NCBI GenBank assembly: GCA_002269645.1
Contig: NIVC01003024.1
Coordinates: 1-64,000, forward strand
Origin: Macrostomum lignano
Lineage: Eukaryota
Length of the DNA: 64,000 nt
Direction of reading: 5' to 3'
Position numbers and translations under genes: made by a program. This document shows positions 1 to 64,000 of this stretch, piece after piece. The first letter of the stretch is position 1. The number at the start of each line of letters is the position of its first letter. The notes below the pieces were generated by a model. The model did not search any database, was not told the DNA's origin, and saw only the letters and a list, made by a program, of their open reading frames with translations.

Positions 1-2167
1 TCACATGAAATGGGGCTATATAATCAGATGAAGCAAATGAGCAAGATTTACTGTATCGCAATGATAAAATATTGACGCATTAGATAAATATTGTTGCATG
101 GGTGCATGCTTTTGCAGAAAGCATAAGGATAAATAATGAGTGCAAGAGTGCTAGTTAAATGTATTGCATTGGATAAATAGTTTATAGTGCAATCAGTGCA
201 ACACTGAACTTTCAGCAGAAGCAAAACTGTTCTTACCAATTTAGTAGAGAAATTTAGCCTACAATACCACCATAGTTAAGACACATTGGTTCTTTGAAAT
301 TCATTGTTGTTAGCAAGGCAGGTTTAACTGAGTGATACACTTAAATGAAGAAGCTAGGCAAGCTCTATTTTAAAAGCAGTCATTTCAAGTACTTGAGCTA
401 TTTTTCTGCTTGCTAGTAGCTACTACATAGAATTCCTACATTCTGAAACAATGTAGCAAGGGAAAAAGAGTGCATGTGTTTTCTTTTGAAAGCTGAAAAT
501 GTTAGTCACATCTTTTGATAAATTAAAATTAGAAGTGCCTGCAATTTCAATTCACAAAACTGTTCAACTAAGGTTAATCTTGCTGGTGAAGATGATTAGA
601 AACAACTTACAAGTACAGTGAGATACCTGTAGGTTTAGCTAAATTGTACTCTTTGCTTATAGCAGATTAAAAGCATGTAATATTATTAACCCTGTAATAA
701 TATGCACATCTACAAGTTATTTAGTCATTTCTTTTTAAATGATTGCTGCCAACTGTAAAAATATGCAGATCTGTAATTAATCAGAATTTGAGTCTATATC
801 ATGGCCTTTAAAACAATTGAAAGCCTTTATGATGAAGTCTATTACTAAGTATATATCATATGAATATATATTGTCCGCAACAGAAATTATATTAGCAATA
901 AAACTTAGATACACATGGACAGGGTAAATATAAATGTTAATGGCCTTTTACTTAGACAATCATTTGTATACCTTGAACAGACAGTTGGTTCAAATATGGG
1001 TGATAAAAGTACATTGCAACAATATTTTTTCTGGTTCAAACTTAGCTGATGGATCATGGGCTATAAACATACAGTTATGAAGAATCAGTCTGGCAAAATG
1101 ACTGCAAATCAGAGAGCACATTAAGGAATCCATAAAATCAATTTCCTAAAAAGATGTTCAAATACTAGAAGCACAATATATACAGAGTATAGTAAGACTA
1201 AAAAATGCAGAATAAAAAGCTAGGTACAGGAATACATTGTCATATAGTTGTTGTCATATAGTTGTAGTTGTTTAATTTGAAGAACAGTAGTACTATTTGT
1301 ATGTAAAATGCCAAGAAACTGGACAAAACTAAAAATGAATGCAAGTTGCAAACTGTCACAGGAACAAAGTCCTTAATAAAAAATGAGCAAGATTGCATCA
1401 GCTTGGCAACCATAGAAAAGCATTTTGCAATGAAAATAAGGCTGAATAAAGATCATACTATTAAAAGAAGAATGCAGCAAACATTTAGTCTGTCAATTAT
1501 AGTTTCTATGAAGCAGCATAAAGAATTTTGCCTAGTAAAATAAAATGCAAATATTGGCTTGCAACAAACTTAGACAAAAGAAAGATTTTCAGCCATGCCA
1601 TTTCCTTAGCTATTCACTTTAATTTTATATTAATTTTGTTGAAAACTCTTGTTCTAAGGCCGAAAATCAAGTAGTAATTCTATTTGTATTCATTTTAAAG
1701 CTTGAATATCACTTTTCATGTTGACTGTCTTTGGTGACTTGTCTTTGGTGTGACTGACAGTAGCATTTTATCTATGGTCAAATAAATCTAATATTAGCAG
1801 CTTCTATTTAATCACCTATCTCTAAAAATCCTAAATGCTCAAGGTGTACTCCTTTTGGCACGAATTGCAAGTTTAACAAAAGAAAATGAATGTACTTATA
1901 AGTCATGTCATCTTCATACTTCAGGCCTGAAGAACTGTATCTTTGCGCCTCCTTTTTTGTCCAGTATCATTCACTTCAGTCAATCTTTGCTGGACAGCTG
2001 CTTGACTATACTGTTTGATCACATTGGCTGACTACTTGGCTCTGCCTTTCGACTTGATCGGCGTTTTCTGCAGCGGCAACTTAACTGTAGACTGCTTGGT
2101 CACATTGGCTGACTTCTTGATTTTGGTTGATGGTCTAGGCTGATCATTCTGCGACTCATCTGCACTT

Positions 2168-4472
2168 TCAAATATCATAGGTGGCAACAATGGCCGCTTG
2201 CCAGGCCAAGTGAAGTTTTTTCTCTACAGGTTGCTTGGATTCGAGTTCCACTAAATCCTTTGCTCGATTGGGATTGGCAATTGTTGTTAGCATTCCACGG
2301 ATTGACATTTTTGCAGCCATCGTTTCATGAGCCACAGTTGCCTGGTACAATTGCCTGGCAACATTTTCACGGTGTACCAATCGCTTCAAAACTGCCTTTT
2401 GCGCCTCAGGGTCCAGTAGCAATTTGCTCCAGGTTTTAATATACTTTTGATAGGCTATGTTTGTCACACGTTGGATCTTGATGTTGCTGGCTCGTTGACG
2501 CATCCAGAGGGTTGTCCATCCACACTCGATTTAAAACAGAGGTTCGGAGTCGTCTTTACTTTCATTGACTCTCTTTTGGCAAAATTTAGCCAGAAGTTGG
2601 TGGTAGCTGTCCACGCCAATCCGCACTGCACCATAGATATTGGCAGTCTTGTGCTTGTGCACCTTAAACTCATCCTCTTGGTTTTCAAGCCAACTCCTTG
2701 CTTCGACGATTGTTGCATTATCAACAACATCTGGTCGGCTGGCGTTGCCATCTGGCTCAGAGAAGCAGAAAGCTGCTGCAATCGCTAGTGAGATAGCTGG
2801 ACTATCAGGCTGTGTTTCCATCAGGTTCGTTGCCTTGTCCAGCAAGTCTACAACCTCCTTGTGCAGTTCAGCAACCTCTTCGTTCTTCAGCAGGTCGGAA
2901 TCCAGCTTGTCTCGCAATTCGGCATTGTAAGGCTTCTTCACTTTGTGGCTGTAGGTTTTAACGAGGCGCTTCATGCAGTCCTCAAATTCGAGGAGGTGAA
3001 AATTCAACTCACCTTCGCAGACCTCTACAAAGCGACGTGCTCAAAGGAAGGAAACAAGGTGCGTCAAGGCGTCAAGATAAAATCTGCCTCCTGACTTAGT
3101 GCAAAGACCTTCTCTCTCCACAATTCCATTGAGTTGATCTCGATAATCTTGCTTAGAAAATCCATTAGACCCTCGAAGCTGCACTCTTCACACATTTGCC
3201 CAATCATTCGAGTCAAACGATCAATGGTACTCTTGCACAGGCCTGTGCCTTCCCATTTTAGCAGCCAGCTACTGTACTCAAGGATTTCCTTATCCAATTC
3301 CATCATTGCATTTCCTTCGGTAATGGCTACTTTTAGTTCCTTGAAAGCCTTCTGCTTCTTAGCAGATGAGGTTTGGCCTTTAGGAACTTTGTGGGTGTAT
3401 TCAAGGTGTTGATTCAAGGCCCATTTTAGGTACAGAAGGCCACACTCTGGACACGGAACCTTGGTTGGGCACTCATCTGGTGGTAACATACTTTGCATAT
3501 GCAGCTTGATTTTCTGGACAAGTGATTCAATTGAGTTGCCATTTAGAAGGTCTCGGTGTGACTCACAGATGTGTTGACTTAGCCGAGAGCCAACAATGCC
3601 ATGCTGCGGCTCTGTCTCGCCCTTCTTTGGAAATGGGCACACATATTTCTTCCCCACTTCTTTCTTGCTTGGGTTCGCGATGCCCTTTTGCTCGACTTCC
3701 TCTCCAACGATATCGACACTACTCGAAGCAGCACCAGATAAGAAGCCTGAGCAGTGGAAGAAGCCACAACAGACAATGAAGCCAGAGAAGTTGCAGCAGC
3801 CGCAACAGAATACAAAGCGACAAGTTCGTCAGCAACTTTCTGCTCAATTTCATCATCAATAAAGGCAACACCTATGACTCCTTCATAATACTCATTAAGC
3901 CAGTCATGTTGATTTGAACCCTGAGTAGAGTCGTAAAGTTGTGTAACATCGTCGACAATCTCCTCCAACACAATTTTGAAAAACTCAGATTCAACTGGAA
4001 ATTGCTGACTGCAGAGTGGACCTAGCCGCAACCATTACTAATTGATGACACAGCAGCGTCTGACTCCAGCTCACCAGCAGCTGCGCATGCAGAACCAGAC
4101 TGGCCGGGGTCCTGGGGGCTCACCAGTTGCAGCAGCTTCACATGCAGAACCAGACTGGCCGGGTCCTGGCAGCTCACCAGTTGCAGCAGCTGCGCATGCA
4201 GAATCAGACTAGCCAGGTCCTGGCAGCTCCTTGATGCTTGTAGCCAGGGCATTTGTTCTATTTTTCCTTTTCTTACAAGTAGGCAATTCTGGTATTATTT
4301 TTTTCTGCACAATTGTGCCTTCCCAAATGTTTTCTTTGTCATCAAATGAAACCTTTGCTCCTGGAACAATCATTCCTTTTAGGTCATCTATGGTAACATA
4401 GTGCTGTGCACCTTGGGAGACATCATCCCATTGGACTAGTACCTGTTGCATCCCTTTATACCTTGTATACAT
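2168..4472 (-). mobile_element. Decayed tyrosine-recombinase-like (Crypton/DIRS-type) element, frameshifted, with an upstream C2H2 zinc finger
   Basis: Chain of same-strand ORFs broken by frameshifts (4209-4472, 3579-4031, 3064-3657, 2531-3007, 2168-2503). C2H2 finger CPECGLLYLKWALNQHLEYTH. YR-like motifs GNASRPDVVDN (catalytic R), VHKHKTANIYGAVRI (catalytic K) and HETMAAKMS followed by a frameshifted remnant resembling H-S-x-x-x-A-x-x-x-Y. Family assignment is from motif recall. Confidence 0.5.
4072..4230. repeat. 54-55 bp tandem repeat, about 3 copies
   Basis: catgcagaa(c/t)cagact recurs at 4086, 4141 and 4195. Confidence 0.85.
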
Positions 4473-6099
4473 GCTGAGTCTTTTATTTTATAAGACTCAA
4501 GAAAGGCAGGATGAGCTGAAATGGATATAAATAAGCTTTTAATAGTTTAATAACATTTTATTTATGCTTTTAGGAATAAAGGAATATATGATTTGGTAAT
4601 CTATTTTTAATAGTTTTATAATCTAATCATATGGTCTCCAGATGAGATAAGAGGTGCTAACTTTTATTTTAGGTATATAGTCTTTTTAGAAATATTTGAT
4701 GACCATTATATATATTTATAACTTTATAATATGCAAGTTTTATATTAGTCTTAAAGCAAGTATAAGTTAACAAGTTTAATAAAATATTTCAATTCATATA
4801 AATAATAAATAATATTTCATAGCCACTTTTGGTCATTGACTTTGTGACATAAATACTTTGTGAATAAAATCACAAAACTTTGCATTTTTAAGAAACATTA
4901 CTTTATTTACATAGTCATAGATGACATAATTAGATATTGATAGTATATAGGCTTAGCCATGGTGTTAGCTATTTTTAATATATAACTACTACCTAGGCCT
5001 GGCCCTTGGCCTATATACCAGGTATATCAATCCAAATCTTAAATAAAATACTATGTAGAGAGATTTATGATCTAAATATTAATTTTTTATATATATATTT
5101 ATTGAAGTCAAGATAGGCAAAATAGTTAAAAGCATTAAAGTAAACCTAGGGCCTAAGACCAATTAGCTATAGACTATAATCTAGATTATATAATTTTGAC
5201 CAAGCTTTATTTTAAAGTCAGGCCTAGAAATAGTTTAAGCTTCTTTGGCTAGACCTAGCCAAAGCTCCTCAACTTAATAATAGACCTGGGCCTAAGGGCT
5301 TAGTCAGTGCCTAGTATGGTTTGTCAAATGTCAATAGATATCATAGACATAGGCATATAAGCTAGCTACATTTAGAGTAAGGCAGTATATATATAACCAT
5401 GCCCATCTTTATCTCTAGTCTCTATTATAGATATTATACTTATAGAAATATTATAGATTTTGTTAGGCCTAACTAAATTGTATTGTTATATAATCTCATA
5501 TAGCCTAAATGCTAAAGCAAGAACATGAATAGAGCATAAAATATGTCTACATGTTGACTGATATGAAATCCACATTGAGATTGTTTGATGATTGTGCTTG
5601 TGTTGTGCTTATGCAAATGTTCTAAAGTGATAAAGCACATGCTTAGCCCATGCTCTCTGGCTCTGGTTAAAGCAAAAGCAAACTTTGTAATTGAAAAAAA
5701 TGATAAGAGCACTTGCTAATGAATGCAGCTATAGCTGTACGCTAACTGCTCACACACTATATATATATATATAAATGAGCAGCTATAAAAATGATGGTCT
5801 GTAATTTTATGCCACCTGTAATTTTATGAAGTTCTGTAATTTATTTTTTGTTTCAATTTCAAATAGAATAAAGCATAGGATTCTTTTGGCAAAGCACTAT
5901 GTTATAGAGAATTGAATTTACTATCCAATGAGAGAAGTTTTAAAACTCAGCAATATTATGCATTTCTGCAATTTTTTGCTAATCTGCAATTTTATGCACA
6001 CCTGTAATTATATGAAGTTCTGTAACAGACTTGTAATATAGGGACTTCTAAAAATAGCATCACTGGACGGGAAGCTCCCCACACGCATTTACCTTAGTG

Positions 6100-7690
6100 T
6101 GACAACCCGTTCCAGCTATTGTGTAAGTAAAAAGGGGCATTTTATCTCTCAGAGAGCTGTTACAAGTCTTTAACACCAACAGCATACAAAGCAATTATAT
6201 TTAGGAAACATTGCTGCTACTAGCATGATTATTTAGACTTCATAATGAGAATATATGGTAATAATAGAGAAAAATATTGATTTAGAGCCAGGCTCTGAGC
6301 AAACTTGTTTAAGAACAATTGCAATTATAAGAGCCAAAGATGGATAGAGATGGAAGACTCCTTGACAGGAAACGTTTGAGACATTTTTCAAGTTGTGCAC
6401 CGGATCGAATAGCAGGAACACAGACTGGCCTGTTGCTTTGTCCGTGAGTGATGGCATCAATTCAATCCTACATGCAATGTAGATCTCATTGTTGACCAGG
6501 GTCACAACCTTCTCCATCTATGACAGCTTTGAAGCTCTTAGCGCAAGGAAGCCTTCACTGTCAAGGCTTCTTGAAAATCCAACTCTTGCAGTTATTGACC
6601 TTGAGGTGCTATAGATGGGAGGCAGATGGCGTCCTGTTTAAGCATTGTCCATTGCCATTGATGGGGTGTCTATTGTCCATTGCTAAGGCACTGGTAGAGT
6701 AGATCAAGCAGGAAAACACAAGATCCTTAGAGTACCTCTGGGTGCATGATGGCTTCCTGCTAAGCTTCAGCTGCTTTAGTGCAAAGCTCACAGTCCGATT
6801 GTCTGTCAGCCCTTCTGCTTCCTCCAAGAGGTCTTGTACTGCATCCGGTAGACTGGAGACCCCAGTCTTGGGTCGAATTGGCCTTGCATGAATCTTTAGT
6901 CCAATTCTTGATTCTCGACATGAGATTCACTAGCTGGCTGAGAGTCAAGCTTTTCCTCCAGTCAGTAGGTCGCTGAACATGCTTGCTTTTAGTGGCAGTC
7001 CATTGGCTCCATACGTGACAAAAAGGTCTTCGGCCAGACAAATGTTGCAGGAAATGTGGCACACTGGCTCCCTCTAGCTTATAGATGCAGAGCTGGCCTT
7101 GGATAGTTGTCTGAAATCTAGCTGGCTTGGTTGCTTCTTGCTCCAGCTTGCGCTGGATCTCCTGAAAGTCTGTCTCAGCAATGAAGTCAACTTCTAGAAA
7201 GACTCCAATTCCAGCTCTCTCTCCATGCGCTTAGACAATGTCACTGACACTGTGGTTGCTCGCGGTGCCTTCTTGTCCAATAGCAAGTAGATGGAAGCAT
7301 TCCGCCGATTCGGGAAGATGGATGGAACCGCTCCAAGCTTCACACACTTCCTTGATAGTGACTTGCTTCTCTTATTACATATGACGTTGGTATCTGCCGA
7401 TGCTTCAATGAAGTCATTGGAAAAAAAATCGCAAGAGCAAATCTTGGAGAACTTCTCCTGCTCAAAGTCTTCTCAAGTTTGCTTGCTTCCATTTCTCAAC
7501 AGCACAGCAGCATCTTAGAGAGACTGGCTGTGGAAGCTCACTCCTGATTCCAGTTTGTTTGAGTTGAGCATCCGTAGGCTGAACATGCATGTAGAATTTA
7601 AAGCTGGTACTGAAACAGGCTCTTGGAAATGATAGCAGTGTGGATTTGTGATTTAAGGGCAACCTGCACAGTGCAAGGCATAATATACTC
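6100..7690 (-). pseudogene. Decayed P-element/THAP9-like transposase
   Basis: Minus-strand frames give THAP motifs (LLSFP, EKWKQA, KICSCDF...KLGAVPSIFPN), the linker FALKQLKLS...RYSKDLVFSCLIYSTS, LVNNEIYI at the DE-like catalytic position and VFLLFDPVHNLKNV (D-x2-H motif). Multiple stops and frameshifts plus an internal deletion; no termini found. Confidence 0.75.
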
Positions 7691-9876
7691 TGTCAGTTCT
7701 TGGCAGAGAGGCAAAGAAAAAATGGGGGTTAGAAGGGTGACTAATTTCTTAAATTATGTATCCAACAAGCACATATCATTGTCATGAGCTTGGTGCCCAA
7801 GCCCTGTACATTTCTATTTGTTTGTCTATTTCCCTGCTCTTCCCCATAGTCCCCTATCCCCAGTCCCCTATCCCCAGTGCCCAAACTTAAAAGAACTAGC
7901 TTTTTTAGCTTTGTTAACAAAATTTCTACCTTGCCACACTAGCATAAAATTGGGGGAATGTTTTATTTTTGCTTCCAGTCCAGTGGTGCTAGCTCTAGAA
8001 GTCCCTAATGTATACCATTTGGAGTCTGGTACATATACACTAGGCATACACTTTATAGAATCATGCAAAATAGTTAGTATTAAGAGTTAAGTGGAATAAA
8101 GGATAAAAAAGCTTTTTAGTTTTAAGTTTGTAATTAGGCATATAAACAAAAGTTTATGCATTTTAATTTTCTACCAAATGTACCTAGCATGATCTAGACT
8201 ATAGTTATAGTATATGACACAATGTACTACAGTATGACACTTGCTTGGCACAGTGCTTAGAATCTATGTCAAAAAGCCATTAATAGAATGGATTAAATGT
8301 TAAAAGTTGGAATAGCTATTTGGCATGCTCTGAATAGCAATGTTTTGTTAATATGCCACCATTGCCAAAGCTAAGCAATGCCACACTAGCTAGATCATGT
8401 AATATATGCCCAAAAATTTGGGCATGCATTGGCCTTGCATGCCAAAAGTAGACATATATCACTCTTAAGAAAATAATATATGTGCACACTTGGCATGCAT
8501 CTTAAAGTGAAAAAAAATTCATTGTTAAGCATAAATTTCAAGCTTTCTAGACTTTTAAAGCTTGTAATAAGCTTTTTGTACCTTAAAATGAAAAAAATCA
8601 TTTTAAGCATAAATTTAACACTTTTTAGACTTTTAAAGCTTGTAATAAGGCATTTAAACAATTTTTCCATGTATCAATTTTCTGCTATAAATGGTATAAG
8701 CAAAAAAGCAAAAACCAAATTATTAGTCAAAAAAGGTCCTTTACACAAATTGCATAGATTTGAAAGTGTAAACGTGTACTCATTTTTTTGGCATATGTTT
8801 ATAATTATTCAATTTTTGTTCAGGTGTGCACCCAGCATAATCTGGACTATAGAAGCAACGCAGAGTGCTAAAAAGATGTCACAACACCTAGGCCCTAGTG
8901 CACACTTAGTAACCCCTTGACATGGCCTATGTACCTTGAAAGTGACTCTTTAACCTTGGCATGTTTTTGCTAGACACTTGATGTGCATCTGCACATTTTT
9001 AGATTTTATTCCAATAAGGTATGCTATGATTATGGGATCATAATAAGTGCATATCAGAATGCAAACAAAATTTTTTTGTTTATATCCAATGCATACTGCT
9101 TCATACTAATCCAATCTGCCAAAAAGGCATATGACAAATTTCCATTGTACATTGGCCTTATTTTTCATACATTTTATATATAAGTTATATTTATAGTCTC
9201 TGCTCTATAAACTGTCATTGTATAATATATAATTACAAATGTTTAGCTAAAATGACTAAATCAATGCCAAGCCAACATAAATTCCAAAAAGAAAAGCACT
9301 AATAAAAATTCTTATTGTTGGTTTCAGAAAATGTTCTATTTTTATAATAACTATACAATAATTTAAAATTTGCAGTCTATAAAAAAGTATTTAGCTATTA
9401 TCTTTATGGATCATTCCATAAGAGAGCTATACTTGAAGTAGTATAACTATTTAAAAATCTTATTTCATAAGAAATCTCTATGAATAGAAAGCCTATTTAT
9501 GATTCTCTTAATTTATTGATTCTCTTGATTTGCTACCCTAGATGCTAAAAACATCTATCAAATAATTATTCAATTATCTTTTAAGCTACAACTTGGCATA
9601 GGTATGTTTATACATCAGAAAAGGATTTTGATCCTAAACACTTCCTAAAGTTCTAAATTCCTAGGATCAATGCAAAAATTTGATTCTATCCAATCTCTAA
9701 TTCTAATAAAAAGTCATTAAATAAATTGGTAATCTATTTTTCATTGTAAATTCAAAATGCGACTGCCATTTTAGCAATCTGGACTTTTATTAACTTGAGC
9801 AGTTTAGCAATAAATAGTTTGTTTGTCAGCTCCAATGTTATCGCTCATTAAAAACCATTGGTTAATCTTCCATCAG

Positions 9877-12800
9877 ATCTGTTTCGACTGCGGCGCCAAC
9901 AATCCCTCGTGGGCCAGCGTCACCTACGGCGTGTTCCTCTGCATCGACTGCAGCGCCGTACACCGCGGCCTCGGCGTGCACATCAGCTTCATTCGATCCA
10001 CCCAGCTGGACACGAGCTGGACCTGGCTGCAGCTCAGGGCTATGCAACTTGGCGGCAATGCCAATGCGGTCAGATGCCAATTGTTTATGCATCCCAACGA
10101 ACCCCAATACATCCCAAGACATCCCAACGTACCCCAATACATCCCAATACATCCCAACGCACCCCAATACATCCCAATACATCCCAACGCACCCCAATAC
10201 ATCCCAAGACATCCCAGGGCATCCCAAGACACCTCAAGACATCCCAAGACAGCTCAAAGCACCCCAATAAACACATCAAGATATCCCAAGACACCCTAAG
10301 ACATAAAAATGCAAGTCAAGACATCCCAAAGCACCCCAATAAAACCCAAGACACCTAAAGACATCCCAAGACACTCCAAGACACCCTAAGGCATCCAAAG
10401 GCAAATCAAGGCATCCCACGACACCCCAATACACACACCAAGACACTTCAAGAACATCCCAGGTCCCAGGACACTCGAAGACACAACAAGACACCCCAAG
10501 GCATCATAAGACACCGCAAGATACCCTTAGACACTCCAACACATCCCGAGACACCCCAAGACACCCCAAGACATCCAAACACACGCCAAGACCCCCAAGA
10601 CACCCCAAGACATCCAGACACTCGCCAAGACACCCAAGGCACCCCAAGACATCCAAAGAAGTTCTAAGACACCCCAAAACATCCCAGTACATATCAAGAC
10701 ACACCAAGACACTCCTAGACATCCTATAGCTAGGTCACAGATAGGCTGTGTCAGACTCTCAGACAGACTTACTATAATTTTTGGACAGTTGCCAATAAGG
10801 TGACAATTAGCAACCCTGCCCCTGGTCTTGGTTTTGAAATCGCAGGCAGCAAATACTATAACATAAAGGTGCTTCATTATTTGCAGATGAACTTTTTCCG
10901 TCAGCACGGGTGCACCACCAGCGATGCCCAGCAGAAATACCACAGCAGAGCCGCTCAGCTCTACAAGGTAGAGAAACTGTTGAGTGCGCTTGTAAGCGTA
11001 ATACGAGAAAACCACCCCAAAAATCATTTTAAACTACCCAAATAATCGCCTCTAAACCACTCTAAGAGTCGTTCCTAAACCACCCAAAATAATCGCTCCT
11101 AAACCATCCTAAAAATCGCTCTTAAACCACTCTAAGAATCGCTCCTAAACCACCCTACGAATCGCTTCTAAACAATCTTAAGAATCGCCTCTAAACCACT
11201 AAGAGTCGCTCCTAAACCACCCAAAATAATCGCTCCTAAACCATCCTAAAAATCGCTCCTAAACCACTCTAAGAATCGCTTCTAAACCACCCTAAAAATC
11301 GCTCCTAAACCACTAAGAGTCGCTCCTAAACCGCCCAAAATAATCGCTCCTAAACCACTCTAAAAATCGCTTCTAAACCACTCTAAGAATCGCTCCTAAA
11401 CCACTCTAAAAATCGCTCCTAAACCACTCTAAGAATCGCTCCTAAACTACTCTAAAAATCGCTCCTAAACCACTCTAAGAATGCCTCCAAACCACCCTAA
11501 GAATCTCCTCTAAACTACCCAAAAATCGCCTCCAAACCACCCCAAAACTCGCCGCCCACCTGCAGAGCCGCATCGAGTCGCTGGCCACGAAGGCCGGCCG
11601 CGAGCACGGCACCCGGGTCCACCTGGACAGCCACTCGTCCGACCCGGCCACTTCAGCCGCCGGTCACGGAGGCGCCGAGGACGACTTCTTCGCTGAGCAC
11701 GAGCCGGCCGCGCCAGCCGAGCGACTCGGCCAGATGTCGCTTTCAGGCGGCGGCGCCGGAAGCAACGGCGTCGCGACGTCGTCGTCTGCGACCCGAATCG
11801 GCGCCGCCACTTTGGCCGACGAAGTTGGCGCCGGCCAGGGTCCGAAAGTTGACGCGGCGCTGTCCACCTCGCCGACTAGGGCGGCAGCGGCTGCTCCGGT
11901 GTCGTCGATGAAGACGAGTCACCTTGGCGCCAATAAGAAAAAACCGGCTAAGAAGGGCGGCCTGGGGGCTACTAAGGTGCGTCCACTGTCTAATTTGTGA
12001 AAGCATGTCTCTCCCGCAGGTATTTTAATTATTCCTTTGTTGGATTTCCCTCCCAAAATTTCCCTTTCGGATTTCAGCAATTCGTAAAAATTTTGATTTT
12101 TAGTCCGTTAGGAACCCCCTCCGGTGGGATTTCCGATCCGTTGGGAATCCCCCTCCGTTGGGAATCCCCCTCCGTTGGGAATCCCCCTCCGTTGGGAATC
12201 CCCCTCCGTTGAGAATCCCCCTCCGTTGGGAATCCCCCTCCGTTAGGAATTCCCGTCCGTTGGGATTTACCATCCATTTGGAGTTCCCATCCGTTGGGAA
12301 TCCCCCTCCGTTGGGAATCCCCCTCCGTTGGGAATCCCCCTCCGTTGGGAATCCCCGTCCGTTGGGATTTACCATCCATTTGGAGTTCCCATCCGTTGGG
12401 AATCCCCCTCCGTTGGGAATCCCCTCCGTTAGGAATCCCCCTCCGTTAGGAATTACCGTCCGTTGGGATTTCCCATCCATTTGGAGTTCTTATCCGTTGG
12501 GAATCCCCTCCGTTAGGAATTCTCCTCCCATCCGTTAGAAATACCGTCCGTTGAGAATTCCCTTTCATTGGGAATTCCCGTCCGATATGAATTCCTTTCC
12601 AAGAATTCCTGGAAAATGATGCCTGCCTCTTCCCAATCTCATCGGTTGCAGGTGCAGGGCCGCAGCTTCTCAGAGATCGAGTCGCAGGCCAGCCAGTGGG
12701 ACAAGCAGGTCGAGCAGGGCCGAATTGCCATGGCTGAGGCTGACGCGGCCAACCGGGCGGCCGAGGAGAAACGGCTGGCCGGCATGCGTCTGGCCTACCA

Positions 12801-12921
12801 GGAGGGCGAGAGCGGCAGCCTCGGCGCCCAGCGGGACGACGAGCGGTGGCGCTCGGATCCGAAGAAGGCCGAGCAGGCAGAGCGGCTGGGCATGGGCGGC
12901 GTGGGACTGGGACAGCGGTGA

Positions 12922-12956
<35 letters not shown>

Positions 12957-15900
12957 AGCCAGTCCCCAACTGCCACCCACCCCGCCCCACAGAGAGGTGG
13001 CTCACTCGGTGATGACCGACATGCGCACGATCGAGCAGACCGGAGACTCCAGCGCTTTCGGCCGCTCCAGCGCCGCCGTCCTCGGTGGCGGCGGCGCGGT
13101 CGCCATGGACGACCCCTACGGCAGCAGCAGCGCCGACCCCTGGGGCATGAAGCGCTCGCCAAGCTGGCAGTCCCGCCAAGCGGGCGGAGTGGACCGCAGC
13201 CTGCCAACCAACTCTGATTGGTCGGCCGCCTTGGGCAGCAACAGCCGCGCCAGCGAAGACGAATCGACCTTCGGCCGGGCGAGGCGCGCCGGCGGTGGCG
13301 GCGTGGGAGCCTCTGGACCCGTCGCCAATTCTGACGAAGCGCAACGCAAATTCGGCAACGCCAAGGCCATCAGCTCCGATATGTTCAGCGGCGGGCAGGT
13401 GGGTCTCCCGACTGAACCTGCGGCTGGCCTCCAGCCTCCCCAACCCTCTGGTTCTCTCCCCACCCCCTCTGCTTCTCTCCCCACCGCCTCTGCTTCTCTC
13501 CCCACCCCCTCTGCTTCTCTCCCCACCGCCTCTGCTTCTCTCCCCACCGCCTCTGCTTCTCTCCCCACCCCCTCTGCTTCTCTCCCCACCGCCTCTGCTT
13601 CTCTCCCCACCCCCTCTGCTTCTCTCCCCACCGCCTCTGCTTCTCTCCCCACCCCCTCTGCTTCTCTCCCCACCGCCTCTGCTTCTCTCCCCACCCCCTC
13701 TGCTTCTCTCCCCACCGCCTCTGCTTCTCTCCCCACCCCCTCTGCTTCTCTCCCCACCGCCTCTGCTTCTCTCCCCACCCCCTCTGCTTCTCTCCCCACC
13801 GCCTCTGCTTCTCTCCCCACCCCCTCTTCTTCTCTCCCCACCGCCTCTGCTTCTCTCCCCACCCCCTCTTCTTCTCTCCCCACCGCCTCTGCTTCTCTCC
13901 CCACCCCCTCTTCTTCTCTCCCCACCGCCTCTGCTTCTCTCCCCACCCCCTCTTCTTCTCTCCCCACCTCCTCTGCTTCTCTCCCCACCCCTCTTCTTCT
14001 CTCCCCACCCCTCTTCTTCTCTCCCCACCCCCTCTGCTTCTCTCCCCACCCCTCTTCTTCTCTCCCACCCCCTCTTCTTCTCTCCCCACTCCTCTTCTTC
14101 TCTCCCCACCCCCTCTGCTTCTCTCCCACCCCTCTTCTTCTCTCCCCACCCCCTCTTCTTCTCTCCCCACCCTCTTCTTTTCTCCCCACCCCCTCTTCTT
14201 CTCTCCCACCCTCTCTTTTTCTCTCCCCACCCCCTCTGCTTCTCTCCCCACCCCTCTTCTTCTCTCCCCACTCCTCTTCTTCTCTCCCACCCCTCTGCTT
14301 CTCTCCCCACCCCTCTTCTTCTCTCCCCACCCCCTCTTCTTCTCTCCCCACCCCTCTTCTTTTCTCCCCACCCCTCTTCTTCTCTCCCCACCCTCTCTTC
14401 TTCTCTTCCCACCCCCTCTTCTTCTCTTCCCACCCCCTCTTCTTCTCTCCCCACCCCCTCTGCTTCTCTCCCCCATCGCCAACTGCACAGCAACTCGTGA
14501 TTAAAGCTCCAATTATCAAATTTCCTTCTTAAGACCGAAGACAGCAGCGCCAACCTGAGCCGGTTCCAGGGCGCCACGGCCATTGGGTCAGCCGATTATT
14601 TTGGCAGCGGCTCCGCCGGGCGGCACGTACCCGGCGAGCCCTACTACGATCTGCAGGACCTCAAAGACGGAATGCGTTCAGGCGTCACCAAAGTAGCTGG
14701 CAAGCTGTCATCCATGGCTAGCGCAGCCTACGGCTCCATGCAGGTGGGCGGCGGAATGATGCAATATGAGCAATGTCCTCTGCTCAAATCCTTTCTTGAT
14801 CTGTATATTCATATTCCTGTCCATTCCTTTACTGTACCTAATCTCCCGCAGTGTACATTCCCCTACTGTACCTAATCTCCCGCAGTGTACATTCCCCTAC
14901 TGTACCTAATCTCCCGCAGTGTACATTCCCCTACTGTACCTAATCTCCCGCAGTGTACATTCCCCTACTGTACCTAATCTCCCGCAGTGTACATTCCCCT
15001 ACTGTACTTAATCTTCTGTAGTGTACATTCCCCTTCTGTACCTAATCTCCCGCAGTGTACATTCCCCTACTGTACCTAATCTCCCGCAGTGTACATTCCC
15101 CTACTGTACTTAATCTCCCGCAGTGTACATTCCCCTACTGTACCTAATCTCCCGCAGTGTACATTCCCCTACTGTACCTAATCTCCCGCAGTGTACATTC
15201 CCCTACTGTACCTAATCTCCCGCAGTGTACATTCCCCTACTGTACTTAATCTCCCGCAGTGTACATTCCGCTACTGAACCTAATCTCCCGCAGTGTACAT
15301 TCCCCTACTGTACCTAATCTCCCGCAGTGTACATTCCCCTACTGTACCTAATCTCCCGCAGTGTACATTCCCCTACTGTACTTAATCTTCTGTAGTGTAC
15401 ATTCCCCTTCTGTACCTAATCTCCCGCAGTGTATGTTCCCCTACTGTACTTAATCTTCTGTAGTGTACATTCCCCTTCTGTACCTAATCTCCCGCATTGT
15501 ATGTTCCCCTACTGTACGTAATCTTCTGTAGTGTACATCAATCCTTCAGTTATTTATAAAAATGCCTTACTAGTCTTACATAGTTGTTAATTAAGTCGCA
15601 AATTCTCTACCGCTACTACTAATACCGATTGATGGCATTTTTGACTGATTTTTTAAATAGTAAAAAATACTTTAGATTCGCTATTCAACTACTCGTAGTA
15701 GATTACAAAATGTTTAGCAACACAGTAGTGCATGCTGTAGTGCCTATTATAAATTATTTTGATTGCCAATACTAATAATTGCATAATAACCAACCGCCTC
15801 AAAAATTGGTTTGCCAAATCCGCCCCCCAATGCCCCTGCTTTTCTGTTCCGGTTTCAGCGGAAGCAGTGACAGACTGGAGACGTGAAGCAGCCGCCAGAG

Positions 15901-17717
15901 CTGGCGGGCAATCTCTGCAGTTGTCAATTAATTTTAATTTAATAAATTTACTAATAGCGTGAGTGTCCCTTGCTCAATGGTCAGAATTTATCACGTGCCT
16001 GTGCTGCTGAGCTTCCTTATCAGTTTTGCTATTTATCTTTGCTTAGCTTGTAGCGATGATAAACCTCTCTAAAATCTCTACTTAGCTAGTAGAGGGTGTA
16101 GTTCTTTTTAACTATAAGTTATCAGCCTTAACAGCGTGCGTGTGGCAATTACACCAGTTTGTCTGCCTGTTCTGTTTGGTTTCTTTGTTATACTTGTGTA
16201 GTCTTGTCTGTGAACACGAATTTTTCTTGAATTTCAGCTACAGTAAATGGCGGCTCTTTATAAGCTCGGAATTTCACGAAATTAGGTGAAGTTTCGAGTT
16301 TGTGAAGATTCGAGTTTTTGAGTTAAAGTCTCAAGTTTTTTACTTTCGAGTTTGTGAGTGAAGTTTCCAGTATTTGAGTAAATTTTCAAGTCTGAGAGTG
16401 AAGTTCCAAGTCTGAGAGTAAAGTTTCAAGTCTGAGAGTGAAGTTCCAAGTCTGAGAGTAAAGTTTCAAGTCTTTGAGTGAATTTTCAAGTCTGAGAGTG
16501 AAGTTTCAAGTCTGAGAGTGAAGTTTCAAGTCTGAGAGTGAAGTTTCAAGTTTGTGAGTGAAGTTTCAAGTTTGTGAGTGAAGTTTCGAGTCTGAGAGTG
16601 AAGTTTCAAGTCTGAGAGTGAAGTTTCAAGTCTGTGAGTGAATTTTCAAGTCTGAGAGTGAATTTTCAAGTCTGAGAGTGAAGTCTCAAGTCTGAGAGTG
16701 AAGTTTCAAGTCTGAGAGTGAAGTTTCAAGTCTTTGAGTGAAGTTTCAATTCTGAGAGTGAAGTTTCAAGTCTGAGAGTGAATTTTTAAGTCTGTGAGTG
16801 AAGTTTTAAGTCTGAGAGTGAATTTTCAAGTCTGTGAGTGAAGTTTCAAGTCTGAGAGTAAAGTTTCAAGTCTGAGAGTGAAGTTTCAAGTTTGTGAGTG
16901 AAGTTTCAAGTCTTTGAGTGAAGTTTCAAGTCTGAGAGTGAAGTTTCAAGTCTGAGAGTGAAGTTTCAAGTCTGAGAGTGAATTTTCAAGTCTGTGAGTG
17001 AAGTTTCAAGTCTGAGAGTGAAGTTTCAAGTTTGTGAGTGAAGTTTCAAGTCTTTGAGTGAAGTTTCAAGTCTGAGAGTGAAGTTTCAAGTCTGAGAGTG
17101 AAGTTTCAAGTCTGAGAGTGAATTTTCAAGTCTGTGAGTGAAGTTTCAAGTCTGAGAGTGAAGTTTCAAGTCTGAGAGTGAATTTTCAAGTCTGAGAGTG
17201 AAGTTTCAAGTCTGAGAGTGAATTTTCAAGTTTGTGAGTGAAGTTTCGAGTTTGAGTAAAGTTTCGAATTTTTAAGAATAGCTTTAAGTTTGTGAGTGAA
17301 GTTTCGAGTCTGTGTGTGAAGTTTCGAGGTTGTGAATGAAGTTTTGAGTTTTTGAGTGAAGTTTCGAGGTTGTGAGTGAAGTTTTGAGTTTGTAAGTGAA
17401 GTTTCCAGGTTGTGAATGAAGTTTTGAGTTTTTGAGTGAAGTTTCGAGGTTGTGAGTGAAGTTTTGAGTTTGTGAGTGAAGTTTCGAGTTTGAGTGAAGT
17501 TTCGAGGTTGTGAGTGAAGTTTTGAGTTTGTGAGTGAAGTTTCGAGTTTGAGTGAAGTTTCCAGGTTGTGAATGAAGTTTTGAGTTTGTGAGTGAAGTTT
17601 CGAGTTTGAGTTCAAGTTTCGTGGAAGTTGTGAAGACAATTAACCAGTAAAGTACTGAGAGTAATTTAGCTACCATCATAATCTACACCTGCATTTCAGG
17701 ATCGTTACGGCTACTGA
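9877..17717 (+). CDS. ARFGAP2: ADP-ribosylation factor GTPase-activating protein 2/3 (ArfGAP2/3, Glo3-type), 5-prime partial
   Basis: GT-AG exons in consistent phase: 9877-10068, 10887-10967, 11566-11976, 12652-12917, 12993-13398, 14534-14743, 17700-17717. Zinc finger [84 protein letters not shown] and C-terminus QDRYGY*. The N-terminal exon was not found. ARFGAP2 versus ARFGAP3 cannot be resolved; it is probably a single co-ortholog. Confidence 0.95.
10090..10720. repeat. Imperfect 10/30-bp C/A-rich minisatellite (catcccaaga/accccaatac) in ArfGAP intron
   Basis: Visible 10-bp subunits with 30-bp periodicity at 10090-10200. Confidence 0.9.
11030..11550. repeat. About 23-bp minisatellite (aatcgctcctaaaccactctaag) in ArfGAP intron
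   Basis: aatcgctcct recurs, e.g. at 11411 and 11434. Confidence 0.9.
12110..12590. repeat. 17-bp minisatellite (ccgttgggaatccccct) in ArfGAP intron
   Basis: Direct tandem copies visible. Confidence 0.9.
12922..12952. repeat. (TCTG)n microsatellite in a 75-nt intron
   Basis: tctgtctgtctg... directly after the donor gtgagt at 12918. Confidence 0.9.
13445..14472. repeat. 21-bp pyrimidine-rich minisatellite (ccccaccccctctgcttctct) in ArfGAP intron
   Basis: Tandem copies; translation gives a 7-aa period (SLPTPSA). Confidence 0.95.
14832..15538. repeat. 34-bp minisatellite (ctgtacctaatctcccgcagtgtacattccccta), about 21 copies
   Basis: ctgta recurs at 14866 and 14900, giving period 34. Confidence 0.95.
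16290..17630. repeat. 20-bp minisatellite (gaagtttcaagtctgagagt) in last ArfGAP intron
   Basis: Period 20 is clear from 16400 to 17240; a variant unit continues to 17630. Confidence 0.95.
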
Positions 17718-18584
17718 GCACGGACAAGCCCTGCATCACCTGTGCTCACCCGCATGTCGCATCAGATCAATCGCTTCGTCACTTTCGATACTGGATAAAA
17801 AATTAACAAAATGTTTCTTTTGTCCGCTTCTATAATAATGGTGTTTGGCAATCCCCTTCAATCCCTACAGCCAGTCTCAATTGTGTGCGTTTTACTCGCG
17901 TTTTTCCTGTGTTAACTATTACTATTATTAATAATATTATTGTTATAGAGTATCGTTTTAGTTATGATAATTTCATTACTCTGAAGTCCCAAGCGCTTGC
18001 TTAAAAGTCTAATAATAGATAGTAAAAGTACACTGCTTACTTGGATGCGCTGTCTGATTGCCTTGTGGTGAGCCTGTGTTTCATATTTATTTATTGTTGT
18101 TACTGAATGATAAGATTATTAATAAATTAATAAATCTTATTTTGCCGCATCTACAATTCTGCAACTTGATTGGAAATCCCGTTTTCTGAGCTGATGCCAA
18201 TTCCTGTCAGTAGTCAGTTATGCAAATTCGGAGAATTATTGATAAAACTGTTGGAATTCCATTGACAAGTTGTTTATTTATTATTTATGAGTACAAGTAA
18301 AGCTTTACTCGTATATCTGTTACTTCGTATTTATTCATTTTTTCTCCTGTTGCTTTGCAAACTCTGTTGATTGTGTTGCAGACAATTTCGCGTAAATTAT
18401 TTGTAGTAAGAGCGTTGGTAAAGCGAAATAATTAAAATAAATTAATAGATATCGTTTTCTGTGGCGACGGTTTTAAACGTAAAGCTGAGCCGTCTGTCTG
18501 CGCTCGCAAGTGCTGCCGATAAGTAATGACGGAAATATGAATTGAATGGCGTCCGGCTTCAGTTTTACTTAGCTGATGGGATGC

Positions 18585-18730
18585 AGGGAGACTGCTGATG
18601 GGCTGCAGGAAGATTGCTGATGGGGTGCAGGAAGATTGCTGATGGGGTGCAGGAAGATTGCTGATGGGGTGCAGGGAGATTGCTGATGGGGTGCAGGGAG
18701 ATTGCTGATGGGGTGCAGGGAGACTGCTGC
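18585..18730. repeat. 22-bp repeat (gattgctgatggggtgcaggaa) downstream of the NOP9 stop codon
   Basis: gattgctga at 18612 and 18634, about 6 copies. Confidence 0.9.
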
Positions 18731-18903
18731 TAGAAGGAAGACAAAGCGCACGAACACAGCAAGGGATTCCATAAAGAATTTGTCAATCTGCACAAACAAT
18801 AAAAATGCAGTAGGCAGTGGGCCTTTCAAACTGGTGTATTGTATTTCATATTGGCAACCAAAACTGCGCCACAGAGACAGGAGGAGTCAACTGGCTATCC
18901 AGA

Positions 18904-20695
18904 CTACTGGCTCTTGGCAGGCGGTTTTTTCTGCTTATTTGGCCACATTTTATGCCGCTTTTTAGACTTCGGCTGCTGACTGTCTTCTGCTTCCGCAGCT
19001 GTTACATCTTCGCGGGGACGCTTTGGCTGGTCCTGCTGTTTCTGCTTTTGCTTCTGGGCCTCGTCCAGCCGCTGCTGCAGCCGCTTCCAGTCTCCTGGCC
19101 GGGCAGCCAGCAGCTCGGGTGCAAATTTCTGGCAGGCGAATCTGCCGAACCGGTCAAGCCGCAGCCGCTCCAGCGCTGCCCGGCCGCCGGCGGCCAGCTG
19201 GCGGGCCACGCGTTCGCGCAGCCGGTGATCGCCGACAGCCCAGAAGGCGTCCAGAACTCGGCTGCCGTGCTTGTCGCAGCTCAGCTCCGCCAGGTTGTCC
19301 TGGGGATTGATTTTTTTCGAATTTAACATATCAGGCATTTCTTGAGCTAAGACGGCTTTTAAAAATATTTTTCTTATATTTCTACTGTAAGTAGGATACT
19401 TAATAAACGCTTAGTATTTTTATTTACTTTTTACACGCAATATTGCATCAGTAACGCAAAGATGTTTGTTATAATATAAACTTTAGACATAAACTTTAGA
19501 AATAAACTTTAGAGTTTATTAATTTAAGGTGGACCAGTCTAGGAGGCGTAAATATTAAATCACTTGAGCCTTTTATTGCTCATTACTTTTTCCTGCTCGA
19601 CTACAAGACCTGGTGGACTCTTAGACACTCAGAGATACAGGGCCAATCTTAGAATCAGACTGAAGGCGATCTAAGAATCAGACTGAAGGCGATTCTAAGA
19701 ATCAGACTGAGGGCGATTCTAAGAATCAGACTATGGGCGATTCTAAGAATCAGACTATGGGCGATTCTAAGAATGAGATTGAATGAGATTCTAAGAATGA
19801 GATACAGGGAGATTCTAAGAAAGAGATACTAGATTCTAAGAAAGAGATACTAGATTCTAAGAATGAGATACAAGATTCTAAGAATGAGATACAAGATTCA
19901 GAGAATGAGATACAGGGAGATTCTAAGAAAGAGATACAAGATTCAGAGAATGAGATACAGGGAGATTCTAAGAAAGAGATACTAGATTCTAAGAAAGAGA
20001 TACTAGATTCTAAGAATGAGATACAAGATTCTAAGAATGAGATACAAGATTCTAAGAATGAGATACAAGATTCTGAGAATGAGATAGAAGATTCTGAGAA
20101 TGAGATACAAGATTCTGAGAATGAGATACGAGATTCTGAGAATGAGATTCTAAGACGATTCTAAGAATGAGGCTGAGGGCGATTCTAAGAAACGCACCGG
20201 CTTTAACTTTAACAGCATTAAAACAAAAACAGATTTCTCCCACACAGCCAATAAGCAGAATTGCTGATACAATAAAAGCAAGGGCAACAGTCCGCAGCTC
20301 ACCAGCAGCCGATCGCACAGGCCCAGCTTGATGTCGGCTGGCACAGTGGAGCTGCTCAAACAGGCCTCAAACACCCGGTTGCCGCGCGGACACCGGCACA
20401 GCAGGGCAAGCCGCAGCGGTTGAGAGTGCATCAGGCTGGTGCACAGCAGCTTCGTGTCAGCAAAGCGGAGCAGCTCCTCCAGCAGCTGGCCGCCGGCAAC
20501 GCCCACGCCGCCGTCTGCGCCGGCGCCCACAGCTGCAACAGTGTCGAACAGCGCCGATGAGGAGTCTGCAGACTTGCATGATGATGCAGCTATCGAATCG
20601 AATTTGCGCATCAGCTGGGCTTGGAGACGGCGAGCTTCATCTTGGGGCAGAGGCTGAGCAGCTCGGCACTGCCTAGCTAGCACTACCTGAGGTTT

Positions 20696-20736
<41 letters not shown>

Positions 20737-23700
20737 TGATTACACCTCAGGTCTGGGGGCTCGCCACACATCCCCAATTACCCCAGCTAATGCTGGCACC
20801 CATTTTACAGCCGAGTGAACTGCAGCAATGCAGAGCTGAGTGTCTTGCTCAAAGACACCAAAATGTTTCGAGTGAGTCAAGAATCGAACCCCTGACCTTC
20901 AAGTCGTGAGTCTGACGCGGTTAGCCACTAGGCTACAACCCCCCACTAGGCTACAACTCACACTAGGCTACAACCCCCCACTAGGCTACAACCCCCACTA
21001 GGCTACAACCCCCCACTAGGCTACAACCCCCCACTAGGCTACAACCCCCCACTAGGCTACAACCCCCCACTAGGCTACAACCCCCCACTAGGCTACAACT
21101 CACACTAGGCTACAACCCCCCACTAGGCTACAACTCACACTAGGCTACAACTCACACTAGGCTACAACTCACACTAGGCTACAACCCCCCACTAGGCTAC
21201 AACCCCCCACTAGGCTACAACTCACACTAGGCTACAACCCCCCATTAGGCTACAACCCCTCACTAGGCTACAACCCCCCACTAGGCTACAACTCACACTA
21301 GGCTACAACCCCCCATTAGGCTACAACCCCTCACTAGGCTACAACCTAGGCTATAATTGATTCTAATTTCTAATCTCAAATATTGTCTCCGGTAGTTAAA
21401 TCCCATTCGATGCAAAGCACTTTGCCCAGAGAATACTGAGTGATTTTGAAGGGGTGTTGAAGGGGCAGCGATAGTCAGGGGGGGGGGGCGCCTGACTCTC
21501 AGACCGAAAGTCAGGCCGCTGTACATGTACACCCTGTGTGCGCGTGTGTATGCGTGCGCACAGCATTGGCGCAGCATGTGCTCAGGAGCCAGGGGAATGA
21601 GCAGAATTGTCTCACCCGATGAAAACTGCACCCAGGCCAAGAGGCATCCCAGAGCCACTTGAGTCACCTAAGAGTCACTGCAGGTAACACAGGTAAAATA
21701 GGAAAGGAGTGACTCTTAGACGACTCTAAAACGACGAAATGTCCCGGTGCAAATTGTCAAAGAGAAGTCAGAGAATCAATATTTGAGGCGTTTGACTGTC
21801 TACGACTCTGCGTCAGTTTATGAATTAGAATCGCATTTCGCATTTATAACAACTCAATTTAGTCTGCTTGAATAATGGAGTGTTGAGTCACGTGATGCGC
21901 ATGAACAGGAATTGAAAGCGGAGACCCTACCAGCAGCTGCTGCTGTCTGCCAGGCGGCTGCCGCATCGCCTCGGACAGCCAGCCGGCACAGGGCGAGTCG
22001 CCAACTGCCGAGGCCACCAGCTTGGCAAGCCAGTCGCCAGGCGGAGGGTCCGCTGTCGCCAGGCGCTGCAGGACGAAATTGGCGCTGGGATGCAGGGCCA
22101 GCGCAGCCTCCTTGCCGGCGATGTGGGCGGAGGCAAATTTGCGGAGCTGCTTCGGTGAGAGCAGAGAAACCAGCTGCTCCAGGAAGTAGCAGCCGGTGCT
22201 GCTGCACAGCAGGGAGGGGACGCTGCGGGCATGGGAAAGCATTGAGCATTTGGGGAAATTTGTTTGAAACCAAAATCTCTTTGTAGCTCATTTGATTCAA
22301 AATCTCACACCTGTAGTTTATTTGATTTAAAATCTCACACCTGTAGTTTATGTGATTCAAAATCTTACACCTGTAGTTTATTTGATTCAAAATCTCACAC
22401 CAGTAGTTTATTTGATTCAAAATCTCACACCTGTAGCTTATTTGATTCAAAATCTCACAAATCTCACAAAAGCTTAGCCATCTCAAAATCTCACACCTGT
22501 AGTTTATTTGATTCAAAATCTCACACCTGTAGTTTATGTGATTCAAAATCTTACACCTGTAGTTTATTTGATTTAAAATCTCACACCTGTAGCTTATTTG
22601 AGTCAAAATCTCACACCTGTAGTTTATGTGATTCAAAATCTTACACCTGTAGTTTATTTGATTTAAAATCTCACACCAGTAGTTTATTTGATTCAAAATC
22701 TCACACCTGTAGTTTATTTGATTCAAAATCTCACAAATCTCACAAAAGCTTAGCCATCTCAAAATCTCACACCTGTAGTTTATTTGATTCAAAATCTCAC
22801 ACCTGTAGTTTATGTGATTCAAAATCTTACACCTGTAGTTTATTTGATTTAAAATCTCACACCTGTAGCTTATTTGAGTCAAAATCTCACACCTGTAGTT
22901 TATGTGATTCAAAATCTTACACCTGTAGTTTATTTGATTTAAAATCTCACACCAGTAGTTTATTTGATTCAAAATCTCACACCTGTAGTTTATTTGATTC
23001 AAAATCTCACAAATCTCACAAAAGCTTAGCCATCTCAAAATCTCACACCTGTAGTTTATTTGATTCAAAATCTCACACCTGTAGTTTATGTGATTCAAAA
23101 TCTTACACCTGTAGTTTATTTGATTTAAAATCTCACACCTGTAGCTTATTTGAGTCAAAATCTCACACCTGTAGTTTATGTGATTCAAAATCTCACACCT
23201 GTAGTTTATTTGATTTAAAATCTCACACCAGTAGTTTATTTGATTCAAAATCTCACACCTGTAGTTTATTTGATTCAAAATCTCACACCTGTAGTTTATT
23301 TGATTCAAAATCTCACACCTGTAGCTTATTTGATTCAAAATCTCACACCTGTAGTTTATTTGATTCAAAATCTCACACCTGTAGTTTATTTGATTCAAAA
23401 TCTCACACCTGTAGTTTATTTGATTCAAAATCTCACACCTGTAGTTTATTTGATTCAAAATCTCACACCTGTAGTTTATTTGATTCAAAATCTCACACCT
23501 GTAGCTTATTTGATTCAAAATCTCACACCTGTAGTTTATTTGATTTAAAATCTCACACCTGTAGTTTATGTGATTCAAAATCTCACACCTGTAGTTTATT
23601 TGATTCAAAATCTCACACCAGTAGTTTATTTGATTCAAAATCTCACACCTGTAGTTTATTTGATTCAAAATCTCACACCAGTAGTTTATTTGATTCAAAA

Positions 23701-26700
23701 TCTCACACCTGTAGTTTATTTGATTCAAAATCTCACACCTGTAGTTTATTTGATTCAAAATCTCACACCTGTAGTTTATTTGATTCAAAATCTCACACCT
23801 GTAGTTTATGTGATTCAAAATCTTACACCTGTAGTTTATTTGATTCAAAATCTCACACCAGTAGTTCATGTGATTCAAAATCTTACACCTGTAGTTTATT
23901 TGATTTAAAATCTCACACCTGTAGTTTATTTGATTCAAAATCTCACACCTGTAGTTTATTTGATTCAAAATCTCACACCTGTAGTTTATTTGATTCAAAA
24001 TCTCACACCTGTAGTTTATTTGATTCAAAATCTCACACCTGTAGTTTATTTGATTCAAAATCTCACACCTGTAGTTTATTTGATTTAAAATCTCACACCT
24101 GTAGTTTATTTGATTCAAAATCTCACACCTGTAGCTTATTTGATTCAAAATCTTACACCTGTAGTTTATTTGATTCAAAATCTCACACCTGTAGTTTATT
24201 TGATTCAAAATCTCACACCTGTAGTTTATTTGATTCAAAATCTCACACCTGTAGTTTATTTGATTCAAAATCTCACACCTGTAGTTTATTTGATTCAAAA
24301 TCTCACACCTGTAGTTTATTTGATTCAAAATCTCACACCTGTAGTTTATTTGATTCAAAATCTCACACCTGTAGTTTATTTGATTCAAAATCTCACACCA
24401 GTAGTTTATGTGATTCAAAATCTTACACCTGTAGTTTATTTGATTCAAAATCTCACACCTGTAGTTTATTTGATTCAAAATCTCACACCTGTAGTTTATT
24501 TGATTCAAAATCTCACACCTGTAGTTTATTTGATTCAAAATCTCACACCTGTAGTTTATTTGATTCAAAATCTCACACCTGTAGTTTATTTGATTCAAAA
24601 TCTCACACCTGTAGTTTATTTGATTTAAAATCTCACACCTGTAGTTTATTTGATTCAAAATCTCACACCTGTAGTTTATTTGATTCAAAATCTCACACCT
24701 GTAGCTTATTTGATTCAAAATCTCACACCTGTAGCTTATTTGATTCAAAATCTCACACCTGTAGTTTATTTGATTCAAAATCTCACACCTGTAGTTTATT
24801 TGATTCAAAATCTCACACCTGTAGTTTATTTGATTCAAAATCTCACACCTGTAGTTTATTTGATTCAAAATCTCACACCTGTAGTTTATTTGATTCAAAA
24901 TCTCACACCTGTAGTTTATTTGATTCAAAATCTCACACCTGTAGCTTATTTGATTCAAAATCTTACACCTGTAGTTTATTTGATTCAAAATCTCACACCT
25001 GTAGTTTATTTGATTCAAAATCTCACACCTGTAGTTTATTTGATTCAAAATCTCACACCTGTAGTTTATTTGATTTAAAATCTCACACCTGTAGTTTATT
25101 TGATTCAAAATCTCACACCTGTAGTTTATTTGATTCAAAATCTCACACCTGTAGTTTATTTGATTCAAAATCTCACACCTGTAGTTTATTTGATTCAAAA
25201 TCTCACACCTGTAGTTTATTTGATTCAAAATCTCACACCTGTAGTTTATTTGATTCAAAATCTCACACCTGTAGTTTATTTGATTCAAAATCTCACACCT
25301 GTAGTTTATTTGATTCAAAATCTCACACCTGTAGTTTATTTGATTCAAAATCTCACACCTGTAGTTTATTTGATTCAAAATCTCACACCTGTAGTTTATT
25401 TGATTCAAAATCTCACACCTGTAGTTTATTTGATTCAAAATCTCACACCTGTAGTTTATTTAATTCAAAATCTCACACCTGTAGCTTATTTGATTTAAAA
25501 TCTCACACCTGTAGTTTATTTGATTCAAAATCTCACACCTGTAGTTTATTTGATTCAAAATCTCACACCTGTAGTTTATTTGATTCAAAATCTCACACCT
25601 GTAGTTTATTTGATTCAAAATCTCACACCTGTAGCTTATTTGATTCAAAATCTCACACCTGTAGTTTATTTGAAATCTCACAAAAGCTCACACATCTCAA
25701 AATCTCACAAAACACACTCACCTGTACTTCTCCCCCAATGCCTCTATCTCGCAGGTGGCATCAAGGAGTCCGGACGCCTTATTCAGGTGCTTAATAAATT
25801 TTCTAAATCGCTTTGGCAACCGCAGCTTCAGCACCAGCATGAGCACCTGAAGAAAAGGACCCGTCACTTCGCTGTCAATCAGGGCTGCAATGTTGATGAA
25901 CAGGTGATCACTGGCAGATGAGCGATTTATAACAAAACCATTGTATTGCTATATTGTATTGCTGTCTTGCTACAATATTAATATTATATTTATTACGTCA
26001 CAACTTTAACATGTACTGATGTACATACTATCAAGCTTATGACTTGCAGTTATGTCGAAATTTGAATAACCCATTAATGACTCACTTCAGAGAATCAATG
26101 ACCCATTAATGACTCACTTCAGAGAATCAGTGACCCATTAATGACTCACTTCAGAGAATCAATGACCCATTAATGACTCACTTCAGAGAATCAATGACCC
26201 ATTAATGACTCACTTCAGAGAATCAATGACCCATTAATGACTCACTTCAGAGAATCAATGACCCATTAATGACTCACTTCAGAGAATCAATGACCCATTA
26301 ATGACTCACTTCAGAGAATAAATGACCCATTAATGACTCACTTTAGAGAATAAATGACCCATTAATGACTCACTTCAGAGAATAAATGACCCATTAATGA
26401 CTCACTTCAGAGAATCAATGACCCATTAATGACTCAATTTAGAGAACAAATGACCCATTAATGACTCACTTTAGAGAATAAATGACCCGTTAATGACTCA
26501 CTTTAGAGAATAAATGACCCATTAATGACTCACTTCAAAGAATCAATGATCCATTAAAAACTCATGACTCACTTCAGAGGGTCAATGACCCAATATTGAA
26601 AGATCATATCACGGCATGACTTGGCAATTTATGAACCAACAAGCCTCAACCCCCGCAACTCACACAGAACGTGCTTGTTCTCCAGGAACCGTGAGCACAA

Positions 26701-29384
26701 GCCATCCAATTCTTCAGTGAGCGAAATGCCATCGAATTCAAGAGGCGGATCGACCAGAACGGAACTGCTGGGATCGTAGGAGTCTGCAATGATGCGGGCG
26801 GATTAGCAGCTTATTGATATGGCAGGTGAAATCGGAATCTATTCATACTATTGTCAGTTTTCTGTGGTTACCCGCATTTGAACCACCCTACCCATTTCTC
26901 TACCCCATCACACCCTACCCATTTATCTACCCCTTTACACCCTACCCATTTATCTACCCCATCACACCCTACCCATTTATCTACCCCATCACACCCTACC
27001 CATTTATCTACCCCATCACACCCTACCCATTTATCTACCCCATCACACCCTACCCATTTATCTACCCCATCACACCCTACCCATTTCTCTACCCCATCAC
27101 ACCCTACCCATTTATCTACCCCTTTACACCCTACCCATTTATCTACCCCATCACACCCTACCCATTTATCTACCCCATCACACCCTACCCATTTATCTAC
27201 CCCATCACACCCTACCCATTTCTCTACCCCATCACACCCTACCCATTTATCTACCCCTTTACACCCTACCCATTTATCTACCCCATCACACCCTACCCAT
27301 TTATCTACCCCATCACACCCTACCCATTTATCTACCCCATCACACCCTACCCATTTATCTACCCCATCACACCCTACCCATTTATCTACCCCATCACACC
27401 CTACCCATTTATCTACCCCTTTACACCCTACCCATTTATCTACCCCATCACACCCTACCCATTTATCTACCCCATCACACCCTACCCATTTATCTAACCC
27501 ATCACACCCTACCCATTTCTCTACCCCATCACACCCTACCCATTTATCTACCCCATCACACCCTACCCATTTATCTACCCCTTTACACCCTACCCATTTA
27601 TCTACCCCATCACACCCTACCCATTTATCTACCCCATCACACCCTACCCATTTATCTACCCCATCACACCCTACCCATTTATCTACGCCTTTACACCCTA
27701 CCCACTTATCTACCCCATCACACCCTACCCATTTATCTACCCCATCACACCCTACCCATTTATCTACCCCATCACACCCTACCCATTTATCTACCCCATC
27801 ACACCCTACCCATTTATCTACCCCATCACACCCTACCCCATTTCTATCCTGATACACCCCAGTCCCCAGCCATCTCTACACGATTACACCATACCTATTG
27901 CCTACGCAATGGACACTTGTTTTTACAACAACCTTCCTACAACAAAGAGCTACATGAGTCACACACACACCGTGCTTGTTAAACGAAGAGCCAGATGGTG
28001 CAGTGGGGTTGGCAGAGACCAGCACCCCACCAATAAGCAGCAGGTAGCTGCGCAGAGTGTGACAAGCGTAGGGGTGCTCCAGGTACTCGGGGTAGTGCAG
28101 GCGCATGTGAGCAGCGAAGGTTCCCCACAGCCGGCTCGGGTCGGACTCGACTGATAACGGCTCGCCGTCCACTGCTCCGTCATCGTCTGCGCTGCCGGCG
28201 GCGTCCGCTTCACCCCTGCCTGGGGATTTTTGGTTGTTTGGTTGGGGCTCTGTTCAACTTTGGATCCCGACCGGGGATCTGGAGACGGCGGTGCTGGCCC
28301 AGCAACTGAGGATCTGGGAGACTGTTTGCCCAGCAACGGAGGATCTGGGAGGCTGGCCCAGCAACTGAGGATCTGGGAGGCTGGCCCAGAAACTGAGGAT
28401 CTGGGAGGCTGGCCCAGCAACTGAGGATCTGGGAGGCTGGCCCAGCAACTGAGGATCTGGGAGGCTGATGGCCCAGCAACTGAGGATCTGGAAGGCTGGC
28501 CCAGCAAAGGAGGATCTGGGAGGCTGGTGGCCCAGCAACTAAGGATCTGGGAGGCTGGTGGCCCAGCAACTGAGGATCTGGGAGGCTGATGGCCTAGCAA
28601 CTGAGGATCTGGAAGGCTGGCCCAGCAACGGAGGATCTGGGAGGCTGGCCCAGCAAAGGAGGATCTGGGAGGCTGGTGGCCCAGCAACTGAGGATCTGGA
28701 AGGCTGGCCCAGCAACTGAGGATCTGGGAGGCTGATGGCCCAGCAACTGAGGATCTGGAAGGCTGATGGCCCAGCAACTGAGGATCTGGAGGGCTGGCCC
28801 AGCAACTGAGGATCTGGAAGGCTGGCCCAGCAACTGAGGATCTGGGAAACTGTCAAATGCCACTCATTTGAGAATCCAGAAGGTTGACAGCTCAGTTAAA
28901 AGCTCACAAACCTTCAAGCCGCAGCGTCAGGTACCGCCTAATAGCGGTTTGCAGCACCCGGTGGGCAAACCTGTCGCCAACAACTGCAGGCCAGTTGGCG
29001 GCGAAGTTGTTGAGCAGGCGGGCCAGCCGGGGCCAGTCGGCCAGATTGATGAGGGACTCGGCAAGCCGAGAGCCAGTCTGGTTCTGAGCCAGCTGGCGGC
29101 CCTCCCTGGCCAGGCTATCAAATGCCGTGCTCAGAAGCTGCTCTGTTGGAAGTCGGCGAGTGGATAATCCATATCTAGCTAATCTCAGTAAAAATTCCAA
29201 ATCTCCAAACTTAGGAATAATTGAGTCTACTCATATTGATCTCACCATAATCGTCCGGATTTCCCCAACTAGGTGAGCGCATCTCGTCGAGATTGCGCAG
29301 AGTTTCTCTGTAATAAGCTAGCACATTGTGATCTAAGCGACCTTTGCGACCGCCAGATGATGATGAGGCCTGATCCCCGTGCAT
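18904..29384 (-). CDS. NOP9: Nucleolar protein 9 (Pumilio-repeat rRNA processing factor)
   Basis: Eight GT-AG exons in consistent phase: 29246-29384, 28935-29142, 27971-28215, 26666-26783, 25722-25910, 21931-22222, 20303-20686, 18904-19299. The exon-4 donor is inferred from phase. Motifs AQNQTGSRLAESL, GDRFAHRVLQT, LEHPYACHTLRS, LHPSANFVLQRL, RCPRGNRVFEA, SCDKHGSRVLDAFW and a basic C-terminal tail match NOP9. Confidence 0.9.
19640..20190. repeat. 19-21 bp minisatellite (gattctaagaatgagatacaa) in NOP9 last intron
   Basis: gattctaagaa core repeated throughout. Confidence 0.9.
20698..20940 (-). mobile_element. tRNA-derived SINE with a CORE/Meta-like central domain and (ATT)n tail
   Basis: Minus strand: A box gtagcctagtggctaa (about 20936), B box ggttcgattc (20890-20881), central tgtctttgagcaagacact...ctgtaaaatggg resembling the CORE domain, and a 3-prime (att)n tail at 20698-20737. 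Confidence 0.75.
20926..21345. repeat. 18-20 bp minisatellite (cactaggctacaacccc) built from the SINE 5-prime end
   Basis: The unit is continuous with, and identical to, the SINE A-box region. Confidence 0.9.
22270..25680. repeat. 30-bp minisatellite (gattcaaaatctcacacctgtagtttattt), about 110 copies, with a 276-bp higher-order repeat
   Basis: Exact 30-bp period from 23040 to 25670. The interruption agcttagcc recurs at 22471, 22747 and 23023 (276-bp spacing). Confidence 0.97.
26063..26575. repeat. 32-bp minisatellite (aatgacccattaatgactcacttcagagaatc), about 16 copies
   Basis: acccatta at 26101 and 26133. Confidence 0.95.
26880..27845. repeat. 27-bp minisatellite (cccatcacaccctacccatttatctac), about 36 copies
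   Basis: 9-aa period in the ORF track (PSHPTHLST). Confidence 0.95.
28285..28850. repeat. 28-32 bp minisatellite (ggatctgggaggctggcccagcaactga) in NOP9 intron 2
   Basis: Direct tandem copies with optional gatg/ggtg inserts. Confidence 0.9.
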
Positions 29385-30625
29385 TTCTATTCTGTGCGTT
29401 TCTGTGAGGCAGTCAGTGTTCAGTTTGACAGCTGCGGAGTACATAAATAATTTAGAACTGAAATTTTCACTTTACACTTACTACAATGGTTATAATGACA
29501 TTTATGGAGTATTTTTAGTAGTCTTTCGCAAGTTTAGTAACTATCTGCGATTGTTTTTTCAAATGCGTGGCTTATATAGGCCTATATGAACTTTACTAGC
29601 TAGGACAGCCTAGCAGAGCCTCGCTATCCAGCCCTTGGGTCTTTTGAAACTTTACAATAGCAACTATTGAGTCTCTTCTCAACGACCTCCTCTCTAATAT
29701 TTTCTCTTCTCTCCTCTTTTTTTCTCATTTCTCTGTCTTTTATCTCCCTTCTTTACTCTCTTCTCTAATTTCTTCACTTTTTCTTCTCTCTCTTTGCTCT
29801 CCTCCCTCCTTCCCTCTAGCATGCAGTCATATACATGTGCAGCACATGTAGTACTAGAGGGGCCTAGCTAAGGTCCAACCAAAAACTAACAGACATAGTA
29901 CTAATTAGATTTAGATGACAACAATTCATTTAGCTAGTCTTCTGCCGTAAGGAGGGTCCATGTACCGTAGCCATAGCCATAAGCAAAACTATGGCTTATT
30001 CCAATTCTCTGTATTCCATAGCCATAGGGACCCTAATATTACCATATTCCTGTAGTTCCTATAGCCATAGCCATAGTTTTAACAAAAAATCTAGAAAACA
30101 AAATATTTTGAATCAAGATAACCTGGTGCTTAAACAACTGCGAATTAAGTTAGAAAATAAAAGAAACACTTGATTGCCTTTGTAAGATTATATTTTGTCT
30201 TTTTACAAAGCAACAATACTTAATCACTACTGAAATTACTAATGCTGAACTTTTTCACATTAATAAAAATTATAGTTTGCTAATGTTTTATTGTACTTTA
30301 TTAGGTATATTCTACAAGTTTCTAAGTTGATAATACAGTTTACTAAAGCATCTTTGTTTTAGTCTACTTGTTTCTAATATTCTTTCAATTTTTTTAAATT
30401 AATAACTATGGCTATGAGAATCTACATAATATGATAGCTACCATATTTCCATATTTGTAGCTGTAAGAGCAGCTAGCTACATAGGTGTATCCATAGCTAC
30501 CGTAGGCACCTATTTACCATATTTGTTGTAGGATCCCATAGCCATAGCCATAGCTACAGCAAAATAGTACATTTAGCCATAATAATATATTAATTGTTAC
30601 TCCTGCCATATACCTACAATTCACC

Positions 30626-30823
30626 GGTGTGCACCGGTGTGATCTGTCAAATCTACATGGTGTGCTGAGTTGCTGAGTCTTGTTTATTTTGCTCAGCCCG
30701 GAGTCTCTCTCATCCTTGGTAGGACTGCTGACGAGGTGTGCACCGGTGTGATCTATCAAATCTACATGGTGTGCTGAGTTCCTGAGTCTTGTTTATTTTG
30801 CTCAGCCCAGAGTCTCTCTCATC
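30626..30823. repeat. Tandem duplication of an 89-bp block (period 109)
   Basis: ggtgtgcaccggtgtgatct...gagtctctctcatc at 30626-30714 and 30735-30823. Confidence 0.9.
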
Positions 30824-33800
30824 AAAGGACAAGATCTGCACAAGCTAAAGCTGGTGGCAGCATCTATTAACGCTACTAAGAGCATTTAGGAGGCTTCCTA
30901 GAAGAGTCAGCCAACAGCTTAAGCGACTGATTGGGAAGCAATCAACAGTCTGTACTTCACTAATGGCAGCAGTGGGATTCAAGACCTGCTAGGCCATCTC
31001 CAGACAACCCAAGACAAAAACCAGACAACTATTTTACTATTATTCCTTTGGACACAAATGGTTTTTTGCTATAGCCAATTTTGGCAAAGGATTTTATAGA
31101 TAAGAATAAACCACTTTAAAAAATAGAAAAAACCATTTTCATAAAGTTTAACTTTTTTAGGACTTATTATAAATTTTACTAGGCCCCCTAAGTCTAAAAA
31201 AACTAGGCCTACTAGATATTGCCTAATAATGCCAAACAACAAGTGGCAATATAGGCAATGCTTCTACCTTTTCTTTACTTTATTAAATTTTAAAGTAGGC
31301 CTAAGTATTGTTGATTTTTATAATGAATAGGCCTTAGTTTTTAATAAAATATTCCTAAATATATGTTTATATTTACAATGTCAAACACTAGTCAAGCTAC
31401 ACTTCTACATAATGTAGACAGCCTAGGTCTAGTTAGCCTAGTACTATACTATACTAGGTATCCAATCAATCTAGCCAGCAAAAATACAATCCAATGACTA
31501 ACAATCTATATCTAATGATAATCAAAATGACAACAGACAATCCAGCAACAAGGTATAGTAAAAAGCTATTAAGTTAGGCCCCTAGCTATTTGGTATTTTA
31601 ACAGATTAGAGAGCTTTTATTAGATTTATTATGAGTATAATAAGTTATTCTAGTTATTTAATTGTTATTCTAATTATTTTTCTATGTGCTATGCCTATTC
31701 TATTATTCTAATTAGTCTTTCTTTTGCTGTTACAATTATTGTTATTATGAATATTATTATTATTAGGCTACTATTATTATTATTAGTAGTAGTAGTAGAC
31801 CTATTATTTTTTTATTAATGGAATGTAAGCCCAATACAAAAATTGTTTTAATAATTAGAATTTAGTAGGTGCAAAATCTGAGGGTTTTAATAGCTTTTTT
31901 ATAATGATAATTGCTTTCAAAAAGGGGAAACTGCATTAAATTTATGCATTCTTTAATTTAATAAAGGGTTAGGCCCTAGAATAGGCTAGTTTTATATTCA
32001 GATACACTATTAGGCCTACATTAAAATGTTTGATGTGACCCTGAAATTATTTCAGACAGAAGTACAGATAGTCATAATGTACAATTTTTATTTGAAAAGA
32101 TGCTGTCCTAAAGTGAATTCTCTACTGTAAAATTAAAAACTACACGTGATGTAAAGTTGTATTCTTTTTGCATCTAAAATTCGTTAAATCTAGGCCTACA
32201 ATACAAAATCTGTCGCCGGATCGTCTGTCGCCACTTTGACTGCTGTCGCCAGATCGTATGTCGTGGACGTGTACTACTTAGGCCTTAGCTTGTAGTATAG
32301 TATCCGAACTGTAACAGCCAATTACGAAGTTGACAATGACAAAGATATACAAGGCTAGGCCTATAGTCGTTATATCGTAGACTCGTACTCACGGTCACGA
32401 GTCACTGTGACTGTGACCTAGTCTACATAAGCTCTACTGTACATCACAATTATATGCTCAGAATAAAGTCATACGAGAGATTACTGTTTAAAAAGGCTTA
32501 GCAAAAATTTAGCTTAAAATCCTTAGATATTTTTCCGACAAAATTTGAGACGATTGCTGAAGGCGGGAGGAGGGCGCCGCACACGCGCGCGCGGGCATGC
32601 AATTTTTTCCCCCAAAAGTGCTTAAATTGAGTTCGCGGACTGCTCTTTCTAAGAATAAAGTTAAGATAAAATTTACACTTTAATATAAAAAAGGCAAAAG
32701 GTAAAGTAAATAATCACTACCATCAGTACAATGCTTATCAATAAAATTTAAAACTTTAGTTAAACACTTTTATAAATCCTAACCTAAACCAAGTCATTAA
32801 AAATTTATATGGCTTGGGACAACGTCACAACTCTCATCCCTAAGACCCGGATTCAGCCAAGTGTCGAAAGTGACGTCAAGCATGTGCAAGCATTAATTGC
32901 TTGGGTCTCTACCTACGAGCTACTACTTGCAGGGCTACGTCTCAGAAGCTTGCATACGTACAGATAGTACATGTAAAAATAATAAAATCTAAAATCTTCA
33001 TTCTATACACTGCTGTATACAGTGCATGGTTAGATGTCAGCTTTATTCCAGCTGGCTCCTAGATTGGGTTTATTTTATTCTTCTCGATGCTTCGCACCTG
33101 CACGAAGTTGACGTGCTTGCTACATTTACCAGTTTCGATTGGTGCAAGCGCAGCTGTCGCCTTTTAGCTATTGGGCTGGACAGACCGCACGCGTACTACG
33201 CTAGACAGCCTCAGCGATTGTTCGTTTGCGGCTCAGCTGCCGCCAGGCCATGTGCGTGTCAGGCCATACAGTGAAATCAAACTCGCATGGTTTAGGCCGC
33301 AGCTGGCCTCATATATGGCTTTACCATGCATACATGGATTGATGACGAATTTTTCAAAGCCTTTTACAGTACATTAATTGCTTGCTGAGCTGCACCATTG
33401 TTCTGAGATCGCTGGACCGTTGGATGCGATTAAAAAGCATTTATCTGGGAAGATGAATATTCTGGTGACGATGCGGACGTACATGTATAGTGTGATTTGT
33501 TTAAATTGATAATTTCCGGTTTTTAGTCCATGCATTTTTCCTTTTCAGTTGTGTGTGCGTTCTTCGCAATTTTCCTTGTAGGCTTCTGTGAGTGCACCGC
33601 CGGCAGTAAATTAAAGGGCTAGCTATCGTCAACTCAAGTGTCAGAAACAACAACAACAACAAAAGATGCAATCTCAACCCCACTCGGGCCCCTAATTCTT
33701 CCTGCTGACTCGATTCTAACGCTTAAGCTGGTTTTCGCTATCAGCCAGTTGACAGTGCAGCTACAAAGCTGTATTTTTGTAAATTAAACCATACATTTAT

Positions 33801-35740
33801 ACTCTTGTTTTGAGGGTTGGCTGCTGTATGGACGCATTCAAATGCAGCGGGACCGTCGTGTAGATTGGGGATTAATGTGCATATTATATGACCCTGTAAA
33901 TAGAAATTGTCACAGAAGTAGTTTAATGCTCAAGTACATATAGAAGTATGCAGTGTGTACATATAGATGCACATTGGGGAAAATTATAGATAGGGGATTA
34001 ATTTATATATACAAGTAGACATAGTAGTAGACAATTTACATATACAATTGGGGATAGATAGGGATTAATGTACATATGCAAGTACATGGGATTAATGTAG
34101 TACATATACATATTGAAGTATGCTTATACATCACGCTTAGGATAGCATTTTCATATACTGCTACTAATTACTTCATTTTCAGATAGTAGTATAATTTGCG
34201 TTTTTGCGTCAAAACATCTGAAAACCCAGCTCTAACTACGCGGTATGTAGTAATAATCTTTAGCCATAACTCTTCACTCTCCTTACTGGGGCCTGGAGCC
34301 AGGCTAAAATTGCATCAACCCATTCACGTACATGTACAGTTGAGACGTGCTTGAACATGCTGCAGAATGTAGCTTTTCTATCTAAACTGCATCATGCATC
34401 ATGCAGTGTGAGTTTGTTTGTCATTTGAAATTCGAAAAGCACTTGATGTACTCTAGGTGATGGCTATAAAATGCGTCACAAGTAAATTGATTTTTTAATG
34501 GATAGAGAAAATTAGCAAAAGTTTTTAGAAAATAGAAAAAATTAATTTTGATTATTTCACCATCTTCAAGAGATACAGATTCAATTATTGAATTCACTCT
34601 GGCTGATTGCGTGACAATAAACGTTTTAGTTGAAGAAGAATTATTACAGTTTTTGCAGTTTTTTTTAGAAAAGCTTTTGTGTTGCTCAGTTGCTCAATGA
34701 GCCATAATCACACAGTTATATTTTATTCCCCGTAATTCTTACGAATTCAGGAACATCTCTCATTTCAAGTGCCATTTCCTATCGAGCAAGGGACAGAGAG
34801 GAAGGAGATCAGCGGTAAAAACGTCCGACTTCCGACCACTTCCGGCCGACGACATTCATTTTGGGCTTTGTGTGAGAAACTTGGCTCTGAGGGGGTTGTT
34901 GGGCGATGCATGCACCCATGATGGCCAAGGCGCAGTGAGTCTACATGCGCCTGGGTGATTCGAAAGCGTGTGGTATGAGTGCTCCCACAGGCTTCCTGGA
35001 AATGATACTAATAATACAAAGCAAAACTAAAAGTATCCTAAACAAACCTCAAGACTTCAAAAGAGCGCCCGAAAGACTTGGTCAAGAGCAAACACACGTC
35101 GAAATACGTCGTAGAAACATTATTATGTCGAAAAATCCTAGAAACCTTGAATCATTTGTTAAGATCAAAGCTTAAAAAATCCCAACTTTTTCCGAACTGG
35201 GGGGGGGGATGTATTTCCGTATTCCTCCCAGCTACCCCAATGCTTCAAGTCATCAAACACTGTTCTCTCGGTAATTGGTTTCAACTCGTTATCGTGGTGG
35301 TAGGGGGGCAATAGCTTGAATTAGAAAGGTGGAGGAAGGCTTTTACCAGGGATTTGAAATCAGGCTTTTACCAGAGGATCCCTCTGAAAGAATTGCCTTT
35401 TCCTTTTGTTTGCTTTTCGGTTGCTTTAGCGACAAATTGAAATAAGCTGGCTGCTTCTAGCTTATTGTCAGGCTCGTATTTATGCCTGACAATCGCGCAC
35501 GGAATCGGTGATTGATCTCCTGATCGTACAACTCATACGAGACACATCTGGGGGTATGTTACTATTATCTTGTATTACTAATGTTACTATACTAGTATCT
35601 ATGTATCTATCTATCTATCTATCTTTTTATTTACAATATACCCTGACGAAGACCCTGTTCGGGTCGAAAATTTGGTTCCTTTCTTTGAATTAAAGAAATT
35701 GTGAATTTGCTTCAACTGTATGCGTGGTTTCATTTCGCAA

Positions 35741-36365
<625 letters not shown>

Positions 36366-36379
36366 CGCTCCTTACAGTC

Positions 36380-37384
36380 ATGCCTCCGGCCAGGCTGTGG
36401 CTACTGGCAGTCACTGCTGTGAACCTGGTGACTCTGGCCAGGTGCGAGGCTCAAACCAGCGGTCAGGTTTTTCGGCAAGCCGATGTGCTCTGCGCCCCGG
36501 GCGATTCGCCGTCCGCCATCGCTCGCCTCACCGTCTACTCGGAGACTCACTGAGCCATCATCGCCTCGGAGGAGGCCAACACTGGTGTTCTGGTGGCGCA
36601 GTTCAACAAGGCCACTCTCACCTGCTGCGTCTTCAAGTACCAGTCCATCTGTCAAAATTTTGTGTCCGGAGAACCAACCGACTGTGTGGTGTTCTTTAGG
36701 TTTCCCATCGACCTGGTGCAGCTGAACCCGAAGCTCAAAAATGTTTGGCTGGGCGACCCCGCGACTCGATTGGAGAACCTGGTGTGCCAGGCGTTCGAGG
36801 ACTCCAACAGGCTGATGCCATTCAACATTGAGTGGTCCAGCGAGGGCGCCGTTTTCGACGGTCTTTCGTCCCACGCCGTGCTGAACAGATCCAGCCTGAA
36901 CTTCTCCGCCGGTGCCACCTGGCTGATAAGATTCAAGCGCCTGCCCCAGACTCAGCCAATTCTGGAGTTCTTTCCCTGCAACGACTCGAGTATGGTTTCC
37001 TGGAAAGGCATCCACATGGTCGAGTGGGATGCGCCCAGGAAGATGTATGTCCGCGCCAACCGGATCACGGGCAGCCCGCAGCCCTACTTGTACTCGGCCA
37101 TCGACCAGCTGTCCGGCGACCCGAACGAGTGGCTGAATCTTGGCTTCACCACAGTCGGTGGCTCCTACAAGTTCTTTGTGATGAACGCCTTCCTGCCGCC
37201 CAACATGATTTGGCCGTTCGATGACAACGACTTTTGCTCCGTGCAGAACGGCAACCTCTGCCTGTACCTGCGTGTTAACCAACCGACTGACCAGTTCTTC
37301 AAGGGCACCGTGAGGGTGGTGGCCTTCGCCAGTGGGAGCCTCACGGAGCAGGAGATTCGCGAATTCTTCGACCTTGTTCAGTGA
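36380..37384 (+). CDS. Secreted protein: signal peptide, PAN/apple-like module and LamG/ConA-like (pentraxin-fold) domain, with one in-frame TGA at 36551-36553
   Basis: ATG 36380 (MPPARLWLLAVTAVNLVTLARCEA) is in frame with ORF 36593-37384 across a single TGA (YSETH*AIIA). LamG-like hallmarks AVFDGLSSHAVL, EWLNLGFTTVGGSYKFFV and FFKGTVRVVAFASGSLTEQEIREFF. Could be a pseudogene, an assembly error or recoding. Confidence 0.7.
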
Positions 37385-38398
37385 TCGACAGCGATAATAA
37401 AATGATGGCTGGGCTTCAACAAAATCCTATATACTAAATTATTACATGTATACTAATTAATATACATGTAAGGCCGGTTGTCCAATGCGAAATTAAATTT
37501 AGACTAAATTTAGAAATTTGGTAATGAGTCGAGTGACATCATCTGAAAACAGATCGGACGATGTCAACTTGGGGGTCCTTCATGCGCTCTCAGGGCCATA
37601 GGGCCTACTTCTCGAAGAAGAGCAGCAGCAACAAGATCCGGCCACTGCATGCGTCCGATCGGGATTACCCGGAGCTTCTCTTAGTCACCGCTTTCTCGTC
37701 GGATCTTCTGGAATATCCGGCACAACCTTCTTGCTGATGCCTAAAGTTTCAACACTTTGCCACTATAAGATCTTGGTCAGGCTCAGAACTTTAATAGTGC
37801 CCCTCGTAGACACGAGAGACTTTCTGACTCGTCAGAAATCTATTCCAGAAATATTACATGTACTACACATGTAGACACGAAGGGGTGTTCGGGTTCCCCG
37901 AAAGGTGTTCAGGATCGGGGTCAACCCCGAACCACAAAAAATGGATAAAATTTGCATGGTGGGCCAGTCGGTAATAAAGCCTAGGGATATAATATAGGCT
38001 GATAAAATTTATATTAAATAAATGAATACATGTAAATTAAAAAATTTTTTCCATCGAGGTTTACCGTAAGCCAGCAATGCTTTTCTTATAATATATGTTT
38101 ACGAGTGAAGCTTAAAGATCGATTTTTTCAGAACTCAGTCGCAAAACATCAAGAGTCTTTTTTAATTACATGTATCTCAGAGAGCAAATTTAGGATCAGG
38201 TAACTTTCTGTTTGCTGAGAAAAAACCGGTTCCAGTACTGCTACGATAGAGCTGTTTTGATCCGTTACTGGTAAAAAAAAACTTATTAACAAGCTTACAG
38301 TACGTTAGTGTTTTCTCTTTCAAAGGTTTTAATAATTAGTAAACTGCAGATTTCTTCAAATCCGTATCATTGCGCGACTTCACTGGCTTCTCGACAGC

Positions 38399-39153
38399 TC
38401 AAACAAACGGCGACACGCACTCGCACAGGACTCGATATCTGTCCACCGATTCCCAGAAGTCGGACAGCTTGTTCCAATGGACAAATCGGCCGATCACATT
38501 TTCGCCTTGTAGTCCACTGTCGTTCGGCTCCACCTCGTTCCACAGGCTGTCGTCAAGGGTGATGTTGCAGCTGGCCCAGTACCAGCCGCCTCGCTTCTCA
38601 GTGCTGCCAGCCGACTGGTGGCCTCCAAGCCACATCGTGGATCCAGCGCTGTACTTGCTGTAGATCATCTCCACGTGGCTCATCTCGGTGGCGTCCATCA
38701 CGTCGGTCATGATCACCAAACCGCTCTCCGACTCGCACTTCTGCCTGCTCGGCCACCAGAAGTCCGCTTCATTGAGCAGCTTGTACTTCACCCCGCACAG
38801 GTCGTCTCCGTAGCCAGACGGACACAGCGCTCCCGGATCGAGTCTCGGCCTCTGCTTGACAAACACCCGGCCTCTCCTGGAGCAGCCGCAGCTCCTCACC
38901 GACTTGCTGCACTTGTCGAACACGAACAGCTGGCATGGACCGTCAGCCAGGCTGAACGCCTGACAGCGCGGGCTAAAATGGCATCGAATGGCGCAAGCTG
39001 TCACGGAGCCGGCCTCCGGAGCAGTTTCAATGAACTCACTCCTGATGCACAGGTAGCCTTCGATAAGGCTGAAGTAGTCGGAGGCGTTGCTCAGCGGTGG
39101 CAGAGCAGCGCGAGTAGCAGGACCAGCAGACTTAGCGGGACTCCCAGAGACAT
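38399..39153 (-). CDS. Secreted PAN/apple-like plus C-type lectin domain protein, with a 1-nt frameshift near 39096
   Basis: Signal peptide MSLGVPLSLLVLLLALLCH starts at ATG 39153. Adding one C at about 39096 joins it to PLSNASDYF...SVTACAIRCHFSPRCQAFS (PAN-like) and a CTLD (CPSGY, WWPSRQKCES, MWLGG, GWYW, WNEVEPND, YRVLCE). The repaired length is 756 nt, an exact codon multiple. Confidence 0.8.
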
Positions 39154-39221
39154 GTCTGTCTCAAGGCGAACACGAGCATGTCAGACCGCGTGCTTCTGTC
39201 GCCGGCTCTTTTACTCCTTGC

Positions 39222-39228
39222 TATTTAT
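39222..39228 (-). promoter_or_regulatory. Possible TATA-like box (ATAAATA) upstream of the lectin gene
   Basis: About 70 nt upstream of ATG 39153 in otherwise GC-rich context; position only. Confidence 0.25.
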
Positions 39229-40466
39229 CGGCAACTCGATGTATCGAGAAATATCTACGCGTTACTAGGCAACCGTTAAGATCAAACAGCTAAAAACATT
39301 TTTTTTGCAATTAATTTTCAATTCAATCAACGCACTGAGAAGGGACCCTTCAGTGCTTTTATTGTTCAGGTAGCTACCTGATTTATCAAAGCCCCTCTCT
39401 TCGAAGAGGAATTGTGAGCCATTTTTACAAATCAAATGTGCTCGTTAGATGATATTTGAGATTTTGGAGCTAGCTTAACACATTTAGTATACAGCATCAG
39501 GCAAAAGCCTACCAAAAAGGACTTTTATTCTACGTATGTACATGTCCTGTGCCTAAAAACCATTAAAATGGCAACGGCTCAACTCAAATTGGTTTTATAT
39601 ATGTGTCTATTTTGTCATTCTTAGATGGCTGTATAACAACATGTGTAGCGGAGATGATAAAATTGATTCATAAAACCAAAGATTCAAGCTGTGCCATGCA
39701 TTTTAATGATTTTTAGGTACTGGAAGTTTACGCAGAACAAAAATTAACATAGAATTATAATTTTCTAAACGAAAAGATTTAATAAATATCCTTAAATTAA
39801 GCCGGTTGACTTGAGATTTTTCAGCCCAATAAAAAAGCGACAATAGCTAAAATTTAGTCGAGAATTTCACGAAATTTTCTGCTTTAAATTGCAATAAAAG
39901 CCAGATAGATAGATTTTAGCTCTATGATGGGATTAAGATAATTTTTTTTAAAATTTGCTTTGCAAGCTTTCAAATCATAATTGCTTTTGCTTGTCTAAAA
40001 TCTAAATGGAAAGTGGAGAAGAGTAGTTTTATTGAACACCGTGATGCTGCTCAGCTACAGAGGATTTATCTAATCCATTACTGATCCTTTTAATTGGCTC
40101 TTCGGTGCCATCTGTCGATCACGCGCTGCGAGAGCGCCTGTAGGAGAAGTGGGATGCATGGCGGCAGTTTAAAATCGAGTTCATTTGTCTGATCACCTAC
40201 AGTCATTGGGAAGGTATATGGGAATTAAGTTAATGCATTCGCTGCTCACGTTGATAGATAATACCTGAATCGGGTTTTAGCATGAGTAGGGGATTAAAGT
40301 TTCTTTGATTTTATGGTATACTCGTAAATGCAAAACTCATGTAACTACTGAAATTGGGAGCAAAACCTGCTGTGGGGGAGGGCTATCTTGAATAAAATGG
40401 GGCGCCAATGCTGTACTTACACTCGCTCACACAGGGTGTACAGCGGCCCTGACTTTCTAATTGTCT

Positions 40467-40792
40467 GGCATGTGCACCCTGGCATGTACACCCTGGCATG
40501 TACACCCTGGCATGTACACTCTGGCATGTACACCCTGGCATGTACACCCTGGCATGTACACCCTGGCATGTACACTCTGGCATGTACACCCTGGCATGTA
40601 CACCCTGGCATGTACACCCTGGCATGTACACTCTGGCATGTACACCCTGGCATGTACACCCTGGCATGTACACCCTGGCATGTACACTCTGGCATGTACA
40701 CCCTGGCATGTACACCCTGGCATGTACACTCTGGAATGTACACTCTGGTATGTACACCCTGGCATGTACACCCTGGCATGTACACTCTGGCC
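40467..40792. repeat. 14-bp minisatellite (tggcatgtacaccc), about 23 copies
   Basis: Direct tandem copies. Confidence 0.95.
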
Positions 40793-42304
40793 TGAGGCAT
40801 TAATCGACGAGCTTAAGATCATCACCTGCTAGCTATCTGCGAAGACTGTGACAGCATCATCCCGAGTCTACGGCTACAGAGCATCAAGCCGATTCGGTCA
40901 CTGTGGATTACCTGGTCTCCGGCTGTTGAGTTTCTGATTGGTTGGGTGAGAGGCTACCTAGACTTGCTTGATTGGGTGATTCCTTATCTGTCCCCTGTTT
41001 CAGTAGCTGAATTAGGCGCACACTTTTGCTCATTTTGTCCAGTAGTGCTGTTACTGAGGCAGAAATCATTCAATAATACTGCTAGTAGTCTGAAACTCTA
41101 GTAGTGTGAAGTGATTTAAGGAGAAGGTTAAATCTGACAGTTATTTTTATCGGTTTTTATTTCGTTGTTCGCCGATGGCTCAGATGAGTAGCTAAGCTAG
41201 TAGGCGCCGGTCGCAGTGGACCAATGGCAAGGCGATTCTCAATCTATCAATCTATCAAATAGTTAGCGAAATTGCCAATAGTGCAAAATCGGCGCTAGGG
41301 ATGTACTTTGTGCACTCTAGGTTCGCCAAGCGGCTCGGGTAAATGAATCATGCGGTCTCTGAAGTTCGAGTTAGTCTATCATCAGCGCTATGAGAGGCTA
41401 GTTGGCGCGTTGAAGGCCAAAAGTACAATTCCTCGTATTTAGCAATGTAATAGTACATGTAGCCACTGCAAGAATCCCCTGCACAAGTCCCCTCTGTACC
41501 TGCATGGCCAATGCGATCTAGTCCCAGCAGTGTCCCTTATCATCGGCTATGACTTCGAGATTGACAGCAAAAAGACACTAGTTGGCAGGTAAGTGCTAAG
41601 CCCCCTCTAGTCGGAAGCCCGATTTCGAAAGTTCCGGTTTGGTGAGCCAGGACGCACGGGCTGGTGGCAGCGGGTTAGTTAATCTGCGGATTAGCTGATC
41701 TCTACCTTCAAAATTCTCCCTGGTTGTCTCTCGCTGTCCCTCTCTTAGCTATAGGACCTAGACTGCTCGCCACACGATCAAGCTACCATGGGGCTGACCA
41801 TCTGACAGGAGTGGGGGGCCAGGACTCTAATTGATTTATTTCTGAGGCCTGAGGCCCGAAGGCTTCTCCACAAGGGGGCCCGAAGGCTTCTCCACAAGGG
41901 GGCCCGAAGGTCGAAACCCATCATTGTGTAATGTATTTAAAATAAGAACATTTTGATATTTCCTGGATCACCCACTTTATCAAAAAGTTTCCGATCCCGG
42001 GATCCCGTCAGGCCAAAAAGTGTCCGCGGGGGGGATCCCGGGATTGCAATCCCTAGTTTATTTGTCTCACCTTACTGTAGAAAAACTAACGATTGAATTA
42101 CTGATGATTTTGAATTGAATAGAAAAAGGGAAAGGACCAGCCTGCCTGAGAGTCAGCCGTCCATGCAGCGTCTATTATTTATAAAACTAACGCAGGCGGG
42201 TTGAGTCGAGAATAATGAAGATAGGGGTGGAATAGATCTTTAACAGGTGCATCTGGGTTTGCAGGACCTGAACAAGACGGCTCTGAGGCACCAACCTTCG
42301 GGGA

Positions 42305-42525
42305 GGCAACCAGTGACATGGCAACCAGTGACATGGCAACCAGTGACATGGCAACCAGTGACATGGCAGCCAGTGACATGGCAACCAGTGACATGGCAAC
42401 CAGTGACATGGCAACCAGTGACATGGCAACCAGTGACATGGCAACCAGTGACATGGCAACCAGTGACATGGCAACCAGTGACATGGCAACCAGTGACATG
42501 GCAACCAATGACATGGCAACCAGCG
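42305..42525. repeat. 15-bp minisatellite (ggcaaccagtgacat), about 14 copies
   Basis: Direct tandem copies, stop-free in several frames. Confidence 0.95.
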
Positions 42526-42562
42526 ACGCGACATCTTCAACAAACTCGAAAATTGCGTCAAG

Positions 42563-42823
42563 GGTGACATAGTGACAACGATGAACTTTGCAATAGGTTG
42601 CGTGCACTGAATTGTTGACTCACTAGCAAGATCGACCGATTTTTATTGACCGACTTAGTGATTTGAATGGTATTATACTGACCCCACCCCATGCGCGCTT
42701 GTATCTGTCTGCACCCTCCACCTCATTGCTAACAAATAAATATTGTCAGCCTAGCTCTCAAGTGAGCACTTTTCTCACTCCTGCAATTCCACACTACTGC
42801 CTCAGTTATTAAAGATATCAACA
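42563..42823 (+). mobile_element. Diverged LTR related to the LTRs of the intact Gypsy element at 51910-56394
   Basis: Shares collinear blocks gtgacatagtgaca, gatgaactttgc, gttgactcactagca, ccccatgcgcgc, cagcctagctctcaag and cactcctgcaattccacact with the 253-bp LTR, with many substitutions and indels. Confidence 0.85.
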
Positions 42824-42825
42824 GA

Positions 42826-43105
42826 GGGGATCCATGACAACATCATCATCCACAGCCAGGACCCAGAGGCTCACCAAAAGCATGTGACTCAGCCTGCCTG
42901 ATTGGACTGCGCCAACACGGTATCACCCTGAACGCCGAAATGCGCCACTACATGGGGCATGGGGCAATGCCAAGTTCATGGCGATGACGTTGTCCAAATA
43001 CGGGATCCAGCTATCAAAGGAGAAAATCGCAGAGCTGCAAGCAGTCAAGGACTCACAGTCTGTCAAGGAGGTCCAATCAATTCTCGGCCTGGCCAACCAC
43101 TCGAT
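42826..43105 (+). pseudogene. Decayed Ty3/Gypsy reverse transcriptase fragment
   Basis: Frameshifted translation IHDNIIIHSQDPEAHQKH (decayed YxDD), GLRQHGITLNAE and AKFMAMTLSKYGIQLSKEKIAELQAVKDSQSVKEVQSILGLANH. Confidence 0.75.
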
Positions 43106-43441
43106 AAGTTTTTAACTACTGTATTAGCAGTATAAAGGAAAGTACAAATAGCTGAAACAATATAAAAAAGCTGACCATTAACTTTTTGAATTATCTTAGT
43201 AAAGCACGCTCAATATACTGGTATACACCTCGCACATTTTTAGCTGGAGCTTTAGTATACTGAATTTAGTATACTGGACTAGCAATCTTCGCCCCCCGTT
43301 GGGGACGCAACAAAGAAAGTAATACATTTTTAATAAACTACATGTCCGGTAGGTTTTGACATTTATCAGATCGAGCTAACATGCGGGGCAACTAGTGATG
43401 AATTTACTTAAGTTCTAATAATCCTAATAATTGCTAAATAA

Positions 43442-43835
43442 TTAATATCGCTTTGTAAATCAAGTTAAGATTAGATAAGGAATTCAATTTAGGGAAGAAC
43501 TTTCGTATTGTGCATGGCTGTGCTAAAAATCTTGGCCATGGAAAAAATTCAACGCGTTAGAGAAGTCAAATTAATAATTAAGGATATCGATAAAGGACTT
43601 CTTGCCATAGAAGATGGCTCAAGCTGGAAACGTTAGAGGTTCCTACCAGAAGGTGGTGCCAGAAGTTCGTGCACAACTGATTGAGGCATGCAATCGTGGA
43701 GAAGACATGCTTCGCTGCATCGCAGACGAACCCCTTGATTGAAGTCCACTAAGTTAAATTTCGAAGTTAAATACGAAAGTTCTACCGTAAATTGAACTTC
43801 TTAAATCCTAACTTGATTTACAAAAGAGATATTGA
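43442..43835. mobile_element. About 400-bp internally deleted DNA transposon/MITE with imperfect 65-70 bp inverted repeats
   Basis: 43442-43509 is an imperfect reverse complement of 43770-43835 (e.g. ttgtaaatcaagtta/taacttgatttacaa and gaactttcgtatt/aatacgaaagttc). Internal 42-aa ORF at 43614-43742 resembles a Tc1/IS630 HTH N-terminus (low confidence). Confidence 0.65.
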
Positions 43836-44462
43836 TACATCAAATGAAATTAAATGAGCTACAGAAAGTAAAGAGCTTAATTTATTGATATACAGCTAAG
43901 AAAATAGTGTAACAATTTGTCTAAATTCTCCACTGAATGCAAAAAAAAATAAAATTGATGCGTCATGATACGCTATATGACACAAAAATAAAACCTTTCT
44001 GTCTGTAACATGACCAAAATCAACTTTCAATCATTCAAGCGAATTCCGTTTATGTACTTTGGTGCTGACAAGGACAGCAAAGCGAATCAATGTAATAATA
44101 TACGCTCGTAATAACATTCGCCTAACTATTGTGCATTGGCCTTAATATTAAACTTGTTTATTTAATATTGAATGATTATTGAACTGCTATAACAGACACC
44201 ATTACCATTATCGATTGAAAGATTAAAACAAATTAAATCGATTTCAATCAATATATTAAAATCCATATAATTCCTAAATCGCGTATGGCGCGAGACAGAA
44301 AAAAAATAACCAAACACCATTAACTTGTTCAATATGCTTATTCTAACTGAATGAGATGTAATGATATAGTTCCACTGAAAATGTAATAAAACATGCATTA
44401 CATTTTCCGAGAACCTGCATGCAGCTGTCCACGCAATAATGCAAGTATTTAATAGTTCTAAA

Positions 44463-44696
44463 TCAGCCGAATCGAAACAGGAAGGTAGAGTGACGACCCT
44501 TAGTAAAAAACCATTTGCGATCCATCGGAAGTTCCGCAGTCTCCTCGTCCAGATCGGCGAATTCCTCTGCCAATTTTTCCGCTGTCGGCTGCTGCAGGTC
44601 TCCATCGTTTCCTGGTTTCTCTGATGGCTGAGCTGACACCTGAGATACCAGCAGGCACAAACACAGCAGCACCAGGATAGTTAACACTCTGCTCAT
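44463..44696 (-). CDS. RFamide neuropeptide precursor (77 aa; predicted HSTFLFRFamide or WFFTKGRHSTFLFRFamide)
   Basis: Signal peptide MSRVLTILVLLCLCLLVSQVSA, acidic pro-region (EKLAEEFADLDEETAELP), dibasic RK site and terminal FLFRF-G-stop (amidation glycine). AATAAA on the minus strand at 44162-44157. Confidence 0.85.
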   Translation of the reverse strand: MSRVLTILVLLCLCLLVSQVSAQPSEKPGNDGDLQQPTAEKLAEEFADLDEETAELPMDRKWFFTKGRHSTFLFRFG

Positions 44697-45665
44697 GATT
44701 ATGATTATGAGTCGATTAAAGATTTTCTTTGTAGCTAGATCGAGGTACATGTGTTTCTAGCAGAAATTTAAAGTGATTTTTGTTTAAACAAACTGACCCG
44801 TTTTATGCGTTGCAGCACGTGGCTGCAGCTCTAGACGATGGCATGACTCATGATGACACTTGGCAAACAGTCAAGCTTTCGTTTCCTTTCATCATTTTCG
44901 AATTCATCAACTTAAGACGCTTTTTAAACAGTTTGTCAGAGCAAACAGTCGTTTAGTAGGTTCAGACAGAGCACTGGAGGCATGGAAGCGACTCCTCCGC
45001 CCCAAGATGGGGCCAGGCTGTTTCAAAACAGTACATGTACAACCGCTTTTGACAAATTTGAAAAAAATTGAGTCAGTTGAAAGCGCTAACTTCTTTAAAC
45101 AAAAGAAGTTTGATGTGTTCGTGAGTTTGTCTTTGACGGGCCGAACATATTCGTATAGACGTACTGTATATTTTATTTCGGTTCACTTGGCACTGTGTGA
45201 AACTCACACGTGTGACCTCTTGTGATGGCGATAGACTCCGGTCGCAACGCAACGCTTGTGTCCTAAATCCCTCTCGCCCCCGGTCCTGCAGTCAAAGACT
45301 GCTGGACCAATCCAAGGAGTTCTATAATTAGCAATCTGGAAGTGGAAACGAGTTTTACCTAAGAAGGCCACTCAAGTTGTTAAGATTAGGAGCCAGCACT
45401 GAATGTCTGTGACGATCTGTCTGACTCAACTCTTTAACCAATTAATTCTTGGTTAAAAATCCAAGAATCTGTCAGGCGGGAGAAGAACAGAGCTAACTAA
45501 GCTCTTTCAGCTAACAAATACACACAAACATTGAAATCAGCCAGCCCCCCACATTTCTAACTCAATAAAACCACTAAAACCGAGTTCCATTCCCTTCTTT
45601 CTATGGTAAATGTATATCGCAGAAGTCACTGGTAAAAGTGAAAAACTCGTTTCCACTCCAGATTG

Positions 45666-46107
45666 CTAATTAACATTTCCTGACAAAACATTTTCTCGAT
45701 CCAACGCTGGGTCAAGGACTCCAATTGTTTCGTCGCTCAGATCGACGCAGTGACGGAGGGCGTCGCAATCGTACCAGGCGTTGAGCTGTCCGCACATTGT
45801 CTCGCTAGTACACGTGTCTCGCTTATTGCCACAAAGCGGTACATCGCGTAAAGCGATTGGTTGAAAGTTTTTTTCGGATGTTCCGTCCAAGCAAAAGCTT
45901 TCCTGACGAGTCCCGATCCTCATTCTGTGTTGTGGGGTAGCTGGATATCGTTTTCTGTATTCCAACTTTGAAGCTCTTGCTATCTGCCTCGGACGTCTGC
46001 ACAGAATTCTTAGGCGTTCGGTTGAAGACCTCCACCGTGCCATTCCGTCTCGGTCTGTTGAGTTAGAATTGGTAGAATTGGTTAAAGCCAAACATTCTTC
46101 CATCCCC
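45666..46107 (-). other. Orphan exon-like ORF with an LDL-receptor class A-like cysteine motif
   Basis: Acceptor ttttgtctccag at about 46108. Translation includes DTCTSETMCGQLNAWYDCDALRHCVDLSDE and N-glycosylation sequons. No upstream exon identified. Confidence 0.4.
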
Positions 46108-46949
46108 CTGGAGACAAAACAGCTCCCATTGTAAGAATGGCTATAGGGTGTTAGGGGTTCCGAAACGATCCAATGTTTCGGTTATCCACTTTTGAGCACA
46201 CTAAAACGGACCCCAGTAATGTCAACTGCCAACTTTGACCAAGTTGATCGACCCTGCCTTGGCGCTGTCTTGGCACAGAATACAGAACTTTCCATGATTT
46301 GTAACCGCTTTGTCTGTACCAGGCCACCAGTAGACTGGTTACTTGATCGCAGGAGCAAAATTACAAATCAGTAATTAAGATCCAATAAGGAATAACAACA
46401 GTTTCTTAGTCACTTTTTAAATACACTATCATTTTTTTAACTTTCCAGCCGCATAAAAATTGAAGTGCTCATTTTCCAATACAACTCGTGTATTACAAAT
46501 AATTAATTTAGCATATTAAAACGAGGTTAAATTTGACCGAATCAGTTTTGCTTGGTGCTGGCCCGCTAGGGCCCCATCTTTTGGGGGATGTCACTTCCAT
46601 GTCTCTAGTGTTCCCTGGTTCAGGTATTTGCGCCACGCTCAACCTTTTGTGAAGGATAAATAAAGTTTTGGGTTTTTTGAAGCCGAAAGAAATAATCGCA
46701 TTCCCGTAGTTTCCAAGAAACTCTGTCAGGTCTCAAGAGTATACGGTCAACGTGGAGATGCGTAAAGGGGAGCGTGAAAATTGCTCCTTGACCACTTTCC
46801 CTCGTGGATTACTCCCACTCATGGGAATTTTCCACCACTTGAGTATCTTCTAAAGACGGTTGTCAGCAGGCTTCATCACTCACTGCAGCCAGCTTCCAGT
46901 AGCAGTAACCGCTAGGGCCTCTGCTATAGTCTGCACCTCTGTAGCTGGG

Positions 46950-47068
46950 CGCCCCCACTGTAGCTGGGCGCCCCCTCTGTAGCTGGCGCCTCCCTCTGTA
47001 GCTGGCGCCTCCCTCTGTAGCTGGCGCCCCCCTCTGTAGCTGGCGCCCCCCTCTGTAGCTGGCGCCCC
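46950..47068. repeat. 19-21 bp repeat (ctctgtagctggcgccccc), about 6 copies
   Basis: Direct tandem copies. Confidence 0.85.
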
Positions 47069-47907
47069 TAATATTGCTGTTGTTTTATAGGCTTCTGTAC
47101 TTGTTTGTTTATACATGCACTCTGTAGAAGCACGACTAGCCGCTTTGCAAATTCGGGGTAAAACGCTGACCTGCCTGGCAAGACTTTGTTTGACTCATGC
47201 GGATGGCAAATGGACTTTCGAACTGGCCTGGCTTATTTTATAACACTTCAACAACCCCAAATTCAGCAGCAGCACCACGTGAAAGTTCAGAGTGCTGCGT
47301 CACATGCATGTACATGCTCGTATTTGCTAAAATGGACCTACATGATGTTGTCATTTCTAATCAAGCCTTAATGCTGTATCAAACACAGCTAGATCTGCAG
47401 TCAGAGCCTCATGGCTAGTAAAATGCATAGCATAAACACAAACTGCCTGCAGTGTGACTACAAAAACTAATTCTAAAGCTAAACAACCAGATTTTAACAT
47501 CGCAATCTCACGGAAAGACGGATTCTGCAAAGAAGACGAATTAATCTTTTTATAGGATTAAAAATGTAAGTTTTATTAAGAGTAATGTTTTTTATTTACT
47601 TGTCGCTTGAGTGTACTGTACTGTAATACATTATCATGTAGACTGTCATTTAAAAGGTTGCCCTTGAATTCAGTAACCGAAATTTAGTAAATGTTGAATT
47701 TAGTAACGCTGGAATTTAGTAACGCTGGAATTTATTTGACATAAAATTGACCAGATCGATTAACCAAAAATATGCTCGTATAGTTTCAAATAACAGATTA
47801 GTAAGTGACTGTTTGCATACTTCTCAAGCGTTGAACATTTTTAGAGGACCGAAAGCGGCTACTCCGAAGCAAAACGAGTAAAGTGCGCAGGTACTTCTGC
47901 ATTGGCA

Positions 47908-50295
47908 ATGCAGAGCCGCTACGCAGTTATCATAGCAGTTCTGCTGCTTAAGTCTGTCCGGTTAGACGCTCGAAAGCATGACCGACATGCGAAGAGCGCA
48001 GTTCAGATGCTTCGATTCGACTATACAGCTCCATTGAACTCAAACTTTTCGGGCAGTGTGTCGCAAAACGTCTCGCGGCAGTACGTATTTACCTGGTCCA
48101 ACAGCAGTTCGGAACTGACGCCATTTCGACTGTACTTGTCTGCACCCAATGCGCGAACGCGAAGTTGGCCATTGGTGGCTGTGGCCAACCAAGGGGGCTC
48201 CGTGCTAACGTTGACGCTTCCGTTTCTCTTCACCCAGCACTCTGAGGGCGGCAAACCGCACGAAGGTGCACCGGAGCACTACGGCAGCATAACGCGAACC
48301 GTGTGCCCGCCACAACTAGTCAGGTCAGACAACGTGGGAATGACTAACGAGGCCATCGTTGAGCTGAGCACGTCATCTCTGGACCCAATAGAGTTTACCA
48401 TATCGGCAACTTTAGTGCAAGACTTTGCCCTGACAGTTGGCAGTTCCCAGCTAGTGCAGCTGCAGCCCTCCGCTCCGCAGTATTACTTCTTCAACTTCAG
48501 CGACAACGAATCGCAGCTGAATGGAGCAAAAGCGGTGCGGGTTGTCGCCCAGTCTGACCCCAACAGCGAGGACTCCAGGGCTTGCATGACTTTGGCCATT
48601 CACAGCGGGCATTGTCCAGTTGGTGACGAGCCCGAGAATGTGGACCACACGGGCCTGTTTCAGACAGTTCTCAGCTTGGGAGACATTTACGTTTCCAGGG
48701 CGGAGTATCCAACGTTTTTTGTAGTGCTACTCAGCCATCCAAGTACGGAAAAGTGTGACGGAAATTTTGACACGTCTTCTGCAGAAGAAGGCCTTCCGTT
48801 CTATAATTTCACAAAGCATATCAAACTAAAACTCATTTCCGCACCAGAGCCAAATGCGTTGCTACTCTTAGGAGTTGTCTTCGTCCTGCTAGTAGCCAGC
48901 ACTGCCGTAGTCCTAGCGGCTGTCTGCGCTTTCAAAAGGTTCCCGCCGCAGTTGAACGGTGAGCAGCAAGGTGCAGAAGAGGACCCGGATTTTGACTCGG
49001 ATGCGGAACCGTTGATTGGCTCTCGTATGTCCGTGGCTCTGCTCAACAAAAGGTCAGCAGATCGGCATGCCTATTTCCTGCAGCTGTTCGTCATCAGCGT
49101 ATTCTATTGTCTGCCAGCCGTGCAACTCATGTGGGTGCTCAGCAACAATATTTACAATGGGGGCAACTTGGACAAGTGCTTCTACAACTATGCCTGCAGT
49201 GTGAAGCTCAGAGTGACTTATAATTTTACAATCTATTCGTTCAACAACGTATTTTCGAACATTGGCTATCTGGCAGCCGGAGCAACATTCATTCTCGTGT
49301 GCAGGGCAAAGAAGAAGCGCTACGAGAACTGCCGGACCGGAGTTCCCGACTGCTACGGCCTGTACTACGCCTGCGGTGCGGCCATCTTCATGGAGGGCGT
49401 CATGTCCGCTACGTACCATCTCTGTCCCAGTTACTACAACTTCCAGTACGACACCGCATTTATGCTGATGATCGCTGGACTGCTGACTCTGCTGATCTAC
49501 AGCAAGCGGCACCCGGACGCCAACGTCACCGCTCAGGTTGCTTATCTTGCACTCGGCGCTTTCATTCTAGCCAACACTCTGGGCATTCTGCTGGCTCAAT
49601 ATCCAGCCAGTGCCAGGGTCGTCTACCTGTGCTTGGCCGTGGTGCACATTTTACTTGTTGTCAAGCTTACCTGCCAGGTATACTACCTTGGCGAAGTATC
49701 CATCCGTCAAGCCATAAGCTACTTATTTACTCGTTCAGGTCCAACAAATTTTCCCTACCCGTCAGACAGCAGGCCAACGGGATACTTCGGATGGTGCTGC
49801 AGGCAGCTGAGGTATCCGAAAACGCTGGCCTTCTTAGCTGTCGGTGTCGCACTCAATTTGATCGCAATCTGCCTCTACGTTGCGCATGGCTTCGGAATGC
49901 TCAATAGTTTGATGCCGTTTAAATTTGCCGAAATCTTCTTGTTTGTAATGATCATGAACTTCCTATTGTACCTGGCCTTCTATCTAATTGTGAAAGTGTG
50001 CACCGCCAGGCGCAGCGAGTGGCGCAGCGTCGGCTTCGTGCTGCTCCTGGTTCTGGCGTCCGCAGTGCTCAGCGGCTTCGCTCTTCATTTCTTTGTCAAC
50101 TCGCCAACTGATTGGACGCAGAGCCCGGCGAACTCGCGTGTCCTCAACACCGAGTGCATCCTGTTCGACGCGTTCGACAAGCACGATGTGTGGCACTTTC
50201 TGAGCGCCTGCGCCCTGTTCTGCGTGCTGATGCTTATCTTCTGCGTCGATATGAATGACAGGGGCAAACAGCGCGATCGTCTGCCGGTGTTCTAG
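47908..50295 (+). CDS. SIDT1: SID-1 transmembrane family protein (SIDT/ChUP-like), intronless
   Basis: Single 795-aa ORF from ATG 47908 with signal peptide, large ectodomain and multi-pass region. Family motifs DKCFYNYAC, FNNVFSNIGY, YGLYYACG, MEGVMSATYHLCPS, NFQYDTAFM, SKRHPD, SPANSRVLNTECILFDAFDKHDVWHFLSA. The symbol denotes the family, not strict orthology. Confidence 0.95.
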   Translation: MQSRYAVIIAVLLLKSVRLDARKHDRHAKSAVQMLRFDYTAPLNSNFSGSVSQNVSRQYVFTWSNSSSELTPFRLYLSAPNARTRSWPLVAVANQGGSVLTLTLPFLFTQHSEGGKPHEGAPEHYGSITRTVCPPQLVRSDNVGMTNEAIVELSTSSLDPIEFTISATLVQDFALTVGSSQLVQLQPSAPQYYFFNFSDNESQLNGAKAVRVVAQSDPNSEDSRACMTLAIHSGHCPVGDEPENVDHTGLFQTVLSLGDIYVSRAEYPTFFVVLLSHPSTEKCDGNFDTSSAEEGLPFYNFTKHIKLKLISAPEPNALLLLGVVFVLLVASTAVVLAAVCAFKRFPPQLNGEQQGAEEDPDFDSDAEPLIGSRMSVALLNKRSADRHAYFLQLFVISVFYCLPAVQLMWVLSNNIYNGGNLDKCFYNYACSVKLRVTYNFTIYSFNNVFSNIGYLAAGATFILVCRAKKKRYENCRTGVPDCYGLYYACGAAIFMEGVMSATYHLCPSYYNFQYDTAFMLMIAGLLTLLIYSKRHPDANVTAQVAYLALGAFILANTLGILLAQYPASARVVYLCLAVVHILLVVKLTCQVYYLGEVSIRQAISYLFTRSGPTNFPYPSDSRPTGYFGWCCRQLRYPKTLAFLAVGVALNLIAICLYVAHGFGMLNSLMPFKFAEIFLFVMIMNFLLYLAFYLIVKVCTARRSEWRSVGFVLLLVLASAVLSGFALHFFVNSPTDWTQSPANSRVLNTECILFDAFDKHDVWHFLSACALFCVLMLIFCVDMNDRGKQRDRLPVF

Positions 50296-50935
50296 CTGGG
50301 CTCCAACTGTCGCATCGCTTCATTCAGACTCTCTGGTTGAAAGGTTGAACTTAGATAGAAAACTGGTGCGAGTTTGAATGGAACCATGATAGTAAAACAA
50401 TGCTTAACACAGTCTGCAATCGCACGCTCACTAAAAATGCTTCTTACCTGCATGTCAATAAGAACTTCTGAAGCCGACAGAAAGGAACAAATTCTCGTTG
50501 ACGGATCTTAATCTATTATGGAGACGTGATTACTGTATATTATTTAAAAATGTTCTGGATTAATTTTTTTTAAATTTCTTCCCGTTTTAGAAGTGAAACT
50601 CTATTAGGATTTACATGTACTGATCCTAATCGCGTCGTTCAAGCCCCCTTTCCTGTAGGTCTTAGTTAGGATAAATGCATATTTAGCTATCGATTTGCAC
50701 ATTGCTTGTCTAAGTGCAACTATCAGTATATGGTGTGTTTTACGAAGCCACTGCGAGCTGACAACTCTCTCCCAACTATACATGTAATGCACTAATGCTT
50801 CTAATTTGAAAAGTTTAAAGTAGGTGTTGCGATGAAACTTTATTAGCAAACTGAGTTTAAGAAGTATTTGTTTTTGTCGAGTAATATAAAATGTAAGACG
50901 GGGGACAACTCATTTTTATTTGAATCTGAGTGCAA

Positions 50936-51909
50936 GATTGATTGTGTCTATGGCAGAAACTCACATGATAGTTTGTGTCGATGGCAGCAAGCTACATGAC
51001 CGATTGTGTCTATGGCAGCAAGCCACATGACTGATTGTGTCTATGGCAGCAAGCCACATGACTGATTGTGTCGATGGCAGCAAGCCACATGACTGATTGT
51101 GTCTATGGCAGCAAGCCACATGACTGATTGTGTCTATGGCAGAAAGCCACATGACTGATTGTGTCGATGGCAGCAAGCCACATTATTGATTGTGTCTATG
51201 GCAGCAAGCCACATTATTGATTGTGTCTATGGCAGCAAGCCACATGACCGATTGTGTCTATGGCAGCAAGCTACATGACCGATTGTGTCGATGGCAGCAA
51301 GCCACATGACTGATTGTGTCTATGGCAGCAAGCCACATGACTGATTGTGTCGATGGCAGCAAGCCACATGACTGATTGTGTCTATGGCAGCAAGCCACAT
51401 GATTGATTGTGTCAATGGCAGCAAGCCACATGACTGATTGTGTCAATGGCAGCAAGCCACATGACTGATTGTGTCTATGGCAGCAAGCCACATGACTGAT
51501 TGTGTCAATGGCAGCAAGCTACATGACTGATTGTGTCAATGGTAGCAAGCCACATGACTGATTGTGTCTATGGCAGCAAGCCACATGACTGATTGTGTCT
51601 ATGGCAGCAAGCCACATGACTGATTGTGTCAATGGCAGCAAGCTACATGACTGATTGTGTCAATGGTAGCAAGCCACATGACTGATTGTGTCAATGGTAG
51701 CAAGCCACATGACTGATTGTGTCTATGGCAGCAAGCCACATGACTGATTGTGTCGATGGCAGCAAGCCACATGACTGATTGTGTCTATGGCAGCAAGCTA
51801 CATGACTGATAGTGTCAATGGCAGCAAGCTACATGACTGATTGTGTCAATGGCAGCAAGCCACATGACTGATTGTGTCTATGGCAGCAAGCTACATGACT
51901 GATTGTGTC
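50936..51909. repeat. 31-bp satellite (gattgtgtctatggcagcaagccacatgact), block 1
   Basis: actgattg at 51061 and 51092; about 31 copies. Confidence 0.97.
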
Positions 51910-52162
51910 TGTGACATAGTGACACGATGAACTTTGCTTTAGGTTGCATGCACTGTAGTGTTGACTCACTAGCAGTGGAGTTGTTATTGATCGGCTTAGA
52001 GATTGTATTTTATTCCACCCCACCCCATGCGCGCGTTTGAATCTGTCTGCACCCACCACCTCAGTGCTAAATAATAAATGTGAACAGCCTAGCTCTCAAG
52101 CGAGCACCTTTTACTCACTCCTGCAATTCCACACTTCTGTCTCGCTTAACAAAGTTATCACA
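51910..52162 (+). repeat. 5-prime LTR (253 bp)
   Basis: tgtgacatag...gttatcaca; matches the 3-prime LTR. Confidence 0.95.
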
Positions 52163-55100
52163 ATGGCGACGGGTCTGCCCACGCTGGGCCAACTGCTACC
52201 ATCTACAAACATCGAGATCTTCCTAGAGCGTCTCGAGCAGTACTTCATCTGCAAGGAGGTGAAGGATGAGGCAAAAGTGGCAACTCTGATCACGTCGATT
52301 GGAGAGGAGGCTTACATCACACTGCGGAGTCTGTGCCAGCCGGTCCAAGTGGCGCAGAAGTCTTACGCTGACTTGAAGAAGCTGCTGACAACGCACTTCG
52401 CACCCAAGCCTTCGGAGCTAGCTGCGAGGTTCCGTTTCCAACAACGAACTCAGCAAGCAGGCGAGAGCTTCACGGCATTCATCGCGGGGCTCCAGGCTCT
52501 GTCAGCTGACTGCAACTTCGGTGAGTCGCTAAATGAGCGGCTCCGAGACCAACTCGTGTTCGGCCTTCGAAGCGACGCCTATCGAGCCAAGCTGCTGGAA
52601 GTCGTTGAGCCGACTTTTGAATCCCTGCAAACAAAGGCTATGTCGCTGGAGTCTGCAGAGCGTTCGTCCCTGGAGATGTCACAAAGGGCATCGGAGTCTG
52701 TTGCCAATCTGCAATTTGTCAGCAAGAGAGGTAGCCGCAAGCAGGTGACACCTTCAGCGCACCACAGAGGGCATCGGGTCAGCGGCAGCGACAACGGCGG
52801 CAGCGGCAACGGCGGCAGCGGCAACGGCAGCGGCAATGGCAGCGGCAACGGTGGCGGTGGCAGCTCATGCAAAAGCTGTGGCGGTTCCCACGAGCGTCAT
52901 TCATGCAAGTTCAGGGACGCCAAGTGCCATGCATGCGGCAAGGTCGGCCATATCCGCAAGGTCTGCCAGTCCACCAAGCAGGCCAAGCTACACATGTTAC
53001 AAGAGGTGCGGATGGCACCTACTGTCGAAGGCGCGTGTGACACCCAGGTGCCCATCTTCGCAGTCCGACCAACAGGCAGCAACGCTGGACCGACAGTCAT
53101 GCTGCTCGTCAACGGACAGGAATGCCAGTTTGTCATCGACACCGGCTCTGCAGTCACGCTGATGCCGCAGCAGCTGCAGCAGAAGTTGCTTCCTCAGCTA
53201 CAACTGGCTCCATCGGCCGCAGTTCTGCGAACCTTCACCAATGAACGCTTTCATCCGCGAGGCCAAGCCACAGTCTGCGTCCAGCACAACGCCCAGCAGC
53301 TACAGCTACCGCTGCTTGTAGTCGACAAAGGAGACACGGCACTGCTGGGACGAGACTGGCTGGCTCACCTTCGGCTGGACTGGCCGAAAATTATGGCCCA
53401 GGTGCACGCCGTGTCGACCGATAGCGACATCAGCGACCTGCATGAGAGATTTGCTGCGGTGTTCGAGGACCGACTTGGCGAATATCGACACGGTAAAGTG
53501 CGGCTCAACGTCGTCGACGGTGCCCAACCTCGGTTCTTTAAAGCCCGCCCGGTTCCGTATGCACTACGAGAGCGCGTGGACGAGGAGCTGCAGAGACTGG
53601 AGGCCAACGGCATCATTTCGGCGGTTAAGCACAGCGATTGGGCCTCTCCGATCGTTCCGGTGGTCAAGAAGGATGGCGGCGTCAGGATTTGCGGTGATTA
53701 TACGCAAACTTTCAACCCGGCGTGCCTGACCGAACAGTACCCTCTACCCAAGATCGAGGACCTGTTTGCCAAGCTGGGAGGCGGCTGCAAGTGGACAAAA
53801 CTCGATCTGTCCAATGCCTTCCTGCAGCTTCCGCTCGCCGAAGACAGCAAAGCCTTCGTCACGATCAACACGCCGAAGGGACTCTACCAGTTCAATCGCA
53901 TGCCTTTTGGGATCAAGTGCGCCACTGCGATCTTCCAACAGACACTGGACACTCTGCTAGGAGATCTCGACTCTGTCCAGGTGTTTGTCGATGACATCCT
54001 GGTCACCGGCAAGACGATGCACCAACATAAGAAAAACCTGGAAGAAGTTCTGCAGCGCCTTCTTGATTCGGGACTCAGGCTGAACAAGCAAAAGAGCCAG
54101 TTCTTCATGGACTCAGTCGAGTATTTGGGTTACCGCATTGACGCATGTGGACTCAGCCCGCTGACGGACAGGGTGGCCGCAATTCAAGACGCCCCAGCGC
54201 CGAAGGATATCAGCCAGCTGCGCTCGTTCCTCGGCATGCTGACTCAGTACGGCCGGTTCCTGCCTAACCTGTCCACCGTAGTGGCGCCGCTCAATCAGCT
54301 GCTGGCCAAGGACGTTCGTTGGACGTGGGACAAGCCGCAGCAAACCGCCTTCAGCGAAGCTAAGCGTCTGCTGCTCCATTCACCTGTGCTGGTGCATTAC
54401 AATCCGGATCTGCCGCTGCGGCTCGAGTGTGACGCTTCACCATACGGAGTGGGTGTGGTGTTGTCCCATCGCATCGGCAACAAAGACTGCGCAGTGGCAT
54501 TCGCTAGCCGCACCCTGAACGCAGCACAGCGGGGCTACTCGCAGCTCGACAAGGAAGCGCTGGCCATAATGTTCGGGCTGCACCGCTTCCATCAATTCCT
54601 CTACGGCCGGAGATTCACGATAGTCACTGATCACCTGCCGCTACTCGGGCTACTGGGCGAGTGGAAAGGCATCCCGGCACACGCTGCAGCCCGCATGCAG
54701 CGGTGGGCGATCCGGCTGGCGAGCTATGACTATGCGCTCGAGTTTCGGCCGACGGAGAAGCACGCCAACTGCGACTCGCTGTCCCGGCTGCCATTGCCGC
54801 AGCAGTTCGAGGAGGAGACAGCGGTTAACTCGCTGCTGATCGACGAGGGCGCAGGTTCGGCCGCCACTGCAGCGACGGTGGCGCGGCTCACCAGGACGGA
54901 TGCGGTGCTAGGGCGCGTGCTGCGCTGTCTGCAGACGGGTTCGACCATCTGCGCCGACCTGACCGACTTCGCCAGGCGCCAGAGCGAGCTGTCCATTGAC
55001 CAGGGCTGCGTGCTGTGGGGCGCTCGAGTTGTGGTGCCAGCCGCCTTGCGACAACAAGTGTTGAACGAGCTGCACCAAGCCCACCCTGGCATCAGCCGCA

Positions 55101-56119
55101 TGCGCGCCCTCGCGAGAAGCTACGTCTGGTGGCCAAGTATCGACAAAGACTTGGAAGCCACAGTAAAAGCCTGTCGCACCTGCCAGCTCAATCAGGCGGA
55201 TCCATCCAAGGCCCCGGTGCAGCCCTGGCCATTCCCGACTGAGCCATGGGAGCGGTTGCACATCGACTACGCGGGACCTGTGGACGGCCGCACTTACCTG
55301 GTCCTGGTCGACGCGCACAGTAAGTGGCCAGAGGTGCACAGGATGAGCGGCACCACTGCAACTGCGACGATCAGCTGTCTGCGAGAAATCTTCGCTCGTC
55401 TCGGCCTACCGAGAACCTTGGTGTCGGACAACGGGCCTCAATTCGCTTCGGCCGAGTTCGCTGAGTTCGTCAGTTCCAACGGCATCCGGCACATCTTCTC
55501 GGCGCCATTCCACCCGGCGACCAACGGCCAGGCCGAGCGCTTCGTCCAGGTGCTGAAGCGGCATCTGAGTAAGTGCGGTCACTCCGACGCGCAACTTCAA
55601 CGACTGCTGATGGCCTACCGCAACACTCCGCACAGCGTCAGTGGCACCGCGCCGAGTCAGCTGCTCATTGGCCGCCGGCTGCGCAGCCGGCTGGACCTCC
55701 TGACACCATCGTTGACTTCGGCCATGCAACAGCGACAGCAGCATCAGTTTCAGCAGCAGCGGCCAGCGCGCCAGTTCCAGCCTGGAGATCGTGTGCTCTA
55801 CCGTGATTTCAGCACTGCTGCTCGTGCAGGAGAAAGCAGCCGCTGGGCCGAAGGTGTCATCGTCAATGCCGGCACTCGCAACTGCACAGTCGATTCCGGG
55901 CGCGGCGTACAAGCGCGACACGCTGACCAGCTGCTAGCGGCTTCTGCTGGGCTGGCCGAGTCGAACAGCAGCACAACCCCGGCCGAGGACTGCGCGGCAC
56001 CTGACGTTGGCGGCACGTCTACCTCGCCGCAGGCAGATACGGCTGACTCTGCTAACGAGGCACCCCGGCGCTACCCAGATCGAGTTCGAGCACCACCTGA
56101 CAGATTGATGCTGCAGTGA
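52163..56119 (+). CDS. Gag-Pol polyprotein (Gag, two Zn knuckles, protease, RT, RNase H, integrase), 1318 aa
   Basis: CKSCGGSHERHSC and CHACGKVGHIRKVC knuckles; VIDTGS protease; FVDD RT; CDASPYG RNase H; HHCC zinc finger; HIDYAGP, VSDNGPQF and NGQAERFVQ integrase. Domain order PR-RT-RH-IN is Gypsy-type. Confidence 0.97.
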   Translation: MATGLPTLGQLLPSTNIEIFLERLEQYFICKEVKDEAKVATLITSIGEEAYITLRSLCQPVQVAQKSYADLKKLLTTHFAPKPSELAARFRFQQRTQQAGESFTAFIAGLQALSADCNFGESLNERLRDQLVFGLRSDAYRAKLLEVVEPTFESLQTKAMSLESAERSSLEMSQRASESVANLQFVSKRGSRKQVTPSAHHRGHRVSGSDNGGSGNGGSGNGSGNGSGNGGGGSSCKSCGGSHERHSCKFRDAKCHACGKVGHIRKVCQSTKQAKLHMLQEVRMAPTVEGACDTQVPIFAVRPTGSNAGPTVMLLVNGQECQFVIDTGSAVTLMPQQLQQKLLPQLQLAPSAAVLRTFTNERFHPRGQATVCVQHNAQQLQLPLLVVDKGDTALLGRDWLAHLRLDWPKIMAQVHAVSTDSDISDLHERFAAVFEDRLGEYRHGKVRLNVVDGAQPRFFKARPVPYALRERVDEELQRLEANGIISAVKHSDWASPIVPVVKKDGGVRICGDYTQTFNPACLTEQYPLPKIEDLFAKLGGGCKWTKLDLSNAFLQLPLAEDSKAFVTINTPKGLYQFNRMPFGIKCATAIFQQTLDTLLGDLDSVQVFVDDILVTGKTMHQHKKNLEEVLQRLLDSGLRLNKQKSQFFMDSVEYLGYRIDACGLSPLTDRVAAIQDAPAPKDISQLRSFLGMLTQYGRFLPNLSTVVAPLNQLLAKDVRWTWDKPQQTAFSEAKRLLLHSPVLVHYNPDLPLRLECDASPYGVGVVLSHRIGNKDCAVAFASRTLNAAQRGYSQLDKEALAIMFGLHRFHQFLYGRRFTIVTDHLPLLGLLGEWKGIPAHAAARMQRWAIRLASYDYALEFRPTEKHANCDSLSRLPLPQQFEEETAVNSLLIDEGAGSAATAATVARLTRTDAVLGRVLRCLQTGSTICADLTDFARRQSELSIDQGCVLWGARVVVPAALRQQVLNELHQAHPGISRMRALARSYVWWPSIDKDLEATVKACRTCQLNQADPSKAPVQPWPFPTEPWERLHIDYAGPVDGRTYLVLVDAHSKWPEVHRMSGTTATATISCLREIFARLGLPRTLVSDNGPQFASAEFAEFVSSNGIRHIFSAPFHPATNGQAERFVQVLKRHLSKCGHSDAQLQRLLMAYRNTPHSVSGTAPSQLLIGRRLRSRLDLLTPSLTSAMQQRQQHQFQQQRPARQFQPGDRVLYRDFSTAARAGESSRWAEGVIVNAGTRNCTVDSGRGVQARHADQLLAASAGLAESNSSTTPAEDCAAPDVGGTSTSPQADTADSANEAPRRYPDRVRAPPDRLMLQ

Positions 56120-56141
56120 GGGCGTTAACTTAGGGGGGAGA

Positions 56142-56394
56142 TGTGACATAGTGACACGATGAACTTTGCTTTAGGTTGCATGCACTGTAGTGTTGACTCA
56201 CTAGCAGTGGAGTTGTTATTGATCGGCTTAGAGATTGTATTTTATTCCACCCCACCCCATGCGCGCGTTTGAATCTGTCTGCACCCACCACCTCAGTGCT
56301 AAATAATAAATGTGAACAGCCTAGCTCTCAAGCGAGCACCTTTTACTCACTCCTGCAATTCCACACTTCTGTCTCGCTTAACAAAGTTATCACA
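56142..56394 (+). repeat. 3-prime LTR (253 bp)
   Basis: Preceded by the polypurine tract; matches the 5-prime LTR. Confidence 0.95.
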
Positions 56395-57222
56395 TTGTCA
56401 ATGGCAGCAAGCTACATGACTGATTGTGTCAAAGGCATGCAAGTTACATGACTGATTGTGTCAATGGCAGCAAGCTACATGACTGATTGTGTCTATGGCA
56501 GCAAGCCACATGACTGATTGTGTCTATGGCAGCAAGCCACATGACTGATTGTGTCTATGGCAGAAACTCACATGATAGTTTGTGTCGATGGCAGCAAGCC
56601 ACATGACTGATTGTGTCTATGGCAGAAACTCACATGATAGTTTGTGTCTATGGCAGCAAGCCAACATGACTGATTGTGTCTATGACAGCAAGCCACATTA
56701 CTGATTGTGTCAATGGCAGCAAGCCACATGATAGTTTGTGTCGATGGCAGCAAGCCACATGACTGATTGTGTGTATGGCAGCAAGCCACATGACTGATTG
56801 TGTCTATGACAGCAAGCCACATGACTGATTGTGTCTATGGCAGAAACTCACATGATAGTTTGTGTCTATGGCAGCAAGCCACATGACTGATTGTGTCTAT
56901 GGCAGCAAGCCACATGATAGTTTGTGTCTATGGCAGCAAGCCAACATGACTGATTGTGTCTATGGCAGCAAGCCACATGACTGATTGTGTCAATGGCAGG
57001 AAGCTACATGACTGATTGTGTCAATGGCAGCAAGCCACATGATAGTTTGTGTCTATGGCAGCAAGCCACATGACTGATTGTGTCTATGGCAGCAAGCCAC
57101 ATTATTGATTGTGTCAATGGCAGCAAGCCACATTATTGATTGTGTCTATGGCAGCAAGCCACATGACTGATTGTGTCAATGGCAGCAAGCCACATGACTG
57201 ATTGTGTCTATAGAAGCAAGCC
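56395..57222. repeat. 31-bp satellite, block 2
   Basis: Same unit resumes right after the 3-prime LTR. Confidence 0.97.
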
Positions 57223-58913
57223 CAAGGACTACTTAACAACTCAGGACGCTACACTCGCGAATGGTAGAAATTCTAGAAAAGGCCGCTTGCTTTAGCTGTG
57301 TCTATGGCAATGAAGCCTTTTCACTAACATTCTTTCATATTCTCAATGCTGGTTCAGACCAGCACTGCTGGTTTGTAGCAATAATTTTTTCGTCTAAAAT
57401 CTTGATAAATAGCAACACTCTTTTTCATCAAAATGCCAATGAAGTGCTGCATCCCTGGATGCAGAAGCAATTATAAGAGCGGTGAAAAATGCACTGTTTT
57501 TGGCTTTCCAAAGGAAGAAGCTGAAGCTGAGGCATGGCTCAATGCGTTGTCTGTGCAAGTTAAGGTAATTTATGTAGCCTTTTGATCCTAATTTTTCGTT
57601 TCTACTATAAAGATACTTATATTAACTGAATTGTGATGATCATTCCATTCTATCTGTAGAAGGCTAGCATCTACATGGGAGTCTGCAAAAATCACTGGCC
57701 TAAAAATGCACCACTGAAACGAATTAACCGCCATACACGCCCTATCGACCCACCCTCAATCTTTAAAGATTTTTCATTGACTTCCCTGCGTCAGACTGTC
57801 TCAAGTAAGTATGAATGGTTGTGTACTTTGTTTACTTACTAAGTTGTATCAGCCTGTTTCAAATATTTTAGGACGCTCTAGAGATGCTGGTCGGCGAGGC
57901 GTGCTGTTAGTCGACAGAGCTAGGGCCCCTGATGAATTGACTGCCTTCAATGCTGTCGACAGAATTGTCTCGTGGGCACTATTCATTACGTCAGCTTTGA
58001 GCCTGGATTTTGTTACCTCCGGAGGCTGGGTTGTTCAATGTCAGGATTTGCGAGTCGCATTGTTGAGTCCTCCGTTCGAGTTAAGAGCGATTTCACAGTC
58101 TTGGCGTATCGGCGCGATGTGCTTGTAAAAATTTCCGACATATTAGGTTTTCAGCACAGGCTGCAGCGCTACAGTCAGCTGGAAGCAATTGCTACGTTTC
58201 ACACAAAGAAAATTTGCCTGATCGAACAATTGCAACAAGTTTGCCTGGTCTGGATACTTCCGCTACTTGTAGTGAGTTCACTACGCTTGTATCTCGAGGG
58301 AAACTGAGCCATCCGCCTGAATGGTTAGTTGTCTTTGCCTGCTTCTGTTATGCCCATTCTCTTGGTTCTGGGCAGCGTTGTGTTAGCAGTTCCGTGCTTG
58401 TATTTGAGAAAATCTTCAAAAAATTTTGATGTTCAACTGGACCGAGATCTGCTGCGTGGAGTGTCTCGAAGACTGGCCAACTCCATCTATAAAGGCATGG
58501 TGCGCAGAGATTCCGAGACGTCCAGACAATCAACCACCGTTTGCTCTCGCCGACTCCGCAAACTGAAGCCTAGCTGAATGTTTATTTCAAACACCTGTAT
58601 ATTTTTAAACTTTGATATAGCCATCTATGTTTTCCTTATACAGTTATGTCCGGCGTTTTCCGGTTCGTTGCATATCGTACTTTTCAATTGTCGTTTACAA
58701 TTCTTATGCTGGGAATATTTGCATATATTTATTGTTTGTACAACTGTAAAAATAATTATTATAGCGCAAAACTTTTATAATTATCTATCACTTAGTACTT
58801 GCTTCTTTATCCAAAAGGCTTATTAAAAAAACATAGACAGCCAAATTAAGCGGCCTTTTCTAGAATCTCTACCATTCGCGAGTGTAGCGTCCTGAGTTGT
58901 TAAGTAGTCTTTT
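57223..58913 (+). mobile_element. Non-autonomous P-element-like transposon (1691 bp) with long TIRs and an 8-bp TSD
   Basis: TSD AGCAAGCC at 57215-57222 and 58914-58921. TIRs of about 65 bp (caaggactacttaacaactcaggacgctacactcgcgaatggtag...). Internal THAP exons, a linker and C-terminal transposase remnants; catalytic core deleted. Confidence 0.92.
57433..57804 (+). CDS. THAP zinc-finger domain (first two exons of the truncated P-like transposase)
   Basis: Exons 57433-57564 and 57660-57804 with a GT-AG intron give MPMKCCIPGCRSNYKSGEKCTVFGFPKEEAEAEAWLNALSVQVK/KASIYMGVCKNHWPKNAPLKRINRHTRPIDPPSIF (C2CH signature). A third exon from about 57872 is frameshifted. Confidence 0.85.
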
Positions 58914-59597
58914 AGCAAGCCACATGACTGATTGTGTCAATGGCAGCAAGCCACATTACTGATTGTGTCAATGGCAGCAAGCCACATGACTGATTGTGTC
59001 AATGGCAGCAAGCCACATGACTGATTGTGTCAATGGCAGCAAGCCACATGACTGATTGTGTATATGGCAGCAAGCTACATGACTGATTGTGTCAATGGCA
59101 GCAAGCCACATGACTGATTGTGTCAATGGCAGCAAGCCACATTATTGATTGTGTCAATGGCAGCAAGCCACATGACTGATTGTGTCAATGGCAGCAAGCC
59201 ACATTATTGATTGTGTCAATGGCAGCAAGCCACATGACTGATTGTGTCAATGGCAGCAAGCCACATGACTGATTGTGTCAATGGCAGCAAGCCACATGAC
59301 TGATTGTGTATATGGCAGCAAGCTACATGACTGATTGTGTCTATGGCAGCAAGCTACATGACTGATTGTGTCAATGGCAGCAAGCTACATGACTGATTGT
59401 GTATATGGCAGCAAGCCACATGATTGATTGTGTCTATCGCAGAAAGCTAGCATGATTGATTGTAACTATGGCAGCAAGCCACATGACTGATTGTGTCAAT
59501 GGCAGCAAGCCACATGACTGATTGTGTCTATGGCAGCAAGCCACATGATTGATTGTGTCTATCGCAGAAAGCTAGCATGATTGATTGTAACTATGAC
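58914..59597. repeat. 31-bp satellite, block 3
   Basis: Same unit resumes after the P-like element. Confidence 0.97.
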
Positions 59598-59659
59598 ACG
59601 TCGGAGGGTGAGGATCTGGGTGGTGGCGACGCCCCGACGTGGCCAGGCCAGAGCCTAGT

Positions 59660-60400
59660 ATGGGTCCAGCACTTGCTGTAGCCGCTTCAGTAGGCTCAGC
59701 TTGTTGAAGAGCTTATTAGCAGCGGAGGAAGTCAGGGAGAAGCCTCGGGACTCTTCCTTCCGCGTGGTGCCTGGCTTTTTGGGGATCGCAACCAGTAGGT
59801 GGTCATCCACTCAACAGGAACGGGGTCTCCGTCCAGAGCCCTGTTCATGCATGGTGTTCACCATCACCCTTCGGCCACTTGCGTGATCCGCAGAGCCTCA
59901 CCGGGAGTATTGTCCGTAGCCTTGCCTCCTGCAGAGCGGCTCACCGCCTCTAGCAACTCGGTCACACGGTGATAGGTCATGCGTTGAAATCACCCTATCC
60001 TGGCACGGCTGGCAGCGACACATCGGGGATGTCTTCCAGCTGCGGTGGGGCCAGAGCGTTCACAAAAAACTCCGCCAGCCGTTCGTCAGCTCGCTCGCCG
60101 CTAGATTGAGAAACGCCTCGGCGCCTGCGGCCTGTGAGCTCATTCTCACCGCGCTCCACACAAGTCCTGTGTTTCGCGTCGTGCCCCAGACAGACTGGAT
60201 GACCTCTCTTCCCATTAGGTTTGCTAAGCCATCTACATGTATAGGAGGTCGCCAGTGCCGCCTTTGCTTCATCCGCCTCTGCAACTCGTCCAGCTCTCCA
60301 AAGTCTCTGCATCGCCAGCCGTGCCGCCTGCTCCTCCAGGTCCGCCTACCAAACTGGCTTACTTTAATTTCTGCATGCGCGGGTGTAGAGATCTCCAAAA
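59660..60400 (-). mobile_element. Decayed non-LTR (LINE) ORF2 fragment, linker plus N-terminal RT region
   Basis: Minus-strand fragments NELTGRRRR, RLAEFFVNAL, ATDNTPGEAL, LLVAIPKKPG, RGFSLTSSAANKLFNK and KRLQQVLDPY match LINE RT domains 0-2; frameshifted. Confidence 0.75.
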
Positions 60401-60789
60401 CACAGTACAAAATAAACTACTATAAGTAGTAACGTAAAAATTCGAAAAACTCAAAAGCTAAAGATTCCAAATTGTCACACTCTATTTTTAAGACCACGAA
60501 AGCAACAAATGATCATCTTTTGCAACATTTAAATTTAGAACTCTGAATATGGTATTTGATTCTATAGGGGTCAAATTTCCAAAACCCAAAACTGTCCCCT
60601 ACTAAAAATAATCAGTTTTTCACGAAATTTTCCTATAAATACAAGCCAAAATCCGAGCTAAAAATCTCAGACTCGGAGCAGCCTCAAAACACCTTGAGCT
60701 GACTGCAGAAGCTAATCGAGGCTACATCTCTGAGGGAGAAGTAAACCAATTGGTGAGCCTTTGTTCGAGCCCTTGTTATTTGGATTACT

Positions 60790-61960
60790 GAGAGCGATTT
60801 TATTGCCGGCCGTTATTGATCAGTTGATTTAAACTGAGTTCACTGAATTTGAGGCCTCCCATTTTCCTAAGGGATTGGATAGGATCTGCGGACCGATTCC
60901 GATACCCTTAGAAGATTATCGATTTATTGATTTGGATTATCCTAGAGAAACCGATAGGAGCACACCACTCGACGACGTCGACGGATTAAATTGTTACGCT
61001 CTCACTTTCGGCCGATTTTAGACTTCAAGAAGACTACCCCGGGAGGAACAGCTCTACAGAGACGAGCTCTTCAAACACGCGCGACAAAGAAGAGGAGCCC
61101 GCAACAGTAAGTGATCACTGCATTTTGTTCCCAGGCTTAAGTGTCTGGAAGTGGGAGTTTTCGGGTGACTGATCACCTGCACTCGATCAAACTCTTCACT
61201 CTTCACGGCTGCGCAAATCTCGGTATCGCCGGTTATGTATGGCCTTAATCCTTTGATGAAATCCGTGAGCGCACGGGCCAAAGTCGTCCAAGTTTCATGG
61301 TTCTCCTGGGCCCTATAAAGAAGAAGTGATCGAGGATCCCGCTTTTGGGTGGGCGGTACGTTAGTGATCTCAAGGACTACTTAAGTAGAAGGACGCAAGA
61401 CTCAGAATTGGTGAAAATTTCATTGGAGGCCGATTTTTCAATGTATCTCCTGTGTACGCTATTAATCGTTAGATGCTTATATTTTTGCGCAGAATATAGG
61501 CAGTAACATATGCCCTTTCATTTAGGACATCAATAAGTTGAACAATTCGGACTTTAACACCTCAAAATACTTGTCAACAGTACAGTATCCGTCTAAAAGT
61601 GCTGATTTTATTATGTCAAAACAAACAAGAAAAAACGTGAAAAGAGACCAAACTAGCAAGTAGATAAGGATACTTAAGTAGTATACTTAAATATATACGT
61701 TACTTCAGTCGTCCTTGAGTGATCTGAATGTATGTGGAGCCATGCAGTGTCTTGATGGTGTAACAGTCGGTCACGTGATGGAACTCGCAGAAACTCGTGG
61801 TTCCCACTGCATTGCCCAGTCTCTGGATGGAAACTGGCGGGCCACCGCGCCGCTGCAGCTGCTGTGCATGCAGCCTCCATTTGCAGTCGATGAAAAGGTT
61901 ACCGGACTCTCATGCGGCTGCTTTCAGAAGATGTTGGCTGAGAAGATCCAGACATAGTGA
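60790..61960 (-). pseudogene. Decayed Transib/RAG1-like transposase fragment interrupted by a MITE
   Basis: After removing 61371-61725 the frame is continuous: FIDCKWRLHAQQ (decayed KWGxDG), then NVPPTQKRDPRSLLLYRAQENHETWTTL, then frameshifted GNKMQ*SLTVAGSSS/LCRAC and YRFL*DNPNQ*IDNLLRV. Assignment is by motif recall only. Confidence 0.45.
61371..61717. mobile_element. 347-bp P-like MITE with an 8-bp TSD
   Basis: TSD AGTGATCT at 61363-61370 and 61718-61725. Ends caaggactacttaagta and tacttcagtcgtccttg (15/17 inverted match). Left end matches the 57223 element over 14 nt. Confidence 0.9.
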
Positions 61961-62276
61961 AGCAAATTTAATTGTTTAAAACATTGGAATGTTCGCAGAA
62001 ATTCAGCAGCAGATACAAATCAATCGATCCCGAAATACAATTTTTCGGTGACCAAACATTTCGTCAACCGGCATTCCGTCAACCAGACATGACGTCAACT
62101 CAGCAAATTGTAGCTGATTATTATAGACCAGCTAGAGAAAGTGAAAAGTGGTATTGCGACGTCAAATTTATTTAAAACGTGCACACTTTTTGGAAGTAAA
62201 TTTTCGTAGAAACGCTCGGCCCTCAATGGTGCGCGTCGGCGTGTCGCGCCTTGGGGTTGCATCGTGCAGCTGAACA

Positions 62277-62380
62277 ATGCCCCGCGGGCGTCGGCGAGCT
62301 GCAAAATGCCCTGTTTGCCGTAAGGGCTTCAATGATGGTAATGACGGACTGGACTGCGACAGCTGCAGGAAATGGAGTAG
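62277..62380 (+). pseudogene. Truncated PHD-finger-like fragment, probably from a LINE ORF1
   Basis: MPRGRRRAAKCPVCRKGFNDGNDGLDCDSCRKW gives the first half of a C4HC3 pattern, then the sequence turns AT-rich. Confidence 0.45.
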
Positions 62381-64000
62381 AAATAATTTTTTTATGCAGG
62401 CGCATTTCTACATTGCATTTTTCATATCATTTTTAATACATCATATCCTCGATCCTCTTTGTGTCTTAGTCTTAGTAAGAGCAGCATTCCTACTTTTGAG
62501 TTTTAGCTATTTATCTACTTTTAAAAACTAATTAGTACCACAGATACTCCATACTCCAAATCCATGGTTGTTCATTTGTTTGCATATGATTATGAATACT
62601 ATGCACACATCTGAAGTATATAATATAAATAATATTTTTTAGTGTCTAAAAACAAATAGGCCTAATCAAGGCCTATAATATCAGAAGGCCTATTAAAATT
62701 TGAATTAGTACTACTAGTAGAATTACCTAGTATATAATATATTGTTGGTTGGACTAGTGGGGCTAGCTAGGCTATTAGGATAGGCTTGTATTAGTTAGAA
62801 AAAAAACAAGAAAAAGAGAGACCTAAATAAGAATTGGAATAAATATTCCAATATTATAAATTTATATTTTATTAAGAAAATATTGGCCAAATACGTAGGT
62901 AAGCCTGAGTAGGCCTAGTTAGCCTAGTTTAACTAATCCTAATTGAGTTAGACACTATTGTTATCAAGATATACATTATATAGCCTCTCTCTAGGTCTAG
63001 TCTAAGGCTGGCTAAGCTTTTAATAAACTATAAGTCTTAAAATGAATCTTTAAAATAATTTTTATGAGTTTTTTAAATTCTTTTTTTAGATATTTAAAAT
63101 AGTATTGATTACATTATTTTTCTTTATAAATAGGCCTTAATATAAACAGTTTGATTACTTTTCATAATATTTTTGTATATTACATGTATTCATATTTCTA
63201 GTATTGCTAAGTTATATCACTTTACGTCTTTAGGTAAGTAAAATATTAGAGATATTTTCATTGACTAAATTCATAGGCCCAACTTTAAATGTATAAATAA
63301 ATTACATTTTACCTTCTTAATACTTATTAAGTGTTATACTCATAGTTTTCAGTTTACAATTATATCAATATAGTGTAGGCCCGATACTTAAAGTTCAATA
63401 TGATTTTATTTTGGCATGACATAAGCACGGGGCCTTCTACTTTGTTTTATATAATATAAAATAGATTCCCATAGCCGTAGTTATTTAGGTGGGGATAGAG
63501 AAGAATTTTCTTGGAATGGGCAGCTTTGAAAATTTGCTAACACCAATGAGGTGGGGCGGATTCCTGTTTGGATTGCCACCAGCATTGAGTTCGCACAAAT
63601 AAAGCCAGAAAATTGCGCAGACGAATCAAAATGAATTTTTTCTCCTTTTACTCTAATAGCCGGGTCTTCAAGTCTGGAGGGAGGGTAGTCATAATCGTAG
63701 CAAAGCGGTTGTATAGCGGCCCAGTCATTCAAATTTGTAGACTCAATGGTCTAGACACCATAAATCTGTTTCTGAGTTATTGAGCTGATTACTATTAGTA
63801 GAATAGTGCTGATACCACTATAATTTCGTATTATGGAACGTTGAGATCTCAGAGCTCGTTTGGAGATGAGATGAGTTTGGTTGTTTAATGCCCCACAGGC
63901 AAATAACTCAAGATAAACTGTCAAGGGCTTTGATAAATGAACAACTAGTAAATTATTAATAATAATTATTGTGTTCCAGGGGAAACTCCTATCCTATTAT

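Follow-up and report, generated by a model that had tools for sequence, protein, structure and literature searches.

A compact Macrostomum lignano open reading frame with the sequence hallmarks of an RFamide neuropeptide precursor

In flatworms, RFamide peptides strongly excite muscle and also serve as signals in development, and the receptors for them are regarded as targets for anthelmintics. The main survey of neuropeptides in this group, by McVeigh et al. (2009), reportedly included ESTs of Macrostomum lignano. Among vertebrates, QRFP/26RFa ends in F-x-F-R-F-amide.

In the planarian Schmidtea mediterranea, amidated products of neuropeptide precursors have been seen by mass spectrometry (MS) in a peptidomics study (Collins et al., 2010, PMC2953531). 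Among validated precursors, the nearest in kind to the locus described here is Smed-npp-4, a flatworm FRFamide FLP (relatives of Moniezia expansa GNFFRFamide). Its precursor of 110 aa comprises a signal peptide, an acidic spacer and five peptide copies; the peptides include SSVFRFamide, SVAFRFamide, RGVAFRFamide and GSVFRYamide, and the final copy reads ...KRQSVFRYG-stop (PMC2953531). Planarian NPP-3 terminates in Gly-stop and spp-11 in YIRFGR-stop, and cleavage after Gly-Arg with amidation has been confirmed by MS in NPP-1 and SPP-15 (PMC2953531). In molluscs, STLFRFamide and TLFRFamide of Aplysia are among the LFRFamide (sNPF-type) peptides, and oyster members of this group activate a receptor of the sNPF type (Zatylny-Gaudin and Favrel, 2014, PMC4208409).

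Here, we describe a candidate precursor frame on the minus strand of M. lignano contig NIVC01003024.1 (assembly GCA_002269645.1), at 44696..44463. The window, i.e. the whole stretch of DNA that was analysed, is 64 kb long, and its coordinates are those of the contig for the ORF region. The frame translates as MSRVLTILVLLCLCLLVSQVSA, QPSEKPGNDGDLQQPTAEKLAEEFADLDEETAELPMD, RK, WFFTKGRHSTFLFRF, G and stop (Table 1). The original prediction had claimed this architecture of signal peptide, acidic spacer, RK site, peptide and Gly-stop without naming the strand, which is the minus strand; it can indeed be read in the sequence, and the pattern is non-random when compared with shuffled DNA. Judged by its sequence, the ORF has all the marks of a small precursor of an RFamide neuropeptide, to a degree far above what chance would give. 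Our preferred reading, to which we give an even chance, is that it is a single-exon, lineage-restricted M. lignano gene for a 77-residue RFamide-type (FMRFamide-like) prepropeptide that is intact in one copy. That it is a real gene for a secreted prepropeptide, whatever its role, we consider somewhat better than an even bet.

Table 1. Features of the candidate precursor locus and its neighbourhood (L003, the paralogous locus on contig NIVC01001545.1)
Feature	Position	Strand	Basis or remarks
Whole ORF, 77 codons + stop, single exon	44463..44696	-	ATG 44696-44694, TGA 44465-44463
Predicted signal peptide MSRVLTILVLLCLCLLVSQVSA, residues 1-22	44631..44696	-	Sequence + heuristic; cleavage expected VSA/Gln23
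Acidic spacer (propeptide) QPSEK...ELPMD, QPSEKPGNDGDLQQPTAEKLAEEFADLDEETAELPMD, 37 residues	44520..44630	-	Residue counts
Arg60-Lys61, candidate dibasic convertase site	44514..44519	-	Sequence
Long candidate peptide WFFTKGRHSTFLFRF, 15 residues	44469..44513	-	Amidated [M+H]+ 1976.044 (computed)
Short candidate peptide HSTFLFRF, 8 residues	44469..44492	-	Amidated [M+H]+ 1053.563 (computed)
Gly77, candidate amidation donor, abuts stop	44466..44468	-	Sequence; precedent Smed-NPP-4, NPP-3
Upstream in-frame TAG 44759-44757, then AAA, CAC, alternative ATG 44750-44748	44748..44759	-	Sequence
ATTAAA hexamer, 10 nt past stop	44448..44453	-	Sequence; same in paralogue
SID-1 (dsRNA channel) homologue, single exon, 795 aa	47908-50295; L003 10001-12388	+	Pfam PF13965, E = 3e-109
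LTR retrotransposon, apparently intact	51910-56404	+	gag-pol-type ORF 52037/52163-56119
ArfGAP-domain exon	9823-10100	+	Pfam PF01412, E = 3e-27

The start codon has an A at -3, which is a good context, while the alternative in-frame ATG, 18 codons upstream, has a weaker one. The predicted signal peptide follows an n-h-c layout, in which R3 precedes a hydrophobic core of 14 residues and V-S-A occupies -3 to -1; it was recognized by a custom hydrophobicity and -3/-1 heuristic that ~1.8% of shuffled ORFs pass. Twelve of the 37 spacer residues are Asp or Glu and two are basic (both Lys). The 15-mer WFFTKGRHSTFLFRF has a net charge of +3 plus one His, and aromatic residues make up 6 of its 15 positions. 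Gly67-Arg68 is a candidate cut site that would give HSTFLFRF and could yield WFFTK-amide too, for which the computed [M+H]+ is 727.393. Outside the coding part, a pyrimidine-rich ...tttctgctAG that ends at 44757 could be a splice or trans-splice acceptor, and the ATTAAA hexamer is at most a possible poly(A) signal, because such hexamers are common in AT-rich DNA. Another minus-strand frame, open for 147 codons at 44162-44605, spans the 3' half of the ORF and the AT-rich 3' flank; it would encode an Arg-rich product that resembles out-of-frame nonsense.

Of the general features of a neuropeptide precursor, the ORF has a signal peptide (by the heuristic), basic sites flanking a short peptide and a C-terminal Gly. 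Smed-npp-4 and the ORF share a small precursor (110 versus 77 aa) with a signal peptide and an acidic spacer, and both place a peptide followed by Gly-stop at the C-terminus, QSVFRYG-stop in the planarian and FLFRFG-stop here. The peptides also have a common Ser/Thr-x-hydrophobic-FRFamide shape (SSVFRFa and STFLFRFa); those of Smed-npp-4 end in [V/A]FRF-Gly and that of the ORF in FLFRF-Gly. In the npp-4 family, several copies of x-[V/A/F]-F-R-[F/Y]-Gly are separated by Lys-Arg, five such Lys-Arg-flanked copies in Smed-npp-4 itself, whereas the ORF has a single one, preceded by Arg-Lys or Gly-Arg. Homology of the precursors was likewise not detected, as the two proteins have no alignable similarity beyond the FRFG motif: BLASTP of the ORF against Smed-npp-4 aligned no segment at E <= 100. 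Used as a database query, Smed-npp-4 retrieved itself and one cephalopod FMRFamide precursor, and no Macrostomum protein. Because the BLASTP comparison was null and LFRF is absent from all 51 S. mediterranea prohormones, family assignment rests on a five-residue motif. Overall, the RFamide reading gains from the MS-validated planarian precursors, since they share its build and its end, and it is weakened by the single peptide copy and by Arg-Lys in place of Lys-Arg.

A peptide at the extreme C-terminus with a Gly-stop amidation end is an arrangement validated in flatworms. The assignment of the C-terminal Gly as amidation donor in the original prediction is in line with flatworm MS precedents, Smed-NPP-4 QSVFRYa.G# and NPP-3 AIVLTRFa.G# (PMC2953531). 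Both of the peptide lengths that it proposed, 8 and 15 residues, can be read, and the 8-mer is the better precedented. We prefer HSTFLFRF-NH2, perhaps accompanied by WFFTK-NH2, to the 15-mer because cleavage at Gly-Arg has been seen in the planarian, while N-terminal 'RK.' cleavage was not found among the MS-confirmed planarian peptides in the tables of PMC2953531.

In the scheme that follows from the preferred reading, we infer transcription, every processing step, amidation, neuronal expression and the receptor alike. Residues 1-22 would route the protein into the secretory pathway and then be removed. A prohormone convertase would cut after Gly67-Arg68 and/or Arg60-Lys61, peptidylglycine alpha-amidating monooxygenase would use the terminal Gly77, and the product would be HSTFLFRF-NH2 or the 15-residue WFFTKGRHSTFLFRF-NH2. 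The acidic spacer would serve as a carrier that neutralizes the basic, aromatic peptide, and the target of the peptide would be a receptor of the RFamide type, whether a GPCR or a peptide-gated channel. The copy in the window would be intact, and that on NIVC01001545.1 would be disabled by a 2-bp insertion or mis-assembled. In favour of this reading, a pc2 convertase homologue of M. lignano has an RNAi phenotype (PMC4490696).

The alternative that survives best, which we consider rather unlikely, is that the ORF has no function; it would be an accidental frame in an intergenic patch rich in G+C, or the relic of a gene in decay, and would give no peptide of consequence. Chance was assessed with 2000 dinucleotide-preserving shuffles of the 64-kb window in 300-bp blocks, so that local composition was kept; an earlier run with 1-kb blocks gave a concordant result. 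A signal-peptide-like start combined with RFG-stop occurred three times in the 2000 shuffled windows (0.0015 per window), and such a start with a dibasic site and an R[FY]G end occurred twice. The full pattern including the acidic spacer was found in none of the 2000, and with the spacer added and any Gly end accepted, the count in the shuffles was 0/107. The absence of the joint pattern and the rate of ~0.001 per window for partial ones argue against a chance frame, as does the rarity of the acidic stretch in real sequence: an equally acidic 37-residue stretch occurs in 2 of 314 open segments of at least 60 aa in the window, the other being a tandem repeat. Within the window, the precursor pattern is unique to this ORF. 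Its length is ordinary; the combination of features is not, and in the 764-Mb genome (~12,000 windows) the number of full-pattern ORFs expected by chance is well under one. In favour of a chance frame, the hydrophobic start is encoded by CTG/TG-rich low-complexity DNA, which is frequent in the repeat-rich genome of M. lignano, and there are 12 signal-peptide-like ORFs in the real window versus about 6 in the shuffles. For both reasons the shuffles understate chance somewhat, and the scan that picked out this ORF possibly spanned many windows.

Base composition and codon use bear on the same question. The ORF has a G+C content of 51% between flanks of 26-31%, and the fit of the borders of this G+C island to the frame speaks against a non-functional ORF; further G+C-rich patches nearby, without obvious genes, speak for one. 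At codon positions 1, 2 and 3, G+C is 0.59, 0.40 and 0.55, a coding-type GC1>GC3>GC2 order. Codon log-odds, scored with the SID-1 CDS as the training set, are +0.12 in the frame of the ORF and lie between -0.11 and -0.29 in the remaining five, and this positive bias in one frame only likewise argues for coding; the score ranks 15th among the 78 window ORFs of 60-130 aa. Taken together, G+C content and frame-specific codon bias are a weak but consistent fit to a coding exon. The ORF was described in the original prediction as small enough for gene predictors to miss, which turns out to be wrong, because a 96-aa call for exactly this ORF (P0001; single exon, 291 nt) is already in a public protein collection, as one of just three gene calls across 22 kb; being independent, this call also counts in favour of a gene. 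The call starts with His, at CAC codon 44753-44751, one codon before the upstream ATG and two codons after the in-frame TAG. It might derive from a transcript model, as a CDS that is partial on its 5' side, with the 5' end of the model or a trans-splice site after ...ctAG located here.

The ORF does not belong to a repeat or transposon, since self-BLAST of 43.0-46.5 kb against the window found no second copy of it. Two pairs of inverted repeats flank the ORF region without overlapping the ORF, one of ~70 bp with 84-85% identity (43441-43509/43770-43836) and one of 32 bp with 97% identity (45325-45356/45642-45672); they may mark the ends of small non-autonomous elements. Tandem repeats make up about a quarter of the window. 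Varied arrays crowd 10101-28847 and 35741-36365, among them a 30-bp satellite of 112 copies (22282-25673), units of 21, 20, 27, 34 and 17 bp and a (TATC)156 microsatellite, and they yield very long spurious ORFs in several frames. The ArfGAP exon continues in frame into an open 10-bp-period repeat (10101-10721). The LTR retrotransposon, whose 263-bp LTRs (51910-52172 and 56142-56404) are 98% identical, sits inside a 31-bp-period tandem array (50939-51910, 56396-57222), and its insertion is recent, as it is absent from the paralogous contig.

That contig brings in the evidence of a second copy. Large blocks of the neopolyploid M. lignano genome are duplicated (PMC5730564), and NIVC01001545.1 (locus L003) encodes an identical SID-1 protein; between the two contigs, the intergenic DNA that separates SID-1 from the ORF aligns at ~96%. 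The segment homologous to the ORF occupies ~143,027-143,262 of NIVC01001545.1. The paralogue has a 2-bp insertion at codon 15/16, in the signal-peptide region (~44649/44650 of the window, ~143,076 of NIVC01001545.1), which shifts the frame and so leaves its peptide frame without an ATG. Its ATG-initiated frame runs instead into the Arg-rich nonsense frame, which is the one at 44162-44605. The 55 codons after the signal peptide stay open to FRFG-stop, with one replacement (Pro24 to Lys, CCA to AAA, through CC-to-AA at 44626-44627) and one synonymous change (TTC to TTT in Phe76, the last Phe). By the conservation of the FRFG terminus in relatives that the original prediction looked to, the paralogous contig, to which the comparison was confined, speaks half for the gene, through its FRFG-stop, and half against it, through the frameshift upstream.

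Between the copies, the ORF differs by 3 substitutions and 1 indel in 234 bp, which matches the neutral expectation because 5.4 kb of aligned intergenic DNA shows ~1.9% substitutions and 0.57 indel events per 100 bp. Divergence as high as that of intergenic DNA, with a frame-breaking 2-bp indel that has no outgroup to polarize it, supports a non-functional ORF; in a variant of this explanation, a 2-bp deletion in the window copy may have joined a Leu/Cys-rich frame to an acidic one. The RFamide reading is weakened accordingly, because the ORF diverges like intergenic DNA while the SID-1 CDS, 3 kb away, is identical. That CDS has 0/2388 nt differences where ~10 synonymous ones would be expected, and its flanking DNA differs by ~2% plus indels, which suggests gene conversion or RNA-seq-based Pilon homogenization over selection alone. 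The assembly was made with Canu on PacBio reads and polished by Pilon with Illumina and RNA-seq reads (PMC5730564), and residual indel errors in near-identical duplicates, or artificial homogenization of expressed regions, are possible. Divergence is also patchy, with 3 differences in 342 bp around the ORF versus 11 in 169 bp past its 3' side, a contrast that argues against a non-functional ORF. Given this patchiness and the possible assembly errors, the paralogue is weaker as evidence against the gene. Its state would fit a disabled second copy, an assembly error and an absence of constraint equally.

Homologues were not found, as would be the case for a non-functional ORF. With the 77-aa query, a word-indexed search of 5.8 billion proteins matched only the window's own gene call, and an exhaustive phmmer search of 1.84 billion representative proteins gave no homologue besides that call. 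Exact look-ups of the 77-, 95- and 97-aa forms returned no record, nor did that of the neighbouring 1318-aa gene call, and a Pfam search with the ORF had no match. A control search with SID-1 found no other Macrostomum or transcript-derived entries, its best foreign match being a mussel protein at 33% identity. Because this control is equally bare, a missing homologue or transcript entry carries no weight against the gene.

On balance, the pattern of features taken by itself speaks roughly fivefold or better for a secretory precursor that is real or was so until recently, and composition and codon bias add a little in the same direction. The frameshifted, unconstrained-looking paralogue lowers the odds of a real gene by a factor of about three.

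A secreted prepropeptide could also be real and non-neuronal, i.e. a host-defence (antimicrobial), gland or seminal-fluid peptide, a reading that we find quite improbable. Amphibian-type antimicrobial precursors are built from a signal peptide, an acidic propiece, Lys-Arg and a cationic amidated peptide. The ORF has the same three-part layout, with a strongly anionic propiece (12 acidic residues of 37) and a C-terminal peptide with a Gly donor that is cationic (+3 plus His) and rich in aromatic residues (6/15); there is no sequence relation, however, and the RFamide end is foreign to those families. Lineage restriction and fast evolution are typical of defence and reproductive genes, and this gene would be lineage-restricted and apparently fast-evolving, with an expendable paralogue. 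Against a non-neuronal role, the FRF-Gly C-terminus is a specific signature of flatworm and mollusc RFamide neuropeptides, and the peptide is rather short for one that acts on membranes. We know of no flatworm antimicrobial peptide of this type.

Very slim is the chance that the ORF forms the terminal exon of a larger gene on the minus strand or of a polycistronic transcript, with an internal transmembrane stretch and an incidental RFG end, for which one may cite possible pyrimidine-preceded acceptor AGs between the TAG at 44759-44757 and the ATG, the non-ATG (His) start of the public gene call, like that of a 5'-partial CDS, a 145-aa minus-strand ORF 0.9 kb upstream (45666-46103), and a genome in which ~7% of transcriptional units are polycistronic and 39% of genes trans-spliced (PMC5730564); but the good-context ATG leads directly into the canonical n-h-c arrangement of a signal peptide, no significant Pfam match was obtained for the upstream ORF, which is no better conserved between the copies, and the gene call is exactly one 291-nt exon.

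A known RNA gene was ruled out as an explanation by an Rfam search of 38-52 kb, which had no match. A scan for bacterial promoters and terminators was at background level and is irrelevant for a eukaryote.

Returning to the RFamide reading, its most specific form is that HSTFLFRF-NH2 is a platyhelminth ligand of the sNPF/PrRP-type (LFRFamide) system, released from a stripped-down, one-peptide precursor; we regard this as a slim prospect. The C-terminus of the molluscan LFRFamides is identical to that of the ORF, and STLFRFa and TLFRFa differ from -STFLFRFa by a single inserted Phe. Molluscan LFRFamide precursors, however, hold 4-6 peptides of 6-8 residues, whereas the ORF has one copy, and no likeness was found outside the last five residues. 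QRFP peptides are 26-43 residues long and lie inside a longer precursor, whereas the ORF peptide has at most 15; with no supporting homologue in the searches either, the ORF falls outside QRFP/26RFa, and the likeness is one of five residues. The resemblance to sNPF/LFRFamide and QRFP in the original prediction therefore holds for the C-terminal motif, while orthology would rest on just 4-5 C-terminal residues and is a lead, not a finding. The literature search found no flatworm sNPF-type ligand, and a full-text search found no paper in which FLFRF and Macrostomum appear together.

M. lignano is free-living, and transgenesis and RNAi are feasible in it, so that a new ligand would be directly testable there. 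If the gene is not real, the locus is a warning that a textbook-looking precursor can show no sign of constraint in a repeat-rich neopolyploid genome. If it is real, it would be an unusually compact addition to the flatworm RFamide/FLP precursors, an already known kind, through which an LFRFamide-ending peptide would join the flatworm repertoire and bear on sNPF-type signalling in Platyhelminthes. Should the sNPF/PrRP ligand reading also be true, the molluscan LFRFamide family would extend to flatworms, which would aid the deorphanization of flatworm RFamide receptors.
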